The notes beneath the pieces were generated by a model. It searched no databases. It saw only the letters and a list, made by a program, of their open reading frames with translations, and was not told the DNA's origin. A stretch of 64,000 nucleotides of DNA from Somniosus microcephalus (lineage: Eukaryota): assembly GCA_052327205.1 (NCBI GenBank), contig CM126221.1, forward strand, positions 43,338,001-43,402,000, in the 5' to 3' direction. Shown here one piece after another: positions 1-64,000 of the stretch (position 1 is the stretch's first letter; every line of letters starts with the position of its first letter). Both the position numbers and the translations under genes were made by a program.

Positions 1-480
1 AACCACTCTGAGTAAAGAAATGTCTCCTTATTTCCCCATTGGATTTATTAGTAACTGTCTTGTATTTATGGCCCCTAGTTTTGGATTCTCCCACAAGTGG
101 AAACATTCTCTCCACATCTACCCTGCCCAACCCATTCATAATTTTAAAGGCCTCTAACAGGTCACCTCTAAGTCGTCTCTTTTCTAAAGAAAAAAGCCCC
201 ATCCCGTTCAATCTTTTCCGATACCTGTAATCTCTCAGTTCTGGTACCATCTTTGTAAATCTTTGTCCCACTTTCGCCAGTGCTTCTATGTCCATTTTAT
301 AGTATGGAGACCAGAACTGTGCACAGTACTCGCTAAGTACAGCCTGACCAGGGCCCTATACAAGTGTAACATATCTTCACTACTTCTGAATTCTATACCC
401 CTGGAAATAAAGCCCAGTGCTTTAACGTTTTTAATTGCTTTGCTGACCAGCGATGCTGCTTTTAATGATTTATTCACCGA
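1..480 (-). mobile_element. CR1-type LINE 3' RT fragment, degenerate
   Basis: Minus-strand translation KALGFISRGIEFRSSEDMLHLYRALVR..L resembles the CR1 ORF2 C-terminal region. Confidence 0.8.
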
Positions 481-3454
481 TCCTATCACAAAAGTTGTAA
501 AAAGTACTGCACTGAAAACTGCTTGTTGAGAGAACCAGGCGTTAACAATCTGAGGGTTATATTTGTAATTCATTTTTACTATGATTAATATCAATGAATA
601 TTTTGTAATCTGAAGAATGCCTGTAGGATGTGTGCACAATAACAGAGCAAATGGTTTTCATCTGAAAATGACTGTGTAAGTGGTGCTTACTCCCATACAT
701 GTAAAGAACTGATTTTTGGGGGGGAAATTAACTGAAGGAACATTGATTGCTATTCACAAAGTTTAGTGAATAGAAACCACTGTGTGTTAATTTGCTGTTA
801 AAATGTTGTAGCTGCATTGACTGTGAACATTGAACATTTGTGTTCCCCCTTCCAAAGCTCTGCTTTGGAAAAAAAAAATGCTCAAAACCAAAGAAGCTTT
901 TGAGAAAATAAAGAATATATTGTGACTAATAATAATGCTATTTCAGGAACTCCAGTGAATACAAGCTATTATAGTAATCTGAGTTTCCATAGCACTTTCA
1001 CAAGCTTTTTGATCGTGCTGTAAAACAATACACCAGGGAATGTTTTCTTAAACTGGTGGGCTGATGGCCGTTTACCCTGTCCATTACTGTGGTTGTATCA
1101 CTGTGACTGGCTGAGAGCAGCAAAACAAGGAAACTAAGGGGGCAGGGATTGGAGAGGCACCCAGTACATGACAAAACAGAAAAGGAATTTCAAGTCTGAT
1201 TTAGTATTTCCGTAAGATTGTGCTGAAAAAGGCAAAAATCTTTTCCCCTAGAATGTCTTGCATTCCATTGGCTAATCTGGTGCTGAGGAGAAATGTTTTA
1301 CATTGCACAGGGTTTATTTTAGTTTTTAATTATAGGGGCTGCCTGTTTTGTTGAATTCAAGAGTCATCTTGTTAAATCAAGTGACATTAATTCTAGAATA
1401 TCCCAGATAAGCCAACGTAATTATTTTTTAGTGCGATTTATATAGCCGCTAAGAGTAGAATTTTGTAAATAAAAAAAGCTCTGTGGTCTACAAAGTTGGA
1501 AAATTAGTGAAGAGGTTTAAGATCAAGAATATTAAATACTTTGATTTTAGTTTGCTTTTGAAGTAAAAGCAAGCAGTATGTACCTTTTTTTAAATGCTAA
1601 ATTAAATTTGTGGTCTGCAATTTTCAAAGTAACTTTTAATTCTTAGATATATATTAGTGTTTTTATCCTAGATTAATGTTATTTTGATTTAGAGTAAGAG
1701 ACTGACTGCACAGAGCTGACAGAATATCCCATTTCTGAGACACTTTTTGTTAGGAAAATTGCAGAATAGTTCAACACGGTCAAAGTATTAATCTGGAGAT
1801 TTGAAGGCTTTGTTTTTAGGCTGCAGCACACTTTCCACAGTGTTAATGTCTCGTATGTAAACTACTGCACAAGCGGCAGACAAACGGCCACTAAAGAGTC
1901 GACTTTCTGAGAAGCAGCAGTTTGACCACATGGGGCTGAAACGTAAGAGGGGAAGGGGAGAGTGCACAAGGTCGAAACTTCAGCGGCATTCACAATGTTG
2001 CAGGACTGGCGGTGAAAATAGGATCACAACAGATGCTACTCAGAGAGTGTGTGTGTGTGAGAGCGAGCAAGCAGAAAAGGGCGTTTCTTTGTCTGTGCAG
2101 CAGGGAGACACTGAAGTCAGTAGAGGGAGAAAAAATGCAGTGGAAACCGTTTGCCTAGTGTACTGTTTAAGATCCCGTGGCAGTTAAACAATCGAGTAAA
2201 ATAAGTAAGTGTTTAAAACTCTTTTATAACCTCTATCTAAGTTCTGGAAAGTTGTCACGGCTGCTACGGGATTCTTTGTGGCTGTGAAAGCGTAACTGCA
2301 TCTAATTAGCCACAGAAGCTGACGTAGGCTATGGGATTAATCACAGCAACTTCAGATTGCCCATGAGCACGCCAGTCCTGCTAACTTTCTTTAAACAGCA
2401 CATGCTAAGGAAGGAACTGCCCTGGGAGAGGCTGATTTTTGGAAAGACTGGACAGAACGCAGAAGCTCACAGAACCCTTTTGTTCAAGAGTAAAAGTTTG
2501 CCTTGCAGAATGTGACAGCTGGATACAACGCTTTCAAGAACTGGGAAGAAAATTAACTTTGTCCTGCATCTCTTGTCTGGTTGCTACAGATCATAAACCA
2601 AGAGGAAGAAGAAAAGCTTTTTTGCCAACTGATGTGGGGGAAAATAACACTTGGACTGAAACAGGAATAGATAAATTAGCAAACCTTGCTGAATTAGGAG
2701 CTGACAACTCTAAACATCAGTGTGTTTCACGTTGGAGTTATTTTTGCTCTCAGTGCTCTTCAATAGATAAACAGTGTAAACTAGACACTGACTGGAATTA
2801 CAGAATCAGCCAGACTGGTTTACTAACATCAACCTGCAAGGAATTGATTTATAGGTAATAACCTAACATCATTTTTTAAAAATAATAAAAGAAACCTCAT
2901 CTGGAACGTTTTAGTCATTGTTCTGAAGTTGTGCAGTTTTTTAAAAATGCCATGATGTTGCTAAGAAAGGAAGCAGCTGAAGCGCCCCTGATTGAAGAAC
3001 TTCCTGTCTTTGAATCTGCCGGAATATCCGCCAAGAATCACTTTTCAAAAGAAAACATGTCGATTTTCAAGGACTGCCTCTCTTGCAGCAGCCGGGTACT
3101 TGGGCATTGTAGTTTGTGGTTAAAATGAAAGGAATTTACACAGAGTTGGACTACAGCATATGAAAGGCCTTATTCTTATCAGCCAAGATGCATATGAACA
3201 GAGAACCTGAATTGACTGCACAAATGTAGTTTTGGCTATTTTTCGTAGAAGTGATTTTACTGATCGGATGTGCTTCATTGATATGTGACAAGTGAGTAAT
3301 ACATGCTGTTGGAACATCTACACTTTAACGACTGTTGGTGAATTAATTAAAATTCACAAACAGATTTCTCTGTTGGATTTAAAGTGTAAGTCACTAACTG
3401 CTGAAAGTTAGATCAATTTTTCTTCTTGTGGATTTTTTAAATCACTGTGGAACT

Positions 3455-6400
3455 ATGGGGAAGCCACTCAGCAGGCCAGACTGTTTACGACGTAATAATC
3501 CTACCTGTTTAGGAAAAAGTGAAGAGGATGATATGTACATTGAAGATTGCTACATTCCACAAAGATCCATATATGACACTATGAGAATTAATGAACAGAT
3601 AGACCTTGGATCGAAGGCGAACCAGCCATCAAGAAATTTTGCTGATCACACACACTCACAAAGCCAGAGAGCTGTAGAGACTAGCACTTTATCAAGTAAT
3701 GGAACTCCCACTACATCCAGTGTATTTGAAACAAGAACTAGTTCTGAAAGTAAAAAATTAGATGAAAGAGTCATATTTGATGCATTAAAACTGAGCAGTG
3801 ATGTGATTCGGTCCTCTGGCCCACCAAAGAGGAGGCCTCATGCGGAGAGGAAAGAGAACGTAAACAGGAGATCATGGAAAGCTTTCCTGCCACCAAACTT
3901 CCCAGACTTCACAGAAAGAACTGAGATCCCAGCAAATGAGCCTGCAGGTAGTGCAAACTCAATTAAAGAGAAAAGACATTCTAGCCACTTGCCTGTTGAA
4001 TTACCTAATCTCGCTCCTGAAAAAGAATTGGCCATAGTTAAATCAACAATAGAAAATGAAAAAAAATCCACAGGAACCCTGGCATTTCAGCAAGGAGCAG
4101 AAAGCACATTGAAAGATGCGACAGTATTCTCTCAAAGTTCAGAAAGTGAATGTGCTCCATTGCTGGAGTACAAGGATGTACCGATGATGACGAGACATTT
4201 ACCGGAGAATCGTACATGTATATCTGCAACCTGGCCAAGAGCCTTCAGGGCCAAAGGGACATTAGATGATGCCTCATTTATGCATAGAAGAGCATATGAA
4301 ATAGCACAAGAAAGGAGAGCTATATATGCAGCATCAATTGAGTGTGGAGGTGTTTCAGATTTGGGTACAACCAAACTGGACACTGATATTGTATATAACA
4401 TGCAGGAGGTTACTGCTAAATTTGAAGACCAGGATTATGATGTGGAATTCAAAAGCCATGTAAATCCTGAGATAGAGGAGCAATGTGAAGATGAAGAAAT
4501 GCTGTTTGATTTGGAATTTCTTAGTGAAGAATCAGCACTTCAGCAGCTGGATGCTATAATCCTGGAAAGTACAGAGAGAGACACAGACTCGCTGTTACAA
4601 TTTGAACAAGAAGAGCAGAGATTGACTGAAAACAAAGAATATCTCAATGAAGAATCAGCACTTCAACAGCTAGGTGCTGCAATCACAGAGGAAGATACAG
4701 ACTCTCTATTAAGATTTGGAGAAGAGCAAATACTGATTGATAACAAAGAATTTGGTCAAAAATCAGCATTTCAACAACTAGATGCTGTAATGGAAACGAC
4801 AGAGGGAGATACTGACTCTCTGCTACAATTTGAAGAACAAGAGAGAAGCCTGATTGAAGACAGCGAAGTTCTTGATGAAGAATCAGCACTTCAGCAGCTA
4901 GATGCTGTAATCTTGGAAAGCACAGAGAGAGATACGGACTCGCTGCTACAGTTTGAAGAAGAGGAGCGGAGATTGACTGAAAATAAAGAATATCTCAGTG
5001 AAGAATCGGCACTTCAGCAGCTAGATGCTGTAATCTTGGAAAGCACAGAGAGAGATACGGACTCGCTGCTACAGTTTGAAGAAGAGGAGCGGAGATTGAC
5101 TGAAAACAAAGAATATCTCAGTGAAGAATCGGCACTTCAACAACTAGATGCTGCAATCATGGAAATCACAGAGGAACATACAGACTCTCTAAGATTTGAA
5201 GAAGAGCAAATACTGATTGATGACAAAGAACTTGGTCAGAAATCAGCATTTCAACAACTCGATACTGTAATGGAAACCACAGAGGGAGATACTGACTCTC
5301 TGCTACAAGTTGAAGAACAAGAGAGAAGCCTGATTGAAGACAGCAAAGTTCTTGATGAAGAATCAGCACTTCAGCAGCTAGATGCTGTAATTGTGGAAAG
5401 CACAGAAGGAGACACAGATTCTTTGTTACAGTTTGAAGAGGAAGAGAATCAATTAATGGAGGATGACAAAATAATGGAATCTGATGTGTTGACAGAAGGG
5501 GGAGAAAACTTTATAACTATTCAAAAATCAAGCGCTTCAGTTGAAGAGAGTTCAGAAGAAGAAGGGAAAATCATCGAAGAGTTAGAAAGTAGACCACAAA
5601 GCAATTCAAAAGGCACTGGGAGAATGACTGCAAGTGAACAGAAATCCGCTACTAACACAGATTGGAAAAATAACACGAATCAGAAAGAGTGCGCTTTTGA
5701 ATCTGATGTACAACAGTCAGATGCAGACATTGACACCACTGGACCAGAGGACGATGATGTATACCAGCAAGAGATTACAGCTGTGTCAAAAGAGGATTGT
5801 ACTATAAAATTCAGTCATGATGTCTGCAAGGAAATTGTGGTTGATGCAGAAGAGGTGCTAGTCGATTTAGATGAAAACTCTAATTGTGATAAAGAAATCG
5901 CTGTTGTGTTTGAGGCAGGGGCTACAGGTACTGAACCTGAAATCTTAATCAAGGAATGTGGAATGCATTACCCTGTCATTAAAAAAGATGGGCAACAAAG
6001 CTCTGTTCAGTTAGAAGAATATGAAACAATTGTTCAGTATCCTACAGCAGATTCATCTATACCATCAGGTTTAAATCTCACTTGCTGTGCTCAGGAAGTG
6101 GGAATGCCCGATGTGGAGGAGAACAAGGAAATGCGGGCAAACTCTCTGCAATTAAATAAACATAATATCATTATTGAATATCCTTCAAAGGACTCCACTG
6201 TCGCATCATGTCCAGATCTCTCATACTGTGCTCAGGAGGTGGCAACATTGCCCAATGTGGGGGAGACCAAGGATATGCAGGCAGCTTTTGTACAATTAGA
6301 AGAATGTGAAATGGCTGTTGAGCCTCCTACTACAAATTCTCCTTTAGAATCCAGTATAGAGATCTCTAACTATACTCGGGAAGTATTTCCTAGTGTGATT

Positions 6401-7162
6401 GGTGCAGGTTCTGATGTGGAGAAATTCCCCGGTGACTCTGATGAAGTGGAGCAGGACTTTCATTCAAATAGAGAGAGCAGTAAGCACATTGAATTTGAAG
6501 TACAGGAAACCAGCGTTCAATCAGAGCCATCGAACTTGGAGCTAGAACCTGATGCAACAGAGATGCAAATTCTTCGCACGGATGGTTGCACTGATATTCA
6601 GTTCAATGAGCAGAAAGATTTGATAGAACTGGATGCAGTAAAATGGTCAGAAATTCTAGAACCTGTTGCTTCGGACACAGTGGTCATACGGAGCTCAGAA
6701 CAACAGTTTGATGGTGATCCTTCAAAAATGGATTCTGAGTCCGATATGGTGGTTCAAAACATTAGATGTTACAATGAAGTACTGTTGACTGACATGGATA
6801 CTGAGCAGCTACTTGAAGCAATCAGGTTTCTCTTCCAATCTGACGAAGAAGTGGACACTATTGAAACAATTGTGACTGCACAAGCAGCTGGAGCTTTAAG
6901 TTGGGAAACTGACCTGAAGGCTGATGTGTGGGAAAATGTTTCTAGTTCATGCCTTGAGGATGAATTTATCGAAGCAGGGATGCTAGATTATTTATTTGAG
7001 TCAGAGATGAAGGAAGAATCCAGTGACTCCAATCCATGGGTATTGCCCTTGGAACCAGATCCAATTGATACAATTTTAGACACTGGTGGAGAGGACCTCG
7101 CTGTGGAACCAAATGAAGTTGATTTTTCTGTTTTAAGTGAAGTGTTGGATACAGATATTGAG
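3455..7162 (+). CDS. KIAA0754: KIAA0754-like giant exon: alternative first coding exon of MACF1 (or stand-alone ORF ending at 7189)
   Basis: Open frame 3428-7189 with first ATG at 3455. N-terminus MGKPLSRPDCLRRNNPTCLGK..YIEDCYIPQRSIYDTMRINEQID..KKLDERVIFDALKLSSDV..NVNRRSWKAFLPPNFPDF matches recalled human KIAA0754. In-frame donor GAG|GTATTT at 7162/7163. Confidence 0.88.
4523..5470 (+). repeat. Coding tandem repeat, 8 units of ~36-41 aa (EESALQQLDA..E.TE.DTDSLLQFEE)
   Basis: Visible in the translation; near-identical DNA units start at 4877 and 5000 (123-bp period). Confidence 0.95.
6001..6390 (+). repeat. Second, older coding repeat, ~3 units of ~48 aa (VQLEE.E.I.EYP..DS......L.YCAQEV)
   Basis: SVQLEEYETIVQYPTADSS..CAQEV / LQLNKHNIIIEYPSKDST..CAQEV / VQLEECEMAVEPPTTNS..YTREV. 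Confidence 0.75.
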
Positions 7163-7267
7163 GTATTTATGTTATTGCCTGATGCTTGAAAAGATTTATT
7201 TCCCTGGCAAATTTGGTGATGGGCATGACATGAAAACATATGAAATGACAGAGCGCACTGTGCCATG

Positions 7268-7273
7268 AATAAA
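7268..7273 (+). promoter_or_regulatory. Candidate intronic polyadenylation signal AATAAA
   Basis: AATAAA ~80 nt after the TGA at 7187-7189, followed by U-rich sequence; the AT-rich background makes chance occurrence possible. Confidence 0.35.
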
Positions 7274-9669
7274 TCAAAAATGTTAAACTTTTATTTTTGT
7301 TGCATATTCACATGCATCTATAATGTTTGTAACAGAGATTTAAGTAAAATGGTAAGTCACTCACATGACTAAAACTTAACTCATTGTTATAAGTCTTTTC
7401 CCTGGCCCACCCCCTCAAAAAAAGTCAGTTAAATAAATGCATTGTTCGTGAAATATAATGTGAACAGAGCAAAAGCTTTCCTCCAAGACCTGAGACTCCA
7501 GCAGCTGTATTGTTCTGACTCTGGCCTGGTGCTGCTCTAACTTGTTTAGATCAAGAATGTTGACGACCTAACCAGAGCGTCACATCCAGAATTTCAGAAA
7601 TATAACTTAACAAGTAAAAATAAAACTTGCACAGAAATGCAATATTGACTAACACTGATTATCTCTGACTGAAGGTGGTTAATATTTCAGTACTGAAATA
7701 AAGATCATTTAGATTGCTATTAGGTGTAGAATGATTTTGAATTCAGTAACTGGGCAACCTGCAAGTTCAGGTATCCGATTCCCAGTCAGACTGCTTTGGT
7801 TGGAATCTGTAAATAAACTGATATTCAAACTTTGCCACCCTTTTTAAATAAGTTTGGTTGGTTCTTGGGCTATTAAATGGAATACAAGTATAACTGGTTG
7901 TTACATAGTGGCATTGTTGGCTACTGTTCAAAAGTCTGTGGCCAAAGCCATCACCACATTATCTTGACAGAAGGGAATGTTTAAAATTCCAACAAATAAA
8001 ATTAAACACAAAAATAGTGCCTGTAAAAATGATACCTAGGTTAATGCTCAAATTTATATTCTAGCTAAAGTGAAAAAGGGGGAACCTTGGGTGATCTCCG
8101 ATCAGTACAGACAATGCATGTACGCTGAAAGCTTTAATGGAGGCAATATCAATGTATGAATATATTGCAGAAATGGCCACAAATGTGCATTACCACAGGC
8201 ATTGTAGTGGTCAGTTATTTCAACTTTTGGTTCAAAAAGAAAAGTTTATTCCATATAGCCTCACTGAGTCTCACTGCTGAATAATGCTTGGATCCAGACT
8301 ATTTGCACATGACTTACCTTCCTTAGAACAGCAAGCACCAAACAACTTCACCTAACCACTTTACATTTGAACCAACAAGTTCACTTATAGACACATGAGA
8401 ATTGAATCCACATATGTACAATCCTGGTATAATATTTTGGGGACACCATGTCAATTACCTTTTTGTATATTAGGATTTCCCTCATTACCACACATTGCAC
8501 ATTCCACGAGAGAGTGGGAAAATGGGTTGTTTTCCAATCTCTGTCAGTACTGTCATTTAATTAGACTACAAAATGTGAGAGAGAAGAGCTGTGTGACTGA
8601 CCATTCTTCTCACCTCCCTCAGCGGCCCAACTCAAAATCAAGAATTCACTATCCAGGGAACTGCCTTGGAGAAGTGACATCTATATTTTTCTTGATGCAG
8701 CATAACTGTACCTTCTTTTCAGTGCGTGTTAAACTTTTTCTATTTTTTATTCATGTATACATTTAAATATGTTCAGGACCTCTCCATATTGCCCATGAAT
8801 TGAGAATTCCTATTTCAAATTAATAGTAATTGGTGATTATTCCAATCTTTCTAGAAATTGAATGGTTATGGTCAATTGCTAGAAATTAGATCATATAATT
8901 ATATAGTTGCATTGAACTTAGTAACAAAATAGTTTACACTACCTGACAGCTTATCAAATTTGGGAAAGTTTTGATATTTTTACATTCTTGCGTAGTACTT
9001 ATTTCACTTTTTTTCAATTGTGTTTGTGTTATTTACATAAATGGGGTAATGCTTCGGAACGAGTACACTCAGCGATGTCATTGTGTTCGATTTTGTGAAA
9101 ATAGTTCCCCAGCTGAGCATGAACACCACTGAAAATTACACCTCTGGTGTTGACTAACTTTATTGCTTTAAAAGCATACATACTAATTTTTTGCCTGCAG
9201 CATAGAATTATGAATTATATAACTAGCAACCCATTTGAGTTCTGAATTAATCAGGAAATCCTTGCCTTGATCCGTTTCCAACAACTCCTTGCTGCCTGAC
9301 TACTTTGATTCTATAGATATTTTAATCTGAGAATACAGCTGCATGTTCATTGTTACAGACAAAAACATATCACAAGCCAGATCCTCCTTCATTGCTGACC
9401 TTGGTTAAAAGGATGTCATTAGGAACTGCCGCCAGCTTACTTTGTTTTGAATATTCTTAGCTGTCTTAATGCAATAACAGGACCCAGATCTCAACAATGA
9501 ACTCTGAATTATCTTATGTAATAACTTAGCCTAATGGGTTGAAACCAAAATCTGGTTATCTGATGTTGGACTTTAATGTGTGGATGCAGGCAGACATTAG
9601 TTTGACCAGAGTTTGACCGTTTTAAAAATTCTGGTCGTCTTATAAAAAGCTTTATGAAGTTTGTTTTTG

Positions 9670-9857
9670 TTCATTCGCCAGATGCAGGCGTAGGTGGTAA
9701 GGCTAGCATTTATTACCAATCCATAGTTGCCCTGAGAAGATGGTGGTAGGCTGCCTTCTTGAACCGCTGCAGACTGTTTGGTGAAGGTGTCCCCACAATG
9801 CTATTGGGTAGGGTGTTCCAGAATTTTGTCTCGGCAGCAATGAAGGAACAGCAATAT
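9670..9857 (-). mobile_element. 3' portion of an older LINE interrupted by an L2 insertion
   Basis: ...gaaggaacagcaatata resumes as ..ccaagtcaggatg at ~10933, as in a common shark LINE recalled from memory. Confidence 0.6.
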
Positions 9858-10932
9858 ACAATAACAGCAACTTGTATTTATATAGCGCCTTTAATGTAGT
9901 AAAACGCCCCAAGGCACTTCACAGGAGTATTATAAGACAAAAAAAATTTACACTGAGCCACGTATGGAGAAGTTAGGGCAGATGACCAAAAGCTTGGTCA
10001 AAGAGAGAGGTTTTAAGGAGCGTCTTAAAGGAGGAAAGAGAGGTGGAGGAGTTTAGGCAGGGAATTTCAGAGCTTGGGGCCTAGGCAACAGAAGGCACGG
10101 TCACCAATGGTTGAGCAATTATGATCAGGGATGCTCAAGAGGGCAGAATTAGAGGAGCGCAGATATCTCGGTGGGTTGGGGGGACCGGTTGTGGGACAGA
10201 AGGAAATTACAGAGATAGGGAGGGGCGAGGCCATGGAGGGATTTGAAAACCAGGATGAGAATTTTGAAATTGAGGCATTGCTTAACCGGGAGCCAATGTA
10301 GGTCAGCGAGCACAGGGGTGATGGGTGAATGGGACTTGGTGCGAGTTAGGACACGGGCAGCTGAGTTTTGGATGACCTCAAGTTTACGTAGGGTAGAATG
10401 TGGGAGGCCAGCCAGGAGTGCGTTGGAATAGTCAAGTCTAGAGGTAGCAAAGGCATGGGTGAGGGCTTCAGCAGCGGATGAGCTGAGGCAAGGGTGTAGA
10501 CAGGCGATGTTACGGAGGTGGAAATAAGCTGTTTTCGTTATGCCGCGGTTATGTGGTAGGAAGCTCATTTCCGGGTCAAATATGACACCAAGGTTGCGAA
10601 CAGTGTGGTTCAGCCTCAAACAGATGTTCGGGAGAGGGATGGAGTCGGTGGCTAGGGAATGGAGTTTGTGGCGGGGACCGAAAACAATGGCTTCCGTCTT
10701 CCCAATATTTAATTGGAGAAAATTTCTGCTCATCCAGAACTGGATGTCAGACAAGCAGTCTAACAATTTAGGGACCATGGAGGGGTCGAGCGAAGTGGTG
10801 AGGTAGAGCTAGGTGTCGTCAGCGTACACGTGGAAACTGATGTTGTGTTTTCGGATGATGTTGCCAAGGGGCAGCATGTAGATGAGAAATAGGAGGGGGC
10901 CAAGGATAGATCCTTGGGGGACACCAGAGGTA
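9858..10932 (-). mobile_element. L2-clade LINE, 5'-truncated
   Basis: ORF 10149-10778(-) WMSRNFLQLNIGKTEAIVFG..SRLDYSNALLAGLP..LHWLPV; typical L2 3' tail (caacttgtatttatatagcgccttt) at ~9860-9900. Confidence 0.92.
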
Positions 10933-11430
10933 ACGTCCAAGTCAGGATGATGTACAACTTGGAAGTGATGATGTTCCCATGCACTTGCTGCCTTTGTCCT
11001 TCTAGTTGGTGGAGTTCATGAGTTTGGGAGGTGCTGTCAAAGAAGTCTTGGCATGTTGCTACAGTGTAGATAGTGCACACTACTGCCACTGTACACTGGT
11101 GGTGGATGGGATGGATGTTTAGGCTAGTGAATGAGGTGCTGATCAAGCAGACTGCTTTGTCCTGGATGGTGTCGAACTTCTTGAGTATTGTAGCAGTTGC
11201 ACTCATCCAGGCAAGTGGAGAGTATTCCATCACACTCCTGACTTGTGCCTTTTTGGTGGTCAGGCGGTGAGCCATTCGCTGCAGAATACCCATCCTCTGA
11301 CCTGTAGCAGCCACAGCATTTTGTGTGGCTGGTCAAGTTGATTTTCTGATCAGTGATGACCCCCCGAGGATGTTGGTGGGGGACTCGACAATGATAATTC
11401 CATTGAATGTCATGGGGGATGTGCTTACAC
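10933..11430 (-). mobile_element. Remainder of the older LINE (RT C-terminal region)
   Basis: Minus translation KAQVRSVMEYSPLAWMSA...KFDTIQDKAVCLI. Confidence 0.75.
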
Positions 11431-12210
11431 TCTCTCTTGTTAGCACTTTAGAACCTTGCAAAACGGATTTTTATTGTTTAAAAGTTACAACAGGCGTGCA
11501 TCCTGTTACTCAGCAGGCTGCTGTCTGGGCACCAACATCAATGATGTAACATCTCAAACCACAGTGATTCACTGCCCAAACAGGAAGTTCCCAATAGCCC
11601 ATCCGTTTTAAGGTTTGGGAGGAGAAACACTTCTCAACAGTTGTTACACCTCCAATGGATAGGGGTTAGAATTTTGCAGAAACCTTAACTCCTCGATGTA
11701 TTTCTTTTTCTCCTTTCCATCTTTAGGTTCCATAGTTTTCCTCTTGCTAATACATTAGTTTGTTTGGGATGGTGTGGGCCGTGAAATTAATCCTCCCTGC
11801 TGGGACACTCCATTCCTTAACCGCTTTAATACTCAAAGGATATTTCCAATTAACTCGATTATCATTCACATGGCATAGAATTTTTTTTCTTTTCTATCAT
11901 AAGCTGCACTATGTACATTAGAACTATCTACATTGCATGAAAAGTGTCTGCTTGAAATCAGATTTCCTGGCATTCAAAAGTTGTACTTATTAACAGAGAT
12001 TTTATTTTTTGCCGTTTGCAGGTAAGTAATTACATTGTTAGCTGAGCCCATGGGCTTCGACTTCCCTTCTGCTTTTTGCATTCAAAATGTACTGCGTTTA
12101 CTACTGTGAAAGCTGTTGAAACATTTTCTGGTGTTGGTCATTTACATGGTCAAGCACAGTTTTACACAAACACTTTAGGTCAAGATACTTTCTTGGTTCT
12201 CTAAAAACAA

Positions 12211-12370
12211 TGGGGTATAAATACGTCTTGGAGGGTAACACAAAACGGGTCATAGCGAATCGGCAACCCATTTTTCACTGCCGGAATTTTTTTTCAAATG
12301 AGTTATTTGGAAAATGATTTGCTGATTCGCTGTTGCCCTTTTTGCGCTACTCCCCAAGTCAAATTTAGAA
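12211..12370. mobile_element. Degenerate palindromic MITE-like element (Harbinger-type ends)
   Basis: Imperfect inverted arms: caaaacgggtcatagcgaatcggca ... tgctgattcgctgttgccctttttg. Confidence 0.4.
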
Positions 12371-14053
12371 AGTAGCGTTTTGTCAATAACCTAAACCTTC
12401 TCTGCTCTGTTTCCTCAATGTGGAGTGGGGAAATCATCTCAATGCCTGGGCTCAAATATATGGAATCCATGGGTGTTGGCTTGGCACATCAAACAGCTAG
12501 AATTAAAAGCTGTTTCTGAGCAGTCATAGATGAAGTTGCTAACAAGTTGGTCTGTCTTTGGGCAGAGGGTAAAAAAAAAACTGATTTGGTATTAATCAAT
12601 GTGAAACTCATTCTTGGACTCAGTTTTTCTGATGCTTTGCAAATCAGTCTGTGGTGCCATGTAACACAACAGTTCGGGAAGATTCACAATCCTGTTAAAC
12701 CACTGCATGTTCACACAAATTGACTTTCCACTTAATGTTTACAAATTCTCTATCTCTGCAGTGGGATTATCTAAAAATGGAACAATTGGTAATTTTGTAA
12801 ATGCACATCATGGTCCGTTCTACTTCTGGGCCTAGAATTGCACAATCCACTGTCAAACATTCTGTCTCGTGGAGTAGTCATTTCATTTATGTCTTTCCTC
12901 TATTCCATGGTATCCTGAGAGTGCTCCGAAACAAAGAGTCAACCTGATGAGTGTTTTTAAACTACTTGTTTTATCTGAGGGAAGTATGGTTTCATGTGCA
13001 ATTGACCCAAAACCACTACTTCAGCAGGAACCCTCTTGGAACAGTTGGGTATCTGTATATGTTTCTTCCTCTCATTCCCAGGACCATGCAAATGAATTCT
13101 GTGCTTGAGGAAATGTTGCCCGATTTTTGTACCCAACTTGCCATCTCTCAAAATTAAATTCCACTGAGAGAATTGGACCAAACCAGGAAGTTAACTTTTG
13201 GGCGAACCAATGACTTAATTTTCCTTACTAAATGAGTGGTAGAATTTATTTACTGTGTTACAAATAAACAAGCAAGGGATCTTCTAGAAGAGCTGATGTT
13301 AGTTCAAGTAGAATCTTGAGCAAATATCAAGAATTGCTTTAGATGGTGCCTGTAAATAACTACCTAACACAATCTTCATAATGTTACCAAAGACTACGGT
13401 TTGGATTTTCCCATTAAAAAGATGGTGTAAAATATAAGTGACTATGCTCCTTTGATTCCCTGTCCACTAAACCTGTAGTATGTAGCGAATAGCATAACTT
13501 AAAAGTTGAAGGAAACACTAGAAGTAGGTATTTGTATCTATTTGAGTATATTCAGACATAAGGTTATGGAAGAATGTCCTTTATTGACATTCAGTAGTGT
13601 CCTTTTAATTGTCTCCATCCAATGATGGCGAGTACTCGGATGTTTTTTGTGTTTAGGTTGAAGTGTGCTCTGAGTTCCGACATTCTCGGGACTCTGGAGG
13701 TAGTTTTGTTTTGTATAATCTATGTTGTCATCTTTGGCTTGCTCTTCATCTTTGATAACAATTCTGGTAAAATGCATACAGACCTTTTAATATAAACAAT
13801 ACCCCGTTCTGTACCTTCAGGCTGTTTTTATGTTTTGTACCTTAGACCTTAACTTTCATCTGTACTACATTCCAAGACGTGTATTTGTGTACATAATAAG
13901 TGATTTTAATTTTGTATTGACTTAGTACGGGCACACACCATAAATCTCCCATCCCTATAGGAAATAGAATTATTTGTATAATATTTCCAAGGTGGGTGTT
14001 TGTGATCAGTATTATAGACTTACTTGTTTCTCATTCTTCTTCTTTCATTTTAG

Positions 14054-14215
14054 ACATTCCAGAAAGTTCAGGTGGATCCTATCCAGTACAAACTTCAGCA
14101 GGCCAATGGGGTGGGACAGGGTCTTATTCAGAGTGCCGCGAAGAATTCCAACACCCAAGGACTTGAACATGATCTGGATGAGACGAACACCAGATGGAAC
14201 ACGCTCAACAAAAAG
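14054..14215 (+). CDS. MACF1: MACF1 spectrin-repeat exon ([16 protein letters not shown]...WNTLNKK)
   Basis: tttag| ... AAG|gtcag, 162 nt, phase 0-0. Confidence 0.93.
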
Positions 14216-14952
14216 GTCAGTTCTTTTCAACGGCGAAAAGGGAACTCGTTTTTTTGGAGTTATAAGAGAATTATTGAGTTTAAAGAAAGACTAATTCAAA
14301 ATTAAAGCTTTTTTTTTTAATATACTTTGTGTATTGAGGAAACAATGTTCAGTTCCCAGGGTGGCTCAGCAAGCTTATCCAGCGAGTAGCTGAGGATAAG
14401 TTTAAATAATGACTGCACTTATCTAGCACCTTACTATGTTTCTCAAGACACCTCGAATGTACATTGAATTACTTTGAAGTGAAATCACTGTTGCTTTTTG
14501 AGTGGACACTGCAGCCATTTTGCACAGTTAGATCCCACAAACAACAATGGGTTGACCAGTCATTCTGTTTCTTCTGATGAACCAAACTAATAGCTGTACT
14601 TACAAACCAGAGCGAGTCCAGATTCGATCCCCAGTCTGTGTGGAGGTACCTTACCTTAGCTCAGGCAACAGTAATGACACTAAAATTGCCCTCCGTGCAC
14701 ATGGTCCCCAATTCTGATAACTGTCCAGGAATTGCTATTGAAAGTGCATGTGCACAAAGAGCGGGGGAAGGCAGATTCCAGTTTCGGCTAGGCTGCCACA
14801 TAGAGTTGAGTAGTCAACCGTCACTCATTGTCAGGGCTGACACTTGAATACTAGCCAGTTGAGTGAGTACATGAGAGCAACTATTGACTATACCACATAT
14901 AGCAAAGAGACAAAGCATTCAGGAAAATAGAAAATTAATTAGGATGATTAAT

Positions 14953-16303
14953 CATAGAAACATAGAAGATAGGAGTAGGCCATTCGGCCCCTCGAGCCTG
15001 CTCCGCCATTCAATGCGATCATGACTGATCATCCAAATTCAGTACCCGGTCCCTGCTTTCTCCCCATACCCCTTGATCCCTTTAGCCTTAAGAAATATAT
15101 CCAATTCCTTCTTGAATATATTTAATGTATTGGCCTCTACTGCCTTCTGTGGTAGAGAATTCCACAGGTTCACCACTCTCTGGGTGAAGAAATTCCTCCT
15201 CATTTCTGTCCTAAATGGCCTACCCCTTATCCTTAGACTGTGACCCCTGGTTCTGTACTGCCCGACCATCAGGAACATCCTTCGTGCATCTAGTCTGTCC
15301 AGTCCTGTCAGAATGTTATAAGTTTCAATGAGATCCCCTCTCATTCTTCTAAACTCCAGCGAGTACAAGCCCAATCGACCCAACCTCTCCTCATAGGTCA
15401 TTCCTGCCATCCCAGGTATCAGCCTGGTGAATCTTCGCTGAACTCCTTCCATGGCAAGAACATCCTTCTTCAGATAAGGCGACCAAAACTGCACACAATA
15501 CTCGAGATGTGGTCTCACCAAGGCCCTGTACAACTGCAGCAAGACATCCTTGTTCCTGTACTCAAACCCTCTTGCTACGAAGGCCAACATGCCATTTGCC
15601 TTCTTAACCGCCTGCTGCACCTGCATGCTTACCTTCAGCAACTGGTGCACAAGGACACCCAGGTCTTGTTGCGCTTTCCCTTCTCCCAATCTATTGCCAT
15701 TCAGATAATAATCTGCCTTCCTGTTTTTGCCACCAAAGTGGATAACCTCGCATTTATCCACATTGGGCAAAAGCATGGCAGATGCAATATAATCACCCAA
15801 CCTGTCCAAATCATCCTGGAGTTTCTCGGCATCCTCCTCACAGCACACACACCCACCCAGCTTTGTGTCGTCTGCAAATTTGGAGATATTACATCTAGTT
15901 CCCTTGTCTAGATCATTAATATATATTGTGAATAGCTGGGGCCCAAGGACCGATCCCTGCGGTACCCCACTAGTCAGTGCTTGCCACTCAGAAAAAGACC
16001 CGTTGATTCCAACTCTTTGCTTTCTGTCTGCCAGCCAGTTCTCTATCCAAGTCAGTACCTTGCCCCCAATCCCATGTGCCTTAACTTTACACGCTAACCT
16101 CTTATGCGGGACCTTATCAAAAGCATTCTGAAAGTCCAAATACACCACATCCACTGGTTCTCCCTTATCTATTCTACCAGTTACATCCTCAAAAAATTCC
16201 AGGAGATTAGTGAAGCACGATTTACCTTTTGTAAATCCATGTTGACTTTGTCCGATCCTGTCACTGTTTTCCAAGTGCTCTGTTATTACATCTTTTATAA
16301 TGG
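14953..16303 (-). mobile_element. CR1 LINE, 5'-truncated, with an open RT frame
   Basis: ORF 15039-16307(-): [41 protein letters not shown]; 3' UTR ending near agaaacatagaa. Confidence 0.97.
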
Positions 16304-16306
16304 ACA

Positions 16307-18198
16307 CCCCCTCGTCCCCCCTCCGCGCTCCCCCTCGTCCCCCCTCGCTCCCCCTCGGGGCCCCCCCTCCGCGCTCCCCCTCGGGCTCCCCCTCGGGGCC
16401 CCCCCTCCGCGCTCCCCCTCGGGGCCCCCCCTCCGCGCTCCCCCTCGGGGCCCCCCCTCCGCGCTCCCCCTCGGGCCCCCCCTCCGCGCTCCCCCTCGGG
16501 CCCCCCCTCCGCGCTCCCCCTCGGGCCCCCCCTCCGCGCTCCCCCTCGGGCCCCCCCTCCGCGCTCCCCCTCGGGCCCCCCCTCCGCGCTCCCCCTCGGG
16601 CCCCCCCTCCGCGCTCCCCCTCGGGCCCCCCCTCCGCGCTCCCCCTCGGGGCCCCCCCTCCGCGCTCCCCCTCGGGGCCCCCCCTCCGCGCTCCCCCTCG
16701 GGGCCCCCCCTCCGCGCTCCCCCTCGGGGCCCCCCCTCCGCGCTCCCCCTCGGGGCCCCCCCTCCGCGCTCCCCCTCGGGGCCCCCCCTCCGCGCTCCCC
16801 CTCGGGGCCCCCCCTCCGCGCTCCCCCTCGGGGCCCCCCCTCCGCGCTCCCCCTCGGGGGCCCCCCTCCGCGCTCCCCCTCGGGGGCCCCCCTCCGCGCT
16901 CCCCCTCGGGGGCCCCCCCTCCGCGCTCCCCCTCGGGGCCCCCCCTCCGCGCTCCCCCTCGGGGCCCCCCCTCCGCGCTCCCCCTCGGGGCCCCCCCTCC
17001 GCGCTCCCCCTCGGGGCCCCCCCTCCGCGCTCCCCCTCGGGGCCCCCCCTCCGCGCTCCCCCTCGGGGCCCCCCCTCCGCGCTCCCCCTCGGGGCCCCCC
17101 TCCGCGCTCCCCCTCGGGGCCCCCCCTCCGCGCTCCCCCTCGGGGGCCCCCCCTCCGCGCTCCCCCTCGGGGCCCCCCCTCCGCGCTCCCCCTCGGGGCC
17201 CCCCCTCCGCGCTCCCCCTCGGGGCCCCCCCTCCGCGCTCCCCCTCGGGGCCCCCCCTCCGCGCTCCCCCTCGGGGCCCCCCCTCCGCGCTCCCCCTCGG
17301 GGCCCCCCCTCCGCGCTCCCCCTCGGGGCCCCCCCTCCGCGCTCCCCCTCGGGGCCCCCCCTCCGCGCTCCCCCTCGGGGCCCCCCCTCCGCGCTCCCCC
17401 TCGGGGCCCCCCCTCCGCGCTCCCCCTCGGGGCCCCCCCTCCGCGCTCCCCCTCGGGGCCCCCCCTCCGCGCTCCCCCTCGGGGCCCCCCCTCCGCGCTC
17501 CCCCTCGGGGCCCCCCCTCCGCGCTCCCCCTCGGGGCCCCCCCTCCGCGCTCCCCCTCGGGGCCCCCCCTCCGCGCTCCCCCTCGGGGCCCCCCCTCCGC
17601 GCTCCCCCTCGGGGCCCCCCCTCCGCGCTCCCCCTCGGGGCCCCCCCTCCGCGCTCCCCCTCGGGGCCCCCCCTCCGCGCTCCCCCTCGGGGCCCCCCCT
17701 CCGCGCTCCCCCTCGGGGCCCCCCCTCCGCGCTCCCCCTCGGGCCCCCCCTCCGCGCTCCCCCTCGGGGCCCCCCCTCCGCGCCCCCCCTCGGGGCCCCC
17801 CCTCCGCGCCCCCCCTCGGGGCCCCCCCTCCGCGCCCCCCCTCGGGCGCCCCCCCTCCGCGCCCCCCCTCGGGCGCCCCCCCTCGGGCGCCCCCCCTCGG
17901 GCGCCCCCCCTCGGGCGCCCCCCCTCCGCGCCCCCCCTCGGGCGCCCCCCCTCGGGGCCCCCCCTCCGCGCCCCCCCTCGGGCGCCCCCCCTCGGGCGCC
18001 CCCCCCTCGGGCGCCGCCCCTCCGGGCCCCCCCTCCGCGCCCCCCTCCGCGCTACCCCTCGTCCCCCCTCCGCTCCCTCTCGTTCCCTCTCGTTCTCCCC
18101 CCCCCCCGCCCCCTCTCGTTTCCCTCCCCCCACCCCCCGCGCTCCCTCTCGTTTCTCCCCGGCCCCCCCCCGCTCCGTCTTTCCGCCCTTCCCTCCTC
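16307..18198. repeat. GC-rich minisatellite, 26-bp unit ccgcgctccccctcggggccccccct, roughly 70 copies, degenerating at the right end
   Basis: Period read directly (ccgcg at 16921 and 16947). Confidence 0.97.
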
Positions 18199-18308
18199 AG
18201 GTCAGATAGTCTTTAATATTCTCCTTACAATGCTTGTATATGGGGAGGGGAATCCTAAATTAGAATTGTTAAGATCATATTGTGTAATAAGAATTTTTTT
18301 TTTCCCAG

Positions 18309-18479
18309 GTGGCAGAACGTATATCCCAGTTGCAGGAAGCGCTGTTGCATCGTGGAAAATTCCAGGATGCTTTGGAGCCTTTGTTGAGCTGGCTTACGGA
18401 TACTGAAGAACTGATTGCCAATCAGAAACCTCCATCAGCAGAATACAAAGTGGTGAAGGCTCAAATTCAGGAACAGAAG
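18309..18479 (+). CDS. MACF1: MACF1 exon ([29 protein letters not shown]...IQEQK)
   Basis: cccag| ... AAG|gtatt, 171 nt, phase 0-0. Confidence 0.95.
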
Positions 18480-20499
18480 GTATTTTACGCTGTCTGAGAG
18501 CAGCAATAGATGTGGATTTTTTTTCAATAGATGGGCTAGACTAATGGCAGTTTTTATTTTAATAGCCATATACTAAACAAGGGGTAAAATTTGCAGCACG
18601 GAACAAACTTTTAGAATGCCATGCTGCATTTTTCATTTCCAGAGTATGGGCTACAAAGAGACATTTGTTCCATGTGCAGAGATGAACAAATGGCCATCCA
18701 CTGAATCTATGCCAAGTCTGAATAGCTAAAATCACTATTCTTCTCTCCAGCTCATTGGAAAAATAAAACTTGTCTCAGTGCCAGATTTCTATCTTTTCTT
18801 AAAGGGCACTGTCCTCATGAAAAAGTGTTCGGCAAACTTTTTTTTAACAGATATACAATGTGATGGCTTAAATTGCATTAAAATGCATCTCGTGTTACTA
18901 GTATATAATGTGACCATGAGGAAAGTGACGCATGATTCATGTGCTTCTCATACCCCAAAGAAAATGGGACTTGCCAAACATTCTTTCATGAAAGCAGTGG
19001 CTTTTTTTTTTAAATAGACCATACAAATTGACTTGAACTAAAATTTGATCTAATTTAAAATTTGTCATATCCGAGTGGCACAAGAAAATGTGTTAACTGA
19101 AGAGCTGTGTAAGTGGAACAGAAGAGTTTTAAGTAGGATTTGATTCATTTAAGTAACTGACAAGTATAATTTGTTTACTGACATGATTTGCCTACAACAA
19201 AGTCTCAATTCCCATGCAGTTCCATGAACTGTTTGCCATTTTGGACTGCGTACTGCAATTTCTCATTAATGAATGCTGCCTTGATGTTGCTGTTGCAGTA
19301 ACGACTGTGAACCTCAAGTAGTTTCAGTGAAATTATCTCTTGGATTAGTGAATACCAGTGACATTTTTATACTCCCCTACATGCTTCTCAGAGCTTTTAG
19401 TCTTTTCCCCACTCTGAATAACATAAGCAATTCTGTTTTTATTGGCCTTTCAAGAATATGTATTTTGTGAAGCAATTTTACATTTTGATTGAATGACGCT
19501 TGCAGGAGGAGTAAATTGACACATGCAGATTTCTTAGCATGGTTGTGCTTGTGTTGATTTTAATGCTTGAAGGAATTTGTTTTTAATTCCTGAGTTCATA
19601 TTGGTCAAGGCAGCACTAGTCCCATTATTTTGGGCCACTGTTCTTTGCTGCTAATAGAAGGATTATGATTGCTAGTTTATTTTCCCTTCTGTGGTTCAGG
19701 AGTTTGGACATTTAATGTACAATTTTTATGTACCTTACATCAACATAAACTGTTGAAGGAATAGGGTGAATAATCCATTTATCAAGCTAGCATCATCTAT
19801 TTATCTAAGACAGGTGAAATATACAATGTATTCTCAAACCCATTCAGTCCACAACTCTTCGGCCTAGAAATTCGGTTGGTAGCGCCAGCGATTAGCGCCT
19901 AAAGAGCCCGAGAATTGGGGCGTTACCCAATTTTCAGGCGGGCGCAGTGAATATAGCGCCACCTCCCATATTGAGTATCCTTTTAGCGCCGGCGCTAACT
20001 CTTTGCACACAACGCGGGCGCAGGCAGATCATGACGTCATTTCAGTGTGCAACGCCTTTTTGGCGCCCCGGACCGGATATTCGGTGGCGCCCGCAACCTT
20101 TCCGCCTGGCGCTATTAGTGACAGCTGGATGGAGCGTTCCCAGGCCCTTCTCGGACTCTTGGGGCGCTATTTAAAGGGGACAGCACTAGTATAAAAGCTG
20201 CAGCCATTTGGGCTGGCCATTCTGATTGTTGCTGGAGAGAGTTGCTGACCTTCTGTTGGACAGTACTTTTCTCATTGAGCCTTTGGAGGCACTGGCACTG
20301 GCCGCTTGAGGGCCCGGCTCCCGAGCTGGTGATGCAGCATCTGAAAGCAGGGAGGTGGAAGAGTGGCTTTAGCAAAAGGACAGCTTGGCAGCAAGGGATG
20401 CCAGATTGCGGCAAGGCTATGACATGGGTCCACAGTGAGAAAGCATGCTGGCGGGGGGAACAAGTGGAAAGAGACAGTTGTAAAAGGTGAGAACCTTAC

Positions 20500-20662
20500 C
20501 ATCGCTGTCGACAATGGGGTCGGCAGCTGCAGTGGTTACAGGACCACTCGGACGTCCTCCAAGAATCTGGTGGACTCTCTCCTTGAGATCCGTGAGAGTG
20601 ACCACTTGTGGAGGTCCTCCACCGGTGCGAAGCTGGTCTTTGCCAATCTTCGCCAGCTTGGA
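20500..20662 (-). CDS. Harbinger Myb/SANT-like protein, exon 2
   Basis: Acceptor tttcccctgcag|, in-frame SKLAKIGKDQLRTGGGPPQVVTLTDLKERVHQILG (TGGGP motif typical of this family), donor |gtaagg. Confidence 0.65.
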
Positions 20663-20892
20663 CTGCAGGGGAAAGGAGGGGAAATTATGTTACCTGATGC
20701 CCTGAGTGATCATCTCATGCCCCCCATGGTGCAAGAGCCCTTACATGACGCCTTGAGTCAAATGTGCATGTGTGTGTCCAGAAAGGGCCATGGATGCTTG
20801 CTGGCAGATGGCCAATGGGGCACAGGCCACCCTGTAGCCATAAAGTCAGGTGCAAATGAAGGGATGCAGAAGTTTGCAGAAACAACACCCAC

Positions 20893-21129
20893 CCTCACGA
20901 CCCGAGTGAGGTCGTTGAATTTCTTTCTGCATTGGACAGGGCTCCTGGTCACCATGCTGCTGGAGTTGACCCTCTGGCATACATCCCTCCAAGCTCGTCG
21001 GTAGTCCTTATGATTCGGCCTCCTGCCATTGTCTGGGTCGAGAACATCTCGCCGGCGCTCCACTGCGGCCACCAATTGCTCTAGAGCCTCATTGGTGAAG
21101 CGCTCTGCTCTCTGTCTCACCTTCTCCAT
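20893..21129 (-). CDS. Harbinger Myb/SANT-like DNA-binding protein, exon 1 (probably a remnant)
   Basis: MEKVRQRAERFTNEALEQLVAAVERRRDVL..RRAWRDVCQRVNSSSMVTRSPVQCRKKFNDLTRVVR, then donor |gtgggt. Confidence 0.75.
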
Positions 21130-22665
21130 CTGGTCCAAGTTTTTAGCGCCAGAGAAGGGCCTGCGCCGATTCTGAGGCCTGCAAGGCGCAGAGTGTGGAT
21201 GCTGAAGCTGCCTGACCCACCCCTTTAAGAGCTGGCCGGCGCCTGGAAGTCTCGTGGTCATCGGCAATTGAGAGCACCTGCGCTGCGCCCGTCCGCTCCG
21301 ATATTTGGGTTGCGCCGGAAGTTTAGCGCCTTAGGAGTCCCGTGTAACGCCTGAATTCGCGCCTCAATCACCTTTAGGGGCGATGCAACCCAATATCGCG
21401 CCAGGTGGCGATAAGTTGCGTCTGGCTATAAACTTTGCGCTGCGCCAATTCTAACGCCCAAGCGGGGCTATACCCAATTCCTAGGCCTTCATGTTTTAAC
21501 AAAAACACTCAAAACATAATATTGTTTAGGCTATCATCATAAGATGTGTTTTACAGTGGCTTGACAGTGGGGTTAATGTGATTTAGATAGTATCCTTGTA
21601 TTATATGAATGAGTTCTAAAGTTATTTTGTGAATTCTGCAATTTTACTTTGGTTTTATATTGTTTTCAACTGTAATACTTCATATTGCCTGCCCCTTTTA
21701 TAGTGCGGTTTAATTTGTGGATTATAGTAGAGTTAACAGCATTCAGTAACAAAATGAACGAACACATTAAAACTACTGAACCTTTTAGGTTTGGGGTGCA
21801 ATGTGAAAGACTTTTCTGGCCCTCCTGTAAACCTTGCTTGAAGCCTTTGTTTCACTGTGTGAAAAGAGTGACTGATCTGCATTGTACTTGAAAGGGCAGA
21901 GGTGTGTTTATGGATGTCTTTGGAGTTGAAGCAGCGTGGTTCCAAGAAGGTTAGACTATGGAGTATTCTGCAGGTACTGGAATCGGCCCAGCTGGATGAA
22001 GTTGAATTTATCTGCTCGTTGCTGGAAATACACAACCTTGTATGTGTGAAAAAGCTGGCTACCCTGGCGATGCCCTAAAACAGGGTCACATCGGTCTGTG
22101 GTAAGCAGACCTGGGACCTCGCTGTTCCATCAGACCGGGGTGAATGGCTGACCAACTCAATGGGGTCTACAACAGGGAGCAGATCTCCCTCCAGGCTGAT
22201 GGTGTTGGCAAAGCTTCCAACTCCTTCTGGCCTCTTCTGGGAGGTGTGTTGTACTTGACGATATTCTTTTCCCCCATGCCCCCATTGCATGGAAGAGCAC
22301 ATGGCAGGTCGTGCAGCTGTGTTGGAGAGTCAGGGAAGGGAGAAGTAACTGTTTTGGTTTATTGTTTCATTATATTATTATGGGATGGAAAATCTGTTAC
22401 AGACTAAGTAATTTATTTTTCCTTAAAATATACAAGCATTCAATACAAACCAGAACAGAATAGCTGAACATATGGGAAATGTTTCTGTAGGATCTTGTGA
22501 AGAATATGGCAAGTATAAAGGGTTTAAAGAAAGCTGGTACTTATACAGCCTCTCAGGGCAGTTAATTTGCAGCATTGTTCCACAGAAAAAAGCGAGATTT
22601 AAATCTGAAGCCACTTGGCAACTGTTGATTCATTTGTGCTTTAAAAAAAAATGTTTTTTGCCCAG

Positions 22666-22832
22666 CTCTTGCAAAGACTACTGGATGATCGCAAATCCAC
22701 AGTGGAGATTATTAAGGCAGAAGGAGAGCGGATTGCAGAGTCGGCAGAAACAGCTGAAAAGGAAAAGATCCAGAAACAACTGCAGTGTCTGGGGGAGAGA
22801 TGGGACGGTTTGCTCAGCAAGGCTGGGGCAAG
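22666..22832 (+). CDS. MACF1: MACF1 exon ([16 protein letters not shown]...LLSKAGAR)
   Basis: cccag| ... AG|gtaca, 167 nt, phase 0-2. Confidence 0.95.
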
Positions 22833-24961
22833 GTACAAGGTCTTTCCATACTCACGTGGGGAGAGACAAATCATGTTTTTGCTGTGTATATCAATCAAAG
22901 TGTTTTTAAAACAACTTTGTAGAAACATTCTTCACTTTTCCAGAATTGAAAGTTCCCACCATAGCCATCCTTAGTCATGGAGAGTTTGAAGTCAAAACTG
23001 AGTGCAGATTACACATTGTAGCTTTCATTTAATGAATTCTGGCTACTTGACTTAGAGTGTAATGATGTTGTAATTGCTAAGCTTCATATCCGTATCATGG
23101 AAAGAAAAAACAAACAACATTAAAATCAGTTGAGCACAATTTTCATTTTAATGTTTTTAAAATTATTAGATTTCATTGTGCAAGTGAAATGTAAAAGTGG
23201 AAAGTTTGAAAGCAGGAACTGTTTTCAAACTGTTGCTTTTATTAATTTCACACATGTGAAAGGTACAGAAAATGCATAAAAAGCAAAAATAAAGTTGCTG
23301 CATCTGAATTCAGCAAAACCTTGGCATATATTTACTTTGCAAACATTCACATGAGCACTGTACATGAACTAATGGTGAGATTTTACTGCACATAGTCAAT
23401 GTGGAGTAAAGTTTTTATTGTGATGGCTGTTGGGCTTGTAAACACTTGACTGCATTACCGTTGTAGTAACTTTAGAAAACATGTGCATGTGCAGCTGTGT
23501 AGAGGATCACTGTCAGCTGGCTTTATAACAACTTAAAGCAGACCCAGGTTAATAGTTTTACTCCATTTTAGGTCTATAGGCCCATACATGTCAATGCACT
23601 GTGTGTTCAAGTGTGTAGGCATTAGAAAGAATACCAAACACCCCAACAGCTTCTACTGAAAAGAGCACACTAGCGCACAACCAGTTCCTCATTCCTATTT
23701 GAAAATTCTATTTCAAATACTAGGTATAAGCATTAGATTTGGTATGAATCTAAATACAAATCCATTAAAAAACACACAGCTATATAGGCATTTGCAAAGT
23801 GATATGTCTACACAGATGTACACATTTTGTACGCATTCATACAACCTTCAACTTCCATCATAGTGGATGTGTGCAGCTGCTAATGACTACAGAGGAGGGT
23901 AGATTTATGAGATTTATGACTTCCTTTCCCCTGTAGTTGAGTGAATTCTTCTGAATCCATGGTTGTGTAGTGAGGGGTGTTGTATATTTGATTCCTGGCA
24001 GTACTAGTGCTAGATGTGCATCTGAATCACTGGCAACTTAGTGGGAGAGAGTGTCTTCCAAATGTTCCTGCAGAGGCTTTTCTCTGCTTAGTAACTAAAG
24101 TTGTTAAATTTGAGCATTAGAATTGTGTACCATGCTAACCCAAAGTCTGCATTTATCCAAATGCTTGCCCTTAAAAGTTAAGAGAACTTAACAAAGTGTT
24201 AACCATACAGCGTGTTTCCTAAAGATGGATAATACAACAGTTATAATGTTTACTAAAGATTGACTTTTTTTATTCATTAAAAAATTAGAAGCTCTCTTTA
24301 GAAAATACTCCAAATCCACTTCCAAAACTGCTATCTGTCTTAAGATGTCTTATCAGTGTCTCAGATGATTAAGCATTGTAGAATACCACAAATTTGCAAC
24401 AAGAAAAAGGGAGAATACATTTCTTTATTTGCCCAGATGATATTGATAACTTGAAAATATTCCAAATATGTGACTGAGCACAGTACAGTACTACTCTCGG
24501 GAATAAAAGTTATCAGTAAATGTAACCTTTTCCACTCAAAAGATTTAAGTCTCAGCAGCCAATGCGGATGATCATTTGCACGGTCATTTAATCTGTTATT
24601 TGTCAGTTTGTCCCAGTCAGATATTCACACTGACTGCCTATTGCACTATGTCTAATGTCATCGTGCACATGCCTTTGTAGCACATGTTGATGTATTTGTG
24701 CATAGTGTCTAGTTTATGTGCCCACAGCTCCATCAGTTAGGTTAGATTGTTAAAGTTAAAACTGCACTTGAGTGAGCTAACAACTTGTTTGTTCTGTCTA
24801 AACTGGGATATATTAAATGGAGTATTAAGATTTTATTTCATGGAAAACAGTTATCCTGGATGATTTATGATGCTGTTTGTATAAGTGTTTACACTGCAAT
24901 AATACTTAAGCAGATGGGGACCATGTGTTTCATCACAATGTCTTGCTTTGTGTTGATGCAG

Positions 24962-25121
24962 GCAGAGGCAGTTAGAGGACATTTTAGTCATTGCAAAACA
25001 GTTCCATGAGACCGTAGAGCCCCTGAATGAGTGGTTGACCAGCAGGGAGAAAAAATTGGCCAACTCTGAACCTGTAGGAACTCAAACTGCTAAAATCCAG
25101 CAGCAAATTACACGCCATAAG
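24962..25121 (+). CDS. MACF1: MACF1 exon ([25 protein letters not shown]...ITRHK)
   Basis: tgcag| ... AAG|gtaag, 160 nt, phase 2-0. Confidence 0.95.
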
Positions 25122-27632
25122 GTAAGTGGCAGCATTTCCAAGGTATAACTTCATATGTCACATTGGAGTGGGTTAGCTGTAAATAAATGACATGTTGTAA
25201 CAATATTAGATTGTTTCAACTCTGTTTTCTTACTATCATAGTACTTTAAAAAAATGCATAAGTTTCACATATTCCTATGTTACAAAATGCTTCAGAATAA
25301 CTCCTAACTTTGTTCTACTGAAGTCATTTATGGACTATTTTTAATTCCAAACTATCCTCACTGTGCAGCTCCTTCACCATATAAAAACAAAAGAGCAGCA
25401 ATCTTTTCGGAAAGGAAATTGAATGCACCATGTACCCTGAGTATAAAATAACCAATGGTCTGGATTTACAGAAATGTACAAGATTCCACATTGGTTTTGG
25501 ATAAATGCAATATTGGGATGAAAATCCAGCACAACCATCTTTCTGCCCCTCCCCCGTCCACCATAACAAAGCTTGCCAAATGCAGTGATGTGTGCAAAAA
25601 AAACAAGCTTCCCTTTGTTTGCGCGTAGAAGAGCTCGGCCTTTTTTTTTATTTCTATTTTTTAAATGAATGACATGGAAACACTAGAAAGAGAAGATAAG
25701 CTGGGAGTAAGCCAGGTTTTCACAATGCCATTGAGCTGAAGGAAGAAATACTACTTTTGTTGGGGACAGGCCAGGATCTGGTTTGTTGGTTTGAACTAAA
25801 ATCGGATCTAATTGGATTTATCCCTAGCAAGAACCTTTTGTGTAGGCATGTGCCTGTATCACTCATGCACATTCTTACCCAAACTATCTTAGGACTGCAA
25901 GTGCCTTCATATTCATATAAACCAGCTGCTGTCATATCTTGTCTCACAACCCCTTTGGTGCTAACATCTTAAATGGAAGTGGCGTACGTTTGCCCACTAT
26001 TACAAGGAAATAATATTAGGATTTTCTAATGTTTTATTGCAAGAATCATTGGTTTTATGTTCAATTAAGAAACAATTGTAAATGTGCCTATTAAAAAATA
26101 ATTTTTAACTGTTTGTAACTTTTAATGAAGCTCTTTCACCCCCACCCTACCTAGCTCTAGATGAGTGTTGGGCTCCACTCGGAGGCTCATGAAATTTTCC
26201 CCTTTTTATATTGCTAGTTTTCTCCCCTCTTTTACTGTAAGCATTGAGTTTTCGCTGGCATAAGGTTCCACAGGCACCTTTTCAAAGCCTCACCCAAGTG
26301 GCCTTTATTCTTGTGTTAGTGTTGACAGTAAGTTTCAGCAGGCTATTTTACCATGGTGGCACCACAATCAAGGCCATCCTGTCCGTGCCCAACATCCATG
26401 CATGTGAACTTCAAACAAGATTCACAATCAGAAGATTTCCTTCTGCCTGAACCAAGGGCCCGATTGCTGTCTGAGCTGAGATTAGCTAACTTCTGGCATA
26501 AAACCTAGGACCTTCCTGGTTTGTATGGCACATCCATTCACTGGACAAACCAGCTCATTGGGGAGCCAGTTTGAAAATGTAGTTGCATTCTTAATTATTC
26601 CAACTTTGCTGTGCTAATTGATTGCAGTCGGACAAAGAGATGGAGTGCTGGTCAGCAGCGGTGATGAGCTTTATTTTGCAAAATAGGGATAACTTTTGAA
26701 GATCAGTCATCTGTGGTTTCTCACCACGTGTTGGCTATTAATGAGCAACATCCTTGGGAGAGTTAGTGACATTCACAGCTCAGAGTTGTCTCTACCACAT
26801 TAAGGATAAACAATAATGGTGGAAGGCAGCCCTGAGAGACACAGAAGTATGAATAAACTTTTAGTGGAGTCTGGGTAGAGCATTTGTTTACACACTGTTT
26901 CACCTTTAGAACATAGGTTGAAATCCTGCCCAAATTAATGGAATGAAAGTCTCCTGTCTCTAGTTATAAAGAATCTGTGTGCAATATGTTGGCCAATTTC
27001 AACTCTTCTTAGTGATTATGGAATCGGTTGTAGAAATGTTACATACAGAAAGCAGTATCAAAGTGTTAAGACATTTTATGCATTACTAGATTGGGAAGAA
27101 TTAGCTTTGCAGATGTTTGCTTTCTTGCACTAAGACAGCTCCATTTATTATTCTGTTTGCTTTGAGCTTCAAAAGCATTTTAGACTTTTCTTTGAAGTTA
27201 CATCAAGATTTCTTTTTTGTTCTGGCCTGTTTGTCAAAATTTTTGCTCCAGACTGTGTTTAAGCTACATTCCTTTGGCAAACTGGCTATCAGTTTGGAAA
27301 AGAACTAAGTATATATTTGGATTAAAATGACCATTGCAAATTTATAGCCAAATGTTTTCTGCACTAGATCCAGTGTGAATGGTATATGATCTAGATTAAA
27401 AATGCCTCCAATTCCTCCTTGGTGTTTTTCCTCCCCTTTTTGCAACACCTTGGAAAGTTTTGCTATGTTAAAGGTGCAATATAAGTGCAAGTTTATGTTG
27501 AAGTTTACAGGAGTTTATTTTGATGCAGGCCTACCATATAACGCATTGGTTCCTTTTTCCTCTGTGCTTTTTGTTGAAATTTTTCAATTCATAATTCTGT
27601 TTCTTTATGCTATAATTTTATCCTTGGTTCAG

Positions 27633-27959
27633 GCCTTGGAGGACGACATCACAAACCAAAGCCAGAACATGCAACAGGCAGTCAGTGTCGGCCAGTTTCT
27701 CATGACGTTGAGCGCAAAACCTGACCAGGAGATGGTAGAGGATAAATTGGAGTCTATCCAGACTCAGTATAGGGAGATTAGGGACAGGTGTAGCCGAAAG
27801 GCAGCCCTGCTCCAGCAAGCCCTTGCCAATGCCAAGATCTTTGGAGAGGAGGAGGTGGAGGTGTTGAATTGGCTGGCTGACGTTCAGGACAAACTCAGTC
27901 TGGTGACCATCAAAGATTACAAATCTGACATCCTGCATAAACAACACAAAGAGCAGCTG
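27633..27959 (+). CDS. MACF1: MACF1 exon, 109 aa (ALEDDITNQSQ...HKEQL), probable cassette exon
   Basis: ttcag| ... CTG|gtatt, 327 nt, phase 0-0. Confidence 0.92.
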
Positions 27960-29221
27960 GTATTTCATTTATTTTTTTTAAGTTTTTTCCATCTGTTGTA
28001 TTAATTTAGTTAATTTAATCTATACTTCACCAATTTCTGTTTAGTTAATTTTCATTCATTCTGATTTGAATAACTTCATTTTAAAGTTGTTTCAGTTGTG
28101 ATTTTTCGGTTGAATTTTAGCATTTGTTTCAAGGTTATCTGCAAGAAATATAAAAGATGCAGTTGAAGTAACTTCCCCCAACCTAACTTGCTATAAGAGC
28201 AAGCTTTTTTCTTAAATACTTACAAATAATGCTTTACTTATTAAAATCCTGAATATTTGCCTTTAGTTTTATTGCTGAATTTATGTTGATTCTTCTTATC
28301 CTATAATTCTAGGTTTCCCCATTTGTCTTGACACATTGCATCGTTTATAAATGTTTTAAAATACAATAAAGTAGACTGAAATATTAAATCACATTCATGT
28401 GGCCAAAAATTTAAGTATTTAAGATGGAGACAAAAATGCTACAATAATGATGCCTCCCTGACCATTTTATGGATCTGTTTTATTTGATTTAAAAAGGAAT
28501 GTCATGGTTAGAAGTTAGTTCTGTTTTGATGATTCATATTTTGGCAATTTAGTTGTTGCATGCTAAAGACCAGCACAAATGCATTTACCAATCTAAGGTA
28601 AGGTTGTAAACACATTTGAAATAAGCATTTAGTCCAATAATGCTGTGAACATTTACAGTAAAATAGTGTAATAAGGTTAAAGAAAAGCAGATGCTTCATA
28701 TTTTAATAGCAAGATTTGAGAAGTGAATCCTTAGACATTCAATATTTTGGTTTAACTCTGTGGATAAATTGGATTTTCTAAAAAAAAAAAAAAAAATCTA
28801 TCTTATTTTTGGCTGTTTTGCTAATTGCACTTTTTTAAATTTCATTTTGAATGTCATCTATTTGATTCATGTACTTAAATTTCACACATATGTGGCTTAT
28901 AAAGCAACATAATTCATAAAACTATGCTATAACCCACTTATAGGTTAATGCTGACCAAAAATAATTTTGTGATGTAACTAGAGTTGAGGAATATGTATAA
29001 ATGCATATTATAAGGAGAGGTTCTGAGGAATCACTGCTCGTTTCACAGTCATTCTCAGCACTAGTAAAAGCAGCTGCTCTGTAAGTTTACTTGCATTTGG
29101 CTGTGATTCAGATTCGGTCCTTTTTGAATCCCTTAGCATTAGAGTCATGAGAAGCAGGAATGATGTTTCCGTAGAAACCTCACCATCCTTTTATTAAGCA
29201 GCTGCAATGATTTCTTTGTAG

Positions 29222-29306
29222 GCTCTGAATGATGACATTATATCCCGGAAGAAGAATGTAGATCAAGCCATTAAAAATGGGCAGGCCCTTCTTAAACAAA
29301 CTACAG
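29222..29306 (+). CDS. MACF1: MACF1 exon (ALNDDIISRKKNVDQAIKNGQALLKQTTG)
   Basis: tgtag| ... CAG|gtaac, 85 nt, phase 0-1; too short for the ORF track. Confidence 0.95.
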
Positions 29307-32300
29307 GTAACAGTTCAGAAACACTCTAAACTTATTTATTTTGTGTTTTTGGTATTGATCTGCTAGGAATGTTTTAATAAGACCAGCAGATACTGGACTC
29401 TAGCGTGAGGGAAGTTGCACAATAAATGACCAAAGATTTTTTCAGTTCTAAGATGTAAACTTTAATCAAGCGTTTGAATTCATTTATTCCATGTTGCCAT
29501 TGTGTTGTCACTTATTAAAGCCCAACATCCATTGTGCACAGTGCATAAAGACACCATCTGCCAGCTTCCTGGCATCAAGAATTGCAGTTGGAACAAAGCC
29601 CAATCCTATCCTTAGTAGTGAATGAGTTAAAATATGCACTCTCTAAAAACATGTTGATTAATATTCTGCAACAGAATGAGAGTTTAAAAAAAAAAAATTG
29701 TACTCCAGGTTTAACAACAATTTTTGAGTAAGGGCTTTTTTTAAAAAGTTGGCCCTTATCTATCACATTGGGGACTGAAGTTCTAAGGTTTTTATGGATG
29801 CAGGATATACATTTCTATTTTATAGAAGTTGTATGTTTTGTTTTTGATTGCTTGATGATCTCCATCCAATAGTGCAGGTGGACAGCCTACTTCCAGTCTT
29901 TCTCTCTTGAACTGACTGCTAGGAGATGTGCAACAGCGGCAGAAGTGATCGCTGGTACAATTTTTTTTCTTCTTCCCAAGGTTCTGTATTGCATTCTCGA
30001 ATGATAAAACTGAAATTGGGAACTTACTTTGTGGGAATTGTGGGCGTGATCTTGGTTACTCCCACTTTGGGGCACAGCTGCACTGTGCCATCCTGCTGTT
30101 CCTAATTGGTTGACATTCTTACCATCACCTTATGCCAGAACAGATAAGAGAATATCTAAAACATTTTTAAACATGGGCCATTCAGGTTTACAGCCAATCT
30201 CTTGTTTTCTTCACAGATTCCTCATCTAAACCCATGAGACAAGTAGCATCTCTATTATTAGTGTGCTGAAGAAAATAGAATGTGTTGATTTGTGAAGTGT
30301 TTCCAAATGTGATAAAGGAATGCTACTGTACTGCTTTAGAGTTTTTTTTTAAACCGCTGGTGTTCAATTCTGCTTTTCAAATGCATTCTAACTTTCATCA
30401 GTTCTTGGTCACCTGCCTTCCTCTTAGTTATCACAGAGCTACAGCTTTCTGCAGTCCAATCCACAAAGAAGCCTACACATTGTTGCTTTTGTTTCAGAGG
30501 TTTCCTGTCTGTTTAATGCAGTGCAAGCCAAGACTACGTTGGCTTAACTTAATTATAATGCTGTTTTATTATTAATGCTTTATATTGCCACAACAAAAAT
30601 TTCGTTTTTGCTTTTCCTCGCCTCAACCCGTGCTATTATCCTCTTGATAAAAGTTTGCGTGGGTGCGATCAATACTATTTCTCTTGTCTGCCAACCTTAA
30701 ATGTGCTTGAGTGATGTGGGAAAGAACCCAACTGATCAGTTTTACTTTGCTCCTTTTCTTGTCTTGAATTGTCATTAGTCCATTGGTGAACAAACCAGTT
30801 TTCTATATTAAAAACAAAGCTCTCGTTCTCTCGCATATAATTTTGATGTACTAGCACAAAGGTTAAGAGCAAGGTGAGAAATTGTATTAGTCCAAGACCG
30901 TGCACTACATGTTTTTATCAATTTCTAGTCGTCATCTGAAATTTTTTAAAATGGAAAGTTTTACCACTAGTTCCCACATTCAATCACTTTGTCCTGACTT
31001 TGCAGAACAACTAGGCTATTTGTAATAAATCAAACACACAACGCTCCAGGGGGGAAATGTGCAAAATGGATATAGTGCAAATACATGCCATGTACTGTAA
31101 GTGGTTGGTTGGTTTTGAGATGCAGTCTCTTGATTCACTTTAGTTTCTTTCTAACAAGTCACAGATGTAGCCTGATTTTATAGGTTGGAACTCTGATTAT
31201 TTTATTGAAAAGCTCACATGACATAATGGAGAATATTAAAGTTCCCGCCATGCTTATATTGAATCTTCTTAAAAATAGATTTATCACCACATGTTGTAGA
31301 ACCAGAATATATAATCAGGAACAGCATCCAATACTTTCTATTTGTAAAGACAATCATAACTCAAGTTATGTACTCCTCACTCATGAAATAATTGATTATT
31401 CTGCTGTTCTTTGTCCTGGAATCCTTTTATAACAGAGACTTAAAATACAGAGGATACAATATTACCAGCAGTGTGATATGATTTGAATCTCCACAAGTAA
31501 AGCTAGCCATATATTTATCACTTTACTGATCATCATACTATTAACACTGGAAATATGTTCTCTTTTTAAAAAAAAAAAAAAAAATCCTCGGTATTTGTAT
31601 AGTTAATATAACAAGAAAATATGTTGAAATGATACTGTAATCTGACTTAGGTCATTGCCATGCCATTACCAGTCATTTTTTTGTTCCCACTAATATTTCT
31701 GTGGTTTAAAAGAGATACTCACTTCCTAGTGCAATCACCCAAGTAAAGCAAAATATCATCAAATAAATAGAAACATGCTGCTAAAATATATATTTTTTAA
31801 ATCATGTTATGTGTTTTTACATTGGAGATCTTAGTTATTTGTATTGACTAAATATTACCATTGCTATACATTCATCAACTATTATTAACTCCTCTTTTGG
31901 ATTCATGGATGTTTATTTAAACTCTATTGGGTAACGTGATATGTATTTACCGGTGTAGTTGTTGATGTGTTATACCAGCAGACTACTTTGTAAATATTTA
32001 ATTAATTCAAAAGAAGTAGACTTCAAACACTTTGGAGTCAATAAGTTAGATAAATGGATTTTTGAGCTATCAAATGGTATGCAGGGAGTCCAGCAAATTA
32101 AGTTGAGCTTGTGTCTGTGCACAATTCACCATCAGGTATTTGTAGCTGAGATTTTACAGTGCTTCAAACTGGAGATTTTCTTTTTTTTGAGTGGATTGCC
32201 AGAGCAACTTTTTTTTTTGAATTGAAAGATTTTTGTAGTGTATTACCTGCTGTTGCAACATATTGGTACATTTACTGCTGCTTAGAAATGTTTAATGTAT

Positions 32301-32479
32301 ATTTAGATGTCTGTTTCATCCATTAGAGTATTGACAGTGTGATTAGTATTAAGACTGAGTTAGCATTAACAATGATGAATCTTTAAAAGTATTTTGTTCA
32401 GTTCATTGAATATTAACATATTCCTATTTCTTTGTGTGTAACTACCCAATATTTTGTTCACTGATATTTGTTTCCTCAG

Positions 32480-32721
32480 GTGAAGAGGTGATAATAATTC
32501 AGGAGAAGTTGGATGGTATTAAGAGCCGTTATGCAGAACTTACTTCTTCCAGTTCCAGAGCACTGAAAACATTGGAGCAGGTTCTGCAACTTGCCACAAA
32601 ATTCCAGGCCTTTAATGAAGAACTGTGTGGCTGGCTTGATTCTGTGGAGGCTGAGCTTGCTGCAAGCACTCCACAGTCACCAGTTGGAGAACAGATTCCA
32701 CAGGTTCATGAGAGACAGAAG
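32480..32721 (+). CDS. MACF1: MACF1 exon (EEVIIIQEKLDGIKSRY...HERQK)
   Basis: ctcag| ... AAG|gtaag, 242 nt, phase 1-0. Confidence 0.95.
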
Positions 32722-32888
32722 GTAAGCAGAGCAGTCAGACATTCAGAATCGGTGTAAGTGAGCTCTCGGAGGAAGGAAAATGGGATAATATATCCACACT
32801 CTCTTGTTCTTGTAATCTGACATGTTCAATTAAATACTACAATCTGTTTTGCTTAACTGAATATTAAACTCATATGCTTAATATTCAG

Positions 32889-33095
32889 GAGTTAAAGAAG
32901 GAAGTGATGGAATACAGGCTGGTCCTGGACACAATTAATGAAGTGAGCAATGCATTACTGGAACTGGTGCCATGGCGAGCGCGAGAGGGTCTGGATCGAC
33001 AGGTGGCAGAAGCCAATGAGCGATACAAAACAGTCAGCGACACTGTCACACAGAAGGTCGAAGCAATAGATGCTGCCATTCAGAGGTCACAACAG
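32889..33095 (+). CDS. MACF1: MACF1 exon ([15 protein letters not shown]...IQRSQQ)
   Basis: ttcag| ... CAG|gtaga, 207 nt. Confidence 0.95.
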
Positions 33096-34140
33096 GTAGA
33101 TTATCTTAGAAACATACATAGAAATGTTTTTGCAACAGTTCTAGCCTGCAAAGTATGAGTATCCAGATGTTCCAAAGGCTAAGTAAGTGAAATTGCCCTA
33201 CTGAATACTACAAACACCAAGTGTGGAGACAAACCTGAACAGGGATTTTAAGCTAACATTTATCATAGCAATAATGCCTGAAGAGCAAATTAGAACCTGT
33301 ATAGCCCATGAACCTCGGAGGTCTGGCCCATGAAGTCCAGGCAACTCCTTTCCACTTGCTCTTGTATTTTTTACTCATTTGTCCTGTTTGTCCTATTAGA
33401 ATTTTGTAGGTGTGTTCTTAGTGCTGTTGCATCATTGGTGGATAAATCCTACATCACAACACCAAAATTTGTTCGTATCAGCAACTTGATATATGTGCAA
33501 ATTGATGGGAACACTAATTTAACATTTATATATGGCACATGGGAAAAATGGTATGCACCTAAGTAGCCCACAAAGATGAGATACTTGAACACTTCTGTTG
33601 TAGCAGATGTGCATTAACCAGTTTCAGTGGCTAGACATTGGACAATACAGACACTGGACAATGTCACTCCTATTAAGATCTTTACTGTAAACTTGTAAAT
33701 TAAGTTAATTGTGCCCTAATCCCTAGAACACTGTTTTATAGAGTAGTGGGATGAAGATTCTGGCCGGAGGCTTCTACAAGTTGAGCTGCCAATCTCAGCA
33801 GTAATAATGTGGAAAGGCAGTAAGTGAGGCCAGGGGCTTCTCCATGGGAATAAAAAAGTCAAAAGGAGAGTACTCCTTTGTACCTAATGACTGCTATCAG
33901 AGTGGCTTTGGCGAGGGCTTGGGAGCAGATTGCACCCTCCCTCAGCCAGAAATTAATTGCAACATGAAGAAATCCAAGGAAGAGGAGAAAATGGATTTAA
34001 AAACAGCTCTTTACCTTTTAGTGTGTCAGTGCGAACAATAACCTGCCTACTCTAGGTCTTGTAAGCTATTAGTATTCTAACATGATCATGAGCATCCAGA
34101 GTGAAAAATTGTGCCATGTGCCGTGTGTAATGACATTATA

Positions 34141-34677
34141 CAGGAAACTCTTTTTTATCCGGCACCGACTGGACCGGCGTGTTGCCGGTTTATCAAAAAT
34201 TCCGGATGACGGAGAGGGTTATCTACCGAGGCTATTTTTAACAAAGAAAATTTAAAAAATCAAGAAATGTGCAGTATACAGTAATTGGGTACTCACCTAC
34301 AGAGTGTTGTGTTAAATGGATGGTGGAAGATGCTTGATTAAGTACAGTACTGCCAGTTGAGGGTAATGCAATGCAATGACTACCAGCAGCGTAGGAGACA
34401 CAGTACCCCTGTAAAATGGCAGATCAGAAGAGACTACCGGCAGCGCGGGAGAGTCCGACTCCTGTTACAGGGGTTTTGAGGTGTTCCGACTCCCGACAGC
34501 GCCAAGAAGCCGAGTAGTGGCAGTTGGAGAACTACCCCCACTGACTAACTCGGCCACCGCAGGAGACTCGGACTCGGCAACATTGCCGGTTATTGAGGTG
34601 TTGTTTTCAGAGCGAGAATTTTGCCGGTTAATAGAGCATTCCGGATATTTAGGTGCTGTTTAAACGAGAGTTTCCTG
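34141..34677. mobile_element. Tc1/mariner-pogo (Tigger-like) MITE, copy 1
   Basis: TA|caggaaactct ... agagtttcctg|TA. Confidence 0.85.
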
Positions 34678-34699
34678 TAAATGCATTCGAAAAGAATGT

Positions 34700-35025
34700 G
34701 TTTGACCCTGAGCTGACCTTCCGACCCCATATCCTCTCTTACAAATATTGCCGACTTCCAACTTTGCAATATCGCGCACTTCTTCTACCTCAATCCATCC
34801 GTTGCTGAATCCCTTATTCGAGTCTTCTGGACTCAGTTACTTCACTGCTCTCCTGGCCTGTCATCCTTTTAAGACAGTTCTTATAACCCACCTCTTTATT
34901 AATAATTTTCACCCATCCTAATTTCTCCCTCTTTGGCTTGGTGTCTGTTTTCCTTGCACCTCTGTGAAGCGCCGTGGGACATTTTTCTTTGTTAAATGCA
35001 CTGCATAAGTGCAAGTTGTTGTGAT
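34700..35025 (+). mobile_element. L2 LINE 3' fragment, degenerate
   Basis: Ends ..gtgaagcgccgtgggacatttttctttgttaaatgcactgcataagtgcaagttgttg, like the other L2 tails in the window. Confidence 0.65.
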
Positions 35026-36234
35026 GTCACTATCCATAGCAACCAGAGACTACTTCCCCACACCCTAAGAAAAGTAACTACAGAACAGCTTGTTAATCCA
35101 TATGATTGTTTTAAAGTTGTCTTTTTTTGTGTGTGCATGTGCATCAATTTTCTGGAAATATATGGCGGTGTGGGTTCTGTGACCATTGCAGTAACACTAT
35201 GGGGAAAAACTGGATGTTTGTGTGATGCATGGTGCAAAAATTCATTGCATTGCAGTTTCCTTGCTCAAAAGTACATCTAAGTGTTCGGGAAGAGTTCCTA
35301 CTTTACAATGGTTTGCAGAATTTCAAGAATGGTACAGCCCAACAAGATGGCCCAAATGACAGTCAAGTTTCATGAGTTGGAGGATCTCCAGAACCTGACC
35401 AATGCAGCCTACTTAAAAAAAAAAAAAAGCCCTTCTTACAATTTAACTCCACCTGATTTAGTGTTTTCTCTGCTGTCACAGTCGTCCAATAGATGGTACA
35501 ATGAGATGGAATGATTTTGAAAATTACATCAAATATATTATTTCCATCTGAATGAGCATTACAGTTGAAAGCAGTAACTTAATTATTTGTAAAGATTATA
35601 TTAGTCTAGTTTTTTCCAACCATAATGCTGATGGTAACCTATTTAAAATGATTAAGTTATCATCAGCATTATTATCAGCAAATCTAGGCCACTGTCTGTT
35701 TTCATATTGGGAAAGCAGGTGCCAATTGGTGGTTGTCAAACCCACTATGACTTAAATCCAGTGGATTGATTCAAACTATCTTTGCAGTACAGTATTTGTG
35801 AAAGAAAGGCTTAAACACTATTTAACTATTATGTCTGTGGTAGATATTGTCAGTTTTATGTTGGGAGGAGTTAGTAACATGAAATTCAAAGGATGGTGCG
35901 GTGGATTTTCCCAAATGTGGTTTTGTTCAGTACTTTAAGTCCTGTACATATTTGCACATTTGAGCATGTTTCTAAACAGTTATTCATAAGTATCAGTCAT
36001 ATGTGGCCTAATATTTGTAAACCACCACTGATTTATATATACTCTGTTTACACTGCGTGAGTGTTTGATTTATATAAATCAGGTGATTTATGTGATCCTA
36101 ACTCACTGGTCATAAACTAGCACTTGGCACACTTCACTACTCAAATAAATAACTGCTTGCCTATAACTTAGTTGCTGTAAAGTGGGCTTCACCATATTTA
36201 TTTGTTAGAAGCTCTTTATTGTTGTATTGTTTAA

Positions 36235-36443
36235 CCCTTTAAGGACTGAGTTTTTTTTTTGCATCTCAAAAAATTTATTTTAAAATAATTAGCATGCGAA
36301 GGTATTGATAATTCTTTCCAGTTTTTCCTCTTGTTTTCAAGTGCAATTTTGCACATGACTAGTAATCTACAGATTAGGTCTGTTAAATATAAATGGGAAA
36401 CATGGCGCACGGGATGCTATTAAAAAATTCAGCACTCAAAGGG
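36235..36443. mobile_element. piggyBac-type MITE
   Basis: TTAA|ccctttaaggactgagtttttt ... aaaaaattcagcactcaaaggg|TTAA; 18/22 TIR match. Confidence 0.75.
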
Positions 36444-37689
36444 TTAAACCTGGCTATGGTTTTCGTGTTGTCATCTTTTCATGAGCTTTTTGATTTTTCA
36501 ATTGCAAACTTCTCCCCGATTAAACTTCATGTTTTCCGCCTGAAGAACCACATCAAATAAACTTCAGTCCTTGCACTCTCCTCTGTATGTTTGAAAATGT
36601 TTACAGGATTGAAATAAAAACATTTTTAAGCTGTTGCAGAATGTAATATGGATTCCAAAATGTGCCTAATTTTTGCAGTGCTTTAATGGTGAATTTGCCA
36701 TGCAGTGTCCCTCATGGAGGGTAACGCCACTTGCTACATTTTTAACGGTACCAGTGGAGCAGATCTTTGTGCTGTAGCAAGGGTAGGGGTTATTTGGCAA
36801 CTATTAAAATCCATTCTAATTATTCACAAATATCTGATGCAATCTCCCTACAATTTTTGGCATCATGCAAAAAAATGTTAAATAACCCTTACTTTTAATT
36901 GTCACTGTTTGATTTTGCAATATCAAATGTGCCCTGAAAAAGGTTTTAACCCTCTCCTATTCAACATGGATGAACGTGGGCCAGTGTGGACAGCTGACAA
37001 CTCCCTTCTCAACTCTTGTTTTCTCAATTGGATTCACAAGAAAGTACATTTATGCGTGACGCTATTATACACTCATACGTAGACCAGGCCTTTAGATGTG
37101 AGCAGGCTATTTAGTGTAAATTATGAGCATAGCATGATTACTTCAAGCAAGCTTCAAGTTCAGTCAAACTAGAGATCTGAAGTTGTCATTCTCAGAGTAG
37201 TACTTATGGGGAACAGATTCTCCACAAAAGCACTTAATGTTAGTTAACTCCCTAAAGGAGTAGGTTGAATAAATGTTGAGTTGGTATAAGGATAAGAATG
37301 ATCAAAACATTTTTCGTATACAGCATATCTTGAACTGCTGAGACCTGTAATATAATACAGTTGAATGCAGAGATGGATAGTTGATTGGCTAAATATTGTA
37401 CAGTTTGGATAAATATTGTACAGTTTCACTTAATTATCTTGAGAGGGATTGGGAGAAAATTTATTGAAACTTCCCTCATGATAAGTACTTGATAGAGACC
37501 ATGTTGCATATGGTGTGTGGAGTGAACTGGCTCAATGCGCCAAATGGTCTTTTCTCCTCACATGCTTTAAGTTGCTTCTTGAAGTGTAGATTTACACTAG
37601 GTAACAAGTAATGAGTTGTTTACTGAACCTCCTATGGATAAATGGTGGCCTTTAATAAACTAAAGCATAAAACCCTTTTAGTGAATTCT

Positions 37690-37990
37690 TGATCTTATCC
37701 AGAACAATACTTGGGATGAGAAACTGTAATTATGAGGAGAGACTTTAAATATTGGGACTATTTCCACTGGAGCCGCAAAGACAAGACTTAATAAAGATTT
37801 TTTAAATTGTGAATGGTTTTGATAGGGTGAATAAGGAAAGACTGTTTCCTCTGGTCACCAATGTAAAAAAAAATCCTCACTGGGATTGAGGAGAAAAGGT
37901 AGAATAAATGTCTTTAAGCAGACTGTTTTTAGGGCATGGAATGCTTTGCATCATGGAGTAGTTGAGGCAGAGACCAAAAATCTACAAAAA
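37690..37990 (+). mobile_element. Degenerate CR1 3' fragment
   Basis: aattatgaggagagact..ttgggactatttccactggag..ggttttgatagggtgaataaggaaagactgtttcctctgg. Confidence 0.6.
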
Positions 37991-38730
37991 AAATAATAAT
38001 TACTGTTCACATTGCTGCGTGCTGAATGAGCTCAGTATATTCTGAGACCCAGGAAAATCTTGTTTAAGAAGCTGCTACATAGGAGACGGTTAAATTCTTG
38101 GACAATTTTGTAGTGTTGCTGAATATTTCCTCTATCCTTTCCCACTTGCCTTCACTGGAAATCAAAATCACACCTTTTTGGTGATGTCAAAGGTTAACAC
38201 AGTAAAACAGCATTCAAATGTGTTTTATTAAACAGGTTTTGAGTGCCAATAAATATATTCTTCTGGTCTGCAATTCAAAACAGTTGGTGTCAGTATGCAC
38301 AAGACAGTGATTTTTGATTTTTCACATTTCATTTTTGTTAAATTAGTTAATTTGCATTATTTTTTCTAAATCAATAAATTAAAAACACATCAGTTGGTAA
38401 ATTTAATGAACCTTCCCTGCATCTAGTAAAAATATTGAACAAAATCTAACAGTATATTACTGTGTATTACAACTGCACTGAACAAGTCCATAATTTATCA
38501 CAGTGCTGCTATGGACTTTTGTACTGTTAGAAAAAGTTGTGAAGCTACCATAAGCAATGATTATTACATTGTTTAATTGAGGGTCAGAGTGACTTTAGTC
38601 ACTGTGATTTTTCTGGCACTACCTGTGTTCCGATTGCAGCTCTGCATCGTTCCTGTCTGTGTGTTTGTGTGTACAGCTGTGTGTCTGCTTTGTTTCCTTA
38701 ATGTTCCGTGCTGCTTCTCCTTTCTGCTAG

Positions 38731-38850
38731 TATGAGCAGGCCGCTGATTCCGAGCTTACCTGGGTGGCAGAAACCATGCGAAAGTTGACAGCCTTGGGTC
38801 CAATAAGGCTGGAACAAGATCAGACAACAGCTCAACTACAGGTGCAGAAG
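38731..38850 (+). CDS. MACF1: MACF1 exon ([40 protein letters not shown])
   Basis: gctag| ... AAG|gtagg, 120 nt. Confidence 0.95.
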
Positions 38851-40161
38851 GTAGGAATAATGTGTGTGATGTGGTGCAGTACTCGTATCTGATATAATCC
38901 ACTTATTATACAGGTATCCTTGAAACAAATATTGCACTTTATTACACAAAGCATTTGTCCCAAACTGTCTCTGCATTTCACAATGTAGTTTTATTTGCTG
39001 CATGTCCTATAAATAACCTTTTGAAAAGGAGCTTTTATTATGTTGTTCACTTTCTTGCCTCTTAATTACTGTTTTTACTCAACTATTTTTTCCCTTCAGT
39101 CAAAAGCCATAACTCTCGAGGGGGGGAAAAAGGTCATGGCAATCAGAGTGTCTTGACCAAGACAAAAAGAAACAACCAGGAAACATTAATAGTAATTATA
39201 AAGAAAAAGAAAATTATGTAATGTAACATCTCTGCTAATGCAGTTTAATTCCTTCCATTTCATTCACAGCTCCCAGATAGTAGTTGTTCCTCTTTCCTTC
39301 CACATTTTTAAGATTCAGCTCAGCACAAAACGAACGTGAGAGGGGGGGAAAAAAAGGAACTGATGGTCTGAGATTGTCTCCCATTTCAGTTTAGTCTGAA
39401 TTCTGTAATGGATAGTGAGGCAACTTTTCATTAATGAGCCTCAGTGCCTGTTTCAATGGTAGATTAATAAATCAGGATTAAACCTAAAATCAGATTCTGC
39501 TGCTAGTATTTAAGTTGTCATAATCAGGTGCATTCACTATTTGAGGATCTGTTTGTGGCAGACTGTGGACGATTTATCTTTTCCCTTTATCCCTCCATAG
39601 TGTGCCAGTGTGTATTAGTAGTGCACACAGGGCACTTCATGTTATGGAGAAGGGGGTGTTGACTGCTGATCTTTTACCCTTTGGCTATGGTCAAACTGAG
39701 TTCATCAAAATCTTATGTATGTGCAATGGGTGTTTGATTTTTTTTACAACAGTCAAATCCAGCTTGGATACTTACGTTCCCATTCAATAGCTCTTATATA
39801 AAGGACTGAAGTCTGAAATTTATTTTCAATATATAGCCATTTGCAAACTATAATAACAGGAGGATGGCAGTTTACCTCCTGTTTGACCAAAGTAGGCAGC
39901 AACGAATGCTGCAATTCACATTTGCATGGCACGTTCCAATTTTCTGGCTTTTGATTTATTTTTATGACTGTAACTCAGGTCCAATCATCCATGACTTTGT
40001 ATCCATCAAGTTAACATAACAAAATAAAAATTAGTGATCTGAGCTATCTCGAAGATGGGGACTATATGCGATTACAGACCATATACAATATTTGGCACTA
40101 GAGAGCTTGTAGCAGAGTTGCTTATTCCACGTTTTAAGTATTTTTCTCTGATAACTTTTAG

Positions 40162-40269
40162 GCCTTTTCAATAGACATCATACGACACAAGGACTCTATA
40201 GATGAGTTGATAAACACCCAAGAAGAAATCCTGAGTACCTGCGGAGATGAGCAGAAGACTATGTTGCAG
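40162..40269 (+). CDS. MACF1: MACF1 exon (AFSIDIIRHKDSIDEL...KTMLQ)
   Basis: tttag| ... CAG|gtatt, 108 nt. Confidence 0.94.
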
Positions 40270-40656
40270 GTATTGTTTCTGTACTTCTGAAGATGGCCTG
40301 CCACAACTGTAGAATGGATGTTTGTTTACAAATTATGCCTAAAGGCTTACTAGGCTTTCTCAGAAAACGAAATTGTGAATTTATATATTTATTTTTCATC
40401 TATAAAATTTATCATTACTTACAGACCATAACCATTTGTGAGAAAGCTCTTGATCAACCATGTAAATTTGTCAACCAAGGCCTCTGATGTTGGAAAATAG
40501 GTTCTGTCATAGTGCTGATGTGTTATAATTTATCAGTAACAAACTATTTACCACCTATCTAATAATGTTTAATCTAATTTTTTTTATAATAATGGAGTTT
40601 AATGACTGTATGCCAGAGCCTAAATTATGTACATCTATACACACACATCCACATAG

Positions 40657-40875
40657 GCAAAGATGGACTTGTTGCAGCAGCAGTATGAGACAGTCAGTCA
40701 GATGAACACTGAAAGATACTCCCAGTTGGAGCGGGCTCAGGTCCTGATTAACCAGTTCTGGGAAACATACGAGGAGCTGTGCCCGTGGCTTGATGAGACC
40801 AGAACTCTGATATCGCAGCTCCCACCACCAGCCGTTGACCATGAGATCCTGAAACTACAACAGGAAGAAATGCGG
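40657..40875 (+). CDS. MACF1: MACF1 exon (AKMDLLQQQYETVSQ...QEEMR)
   Basis: catag| ... CGG|gtaag, 219 nt. Confidence 0.92.
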
Positions 40876-41460
40876 GTAAGGATAAAAGGGCAGTGTAGGT
40901 TGGTCTGTTCACTTGAAGACTATTGTGTATGCATGCCTCTGATATACTTCAGGTGACCAGATTCTCCATTGGCACCAGTAGACCATGTGGGATTGAAAAA
41001 AAACCAACAGGAGATGAGGGGGACACGGCGTATGTTGTCTGTGTGTACCTACTGTGTATGCTATTCTCGTTTGCCAATAAAGGGGAGAGGAGGGCATAGT
41101 GTTTCAGAACAGACATAAACATTCTGGTTGTGAAAGTGGAATTGCAGGTTCATTAATCAGATTTGTGTTATGCAAAATATGTGGAATAATATTTGTATAA
41201 AACAACATAAAAAGGGAAATTCAGTGCTCCCAGCAGGAATCCATGCTTGAAGACAGTGCAGGTCAGAGAATCAGAGCTGCAGTATTATAGCCCTGTTCTG
41301 ACCCAAACTCCCTTTGTGTGTGGCTCCCTTCTGGGTGCATAGGAGTGCTGAACTTGCCCTTTAGCCGTTTTGCTTCATATTATGCAAAAGGTGTAATCTT
41401 AGACCAGAATGTATTTAGACCTTCTTCCACACTTTGAGATCTGTATTTTTTTTATAACAG

Positions 41461-41664
41461 CAACTTCGTGAATCAATCTCTGAACACAAGCCTCATATCG
41501 ATAAACTGATGAAGATTGGCCCTCAGTTGATGGCATTGAATCCTGATGAGGGCAAAATGGTTCATGAGAAATATACCACTGCTGAAGCACTTTATACTAA
41601 AATAAAACAGGATGCAAGACAGCGGGCTTTGGCGTTGGATGAAGCAATTTCACAGTCTGCTCAG
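41461..41664 (+). CDS. MACF1: MACF1 exon ([16 protein letters not shown]...AISQSAQ)
   Basis: aacag| ... CAG|gtatg, 204 nt. Confidence 0.95.
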
Positions 41665-42559
41665 GTATGAGCCTAGCTGTATAGATTTGCATGGGGATTT
41701 TTTGATGGCTGTTTTATTTGTTTATTAAAAAGGAATCTCCTTACTTTTTGTTCTTTTAGTTCCCCACTGCTGTCACTTCATCATAGTATAATTTCTGCTT
41801 TGGCTGAGTGCTGGCTAGTCTGGACCACAGGCATCTCCTTGGCCAACATCAATGCTGCTCTTTGAGAGTGAGAAGTGCACTCTACTGCTAGCGCTATTGC
41901 TCCTATGTGGCTGATTTTAGAACCATCAGAGACAGTAATAAAGTAAGATGGGGTGGATGAGCAGTGAATGACCAACTGACCAGCCAAAAGATGATTTTTT
42001 GATGAGAGTGCTTGAAGTATTTCAAGTTAGCAACCATATATGTGAAGAACTCCTCCTTTCGCAAGTCACATGGTATTTTACCATACTGTAATGAAATGAC
42101 TAAGAATGGGATTGGGTTGTCCATTTTCTCCTTTGGGTGGGTACACCTCTTTATATAATGGCTATTGATACATGCTTACTGGCTAGTCCATTCGTCAGTA
42201 GTGTTGATGATAAAGCTATCCATAGTTCTGTTTGACATGGTGTTCTAGCCAGGAATTAGTAGCAATGGAAGCAAATAGGGGGAAGGAGCCAGTACAGCAG
42301 AATTAAAAGAATATTATGACACACATACTTTCCAGTTTTACAAAAACACCACGGCGTAACGCAGGTCATGTTTGTAAAGTGTATCCCTTCCATGTTTGTC
42401 TTGCTTGGTGCATTCCCTTGTGTTAACCCATCACAGTTTCCTCATACTAACCTGTCATTTGTTTTCCATTCCGCTCACCTCGTGGAATTAAATGTTTATT
42501 TGTCGACATCTCCTGCTACGTTGTGTTTAATTTTTGTGTTCATCACATCCGTTCATTAG

Positions 42560-42568
42560 AATGCTGAG
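42560..42568 (+). CDS. MACF1: Candidate 9-nt microexon (NAE)
   Basis: ccgttcattag|AATGCTGAG|gtaagc; frame-preserving, between SQSAQ and FHDK. Confidence 0.6.
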
Positions 42569-42669
42569 GTAAGCAAAGCTCCTTGGACACTCGATGCTGT
42601 CACGCTTTAGGGTTGCTTTTCTGTTTTATTTTCTGTGTGGGTGTGTCTGTCGCTAAAGTTGGTTACCAG

Positions 42670-42684
42670 ATAACGTTGACAGAG
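42670..42684 (+). CDS. MACF1: Candidate 15-nt microexon (ITLTE)
   Basis: gctaaagttggttaccag|ATAACGTTGACAGAG|gtaaag; frame-preserving, weak pyrimidine tract. Confidence 0.35.
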
Positions 42685-43655
42685 GTAAAGAACAACCCCT
42701 GTACAATTTATATTCATGGGTACTCTGAAAGGTCACTTATTATTTAACGGATAGTGGGTTCGACTTTGCTAAATTTTACCAGATAAGATGGGTTGCTCTG
42801 ACCATGGTAAATTGATCTATTTCTTCGGAAGCACTGTACTCGAGAACAGGCATTCTCATTAAAATGAATTTCCAGTATTTTTAATATTCAGTGAATTTTG
42901 TCATTATTGAGATTTTTTTCTTTTTGATTCTAATACACTGTCCCGATTAGGTTGAAATGCCTCTCTCTTAACTGCCCTAATGATAGGCTTGAGTCCAACC
43001 TCAAAAAAGCGCAGTCTACTGAACCAGTATAACCGTTCCATTTCCACTTCTCACACGATAGCCTGTCTGAGTGTGATTGTCCAGTTAGTGTTGAATTATG
43101 GGCATCTGTCCACTTATAACATGGTTGAGATCTCCTCAAATTGATTTAAGTTAAGACCTCCACAGCCATATGAGAAAGTAGAGTTTCCTCCCAACCATCT
43201 GGGCTTGATTTGAGCCCAGACCTCTGGGTGAAAGAAAAGTTTTCAAGACTACTATGTTACCGAGCCATTACAAACCCAGCCTACATTCTGATGCATGACA
43301 TAATGGAGCTATAATGTTCAAAATTTTATATGTATATATAAATCGTTCATGGCTCCCTTATTGTTTGTGACGTTGATGAGGCCCTAAGTTGAGTCCCAGC
43401 TATATTGATTGCTTGTTCTGCTGCTCTTGCGATAGCAATCTATGGAATAGGTCATTTAAATTGATAGGCATCATTTAAGGTGTAATTCAGCATTTTTAAC
43501 CTTTGGGATGTTTGGTTTTAAGTAAAATATCCATAATTTGTCACACATTTCAAAAAGATTGGCTTCATCTAGGGGATTTCTTCAACTACTATTGTGACTA
43601 GTTAATCAAATACATTTGTTTTAATCTCCATGTGAGATAAGTGAGTAAAAACATT

Positions 43656-44441
43656 GGGCCGGAATTTGTGGTCAGAGGCATACCTCCAGAGTTTGCCTCC
43701 GACCCAATTAAAAAAAAATAAAAAATAAAAATCCGCACCTATCTTCAGGCTCCCGGGCTTCGGAGACTTTGGGACCTGTGTCTGCAGGCATATGCCTGCG
43801 CAAAGGCCCACAGATCCCAGGGACGCAGTGGTTCGGAAGCGTCCCTGGGATCATGTGGGCCAGGTCTTCCAATCAGAAAGGAGGATTCTTCATATGCTTA
43901 TGGGGATTCCATTTACGAACGGGATCCCCATAAACATATGAGGATCCCCAAATAATTAAATAATTTATGCAACTGAAATAAAAAATAAATGTTTTCATTT
44001 TCCAATTTAAATAAAAGTCCCTTCAATGAAGCGTTTACAATAAAACTTAAATTTTTTGAAAAATTAATTTTAAGCATTTTAATCTGGGTCAGAATTTACA
44101 TGCACAAACATTTAAAATTAGTTTGATTTTTTTATTTTTATATTTTTTATTTAAAATTTATATTGCCCCTTACACTGGTGAAAGCAGGCCCTACGCCTGC
44201 TTTTCCCAGGCGTAAGGGTTTCATGGGCATTTGTTGGGCAGTAGTTGGGCAAATAGCCCAAACCTGTGCCAGCGAAAGTGATTTTTGAGGCCATGCAGTA
44301 AATCTGTCATGGTTCGCCTTGACAGATCGCAAGTTCTAGGTTTTCGCACATGCCTAGCGCATGCAGAAACCCGGAACTTACGGGGCCTTTTACAAAGCTG
44401 ACGACAGCGTATGCCATCATCGGCACTGCAGAATCAGGGCC
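43656..44441. mobile_element. Harbinger-type MITE
   Basis: ATT|gggccggaatttg ... cagaatcagggcc|ATT; 3-bp TSD, imperfect TIRs, AT-rich core. Confidence 0.65.
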
Positions 44442-45154
44442 ATTAATTTACAAATTGAAATAAACAGTTAAAGTGCAGCATATTAAGTGATTATTGGTAG
44501 TTTTCCACACTACAATTTGGTTTGATAACTTGCAAAAATATGAACAAAAAATTCAAGCATTTGCATTATTACATGAGCTAAATTATGTTTCATTGTATAT
44601 GTATTTACTGATGCTAATTTTTTGTGTTTCTTTTAATCCTAATTTTATAGTACTGCCTAAGAATGGAATTTTCCGTACTGAATTTAATTTGTTTGTAGAT
44701 TGCCCAAGAAGAGAGTAATTCAACCTTGAAAGTGAATCTCAACCACTGGTTGTAACATCAGCGCAATTTTATTAATCTCAAAAGTCAAATCTTTATATAG
44801 TCTTGGGTTTAACATTAGTGAAAATGCCTGAAAAAATATAAAATGACAAGACTGTTTAGTTTACACAAAATAACTTCCCCTTACTCCAAATACAAATGTG
44901 GAATTGCACTTGGTGCGAAATGTGTGACTTTATTATTATAGCCTGTGTTTTGTTTAATTTAGAGTGTCAGTATTTCTGTATTTTTCCATTCTACTAGTCT
45001 CATGTGTATTAAAAAAGATTAAGAATTGCACAGAAATTCATATGAAAATCTGGGTGTATTCGCCTTATCCAATAAAGTGGACTTTTCAGTCAACAAATTA
45101 GTTACTAATAAATTATAATGTAAGAACAGATTTTACTTGCATTCTATACACAAT

Positions 45155-45817
45155 GGGGGAGAAATTGGGTGAGTAGCGCCTAAAGAGGCAGTCAGTGGCT
45201 GTAGCGCCACTGGCTGCGTCTCCCGCGATATTCAGTAGGGGCGCTAATGGTGGCGTTAGGCTTTTGCGCTGCGCCGCCACTGATGACGTCATCGGTGTGC
45301 GCAGTGCCCCGTTCGCAATATTTGGTAGCGAACGCCGCAGTTGCGCCGCTCGCTACCCGCGCCCGGTTCACGGGGCCTTACTGTGCCGGCAGTGGCGCAA
45401 GTTAAGGTGGAGGTGCGGGAAGCGGCCGCCTGCCAGCACCTCCGTCCCCGGCCTCCTAACCCCCCCCCCCCCCCCGCGGCATTGCCAGCTGTTTCCAGAG
45501 AGCCCGGCACTTCTCCTTGGTGCCGGGCTCATTTGCTGGCACTCGCGAGCGGGGATCGCGCTGTTGCAGGCACCTCCCCCTTAACAGTGGGAGGAAGGCC
45601 TGCAGTACCGCAGCGTGTGGCGCTGCGGCACGTTGCGCTGCAATAATCAGTTTCAGCGCCCTAAGAGGGGCGTGGAGCGCCTCGAGAGTTGCCCCGTGTC
45701 CCTCGAGCGGCACTGAAACTGAATTTCTGCCGATCGGAATTACTCCGATCGCTGCGCTAAATCCTGCGCTCAGGCGACTTTTGCGCCACTTTGGCGCCCC
45801 AACCCAATTTCTAGGCC
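45155..45817. mobile_element. Harbinger-type MITE related to the element at 19861-21487
   Basis: AAT|gggggagaaattgggt ... acccaatttctaggcc|AAT; shares the tagcgcc and gatgacgtcat subterminal motifs. Confidence 0.8.
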
Positions 45818-45968
45818 AATGCATTTTACTGAAAATTATCTGTAAAATGAGGCTGCTCATTGCTTTACTGGATTTCTGCTACACAGACATTGTTTTAAAT
45901 AAAGGGTAATTCTGAGAAAATTCTCAGGCAATGCCAACAACTTCTCCTTTTATTTATGGTCCGTTTAG

Positions 45969-46200
45969 TTCCATGATAAAATCGATCCAATGCTAGAGTC
46001 TCTGGAACACATTGCTGATCGGATGCGGATGCCTCCATCAATACCCGCCGAGGTTGAGAAGATCAGAGAGCACATCAATGAGAATAAAAATATTGCCATG
46101 GAGCTCGAAAAACTTCAGCCGTCTTTTGAAGCTCTTAAACGTCGTGGTGAGGAGCTGATTGGACGGTCATCTGGAGTGGATAAGGATCCTGCAGCTAAAG
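45969..46200 (+). CDS. MACF1: MACF1 exon ([18 protein letters not shown]...DPAAK)
   Basis: tttag| ... AAG|gtatt, 232 nt, phase 0-1. Confidence 0.95.
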
Positions 46201-47264
46201 GTATTGAATTTTAAGTTTACTTCTAAACTTCTAAATTTATATACAATTACAAGTCTATTCGCCATTGTAAAGGCTGCTGTCATTATATGCATTGTTGAAT
46301 GAAGAAACTTGCATTTTATATGGTGCTTTACACCATGTCACAACATACCCAAGTGCTACACAGCCAATTAATTATTTTTGAAGTGTAGTCACTATTCTAA
46401 TATGGACAAATGAAGCAGCCAATTTGTGCAGTGCAAGCACCACAAACCGCAGTGAGTTGAATGACCAGCTAAGTTCAATTCTGTTATTCAAGTATATAAA
46501 GGTGTTTTTCAAGCAAATGTAATTAAGTAACCTACCCATTAAATTCATCACAAGTATAACTGATTCATTCAATTATTCAGAGTTGCATAATTGAATGTGT
46601 CCTTTATGCTTGTGATAACCTTCCAACTCACTAAAAAGTGGTAAAGCTTAATGTAAGAGAAAGATCTCGCTGCCTTTAGGTGGGGCAGTGCTTCAGTCCT
46701 GTATCTGGTTTATTTGGGGGAATAAAACCGTCATTAATGCATTTCACATTCAATGACAGAAAGCAAAGCATCCTTTTGTGTTTAAGTTGTGCAGCTTGTT
46801 TAAGTTTTCTCAGCTGGGAGAGATCTCAAGCATGGTGTACTTAAACAGATTCAATTGTACTATGCATTTATCAAAGGCTGTAATCATTCTATTTCCATCT
46901 CTGAGATGGGGACTTCAGGTGTGTTGATTATTAGAATTTGTTGCATGTTACTGCATTTTTGGCTATTTAATACTGTTTTACACTAATAAAAATTCTCTCA
47001 GCATTTGCCTCCTGTTTTTATGCAGTTGAGGAGTAACTGATCCGATTTGGATAGGGTTCGACACAGTCAGCATTATCAAACAGCTCTGAGTAGTCAGATA
47101 ATTGGTTTTTGAAGTGTTTGACGTGTAATATTGTTACCTTTCATTGTCTACTCTGATGGCCTCCTTTCTGGCTGCATTCAACCTTCCTGCAACCATAGAT
47201 TAGGAACAGGAACACCTTCTTAAAGATTCTAGCTTACTTTTATTTCCAATTTGTAATGCTTTAG

Positions 47265-47491
47265 CCATTCAAGACAAATTGGATGAGATGGTATTCTACT
47301 GGGAAGATATCAAAGCTCGTGGTGAAGAGAGGGATAATAAACTTCTGGATGTACTTGACCTGGCTGAAAAGTTCTGGTATGATATGGCTGCCCTGCTGAC
47401 TACCATTAAGGACACACAGGACATAGTGCGAGACCTGGAGAGTCCTGGTATTGACCCCTCAATCATTAAACAACAACAGGAGGCTGCAGAG
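47265..47491 (+). CDS. MACF1: MACF1 exon ([18 protein letters not shown]...QQEAAE)
   Basis: tttag| ... GAG|gtatg, 227 nt, phase 1-0. Confidence 0.95.
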
Positions 47492-47713
47492 GTATGGATA
47501 TGGCTCAAATATGGAAAACTTTACAATACTTTATTCATAGTTCGTATGAAAGAATCACTGTTTTGGACATGCTCCAAATATTTATTAATTGTATTTGTCT
47601 TGTTCAGCATCTCAAAAAAAAAAAAAAAGGCTTGGAATTTTCTAAAACAGTAGATTATAGTGTGGTTAGCACACAGGATTAATAACAATTTCCTGGTAAT
47701 CTGTTGATTTCAG

Positions 47714-47836
47714 ACTATTAAAGAGGAGACAGATGGGCTCCATGAGGAACTGGAATTTGTGCGAATCCTGGGAGCAGACCTCATCTTTGCTTGTGGAGAA
47801 TTTGAAAAACCGGAAGTGAAGAAAAGCATAGATGAG
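47714..47836 (+). CDS. MACF1: MACF1 exon ([41 protein letters not shown])
   Basis: ttcag| ... GAG|gtaaa, 123 nt. Confidence 0.95.
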
Positions 47837-47880
47837 GTAAATGATGAATAAGGAATAATGTATGGTGCAGCTTGATACTA

Positions 47881-48164
47881 CAGGAAACTTTTTTTATCTG
47901 GCACCGATGGGACCGGCGTGGTGCCGGTTTATCAAAAAGTCCGGATTACAGAGAGGTATAGAAAAAGGTACGAGAGCTCCGTACACAGCAACAAATCCAG
48001 GCGTCCCTGTTGCTTAGCAACAGGTGCAGGAATCCTGGTTACACAGCCACAGATCCAGGAACGGCCACTAATATGAAGTATAACTTACCTGAACCTACTC
48101 CTGAATTTTGCCGGTTAACAGAGATTTCCGGTTATTTACGTGCCGGTAAATCGAGAGTTTCCTG
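47881..48164. mobile_element. Tc1/mariner-pogo (Tigger-like) MITE, copy 2
   Basis: TA|caggaaactt ... gagagtttcctg|TA; ends similar to 34141-34677. Confidence 0.85.
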
Positions 48165-48751
48165 TAATATGTTAGAACTGGACTGAGACCAGCAGGTTAG
48201 AAAGGCCATGAGACTAGAGCTATGTTATTTGATATTTTATTCATTGAATATTTAAGTATATTCCATCATAAAAACAGTACAGTATCTCCTAATAGTAACA
48301 CTATTGAAGACACCATAACATGTCATGCAACATAATGTATATTTGCATAGAGCTCCCTCTCTAATGCTTTTTGATGACTCCTAAAGGCCTTCCCTAGGTC
48401 TAGAATACTTTGATTAAATGGACATTCAGTATTTTGCATAATAACATGTTAATGTTCTGCTGAACAACCCCCAGTTTGTTCAGATTATAATTTTTCAGCA
48501 AAAATGAATTTTAATAGCCCACCCATTTGCACAATCAAAATGCATGTTGTTTTATCATAAATCAGTTTTATGTGAAAGATGAGATATGAATTCAGTGTTA
48601 TAACATGAAAAATGGCTGGCTTAATGAAAAATCAGTTAACTGTTTATTTGAGAGTTAAATCTTGAAGTAGGATTATAATAAGTACGACTAAAATCTAAAC
48701 CTCAGAAGCAACAGCAAGTAGCAGCCTGATATATTGATTTGTCATACAATT

Positions 48752-49035
48752 AGAAACATAGAAGATAGGAGCAGGAGTAGGCCATTCGGCCCCTCGAGCC
48801 TGCTCCGCCATTCAATGAGATCATGGCTGATCATCCAAATTCAGTACCCTGTCCCTGCCTTCTCCATATCCCTTGATCCCCTTAGCCTTAAGAAATATAT
48901 CTAACTCCTTCTTGAATATATTTAATGAATTGGCCTCAACTGCCTTCTGTGGTAGAGAATTCCACAGGTTCACCACTCTCTGGGTGAAGAAATTCCTCCT
49001 CATCTCTGTCCTAAATGGCCGACCCCTTATCTTTA
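48752..49035 (-). mobile_element. CR1 LINE short 3' end copy
   Basis: Nearly identical to 14953-15235 (MRRNFFTQRVVNLWNSLPQKAVEAN). Confidence 0.92.
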
Positions 49036-49149
49036 GAATTGCTACCTAGACTGGCAGGTGCTTTGTTGGGAAAATATGAATAAAATATAAGTGAGCTTGA
49101 TTGAATGCAGAGGGGATCAGTGAACAGGAAGTATTAGACTGTGCAGGTA

Positions 49150-49507
49150 GCCGCCCCTCCCTATTTCTGTAACCTCCTCCAGTCAGCAACCCTCCAAGAT
49201 CTGCACTCCTCCATTTCTGGCCTCTTGCACAGCCCCGATTTTCACCCCTGCACCATCAGCGGCAGTGCCTTCAGCTACCAAGGCCCTAAGTTTTGGAACG
49301 CCCTAAACCCCTCTGCCTCTCCACCAATCTCTCTCCTCCTTGAAGATGCTCCTTAAAACCTACCTCTTTGACCAAACTTTTGGTCATCTGTCCTAATGTC
49401 TCCTTATGTGACTTGGTGTCATAGTTTGACTGATTAGGCTTCTGTGCAGCGCATTAGGACATTTTACTACGTTAAAGGCACTATATAAATGCAAGTTGTT
49501 GTTGTTG
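49150..49507 (+). mobile_element. L2 LINE 3' end fragment
   Basis: Reverse-complement similarity to 9860-10230; tail ctatataaatgcaagttgttgttgttg. Confidence 0.85.
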
Positions 49508-49554
49508 TACCGTCATGTTTCCATTCTGATGGATTATGTCATAACTATTTCTAG

Positions 49555-49656
49555 CTCAACTATACTTGGGATAACCTGAACAAAACATGGAAGGAGCGGA
49601 TGGACAAACTAGAGGAGGCCATGCAGGCAGCTGTCCAATACCAAGATGCATTACAG
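49555..49656 (+). CDS. MACF1: MACF1 exon ([34 protein letters not shown])
   Basis: tctag| ... CAG|gtaag, 102 nt. Confidence 0.94.
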
Positions 49657-49746
49657 GTAAGGCGTGTTCTGCATAGAGTCTATCTATATGTGTATACAGT
49701 TCTAATTTGGACAATGGTTCCTAATCTGGTTATTTTTACTTTTTAG

Positions 49747-49848
49747 GCAATGTTTGACTGGCTGGATAACACTGTAATAAAACTTGGTGAGATGTCTCCA
49801 GTTGGCACAGATATCAACACTGTGAAGCAACAAATAAATGAAATGAAG
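49747..49848 (+). CDS. MACF1: MACF1 exon ([34 protein letters not shown])
   Basis: tttag| ... AAG|gtgtg, 102 nt. Confidence 0.94.
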
Positions 49849-50495
49849 GTGTGTTAACGTTGCAGCAGAATAATACTGAACACGCACAAAACTTTTAAAA
49901 AGCAGCATGAAAGTAGAAAACGAAAGTAGTCTCTACTTTTTGCTTTTTCTGTGATTCTCATCCATTTTATATTAGCTTCATCTAAAATGAACATTTGTTC
50001 CTTTACTGGATTGAAAATATCTACCGAATATCCAATGTTGGATGGTTCAGCTGGTTTTTAGGCAGTGAATAGCTGAACCATACTGAGCGCAAGGTGCCAG
50101 GTTTGTACTGACTTGGGCAGCAGCAGTGGCATTACTATTGGCCTCAACCATTGGGTTCAGATGGGGAAAGCCCCTAGACTTCATGAGGACAGAATCAAGC
50201 TCGCTAGGCTGTCCCCTTCATTTTAGTCACCTGCTGACACTACTGTCTACACTCGCACAGAAGTATGGTCATTCTGCAAGGTACCGCAGGGTGACCGATG
50301 TCCATGGACCTGCACCGTAGCAACGCGCCAACATTTTAAGAAAGGATGAGGGGAGAAAATTGCTGGAAAAAATAGGAGGGGAAAAAACTGTCATCTGATG
50401 GCTTTGATTTTAAATTTGTTACATTCTTAACTGCATGAAATTAATGTGCCCTAATGGACGACACTTAACTTTCCCACTGTATTTGCATTCCACAG

Positions 50496-50669
50496 GAATT
50501 TAAAATGGAGGTTTACCAGCAGCAAATAGAGATGGAAAAACTGAACCACCAGGGGGAGCTACTGCTAAAGATAGCCTCAGATGACACTGACCGAGACATA
50601 ATTCAACAGCCACTCACCGAGCTCAAACACCTCTGGGAAGATCTGGGAGAGAAGATTATTCACAGACAG
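50496..50669 (+). CDS. MACF1: MACF1 exon (EFKMEVYQQQIEMEKLNHQGE...IIHRQ)
   Basis: cacag| ... CAG|gtaca, 174 nt. Confidence 0.95.
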
Positions 50670-51848
50670 GTACAAGAGGGCCTGGTGTAACCAGGATTCC
50701 CGAGTGCTGTTTTTCATATATTTAATAATACACGTACGTACATACCTTTGCCAGTGTATCTTACAGATGAGGGAAGAATATCTGAAAGTCCATGAAAGGA
50801 AACGGGCCATGGCAGTTGTGCAATCAGTTTGGTTACTTAACTCAGCAAATTAACATACAGTGAAGGGCTTGGGGAAAAACATGACCAAGTTTTGATATTA
50901 GATACAGCATCCCCATGTTGTAAAGTACTTAATTTTATCAAAAACGTATTAAGTATTGTGAAGCCATGCCTTCATCTCTTATCAGATCCCTCCTGATAGT
51001 CGTGGTCAACATGAACAACTGCCGTCCTGAAACTTTGTCTCCAAATCTGTGCAAGCAGAGATTGACGAGTGTCAAAGTCTGTTTGAAAATAGATTTGTGC
51101 ACTATATGACGAGAATCAAAAATTAAGAAAATGTGCCTCCAGCATCGTGTGAATTCTGGTGTTATTGTAGCAGAACTGAGCAGACTTCATTTCTTGTGAT
51201 ATATTTGATTTAAAAGACAAAATGAAACAAACAAATAGTATTTTAACATATGAGCCACAATTTGTAAATAATAGGGACAGTTGCTGATATTATGTAAGGA
51301 ATTTTAGCGTGGGTGTGGAAGGCGGGGTTAAATGGGCAAAAAATCAAAGCGTGTCAGAAAGCTGGCTCCAACCTGCCGACTTCCAGGATTACTAAGAGGC
51401 AGGCAGCCAACCCGCTCCCAAGAGGCAGATTGGCATTTTAAATAAGTCAATGAGGCTGGAAGCCTCGGATTTAATCTGCTTTGCAGATTTTAGTGTGACC
51501 GGCCGGGTTTCCCGGGTATCGGGAAATCTGGCAGCTGCAACAAGGCGAGGACAGCCTCAGGGAGAAGGTAAGTGGGCCAGAAGGAGCAGGAGTGCTTCCT
51601 CCTGACCCCCAAGCTCCCCCACCATCAGAATTAAATCTCCACAACGTGCGGGGAAACCCAAAATCCCCCCCCGCCCCCCCCCCCCCCATGAGTCTGCAAC
51701 ATACAGATATTTTCACAGACATTTACATCTAGAAAAACTTAAGAATAAAACTATTCCATACCAAGTGTACTGTAAATAACATCATACCTTCTTAACCCTT
51801 GAATGAGGCCAAGTAATTTTTTCTTAAAGTGAAATTTAGACTTGTGTA

Positions 51849-52186
51849 CAGGAAACTTTCTGGTATCCAGCACTGACTGGACCAAGCTGGTGCCGGTCGA
51901 TCAACACTGCCGGAGAAACCAGCGCTAATGTTAAAACATACGGAGCTTCTGAGCTCCATATCTAGCAACAAACCCTGTTGCTTAGCAACAGCTTCAAAAC
52001 AGTCGGCGCAGCTTGCAAGCGTCTCTGTAGCTAAGCAACAGCTTCAGCTAGAAGCTTGCAGAGCCAGGAATGGAGGGAAAAAAAAGCAACGAAAAGTAAA
52101 AAAAAGTTATCTGAACCGACTCCTGAATTTTGCCGGTGGATAGAGCATTCCGGAGATTTAACCTCCGTTTAAACGAAAGTTTCCTG
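51849..52186. mobile_element. Tc1/mariner-pogo (Tigger-like) MITE, copy 3
   Basis: TA|caggaaactttc ... gaaagtttcctg|TA. Confidence 0.85.
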
Positions 52187-52339
52187 TATTCTTAATTTAA
52201 TCTCATTATTTAATCTTTTTATTGTGAGTAAAAGCTGCACAATATCACGGTAAGAATAAAAGAGAACAAATTTTTTTGTTGAATTCCACAAACATTATTT
52301 TGGGGGGGAAATACACAGAAACCTGCAGATAATTCATTG

Positions 52340-52790
52340 TGTGTCAGCCATTGGTAGCACTCTCACCAATGAGTCAGGAAATTGTGGGTTCAAGTCCCAC
52401 TCGAGACTTGAGCACAAAATCCAGGCAGACCTGTGATAGTGCAGTATTGAGGGGGTGCTGCACTGTCGGAGGTGATATCTTTTGGATGCGGCATTAAACC
52501 GAGGCTCTGTCTTCCCTCTCCGTTGCACATAAAAGATCCCACACCACTATTCAAAGAAGAGCACTGGAGTTCTCCCCGGTGTTCAGGCCAATATTTATCC
52601 CTCAACCTAAAGCAGATTATCTGGTCATTATATCATTGCTGTTTGTGGGATCTTGCTGTGTGCAAATTGACTGCCAAGTTTCCTACATTACAACAGTGAC
52701 TACACTTCAAACACACTTCATTGGCTGTAAAGCGCTTTAGGGCGTCTTCAGGTCGTGAAAGGTGCTATATAAATGAAAGTCATTCTTTTT
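52340..52790 (+). mobile_element. tRNA-derived SINE with Deu-like central domain and L2-derived tail (SacSINE1-like)
   Basis: tRNA-like head (tggtagcactctc..gggttcaagtccc), central gtgctgcactgtcggagg..ttaaaccgagg, tail ctgtaaagcgcttt..gctatataaatg. Confidence 0.8.
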
Positions 52791-53594
52791 CACTAATAAT
52801 AGAACTTTACCATCGTGATAGGTTAAACAAAACTTGAGGATATTAAGGATTTTTGAGAGTTTGCAAATACTGGGACAACATTTTAACAAGGCAGAGTAGC
52901 GGGAATTATCTGAATTCCATATGCCTGATTATGTTAACCAGATTCAAGTACTGCTTAAGAAATGCTGTATTGCCAGTAATCCAATGAACGATCCAATAAA
53001 GGTTACAGTGAAATAACGTTCCACTACAGGTGTACCTCCATATCCATAAAGCAAGAATTGAGGAAGGACTGGTGGATTTAGTAATCTTTTCTAACATAAG
53101 AGTAAACACATTTTGCAGTTTATTGTGTGCATTTTTATCCAGTACAGTTCTGCTATTAGGCATATTGACTGCAAAGCATCTGAATGTCCTTCCTTCCTCC
53201 TTTATTTATCTCTCTCATATTTCACACCATTCCCTGGTAAGAAAGCAGGGAGGTTACCTGCTCCCACTCTTAATGCAGCTACTAGGAGGTGCACCAGAGT
53301 AGGCATGTGTGCTTGCTTATCGCTTCCCAGACGCCATGGATGGCACCAGAACCACTGGCCCATGTCTTGCCACTCTGAAGTACAGTAGTTTGGCACACAA
53401 GCTCACTGACCATGACATCCTGTTTGAATAGTGGGTGCTTGATAGTTTTTTTTCTATATTCTGAATGGCTGGATGTTTCTTTGCAGGCCTAAGCTGAAGG
53501 GAGTCTTTTGGGAGATATTTCTGAGAATATGACACAATATTTGTTCTGGCCACATGTATATTCTGACTGATTGTGAGTTTTTTTTTCTCCACAG

Positions 53595-53750
53595 CATAAG
53601 GTGGAGGGTGCCCTGCTGGCACTGGGTCAGTTTCAACATGCATTGGCTGAACTTATGTCCTGGCTGAATCATACAGAGGAACTGCTGGAGGCACAAAGAC
53701 CAATTACTGGGGATCCAAAAGCCATAGAAATTGAACTTGCCAAGCATCAT
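53595..53750 (+). CDS. MACF1: MACF1 exon ([17 protein letters not shown]...ELAKHH)
   Basis: cacag| ... CAT|gtatg, 156 nt. Confidence 0.95.
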
Positions 53751-54600
53751 GTATGTCAAAATAATATATTCATAACACCAAGTAGATCTGCCTGCAAAAT
53801 ATTTATCTTAAATAACCATATATTGTGCCATAGAATAATATATAACTAATATCAAGTTACAAGGTAATATTAAGAGTTTTGGATGATGCCTTAAATCAAG
53901 AAAACATGGCTGTTTTATGCATTATGCGTGTTGTATTAATGACACTTTCATTACAGCCTTGAACTCCCTCTTAAATTTAGGTTACATTTTTATTTATGTT
54001 TTAAGATCCATCATAGAGCTGTACCCGCTCAACATTCTCTGCTGCATGCACTCTTCTGTCAGTGTGTGTATAGTATAGTGTAGGACGGTAGAGTTAATCT
54101 TGTACAGTGTCAAAAATTAATCATGGCTGAATTCACCTTTTGAGGTTGGAAGGTAGGGAGAGAAGAATCAAGAATGCATGGCCATGATGGCTGAACGTTC
54201 AATTACTGATGGTGAAGCTGAGGAAGGGGGGAGGGTATTCCGAAGGCCATTATCAGAAGAGTAAGGGTGCAAACTGGAGGATTGGGAGAGGTTGCGAAGG
54301 TAGGTGGAGGGGGTGGGGTGAGGCCACAGAGCAAATTGTGCAGACAGTGTAGATTTTTAAAGCAGCTTGTTGGAGGATGAGAAGCTATTTGGAGGGTGAT
54401 GGCTGGACTTAGTATGGGATAGGATCGAGATGGCAGAGTTTTACACAAGTTGGAGCTTCTGTAAGATAGACCTCAGGAGGCCAGAGAAGTGTAGGTGTCA
54501 GAGGGACCACCTGCCTTTTCCCTACAGATGCTGAGGATCTGCTATGTATTTCCAGTGATTACTGTTTTATTTTCAGTAACTGGAACTTTAATTCCCACAG

Positions 54601-54798
54601 GTCCTGAAGAATGATGTCCTTGCCCACAAGTCAACAGTCGACACTGTAAATAAAGCTGGGAATGAGCTTCTAGAGTCGAGTGCTGGGGAGGATGCCAGTA
54701 ACCTGAAGCGTCGACTGGACAAGTTAAATCAGAACTGGCAGTCGCTGCTTCAGAAAACTGAAGGGAGAGAGCAGCAACTCGAGGCTGCTCTGCAGCAG
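54601..54798 (+). CDS. MACF1: MACF1 exon ([20 protein letters not shown]...EAALQQ)
   Basis: cacag| ... CAG|gtatg, 198 nt. Confidence 0.95.
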
Positions 54799-55069
54799 GT
54801 ATGGAATGGGAGGAGGATACAGGAGGCATTGGTTTTTAACACTTGCATTAGGCAAAGACAAATTACTACATGGCACTGCTTATGATGCTGTCTTACAATA
54901 ACGAGGTAATGCACAATATATTTTATGGTACTACAGTACACTTAATCTATAATTGCCCCCTCTATTCATCCTGAGGCCAATTGCAAATTAATTGGCATAG
55001 ATCAAGGAAGTTTGCAGACTGCTGGGCACATGCGAATTTCTGGCTGTAGGTCAACCTGTAAGCCTCAAC

Positions 55070-55870
55070 TGCCGCTTATGGTAAAGCATTCCATGTTCTT
55101 AAAAGCCTTTTATGAAAAGAAATTCCTGTAACTTCCCTTCATTCTTCTAGTGATCCTGAGTTTAAGCTCATCATTCGCCAATCAATGGAAATAATCTTTC
55201 ACTATTTGCCCTCTTAAAACTCTTCATAATTTTGAAAATCTGTTAGATCCTCCCTTAACTGGCTTTGTTCCAGTGAAAGTCTTAATTTTTCCAGCAGTCT
55301 TTCATAACAAATCTCTCATTTCTGATATTCTAATCAATATTTGCGCATGGCTAAAATATTTGTCCTAGAATGGAGTTCCCCGAATCGGCAACTATGGCCT
55401 AACCAGTGTCTTCTACAATGTTAGCATCACTTCTGATTTTGTATTCCATGTCCCTATATATAAAACATAGAATCTCTTTTTTTTTGCATCTTCTATGGCA
55501 GCTGTTAAAGATCTGTGTATCTGTACCCTTGGATCTCTCTGTTCCTCCACTCTGTTAAGAATTCTGTAGCTTAGGGTACACTTCAATTGTTTCTTCCAAA
55601 ATGTACTACTGTAGTTCTCTGCATTACACTGCATCAGCCACTTATCTGCCCGCTCTACTAACCTGTATTCTGCATTGTTCGCCACAGTTTGCCATGCCAG
55701 CAAACTTCAACATCATTCCACTTATGCCTATGTCCAAATAATTTGTATAAATTGGAAATAAAGCATGTCACAGCACAGGTGCAGGGCTCACCAATACCAA
55801 CCAATCTGAAAGATGTCCATTCACCCGTAGTCTTTGCTTTCTGTCCCCTACCCATTTCTCTCCATACAGC
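55070..55870 (-). mobile_element. Highly degenerate CR1 fragment
   Basis: Minus translation RLVERADKWLMQCNAE..VEEQRDPRVQIHRSL. Confidence 0.65.
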
Positions 55871-56231
55871 TCCATTCACCTTAATATGTACCTTCATTTT
55901 CGCAAGAAATGACTGCCCTTTTTCATATAATTTTGGTACTTTGAGGTGTGATGATTGCTCTTAGAACTTTTAGGTAGCCACAAATGTAGATTTTTTTTGT
56001 GCACTTTATGATTACTTAAGTTCTGATCTAATTTGAGTTAATCTTAAATGTGTGCTTCAGTACAAATGAAATAACAAAGTAGCTATTTCAGGTATAAGTA
56101 AAACCTTCTTCCATGGTACTTTCATCTACTGAATTCTGCTGTTATTGACGTTTGATTTCTGTTTTATCAGTAGACATTAGCGGCCTTTATTAGTCAACTA
56201 CTTTTTCTGAACGATGCCTCTTGTTTTGTAG

Positions 56232-56360
56232 GCTGAAGGATTTCATGGAGAGATTGAGGACTTTTTGCAGTGGCTGAGCCGAGTTGAGAATCAGTTGGCA
56301 GCATCTAAATCCACTGGAGGTTTACCTGAGACAGCCCGGGAGCAACTCAACGCACACCTG
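56232..56360 (+). CDS. MACF1: MACF1 exon (AEGFHGEIEDFLQWLSRVE...GGLPETAREQLNAHL)
   Basis: tgtag| ... CTG|gtaac, 129 nt. Confidence 0.95.
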
Positions 56361-57893
56361 GTAACGAGTTTGGTTATCTCCTTCAGAAGCGAAAGATTTA
56401 ACTAAACAATGTCCTTTATTATTTTCATATGATGGAATTTAATTGGACTTTTGTGTTTTAAGTATCTCCTTTTAAGGTATCCATATGTAGTCTATAGGAG
56501 TTTCAATGCTGTCTTTTATTCAGGCATTTAGTAGCATTTCATATGTGTGCTGCATTCTTTATCTAAATCATTCTAACCAAACATTCAGTGTATTTCATGT
56601 AACTCTTATGGTGGGAAAAGTAGCTCACTGAAGGCAGAAAAGGGGTGGGAAGAAATAGATCAGATTACAGAAACGAAATTCAAAGGCAAGTTCACAGTAA
56701 CAGAACTAGACTTGTCAACTCGTCCAGCTGTGAGAACATCATGGACATTCATCTCATTTAATGGCTGCCATTGAAAATTTGTTGCAGAAGTAGTCAGCCA
56801 TGCATGAGATAAATCTTAAATGGCCACAGTCCGACACTGTTAATCTAAATCTCACAGGCACCCCACCCAAAATGACAGTATAAATCCTGATTTAACAATT
56901 CAAGAGTTTAGACTCCTAAAATATTTTAAACGCTAAGCCTCATATGACGAGACAGCCCACAAAGATGCTTTGACCAGAATCAAGGAGGGGCTTATCCCAG
57001 CTACAAGCTCAACAGCTCATGTATCAGAGCTTTTGGCAGAAGACCTCATTGAAAAAACAACTCATTTATACATTGTTCTTCCAGTTTATATCACTCATTT
57101 ACAGCACTTTTCCCTGAGCAAGCTTTTACCAGTACTTCTCTGCAGCTGGTCACTACGATGTGCTCTAGAGTCGTGCCAGTCGATTTGTTTTCCCCCTTCC
57201 AGATTAATCTTGGGAACTCTCCCAGAGATCATGGTGCAGACAATCCATCACCTTGTGGCATAGTGTACTTATTGCTGTTTTTACAAATCGCATTGAGTTC
57301 CCCATCACGATCCAAAGAACACAAAGACTGTTCAATATAAACTTGAACCAGTCAGATTAATGCACAATATCAGCCAATGTTCTTAAACTTTTGGGGCTGA
57401 AATTGTGATGTGCAATATTAATGTGTTAATGCCATTGTATGAAATCCATCTACTGTTTCATTTTATGAAAAGAGTGGACAGTGACATTTTATTAAAATGC
57501 ATTGAGGTGTTTTTTACTAATTATGCACAGTGCACTTTCTCTTCGTCTCTTGAATGTTTATATTTTTAAGGAGTACAAAGCGCAAGATGTGAACCAGCTT
57601 TCCTGTGCATTTAAACATCCCAGAGTAAAACACCAGCTCTATTATGACGCTAATCAGTTACAGATGTTTGCCAATGTATTCTGCTGTAAATAATGTGACA
57701 CAAAATTATACAGTGATTTCACAAAATATATGTATGTAAAAGGTCTTCTACAGTAAACATAAATATTAAAATAAAGGGAAAAAACTTGAGTGAAGAGAAA
57801 CTGTTTACTGACTATGCTAACAATAGACAAATAATAACATTTCAGTCGACAATCAAGCACAAGGACTGGTTTTAAAGATTGCTTTTTTTTTAG

Positions 57894-58064
57894 GAACTCT
57901 ATACGGAGTTTTGTGCTAATGAGGAGACGTACAAAAACCTGCACGAGAAAGGCCGGCTGTTGCTGTGTAGCCGTGATGGCACTACAGGATCTAATGTTGA
58001 ACAGTGTGTGGCATTATTAGAACAGAAGTGGCAATTGATGAGCACAAAGATGGAGGAAAGGAAG
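57894..58064 (+). CDS. MACF1: MACF1 exon (ELYTEFCANEETYKNL...KMEERK)
   Basis: tttag| ... AAG|gtagg, 171 nt. Confidence 0.93.
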
Positions 58065-58265
58065 GTAGGAGGGCCAGCAATATTAGCAACATCAACAGTG
58101 TGAGGAGAGGAATGTTTTTTTAAAAAAAAGGTATACCACCATTATTCTCAGTAGGAGGACAAAGACTTATAATATGGAGAACAGCAGTGTTAGTTCTTGG
58201 TGTATTTAATGTTTCTCTCCAGCACGCGTAGATTTTATTGAACTTCTCCCATTTTTCTTTTTCAG

Positions 58266-58421
58266 ACCAAGCTGGAGGAGGCTCTCAATCTCGCAACAGA
58301 GTTTCAGAATTCCTTGCAGGATTTCATTAACTGGCTTACACAGGCAGAACAAAGCCTGAACATCGCAGCTCCTCCTAGTCTTATACTCGATACTGTCCTT
58401 TTCCAGATTGATGAACACAAG
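58266..58421 (+). CDS. MACF1: MACF1 exon ([24 protein letters not shown]...IDEHK)
   Basis: ttcag| ... AAG|gtatt, 156 nt. Confidence 0.95.
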
Positions 58422-58554
58422 GTATTGGAGTTCTGGATTAGTCTTTGTATAGAGGGAGCTAGGGATGGCAGACTCATGTGGGGGACTGAGGATGGGAAAA
58501 GCAGTATTGCCTCACCCCAGGGGATTAGGAATGGCAAGACTGTTTCATTTTACA

Positions 58555-60105
58555 TCTTGGGATGGGAATGGGGTGACTGCTCAATACTGGGGATGGAAAT
58601 GGGATGACTGTCTGGGTTGGGAAGGGGGTGACTGCTCGATACCCGGAATGGGATGACTGCTTGATACTGGGAATGGGGTCACTGCCTCAATACTGGGGAT
58701 GGGAATGGGGTGAATGCCTGAAACTGGCGATGGGAATGGGGTGACTGCCTCGATACTGGGAATGGGGTGACTGCTCGATACTGGGTATGGGATGACTGCT
58801 CGATACTAGGAATGGGATGACTGCCTCAATACTGGGGATGGGATGACTGCTCGATACTGGGAATAGGGTGACTGCCTCGATACTGGGGATGGGGTGACTG
58901 CACGATACTGGGAATGGGATGACTGCTCGATACTGGGAATGGGGTGACTGCCTCGATACTGGGAATGGGGTGACTGCTCGATACTGGGAATGGGATGACT
59001 GCTCGATACTGGGAATGGGGTGACTGCTCGATACTGGGAATGGGGTGACTGCCTCGATACTGGGAATGGGGTGACTGCACGATACTGGGAATGGGATGAC
59101 TGCTCAATACTGGGGATGGGATGACTGCTCGATACTGGGAATAGGGTGACTGCCTCGATACTGGGGACGGGGTGACTGCCTCGATACTGGGAATGGGGTG
59201 ACTGCACGATACTGGGAATGGGATGACTGCTCGATACTGGGAATGGGGTGACTGCCTCGATACTGGGAATGGGGTGACTGCTCGATACTGGGAATGGGGT
59301 GACTGCTCGATACTGGGAATGGGGTGACTGCTCAATACTGGGAATGGGGTGACTGCTCGATACTGGGAATGGGGTGACTGCTCGATACTGGCTATGGGAT
59401 GACTGCTCGATACTAGGAATGGGATGACTGCCTCAGTACTGGGGATGGGATGACTGCTCGATACTGGGAATAGGGTGACTGCCTCGATACTGGGAATGGG
59501 ATGACTGCTCGATACTGGGAATGGGGTCACTGCCTCAATACTGGGAATGGGAATGGGGTGACTGCCTGAAACTGGGGATGGGATGACTGCTTGATACTAG
59601 GAATGGGATGACTGCCTCAATACTGGGGATGGGATGACTGCTCGATACTGGGAATAGGGTGACTGCCTCAATACTGGGAATAGGGTGACTGCCTCAATAC
59701 TGGGAATGGGGTAACTGCTGGATACTGGGAATGGGATGACTGCTTGATACTGGGAAGGGGGTGACTGCCTGAAACTGGGGATGGGGTGACTGCTCGATAC
59801 TGGGAATGGGGTGACTGCTCGATACTGGGAATGGGGTGACTGCTCGATACTGGGAAGGGGGTGACTGCTCGATACTGGGAAGGGGGTGACTGCCTCGATA
59901 CTGGGAATGGGGTGACTGCCTCGATACTGGGAATGGGAGTAGGGTGACTGCTCGATACTGGGAATGGGGTGACTGCCTCGATACTGGGAATGGGGTGACC
60001 GCCTCGATGCTGGGAATGGGAGTAGGGTGACTGCTCGATACTGGGAATGGGGTGACTGCCTCGATACTGGGAATGGGGTGACTGCTCGATACTGGGGATG
60101 ATAAG
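58555..60105. repeat. G-rich minisatellite, ~24-26 bp unit gggaatggggtgactgc(c)tcgatact, about 60 copies
   Basis: Tandem units with variants read directly. Confidence 0.97.
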
Positions 60106-60548
60106 ACTGCAGCAATTCAGGAGACTAAATGTGGGTTGACAGCTGCATCACCTCAAGACCTTTTAAAACATATCAGTGCACCAAAACATTCCTCCATTTT
60201 CTTTACACTTAATAGTTTGTGGAAATACATTAATTGTAATTTAGACAAGAATTTATAAATATTGGAACTATTGTGAAGAATCCTAATCTCAGCTGTGATA
60301 TTGTGGGTTTCCCCACATGGAGAAATGGTGAACAAAAGGGAATGGTCTCCAGGCCACAGTGAGATACTTCCTAATGACTAGCTACAGAGCAGCACTGACG
60401 GAGCTCTTGCATCGAGTTACCTATCTATCCCCTAATGAGGCCTGAGCAGGCAAAAATAAAGAAATACCTCTCAAAAAACACACAGCTGTTGAGATTAGTT
60501 TAAATTTATCTTTAGATGTTTAGCTTAATGCCTGTTACTATTTTCCAG

Positions 60549-60755
60549 ATTTTTGCCAATGAAGTAAATTCTCATCGTGACCAAATCATTGACCTGGATA
60601 AAACTGGAAATCAGCTGAAGTTCCTCAGCCAGAAACAGGATGTGGTTCTGATAAAGAACCTTCTCTTCAGTGTGCAATCACGCTGGGAGAAAGTGGTACA
60701 GCGCTCTGTCGAGAGAGGAAGGGCCCTTGACGATGCCAGAAAACGTGCAAAGCAG
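60549..60755 (+). CDS. MACF1: MACF1 exon ([18 protein letters not shown]...ARKRAKQ)
   Basis: tccag| ... CAG|gtatg, 207 nt. Confidence 0.95.
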
Positions 60756-63465
60756 GTATGCAGAATCAAAGTGAATATGTGCGGACTGGATTTTTACCAA
60801 AAGCACACCTCTGGGAAGATTTGTTGCTTAACTAGTTAAAGACCAAGTGAGAAGAGTAAACTTTTTAATGTAATCAATAGCTGATTAATCACATAGTTCA
60901 AAGTTTATATTCTGTTGTCTTCTCCAAAACCCTTACATGCTCACAGGTCCAAAATGAAGCTCACTGAGCTAGCCATTTTAGTTTTCAGCTCACACACTGT
61001 GCAGCAAACATTAATATGACTATAATAAAGCTACCCAGGTACCAGATGTATCTTGATTACTGTAATAGCTACTAAGTTTTTTTAGAAAAATGTTTTAAAA
61101 TCTTTAATTTGGCCCACGGTCTCTTTTTTTCCTTTTCTTATCCCTCTTTTCTCCCATTTGGTTTATTTCATATTTACTACTTCAATCTTTAGTTTATTTT
61201 TGAACTCTTAAGTCTCAATATCTTCTCCCATTTTTCCTCCATCCTCCTTCTTGAAATCTAGCTCTGGAGTCCCTGTTTAAATATTGCACTGCCCTAAACA
61301 CCAGTTTAACCCCAAAATTTGACTTGTCGTATCACTGCACTTTTCAAGTCAAACTATTATATCAAAATAAGTGAGAATTTGGAACTTCAAATTGGTTGAA
61401 CTAAAATCATTTATTCCACAGGCAAAAACAAATTACCTCATCTGTCTGGCCATAGAGTTAAAAATAACAAAACACTTGAAACTTTCTTATTTCAGTAATA
61501 CTACTAAGAAATGTTTTTAAAGGTTCCACAAAAACAGTTTAATCCACTGATGTATTTTAATAAATTCCTTTGGTGTCCTTTTAGCTTTGCTCCCAGTGTC
61601 TGCAGTAGAGATGACTCTATGGTTTTTCTTCCTCTCCTTAGCTAAAATATGGGTTCATTTTCCATGTTTATTTCCTTTGGGTTGCAAACAGTATTTTAAG
61701 TCATGATCAACAAACTGCTGCTCCCAATGTAAGTCGTTTTTCAGCTATTCTGCCAACCTTGGAACCAAGCAAAAACAGGTCAATAGTTTCAAAAAAAGCT
61801 GAGACAACCCCCAGTAGCCTTCACCCCAAGAACATTCCTTCATTTATATTAGAAGGAACAATAACATATATGTTAAAGCCAGAAGAAGAAGAAATACAAT
61901 TGTTGAAGGCAAAAAATTAGTAATGCAATTTGAACGGGGTCTGTAGATTTGCTGGAGAACCATGCTTTCCTGGAAACAATTGCATTTTTACGTTAACGGT
62001 GATGCATTCTGGTTAATTTACACTTTTTTTATATTTAAAAATTGTAAAGTGACATTTGGACATTGAACAATACTGCCAGACCATCACTTCCAAAAGTTGC
62101 ATCAACATTCTCCCACATCCAACCCACCACACAGAGGTACTCTACCCCCTTCAGATGCAGTTCACAGAGACTGTACCCCATCCAACTTCCCAACCTCTCA
62201 TAGACATACATTCTCCTCTCAAATGCACCCCCCCCCCCCCCCCCCGACATCCTTCTCCCTTTCTCTCCTCTATTCAACCTAGCACTCTTCTCTACCCCCA
62301 CTCAATTCAACCGTGGCACATTGCTCCCACCCATTTCCCCCCTCTCAGTTAATGCAATTTCTTTCCTCAAAGCACCAGTGTCTCCTGAGTCCTCCTGCAG
62401 AGTGCTTCCAGCCACTGCATACAGTAAGGCTGGAACACCTAGTCTCACGAGAATTCATATCCACAATGTGCAGTACTGGGAATCACTTCATAGCAGGACT
62501 TGGGAAAGGAGGTTCAGCCTGCATTGACTTTTGTCAGCGAACTCTGTCTCCAGGACGCCAGCTATTAGCGTGAAATGTTGAAAGTTGGCATATATGAGAG
62601 AAATGTCTTCAAAAAATAGCCAAGACCGAATTCTGACTCAAAATTGTAGAAAGTTATCATATTAGCAGAAGGCAAAGCTCAATACGATATAGGATATCCT
62701 CACGCACTGTTTGATGATTGGAATACAAATTAATTTACTTGATGTACCCATAATGCACCATCACAAAAAATGTATGTCTTTGCTCCCATGTGATCTTCTT
62801 TCAGTGGGGGAGGGAGGAGAACATTTCACCCTGCAAAGCTCTCCAGCAGTCCTGTCAGTACCACTTCTTAATACGCTCTTGGAAATATCCTCGACAGCAC
62901 TCGGCTTATGGTAAAATTTCCCTTGCTCCCTAGGTTATCTCGGCTAAGACTGGTAAAAATTCTGCACTGGAGTAAGGCAGAGTGCCAGAATCAGTCAAAA
63001 TTATGATATCTAGTTTGGAGTCCTTTGCTCAAAACAATTTGTTTGAAATTATTTTTGTTGGCACTTAATACTTTGAGGAACATTTACTATGTCATTTTCA
63101 AATACTGATATGCACTGAACCATTAATAGTGATAAATCCCTTCAGCATAATTTTATTTCTTTACTCAATTTGAGATGTGTCTGGAACTGAAAATAACTGT
63201 TTCAAAATAAAGAGAAACTTAAGTGCAAATATTCAAGCGTACTTTCCCCCATTAGTTTTCTGCCAATTTTCTTTCCAATTTTAGTTTTTGAAATAATTTA
63301 ATTTACACAGCTCCATGGGATCATTGTATCCGTCTGTTTTAATGGTGCAAACACTTTGTGATGGTGCAAGCAAGTGGGTTCTACTGCAGTTTCTCGACTA
63401 AAATGTATATTTTGATTTTGATCCAAGTGAGTTTAATTTAGAGTATTGTGTTTTTATAACCTCAG

Positions 63466-63585
63466 TTCTATGAAGCCTGGAAAAAGTTGATTGACTGGCT
63501 GGAGGAGGCGGAAAACAATCTGGACACTGATCTTGAAATTTCTAATGATCCAGATAAAATCAAATTGCAGCTTACAAAGCACAAG
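63466..63585 (+). CDS. MACF1: MACF1 exon ([16 protein letters not shown]...QLTKHK)
   Basis: ctcag| ... AAG|gtaag, 120 nt. Confidence 0.95.
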
Positions 63586-63777
63586 GTAAGAACCCTGATG
63601 CTCCATTCCATAAAATTGGATCTGATTCTTTTAAGGTTCAAAGCGCAACCTACATTGATTTTTTTCCTTCATTCTGAATGTTCCCCTTGCCTACCCTCTC
63701 TGCTGAGGATGGTGACTCTGGCTGGTGTACTTTTCCACGGGCAGCTTCAGCTCTCCAATGCCTTAACTAAGTGACCA

Positions 63778-64000
63778 GGAAGGAGAGAGAAAACAGGGAA
63801 CTACAGGCCAGTTAGCCTGACATCAGTCGTCAGGAAAATGCTGGAATCCATTGCTAAGGAAGTGGTATCAGGGCACTTAGAAAATCATAACATGATCAGG
63901 CAGAGTCAACATGGTTTTATGAAAGGGAAAATCGTGTTTGACAAATTTATTAGAGTTTTTTGAGGATGTAACTAACAGGGTAGATAAAGGGGGACCAGTG
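63778..64000 (+). mobile_element. CR1 LINE RT region, running off the window end
   Basis: GNYRPVSLTSVVRKMLESIAKEVVSGHLENHNMIRQSQHGFMKGK, then a frameshift. Confidence 0.9.

Follow-up and report, generated by a model that had tools for sequence, protein, structure and literature searches.

A KIAA0754-type exon, probably an alternative first exon of MACF1, in the shark Somniosus microcephalus and its predicted lipid-anchored N-terminus

Internal promoters of the dystrophin gene produce the isoforms Dp260 to Dp71, in which a first exon is spliced into the spectrin rod, the N-terminal actin-binding domain is lost and the C-terminus is kept. Among the spectraplakins, alternative promoters give the MACF1c, MACF1-4, MACF1a3 and dystonin type-3 N-termini, which have a partial actin-binding domain or none (consulted parts of PMC8012552, PMC4914211 and bioRxiv 10.1101/122010). 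The consulted parts of three sources (PMC8012552, PMC4914211, PMC12918444) list six MACF1 isoforms, none of which resembles the form considered here, and all six retain the plakin domain (PMC8012552). A review by Voelzmann et al. (2017) mentions, in the legend to its Fig. 1, an additional conserved exon of dystonin and MACF1 that might serve as an alternative start or define an isoform by itself (bioRxiv 10.1101/122010). This one legend line very probably refers to the exon described below, although the consulted parts of the review hold nothing on the motif, age or function of the shared exon. The closest annotated relative is KIAA0754, which databases list in human and mouse as MACF1 isoforms 6/7, so that the annotation of KIAA0754 as a MACF1 N-terminus indeed precedes the present work, as the first-pass annotation of this DNA had stated. 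A literature search on KIAA0754/MACF1, judged by titles and the beginnings of abstracts, returned no functional study of this isoform.

The DNA analysed here is a 64,000-nucleotide stretch of the S. microcephalus genome (assembly GCA_052327205.1, contig CM126221.1, positions 43,338,001 to 43,402,000, forward strand), which we call the window and whose own numbering is used below. An open-frame scan of the plus strand reveals 1263 codons from stop to stop (3398-7189), and an in-frame TAA (3395..3397) lies 19 codons 5' of an ATG at 3455. From this ATG to position 7162, frame translation yields 3708 nt, or 1236 codons, with zero stops. The frame reaches a phase-0 donor (GAG/GTATTT, 7162/7163), and read-through past it adds a nine-codon tail (7163..7189) ending at TGA (7187-7189); the unspliced exon would encode a stand-alone protein of 1244 aa. 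A phase-0 acceptor (TTTCATTTTAG/ACA, 14053/14054) opens an exon of 54 codons (14054..14215, plus strand) that is followed by the donor AAG/GTCAGT at 14215. Frame and ortholog comparison identify it as the first shared MACF1 spectrin exon, with its start in mid-repeat. All three elements previously reported for this locus, namely the open exon, its phase-0 donor and the phase-0 spectrin exon, could be re-derived from the sequence. Together, the frame, the homologs and sense-strand RNA over 5500-7160 in related species mark 3455..7162 as the coding part of a giant, probably alternative first exon, a KIAA0754 ortholog whose 1236-aa product is hereafter called the head. In a rough weight matrix, the GTATTT donor ranks fifth among the GT sites of 3455-7400 and third among those in phase 0, and is thus of middling strength. 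Its use is nevertheless likely, given the ortholog comparison and the ends of RNA contigs in relatives. LINE fragments occupy 9.7-11.4 kb of the window, between the exon and the acceptor.

As judged by comparison of the predicted proteins, the shark exon is an ortholog of KIAA0754. Its N-terminus is 64.8% identical to human KAI2516368.1 over aa 1-177 (E 7.6e-65), and similarity searches return head matches named 'KIAA0754 homolog', which bears out the likeness first proposed. The human and mouse counterparts share the N-terminal module, a phase-0 donor after a Glu codon and the same acceptor exon; they likewise have an acidic linker with a repeat expansion of its own, and both spliced and read-through forms are on record. 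In contrast, the bony-vertebrate linker cannot be aligned with that of the shark beyond approximately residue 180-290, and the repeat unit is an acidic 41-mer in the shark but a short Pro/Ala/Glu unit in human KIAA0754.

Although the head as a whole is acidic (23.5% D+E, net -190), residues 1-160 are neutral (net +2). These residues form a conserved module (3455..3934, plus strand) common to MACF1, DST and hagfish, a largely disordered chain that carries four short conserved blocks. Beyond the N-terminal motif, the alignment exposes the blocks YxPQRSIYDT, LDE..IFD.LKL and RRSW; AlphaFold predicts short helices at 39-50, 104-115 and 141-144, in a model of too low quality for fold comparison (pLDDT 53.6, pTM 0.19). 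A profile search of the PDB with the module returned 0 matches and the ESM Atlas no usable one. A TWPR motif (aa 259-262; 4229..4240, plus strand) is shared by MACF1-type heads across the range from shark to human: all five others compared have it, neither of two DST-type heads does, and it is missing from the hagfish head. Further downstream, an in-frame tandem array (4519..5447, plus strand; 123-nt unit, 7.8 copies) encodes an acidic repeat of about 41 aa, of which another shark-like protein has 2 motif copies compared with about 8 here; the array is a lineage-specific linker expansion. Pfam hits on the whole head to HopA1 (E 5.9e-06, no passing stretch), DUF7900 and HNF_C (both sub-threshold) all fall on the acidic part and were set aside as composition noise. 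The 1236-aa acidic head of the first-pass annotation is mostly a fast-evolving, variable linker, partly tandem repeat, and the conserved part is the first ~150 aa.

Phylogenetic analysis places the window within the MACF1 clade of the rod tree (95/91) and on the MACF1 side of the head tree (92/90), and this agreement upholds MACF1, rather than DST, as the host gene. The exon sits in the intron between a 1.5-kb spectrin exon and the xFQKEQVDP exon. The canonical upstream exon, with a phase-0 donor at G000:C20:43317131, is 34.9 kb from 14054 and shares that acceptor. Downstream, tblastn locates about 21 more spectrin-rod exons (18306..63585, plus strand, approximate bounds), which follow the order of residues 1186-2557 in a short isoform from a marsupial. 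The DST counterpart of exon 14054 matches positions 47-94 of the 105 of Pfam Spectrin from its residue 4 (a weak match, E 0.01), and Pfam left three of five half-repeat exon pieces unrecognised; the junction falls mid-repeat. The plakin SH3 (C20:43203622) and the GAR domain (PF02187, C20:43435294-43435413) are encoded on the same strand as the exon, 138 kb upstream and 94 kb downstream of it, respectively, so a transcript starting in this exon would be without plakin and could keep GAR. The CH domains are encoded 5' of the plakin domain. Of the domain changes originally proposed, the loss of plakin and the possible retention of rod and GAR are thus supported by mapped positions, and the loss of CH follows from known gene order. 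Classical spectraplakin isoforms (MACF1a/b/c, -4) share the spectrin rod and the downstream GAR with the head form but have a plakin domain; unlike MACF1c, MACF1-4 and MACF1a3, the head form begins about 138 kb past the plakin SH3. The short dystrophin isoforms also use an internal first exon and lose the actin-binding end, but they belong to a different gene family, and their unique N-termini comprise a few residues rather than a head of 400-1400 aa with a conserved module.

The same genome carries a second copy of the head (G000:C9:38397131-38397577, 60% identical) in a dystonin-type gene. This copy follows the orthologous big exon, with its phase-0 donor, and precedes the orthologous acceptor, and therefore occupies the same intron as the MACF1 exon; the head and rod trees both place it on the DST side. 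Synteny thus puts the head exon in the corresponding intron of both genes. A short DST form starting from MGKPLS (UniRef 'Dystonin'; 2690 aa in Logan) shares module, intron, junction and C-terminal domains, but its head is shorter (367-447 aa in fused records), less acidic and without TWPR. In the shark DST exon there is no GT where tetrapods splice, and two earlier phase-0 GTs are candidate donors. Non-coding DNA 5' of the MACF1 and DST ATGs has no similarity by blastn. The mid-repeat junction is identical in MACF1, DST and the hagfish gene model A0A8C4R8G0, a long branch with a 607-aa head and 10 spectrin matches. An insensitive single-sequence search recognised no invertebrate match among 48 representatives, 17 of them looked up by source; the head profile search covered the best 120 of 354 matches. 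The shared intron position and junction of the exon, together with a head tree matching the rod tree, argue that the exon is older than the MACF1/DST duplication, and the hagfish model that it is older than the jawed/jawless split, with both genes having kept it. The jawed-vertebrate ancestor, to which the first-pass annotation dated the exon, would therefore be too young.

The head begins with the motif M1-G2-K3-P4-L5-S6-R7-P8-D9-C10...C18 (3455..3508, plus strand), a predicted signal for N-myristoylation and S-acylation. M1-S6, P8, C10 and C18 are invariant in an 11-row alignment that includes DST and hagfish. MGKPLS[RK]PxC occurs in 251 of 255 stored homologs holding the core motif, always with a second Cys at 11-24 (251/251) and at residue 1 in 231 of the 251 records, although these counts are inflated because the set is redundant and was gathered by similarity to this N-terminus. 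The start fits a sequence rule of Gly2, Ser6, a basic residue 7 and a Cys within 20 residues. Gly2, Ser6 and a basic residue 7 with two nearby Cys residues are the usual layout for dual acylation, and we predict that the head start is of the myristoylation-plus-palmitoylation type. In the consulted parts of the literature, NMT accepts Gly2-Lys3 starts, as in Arf6 and hippocalcin (PMC7048800), and possible sites of myristoylation or palmitoylation have been reported in other dystonin N-termini (bioRxiv 10.1101/122010). Literature support for NMT tolerance of Pro at position 4 was not found, and the consulted part of PMC4550359 gives no position rules for myristoylation. No KIAA0754/GKPLSR entry occurs in the supplement of a HeLa-cell myristoylome or in six supplements of a neuronal acylation paper, and a search on KIAA0754 and myristoylation returned no papers.

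Head homologs are joined to spectrin repeats in all 65 long matches, most also with EF-hand and GAS2; the fused homologs are called MACF1 or dystonin where named, and their listed families include neither CH nor plakin. In Logan, 81 contigs of <=9.9 kb carry the 2690-aa DST form, which runs from MGKPLS to its C-terminus, and a frame of this length on such contigs implies spliced RNA. Human and ape records divide into spliced (...NSDE/MFQKEQ) and read-through (...NSDE/VIV) forms, and the same E/V divide recurs in primates, birds and snakes. For the stretch itself no recorded RNA dataset was listed, and the RNA runs used come from relatives of the shark species. In a close relative (run X23), stranded reads over 5500-6984 are sense only at a depth of 2.9-7.1, compared with 0-1.4 in non-repeat intron bins; in another run (X22) just one of five exon bins is covered. 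In a third (X1), one contig leaves the alignment at 7160 with 30 extra letters and another starts at 14052. Both sides end in AG, and on our reading these contig ends are, to the base, those that a 31-mer graph would produce if 7162 were joined to 14054.

We favour, with a probability of roughly 0.55, an internal MACF1 first exon that is spliced in frame to the distal rod and whose lipid-anchored N-terminus is predicted to tether microtubules to membrane. A promoter within the intron would start the short transcript; CpG-richer stretches lie at 1800-2200 of the window and 0.8-2 kb before the DST ATG. Splicing of 3455-7162 into the distal spectrin rod would yield a product of about 3,500 residues without actin-binding and plakin domains. 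Removal of Met could be followed by myristoylation of Gly2 and S-acylation of Cys10/Cys18, and three short conserved helical motifs may dock on a partner. The disordered acidic spacer would set the reach (~280 aa in DST, 850-1100 in MACF1). Microtubule binding would be like that of the long isoforms, through about 17 spectrin repeats, the EF-hands, GAR and the tail.

The same short isoform might instead use its head as a protein-binding module, with Gly2 kept for partner docking or N-terminal processing. Conservation reaches well past the residues read by NMT, into YxPQRSIYDT, LDE..IFD.LKL and RRSW, the blocks are modelled as short helices set within disorder, and the head is missing from the myristoylome supplements searched. 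We nevertheless consider this reading rather unlikely, because of the dual-acylation layout and its position at residue 1 in 231/251 records. Protein binding and lipid anchoring of the head can both hold.

Two further alternatives concern the transcript. The main product could be a stand-alone, single-exon KIAA0754 (1244 aa here) that ends nine codons past the donor, with rod splicing minor. Read-through forms account for mouse NP_001161390 ('isoform 7') and for the majority of 'KIAA0754 homolog' records, a shark-like 1208-aa read-through frame lies on 6.7-kb Logan contigs, and in X23 low read depth carries on beyond the 7162 donor. However, post-donor tails are unrelated in length and sequence, yet the phase-0 donor is conserved; moreover, the DST form is spliced on 81 contigs and the X1 contig departs from the genome sequence at the donor, making this explanation improbable. 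Inclusion of the exon as an internal cassette in full-length MACF1 could draw on a phase-0 AG at 3462-3463 behind a pyrimidine run, and one pigeon DST model places MGKPLS at residue 3943 of 6623. That acceptor would delete the invariant M1-G2-K3, DST is without AG at the matching site, and the AGs at 3406-7 and 3410-11, which lie after the in-frame stop and before the ATG, do not fit the phase of the upstream phase-0 donor, so that a cassette seems very improbable.

By itself, the shark exon is one more ortholog of an annotated isoform. The isoform class is known but neglected, and it offers a testable mechanism. The near letter-identity of the N-terminus in two paralogs and hagfish points to strong selection. 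We tentatively suggest, at less than even odds, that each of the two spectraplakin genes of vertebrates encodes an isoform class that has been overlooked and that predates the jawed/jawless split. Its products would be made from an internal promoter and would tether membranes to microtubules through a lipid anchor, independently of actin. If true, ABD-mediated autoinhibition would not act on the head isoform, and MACF1 or DST alleles 5' of the junction would all spare it. The legend of PMC9365387 describes two Dst alleles, a gene trap located within the ABD and a Dst-b stop that precedes the spectrin repeats; since both lie 5' of the junction, the short form would survive in each. Some of the contrast between 5' and 3' alleles in dystonia musculorum, HSAN-VI and MACF1 disorders could then be due to such an isoform.

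The giant exon (window 3455-7162, + strand), a candidate alternative first exon of MACF1, is a real feature of this locus. Our frame scan of the window places it in an open reading frame at 3398-7189 (+) whose first ATG lies at 3455, with an in-frame TAA 19 codons upstream. Its 1236 codons end at a phase-0 donor, GAG/GTATTT (7162/7163), and a stop follows nine codons later if this donor is skipped. The next spectrin exon begins in phase 0 behind a pyrimidine-rich acceptor (14053/14054, +) and encodes 54 spectrin-rod residues, so the open exon, donor and acceptor phase described in the first-pass annotation are all borne out in the sequence. Upstream, a local CpG rise (1800-2210, +; o/e 0.61, GC 0.47) ends at a donor-like TAA/GTAAGT (2204/2205), and 12 ATGs lie within the 600 nt preceding 3455. 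The CpG-richer stretch could be a non-coding first exon; alternatively, transcription could start within 150 nt of the ATG.

The exons of a marsupial MACF1 short form map one by one onto window 14054-63585, and a rod tree (109 columns after the junction, with two-exon pieces short by two residues at the inner boundary) places the window within the MACF1 clade (support 95/91). Upstream, no rod exon was found nearer than one of 1.5 kb, whose phase-0 donor lies 34.9 kb 5' of 14054. On the same strand (+), the plakin SH3 maps upstream at C20:43203622 and a GAR exon downstream at C20:43435294. Within the 34.9-kb intron, 2 kb 5' of the 14054 acceptor, a pyrimidine tract ending in CAG is followed at once by GTAAGT (11999-12030, +); this may be a ratchet/recursive-splice-like site or the donor of a small exon. 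One such site was found against 0.04 expected from block shuffles, at a threshold set post hoc; none is present in the DST intron, and low-depth unspliced contigs run across 11999-12030. A reverse-transcriptase-like LINE ORF (15039-18212, -) adjoins a GC-rich array of simple tandem repeats, 2 kb long, in which several long frames are open; further LINE pieces occupy 1-530 and 9700-11450, and an intronic short-unit array (58687-60147) opens several low-complexity frames on the minus strand.

The conserved start of the head, which we call the module, has two matches in the genome: the giant exon and C9:38397131-38397577, on the contig bearing the dystonin (DST) gene. The latter is 60% identical to the window module and sits in a 431-codon ORF (L002, G000:C9:38396282-38397577, -; stop at codon 432) within a 36.6-kb intron of a dystonin-type gene that has SH3 upstream and GAR downstream. 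The order of orthologous big exon with phase-0 donor, head, and orthologous phase-0 acceptor is repeated there, and the proposed synteny check thus places both copies in orthologous introns. No GT was found at the tetrapod splice position of the shark DST head; candidate phase-0 donors follow 1203 and 1260 nt. Its closest named relative is from whale shark, which points to a cartilaginous fish; the whale shark DST head is recorded as a protein of its own, 430 aa long.

All long module-bearing proteins from the homolog search (65/65) carry spectrin repeats, those with names comprise both MACF1 and dystonin, and the module-to-rod joint is identical in place (xFQKEQVDP or xFQKEEIEP). The head tree divides into a MACF1-type and a DST-type group (92/90; DST clade 95/93), the same split as in the rod tree, so gene duplication carried the exon along. 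In hagfish, record A0A8C4R8G0 carries the module and a head of 607 aa, joins the rod at the same junction and gives 10 spectrin hits; though a gene model on a long branch, it implies an origin before the jawed/jawless split. The earlier dating to the jawed-vertebrate ancestor is accordingly too young, given this record and the DST copy. Six teleost records (P0100, P0103, P0105, P0106, P0112, P0113) form a divergent head type with an MGKPLSRPGC start and a Cys-Cys pair, several with a His-rich insert; no spectrin fusion was found in the records examined, and they are possibly a second teleost macf1 copy.

Splicing of such heads is seen in other species, where a 2690-aa DST form from MGKPLS to the C-terminus is found on 81 Logan contigs, none longer than 9.9 kb, and must therefore come from spliced RNA. 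Spliced and read-through forms diverge at Q/V and K/V in rodent and bird records and as E/M versus E/V in primate MACF1; the read-through ends are DE/VFIFLSDA in a shark-like protein and IE/VFMLLPDA in the window. Four runs from relatives were aligned to window 5500-14400, the RNA nature of X1 and X2 being guessed. Raw reads of X23 are sense only and cover 5/5 bins of 5500-6984 (depth 2.9-7.1; 0-1.4 in non-repeat intron bins), and those of X22 cover 1/5. One X1 contig aligns over 5500-7160 and continues with 30 letters not matching the intron, and a second starts at 14052. Because AG forms the last two bases of the giant exon, of the canonical upstream exon and of the intron alike, breaks at 7160 and 14052 are expected from a 31-mer graph if 7162 joins 14054. 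We infer that these ends fit the splice joint, although the joint itself is absent among the matches listed for the four runs.

Bony-vertebrate heads align only over the first ~160-290 residues. The human KIAA0754 record is 65% identical to the shark head over 177 aa, which upholds the proposed kinship, and coelacanth 52% over 286 aa; full-length alignment was obtained only with another shark-like protein (53%). Residues 1-160 are charge-neutral, and residues 351-670 are 31% acidic and encoded by an in-frame array (123-nt unit, 7.8 copies in the window versus 2 motif copies in the other shark-like protein). The arrangement claimed for a 1236-aa acidic head stands, but the key part is the conserved module and not the acidic stretch. 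The module has no match in Pfam, PDB or Atlas, and in its structure model three short helices interrupt an otherwise disordered chain. TWPR (4229-4240) occurs in MACF1-type heads only and RRSW (3866-3880) in all heads; by resemblance, both are putative basophilic kinase or 14-3-3 sites.

Among 255 core-motif homologs (of 271 stored proteins, a redundant set gathered by similarity to this N-terminus), 251 carry MGKPLS[RK]PxC, at residue 1 in 231, and four are truncated or start otherwise; a second Cys falls at positions 11-24 in 251/251. Gly2, Ser6 and the basic residue 7 fit the NMT consensus, and dually acylated proteins usually combine Gly2 with a Cys close by. Lys3 is tolerated by NMT: about a dozen of its human substrates have it, Arf6 and hippocalcin among them (PMC7048800). 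On these grounds we favour a lipid-anchored, actin-independent tether, the anchor being predicted. However, the head N-terminus is absent from the supplements of PMC12316903 and the HeLa supplements of PMC4200515, where MACF1 appears only as a caspase-generated site, and both count against an anchor. Conserved blocks past residue 20 also point towards a partner protein, which may dock on them.

From the predicted membrane anchor, the short form would extend through a disordered spacer and a half-length rod to a microtubule-binding C-terminus, making an actin-independent membrane-to-microtubule tether. The junction interrupts a spectrin repeat, as judged from the DST counterpart of the acceptor exon, whose weak Pfam Spectrin match (E 0.01) spans positions 47-94 of 105. 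The rod would therefore open with an incomplete repeat, followed by about 17 others (the marsupial record has 1870 aa up to the EF-hands and 15 Pfam hits). With the 2258 residues after the junction in that record, we estimate a shark short form of about 3,500 aa. The actin-binding domain of Drosophila Shot is reported to interact intramolecularly with the EF-hand-GAS2 region (PMC3771950), and by analogy a form lacking that domain would escape such control.

The exon itself and its sharing with DST are already on record, human and mouse versions being named KIAA0754 and 'MACF1, isoforms 6/7'. The accessible portions of PMC8012552, PMC4914211 and PMC12918444 give six MACF1 isoforms, the KIAA0754-type form not among them; the last cites Dekker et al. 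on MACF1 transcripts. Our literature search, with most subscription papers outside its scope, found no functional study, acylation-type start or evolutionary dating. The shark exon thus belongs to an annotated but unstudied isoform kind, whose invariant N-terminus, hagfish copy and identical mid-repeat junction make its function directly testable.
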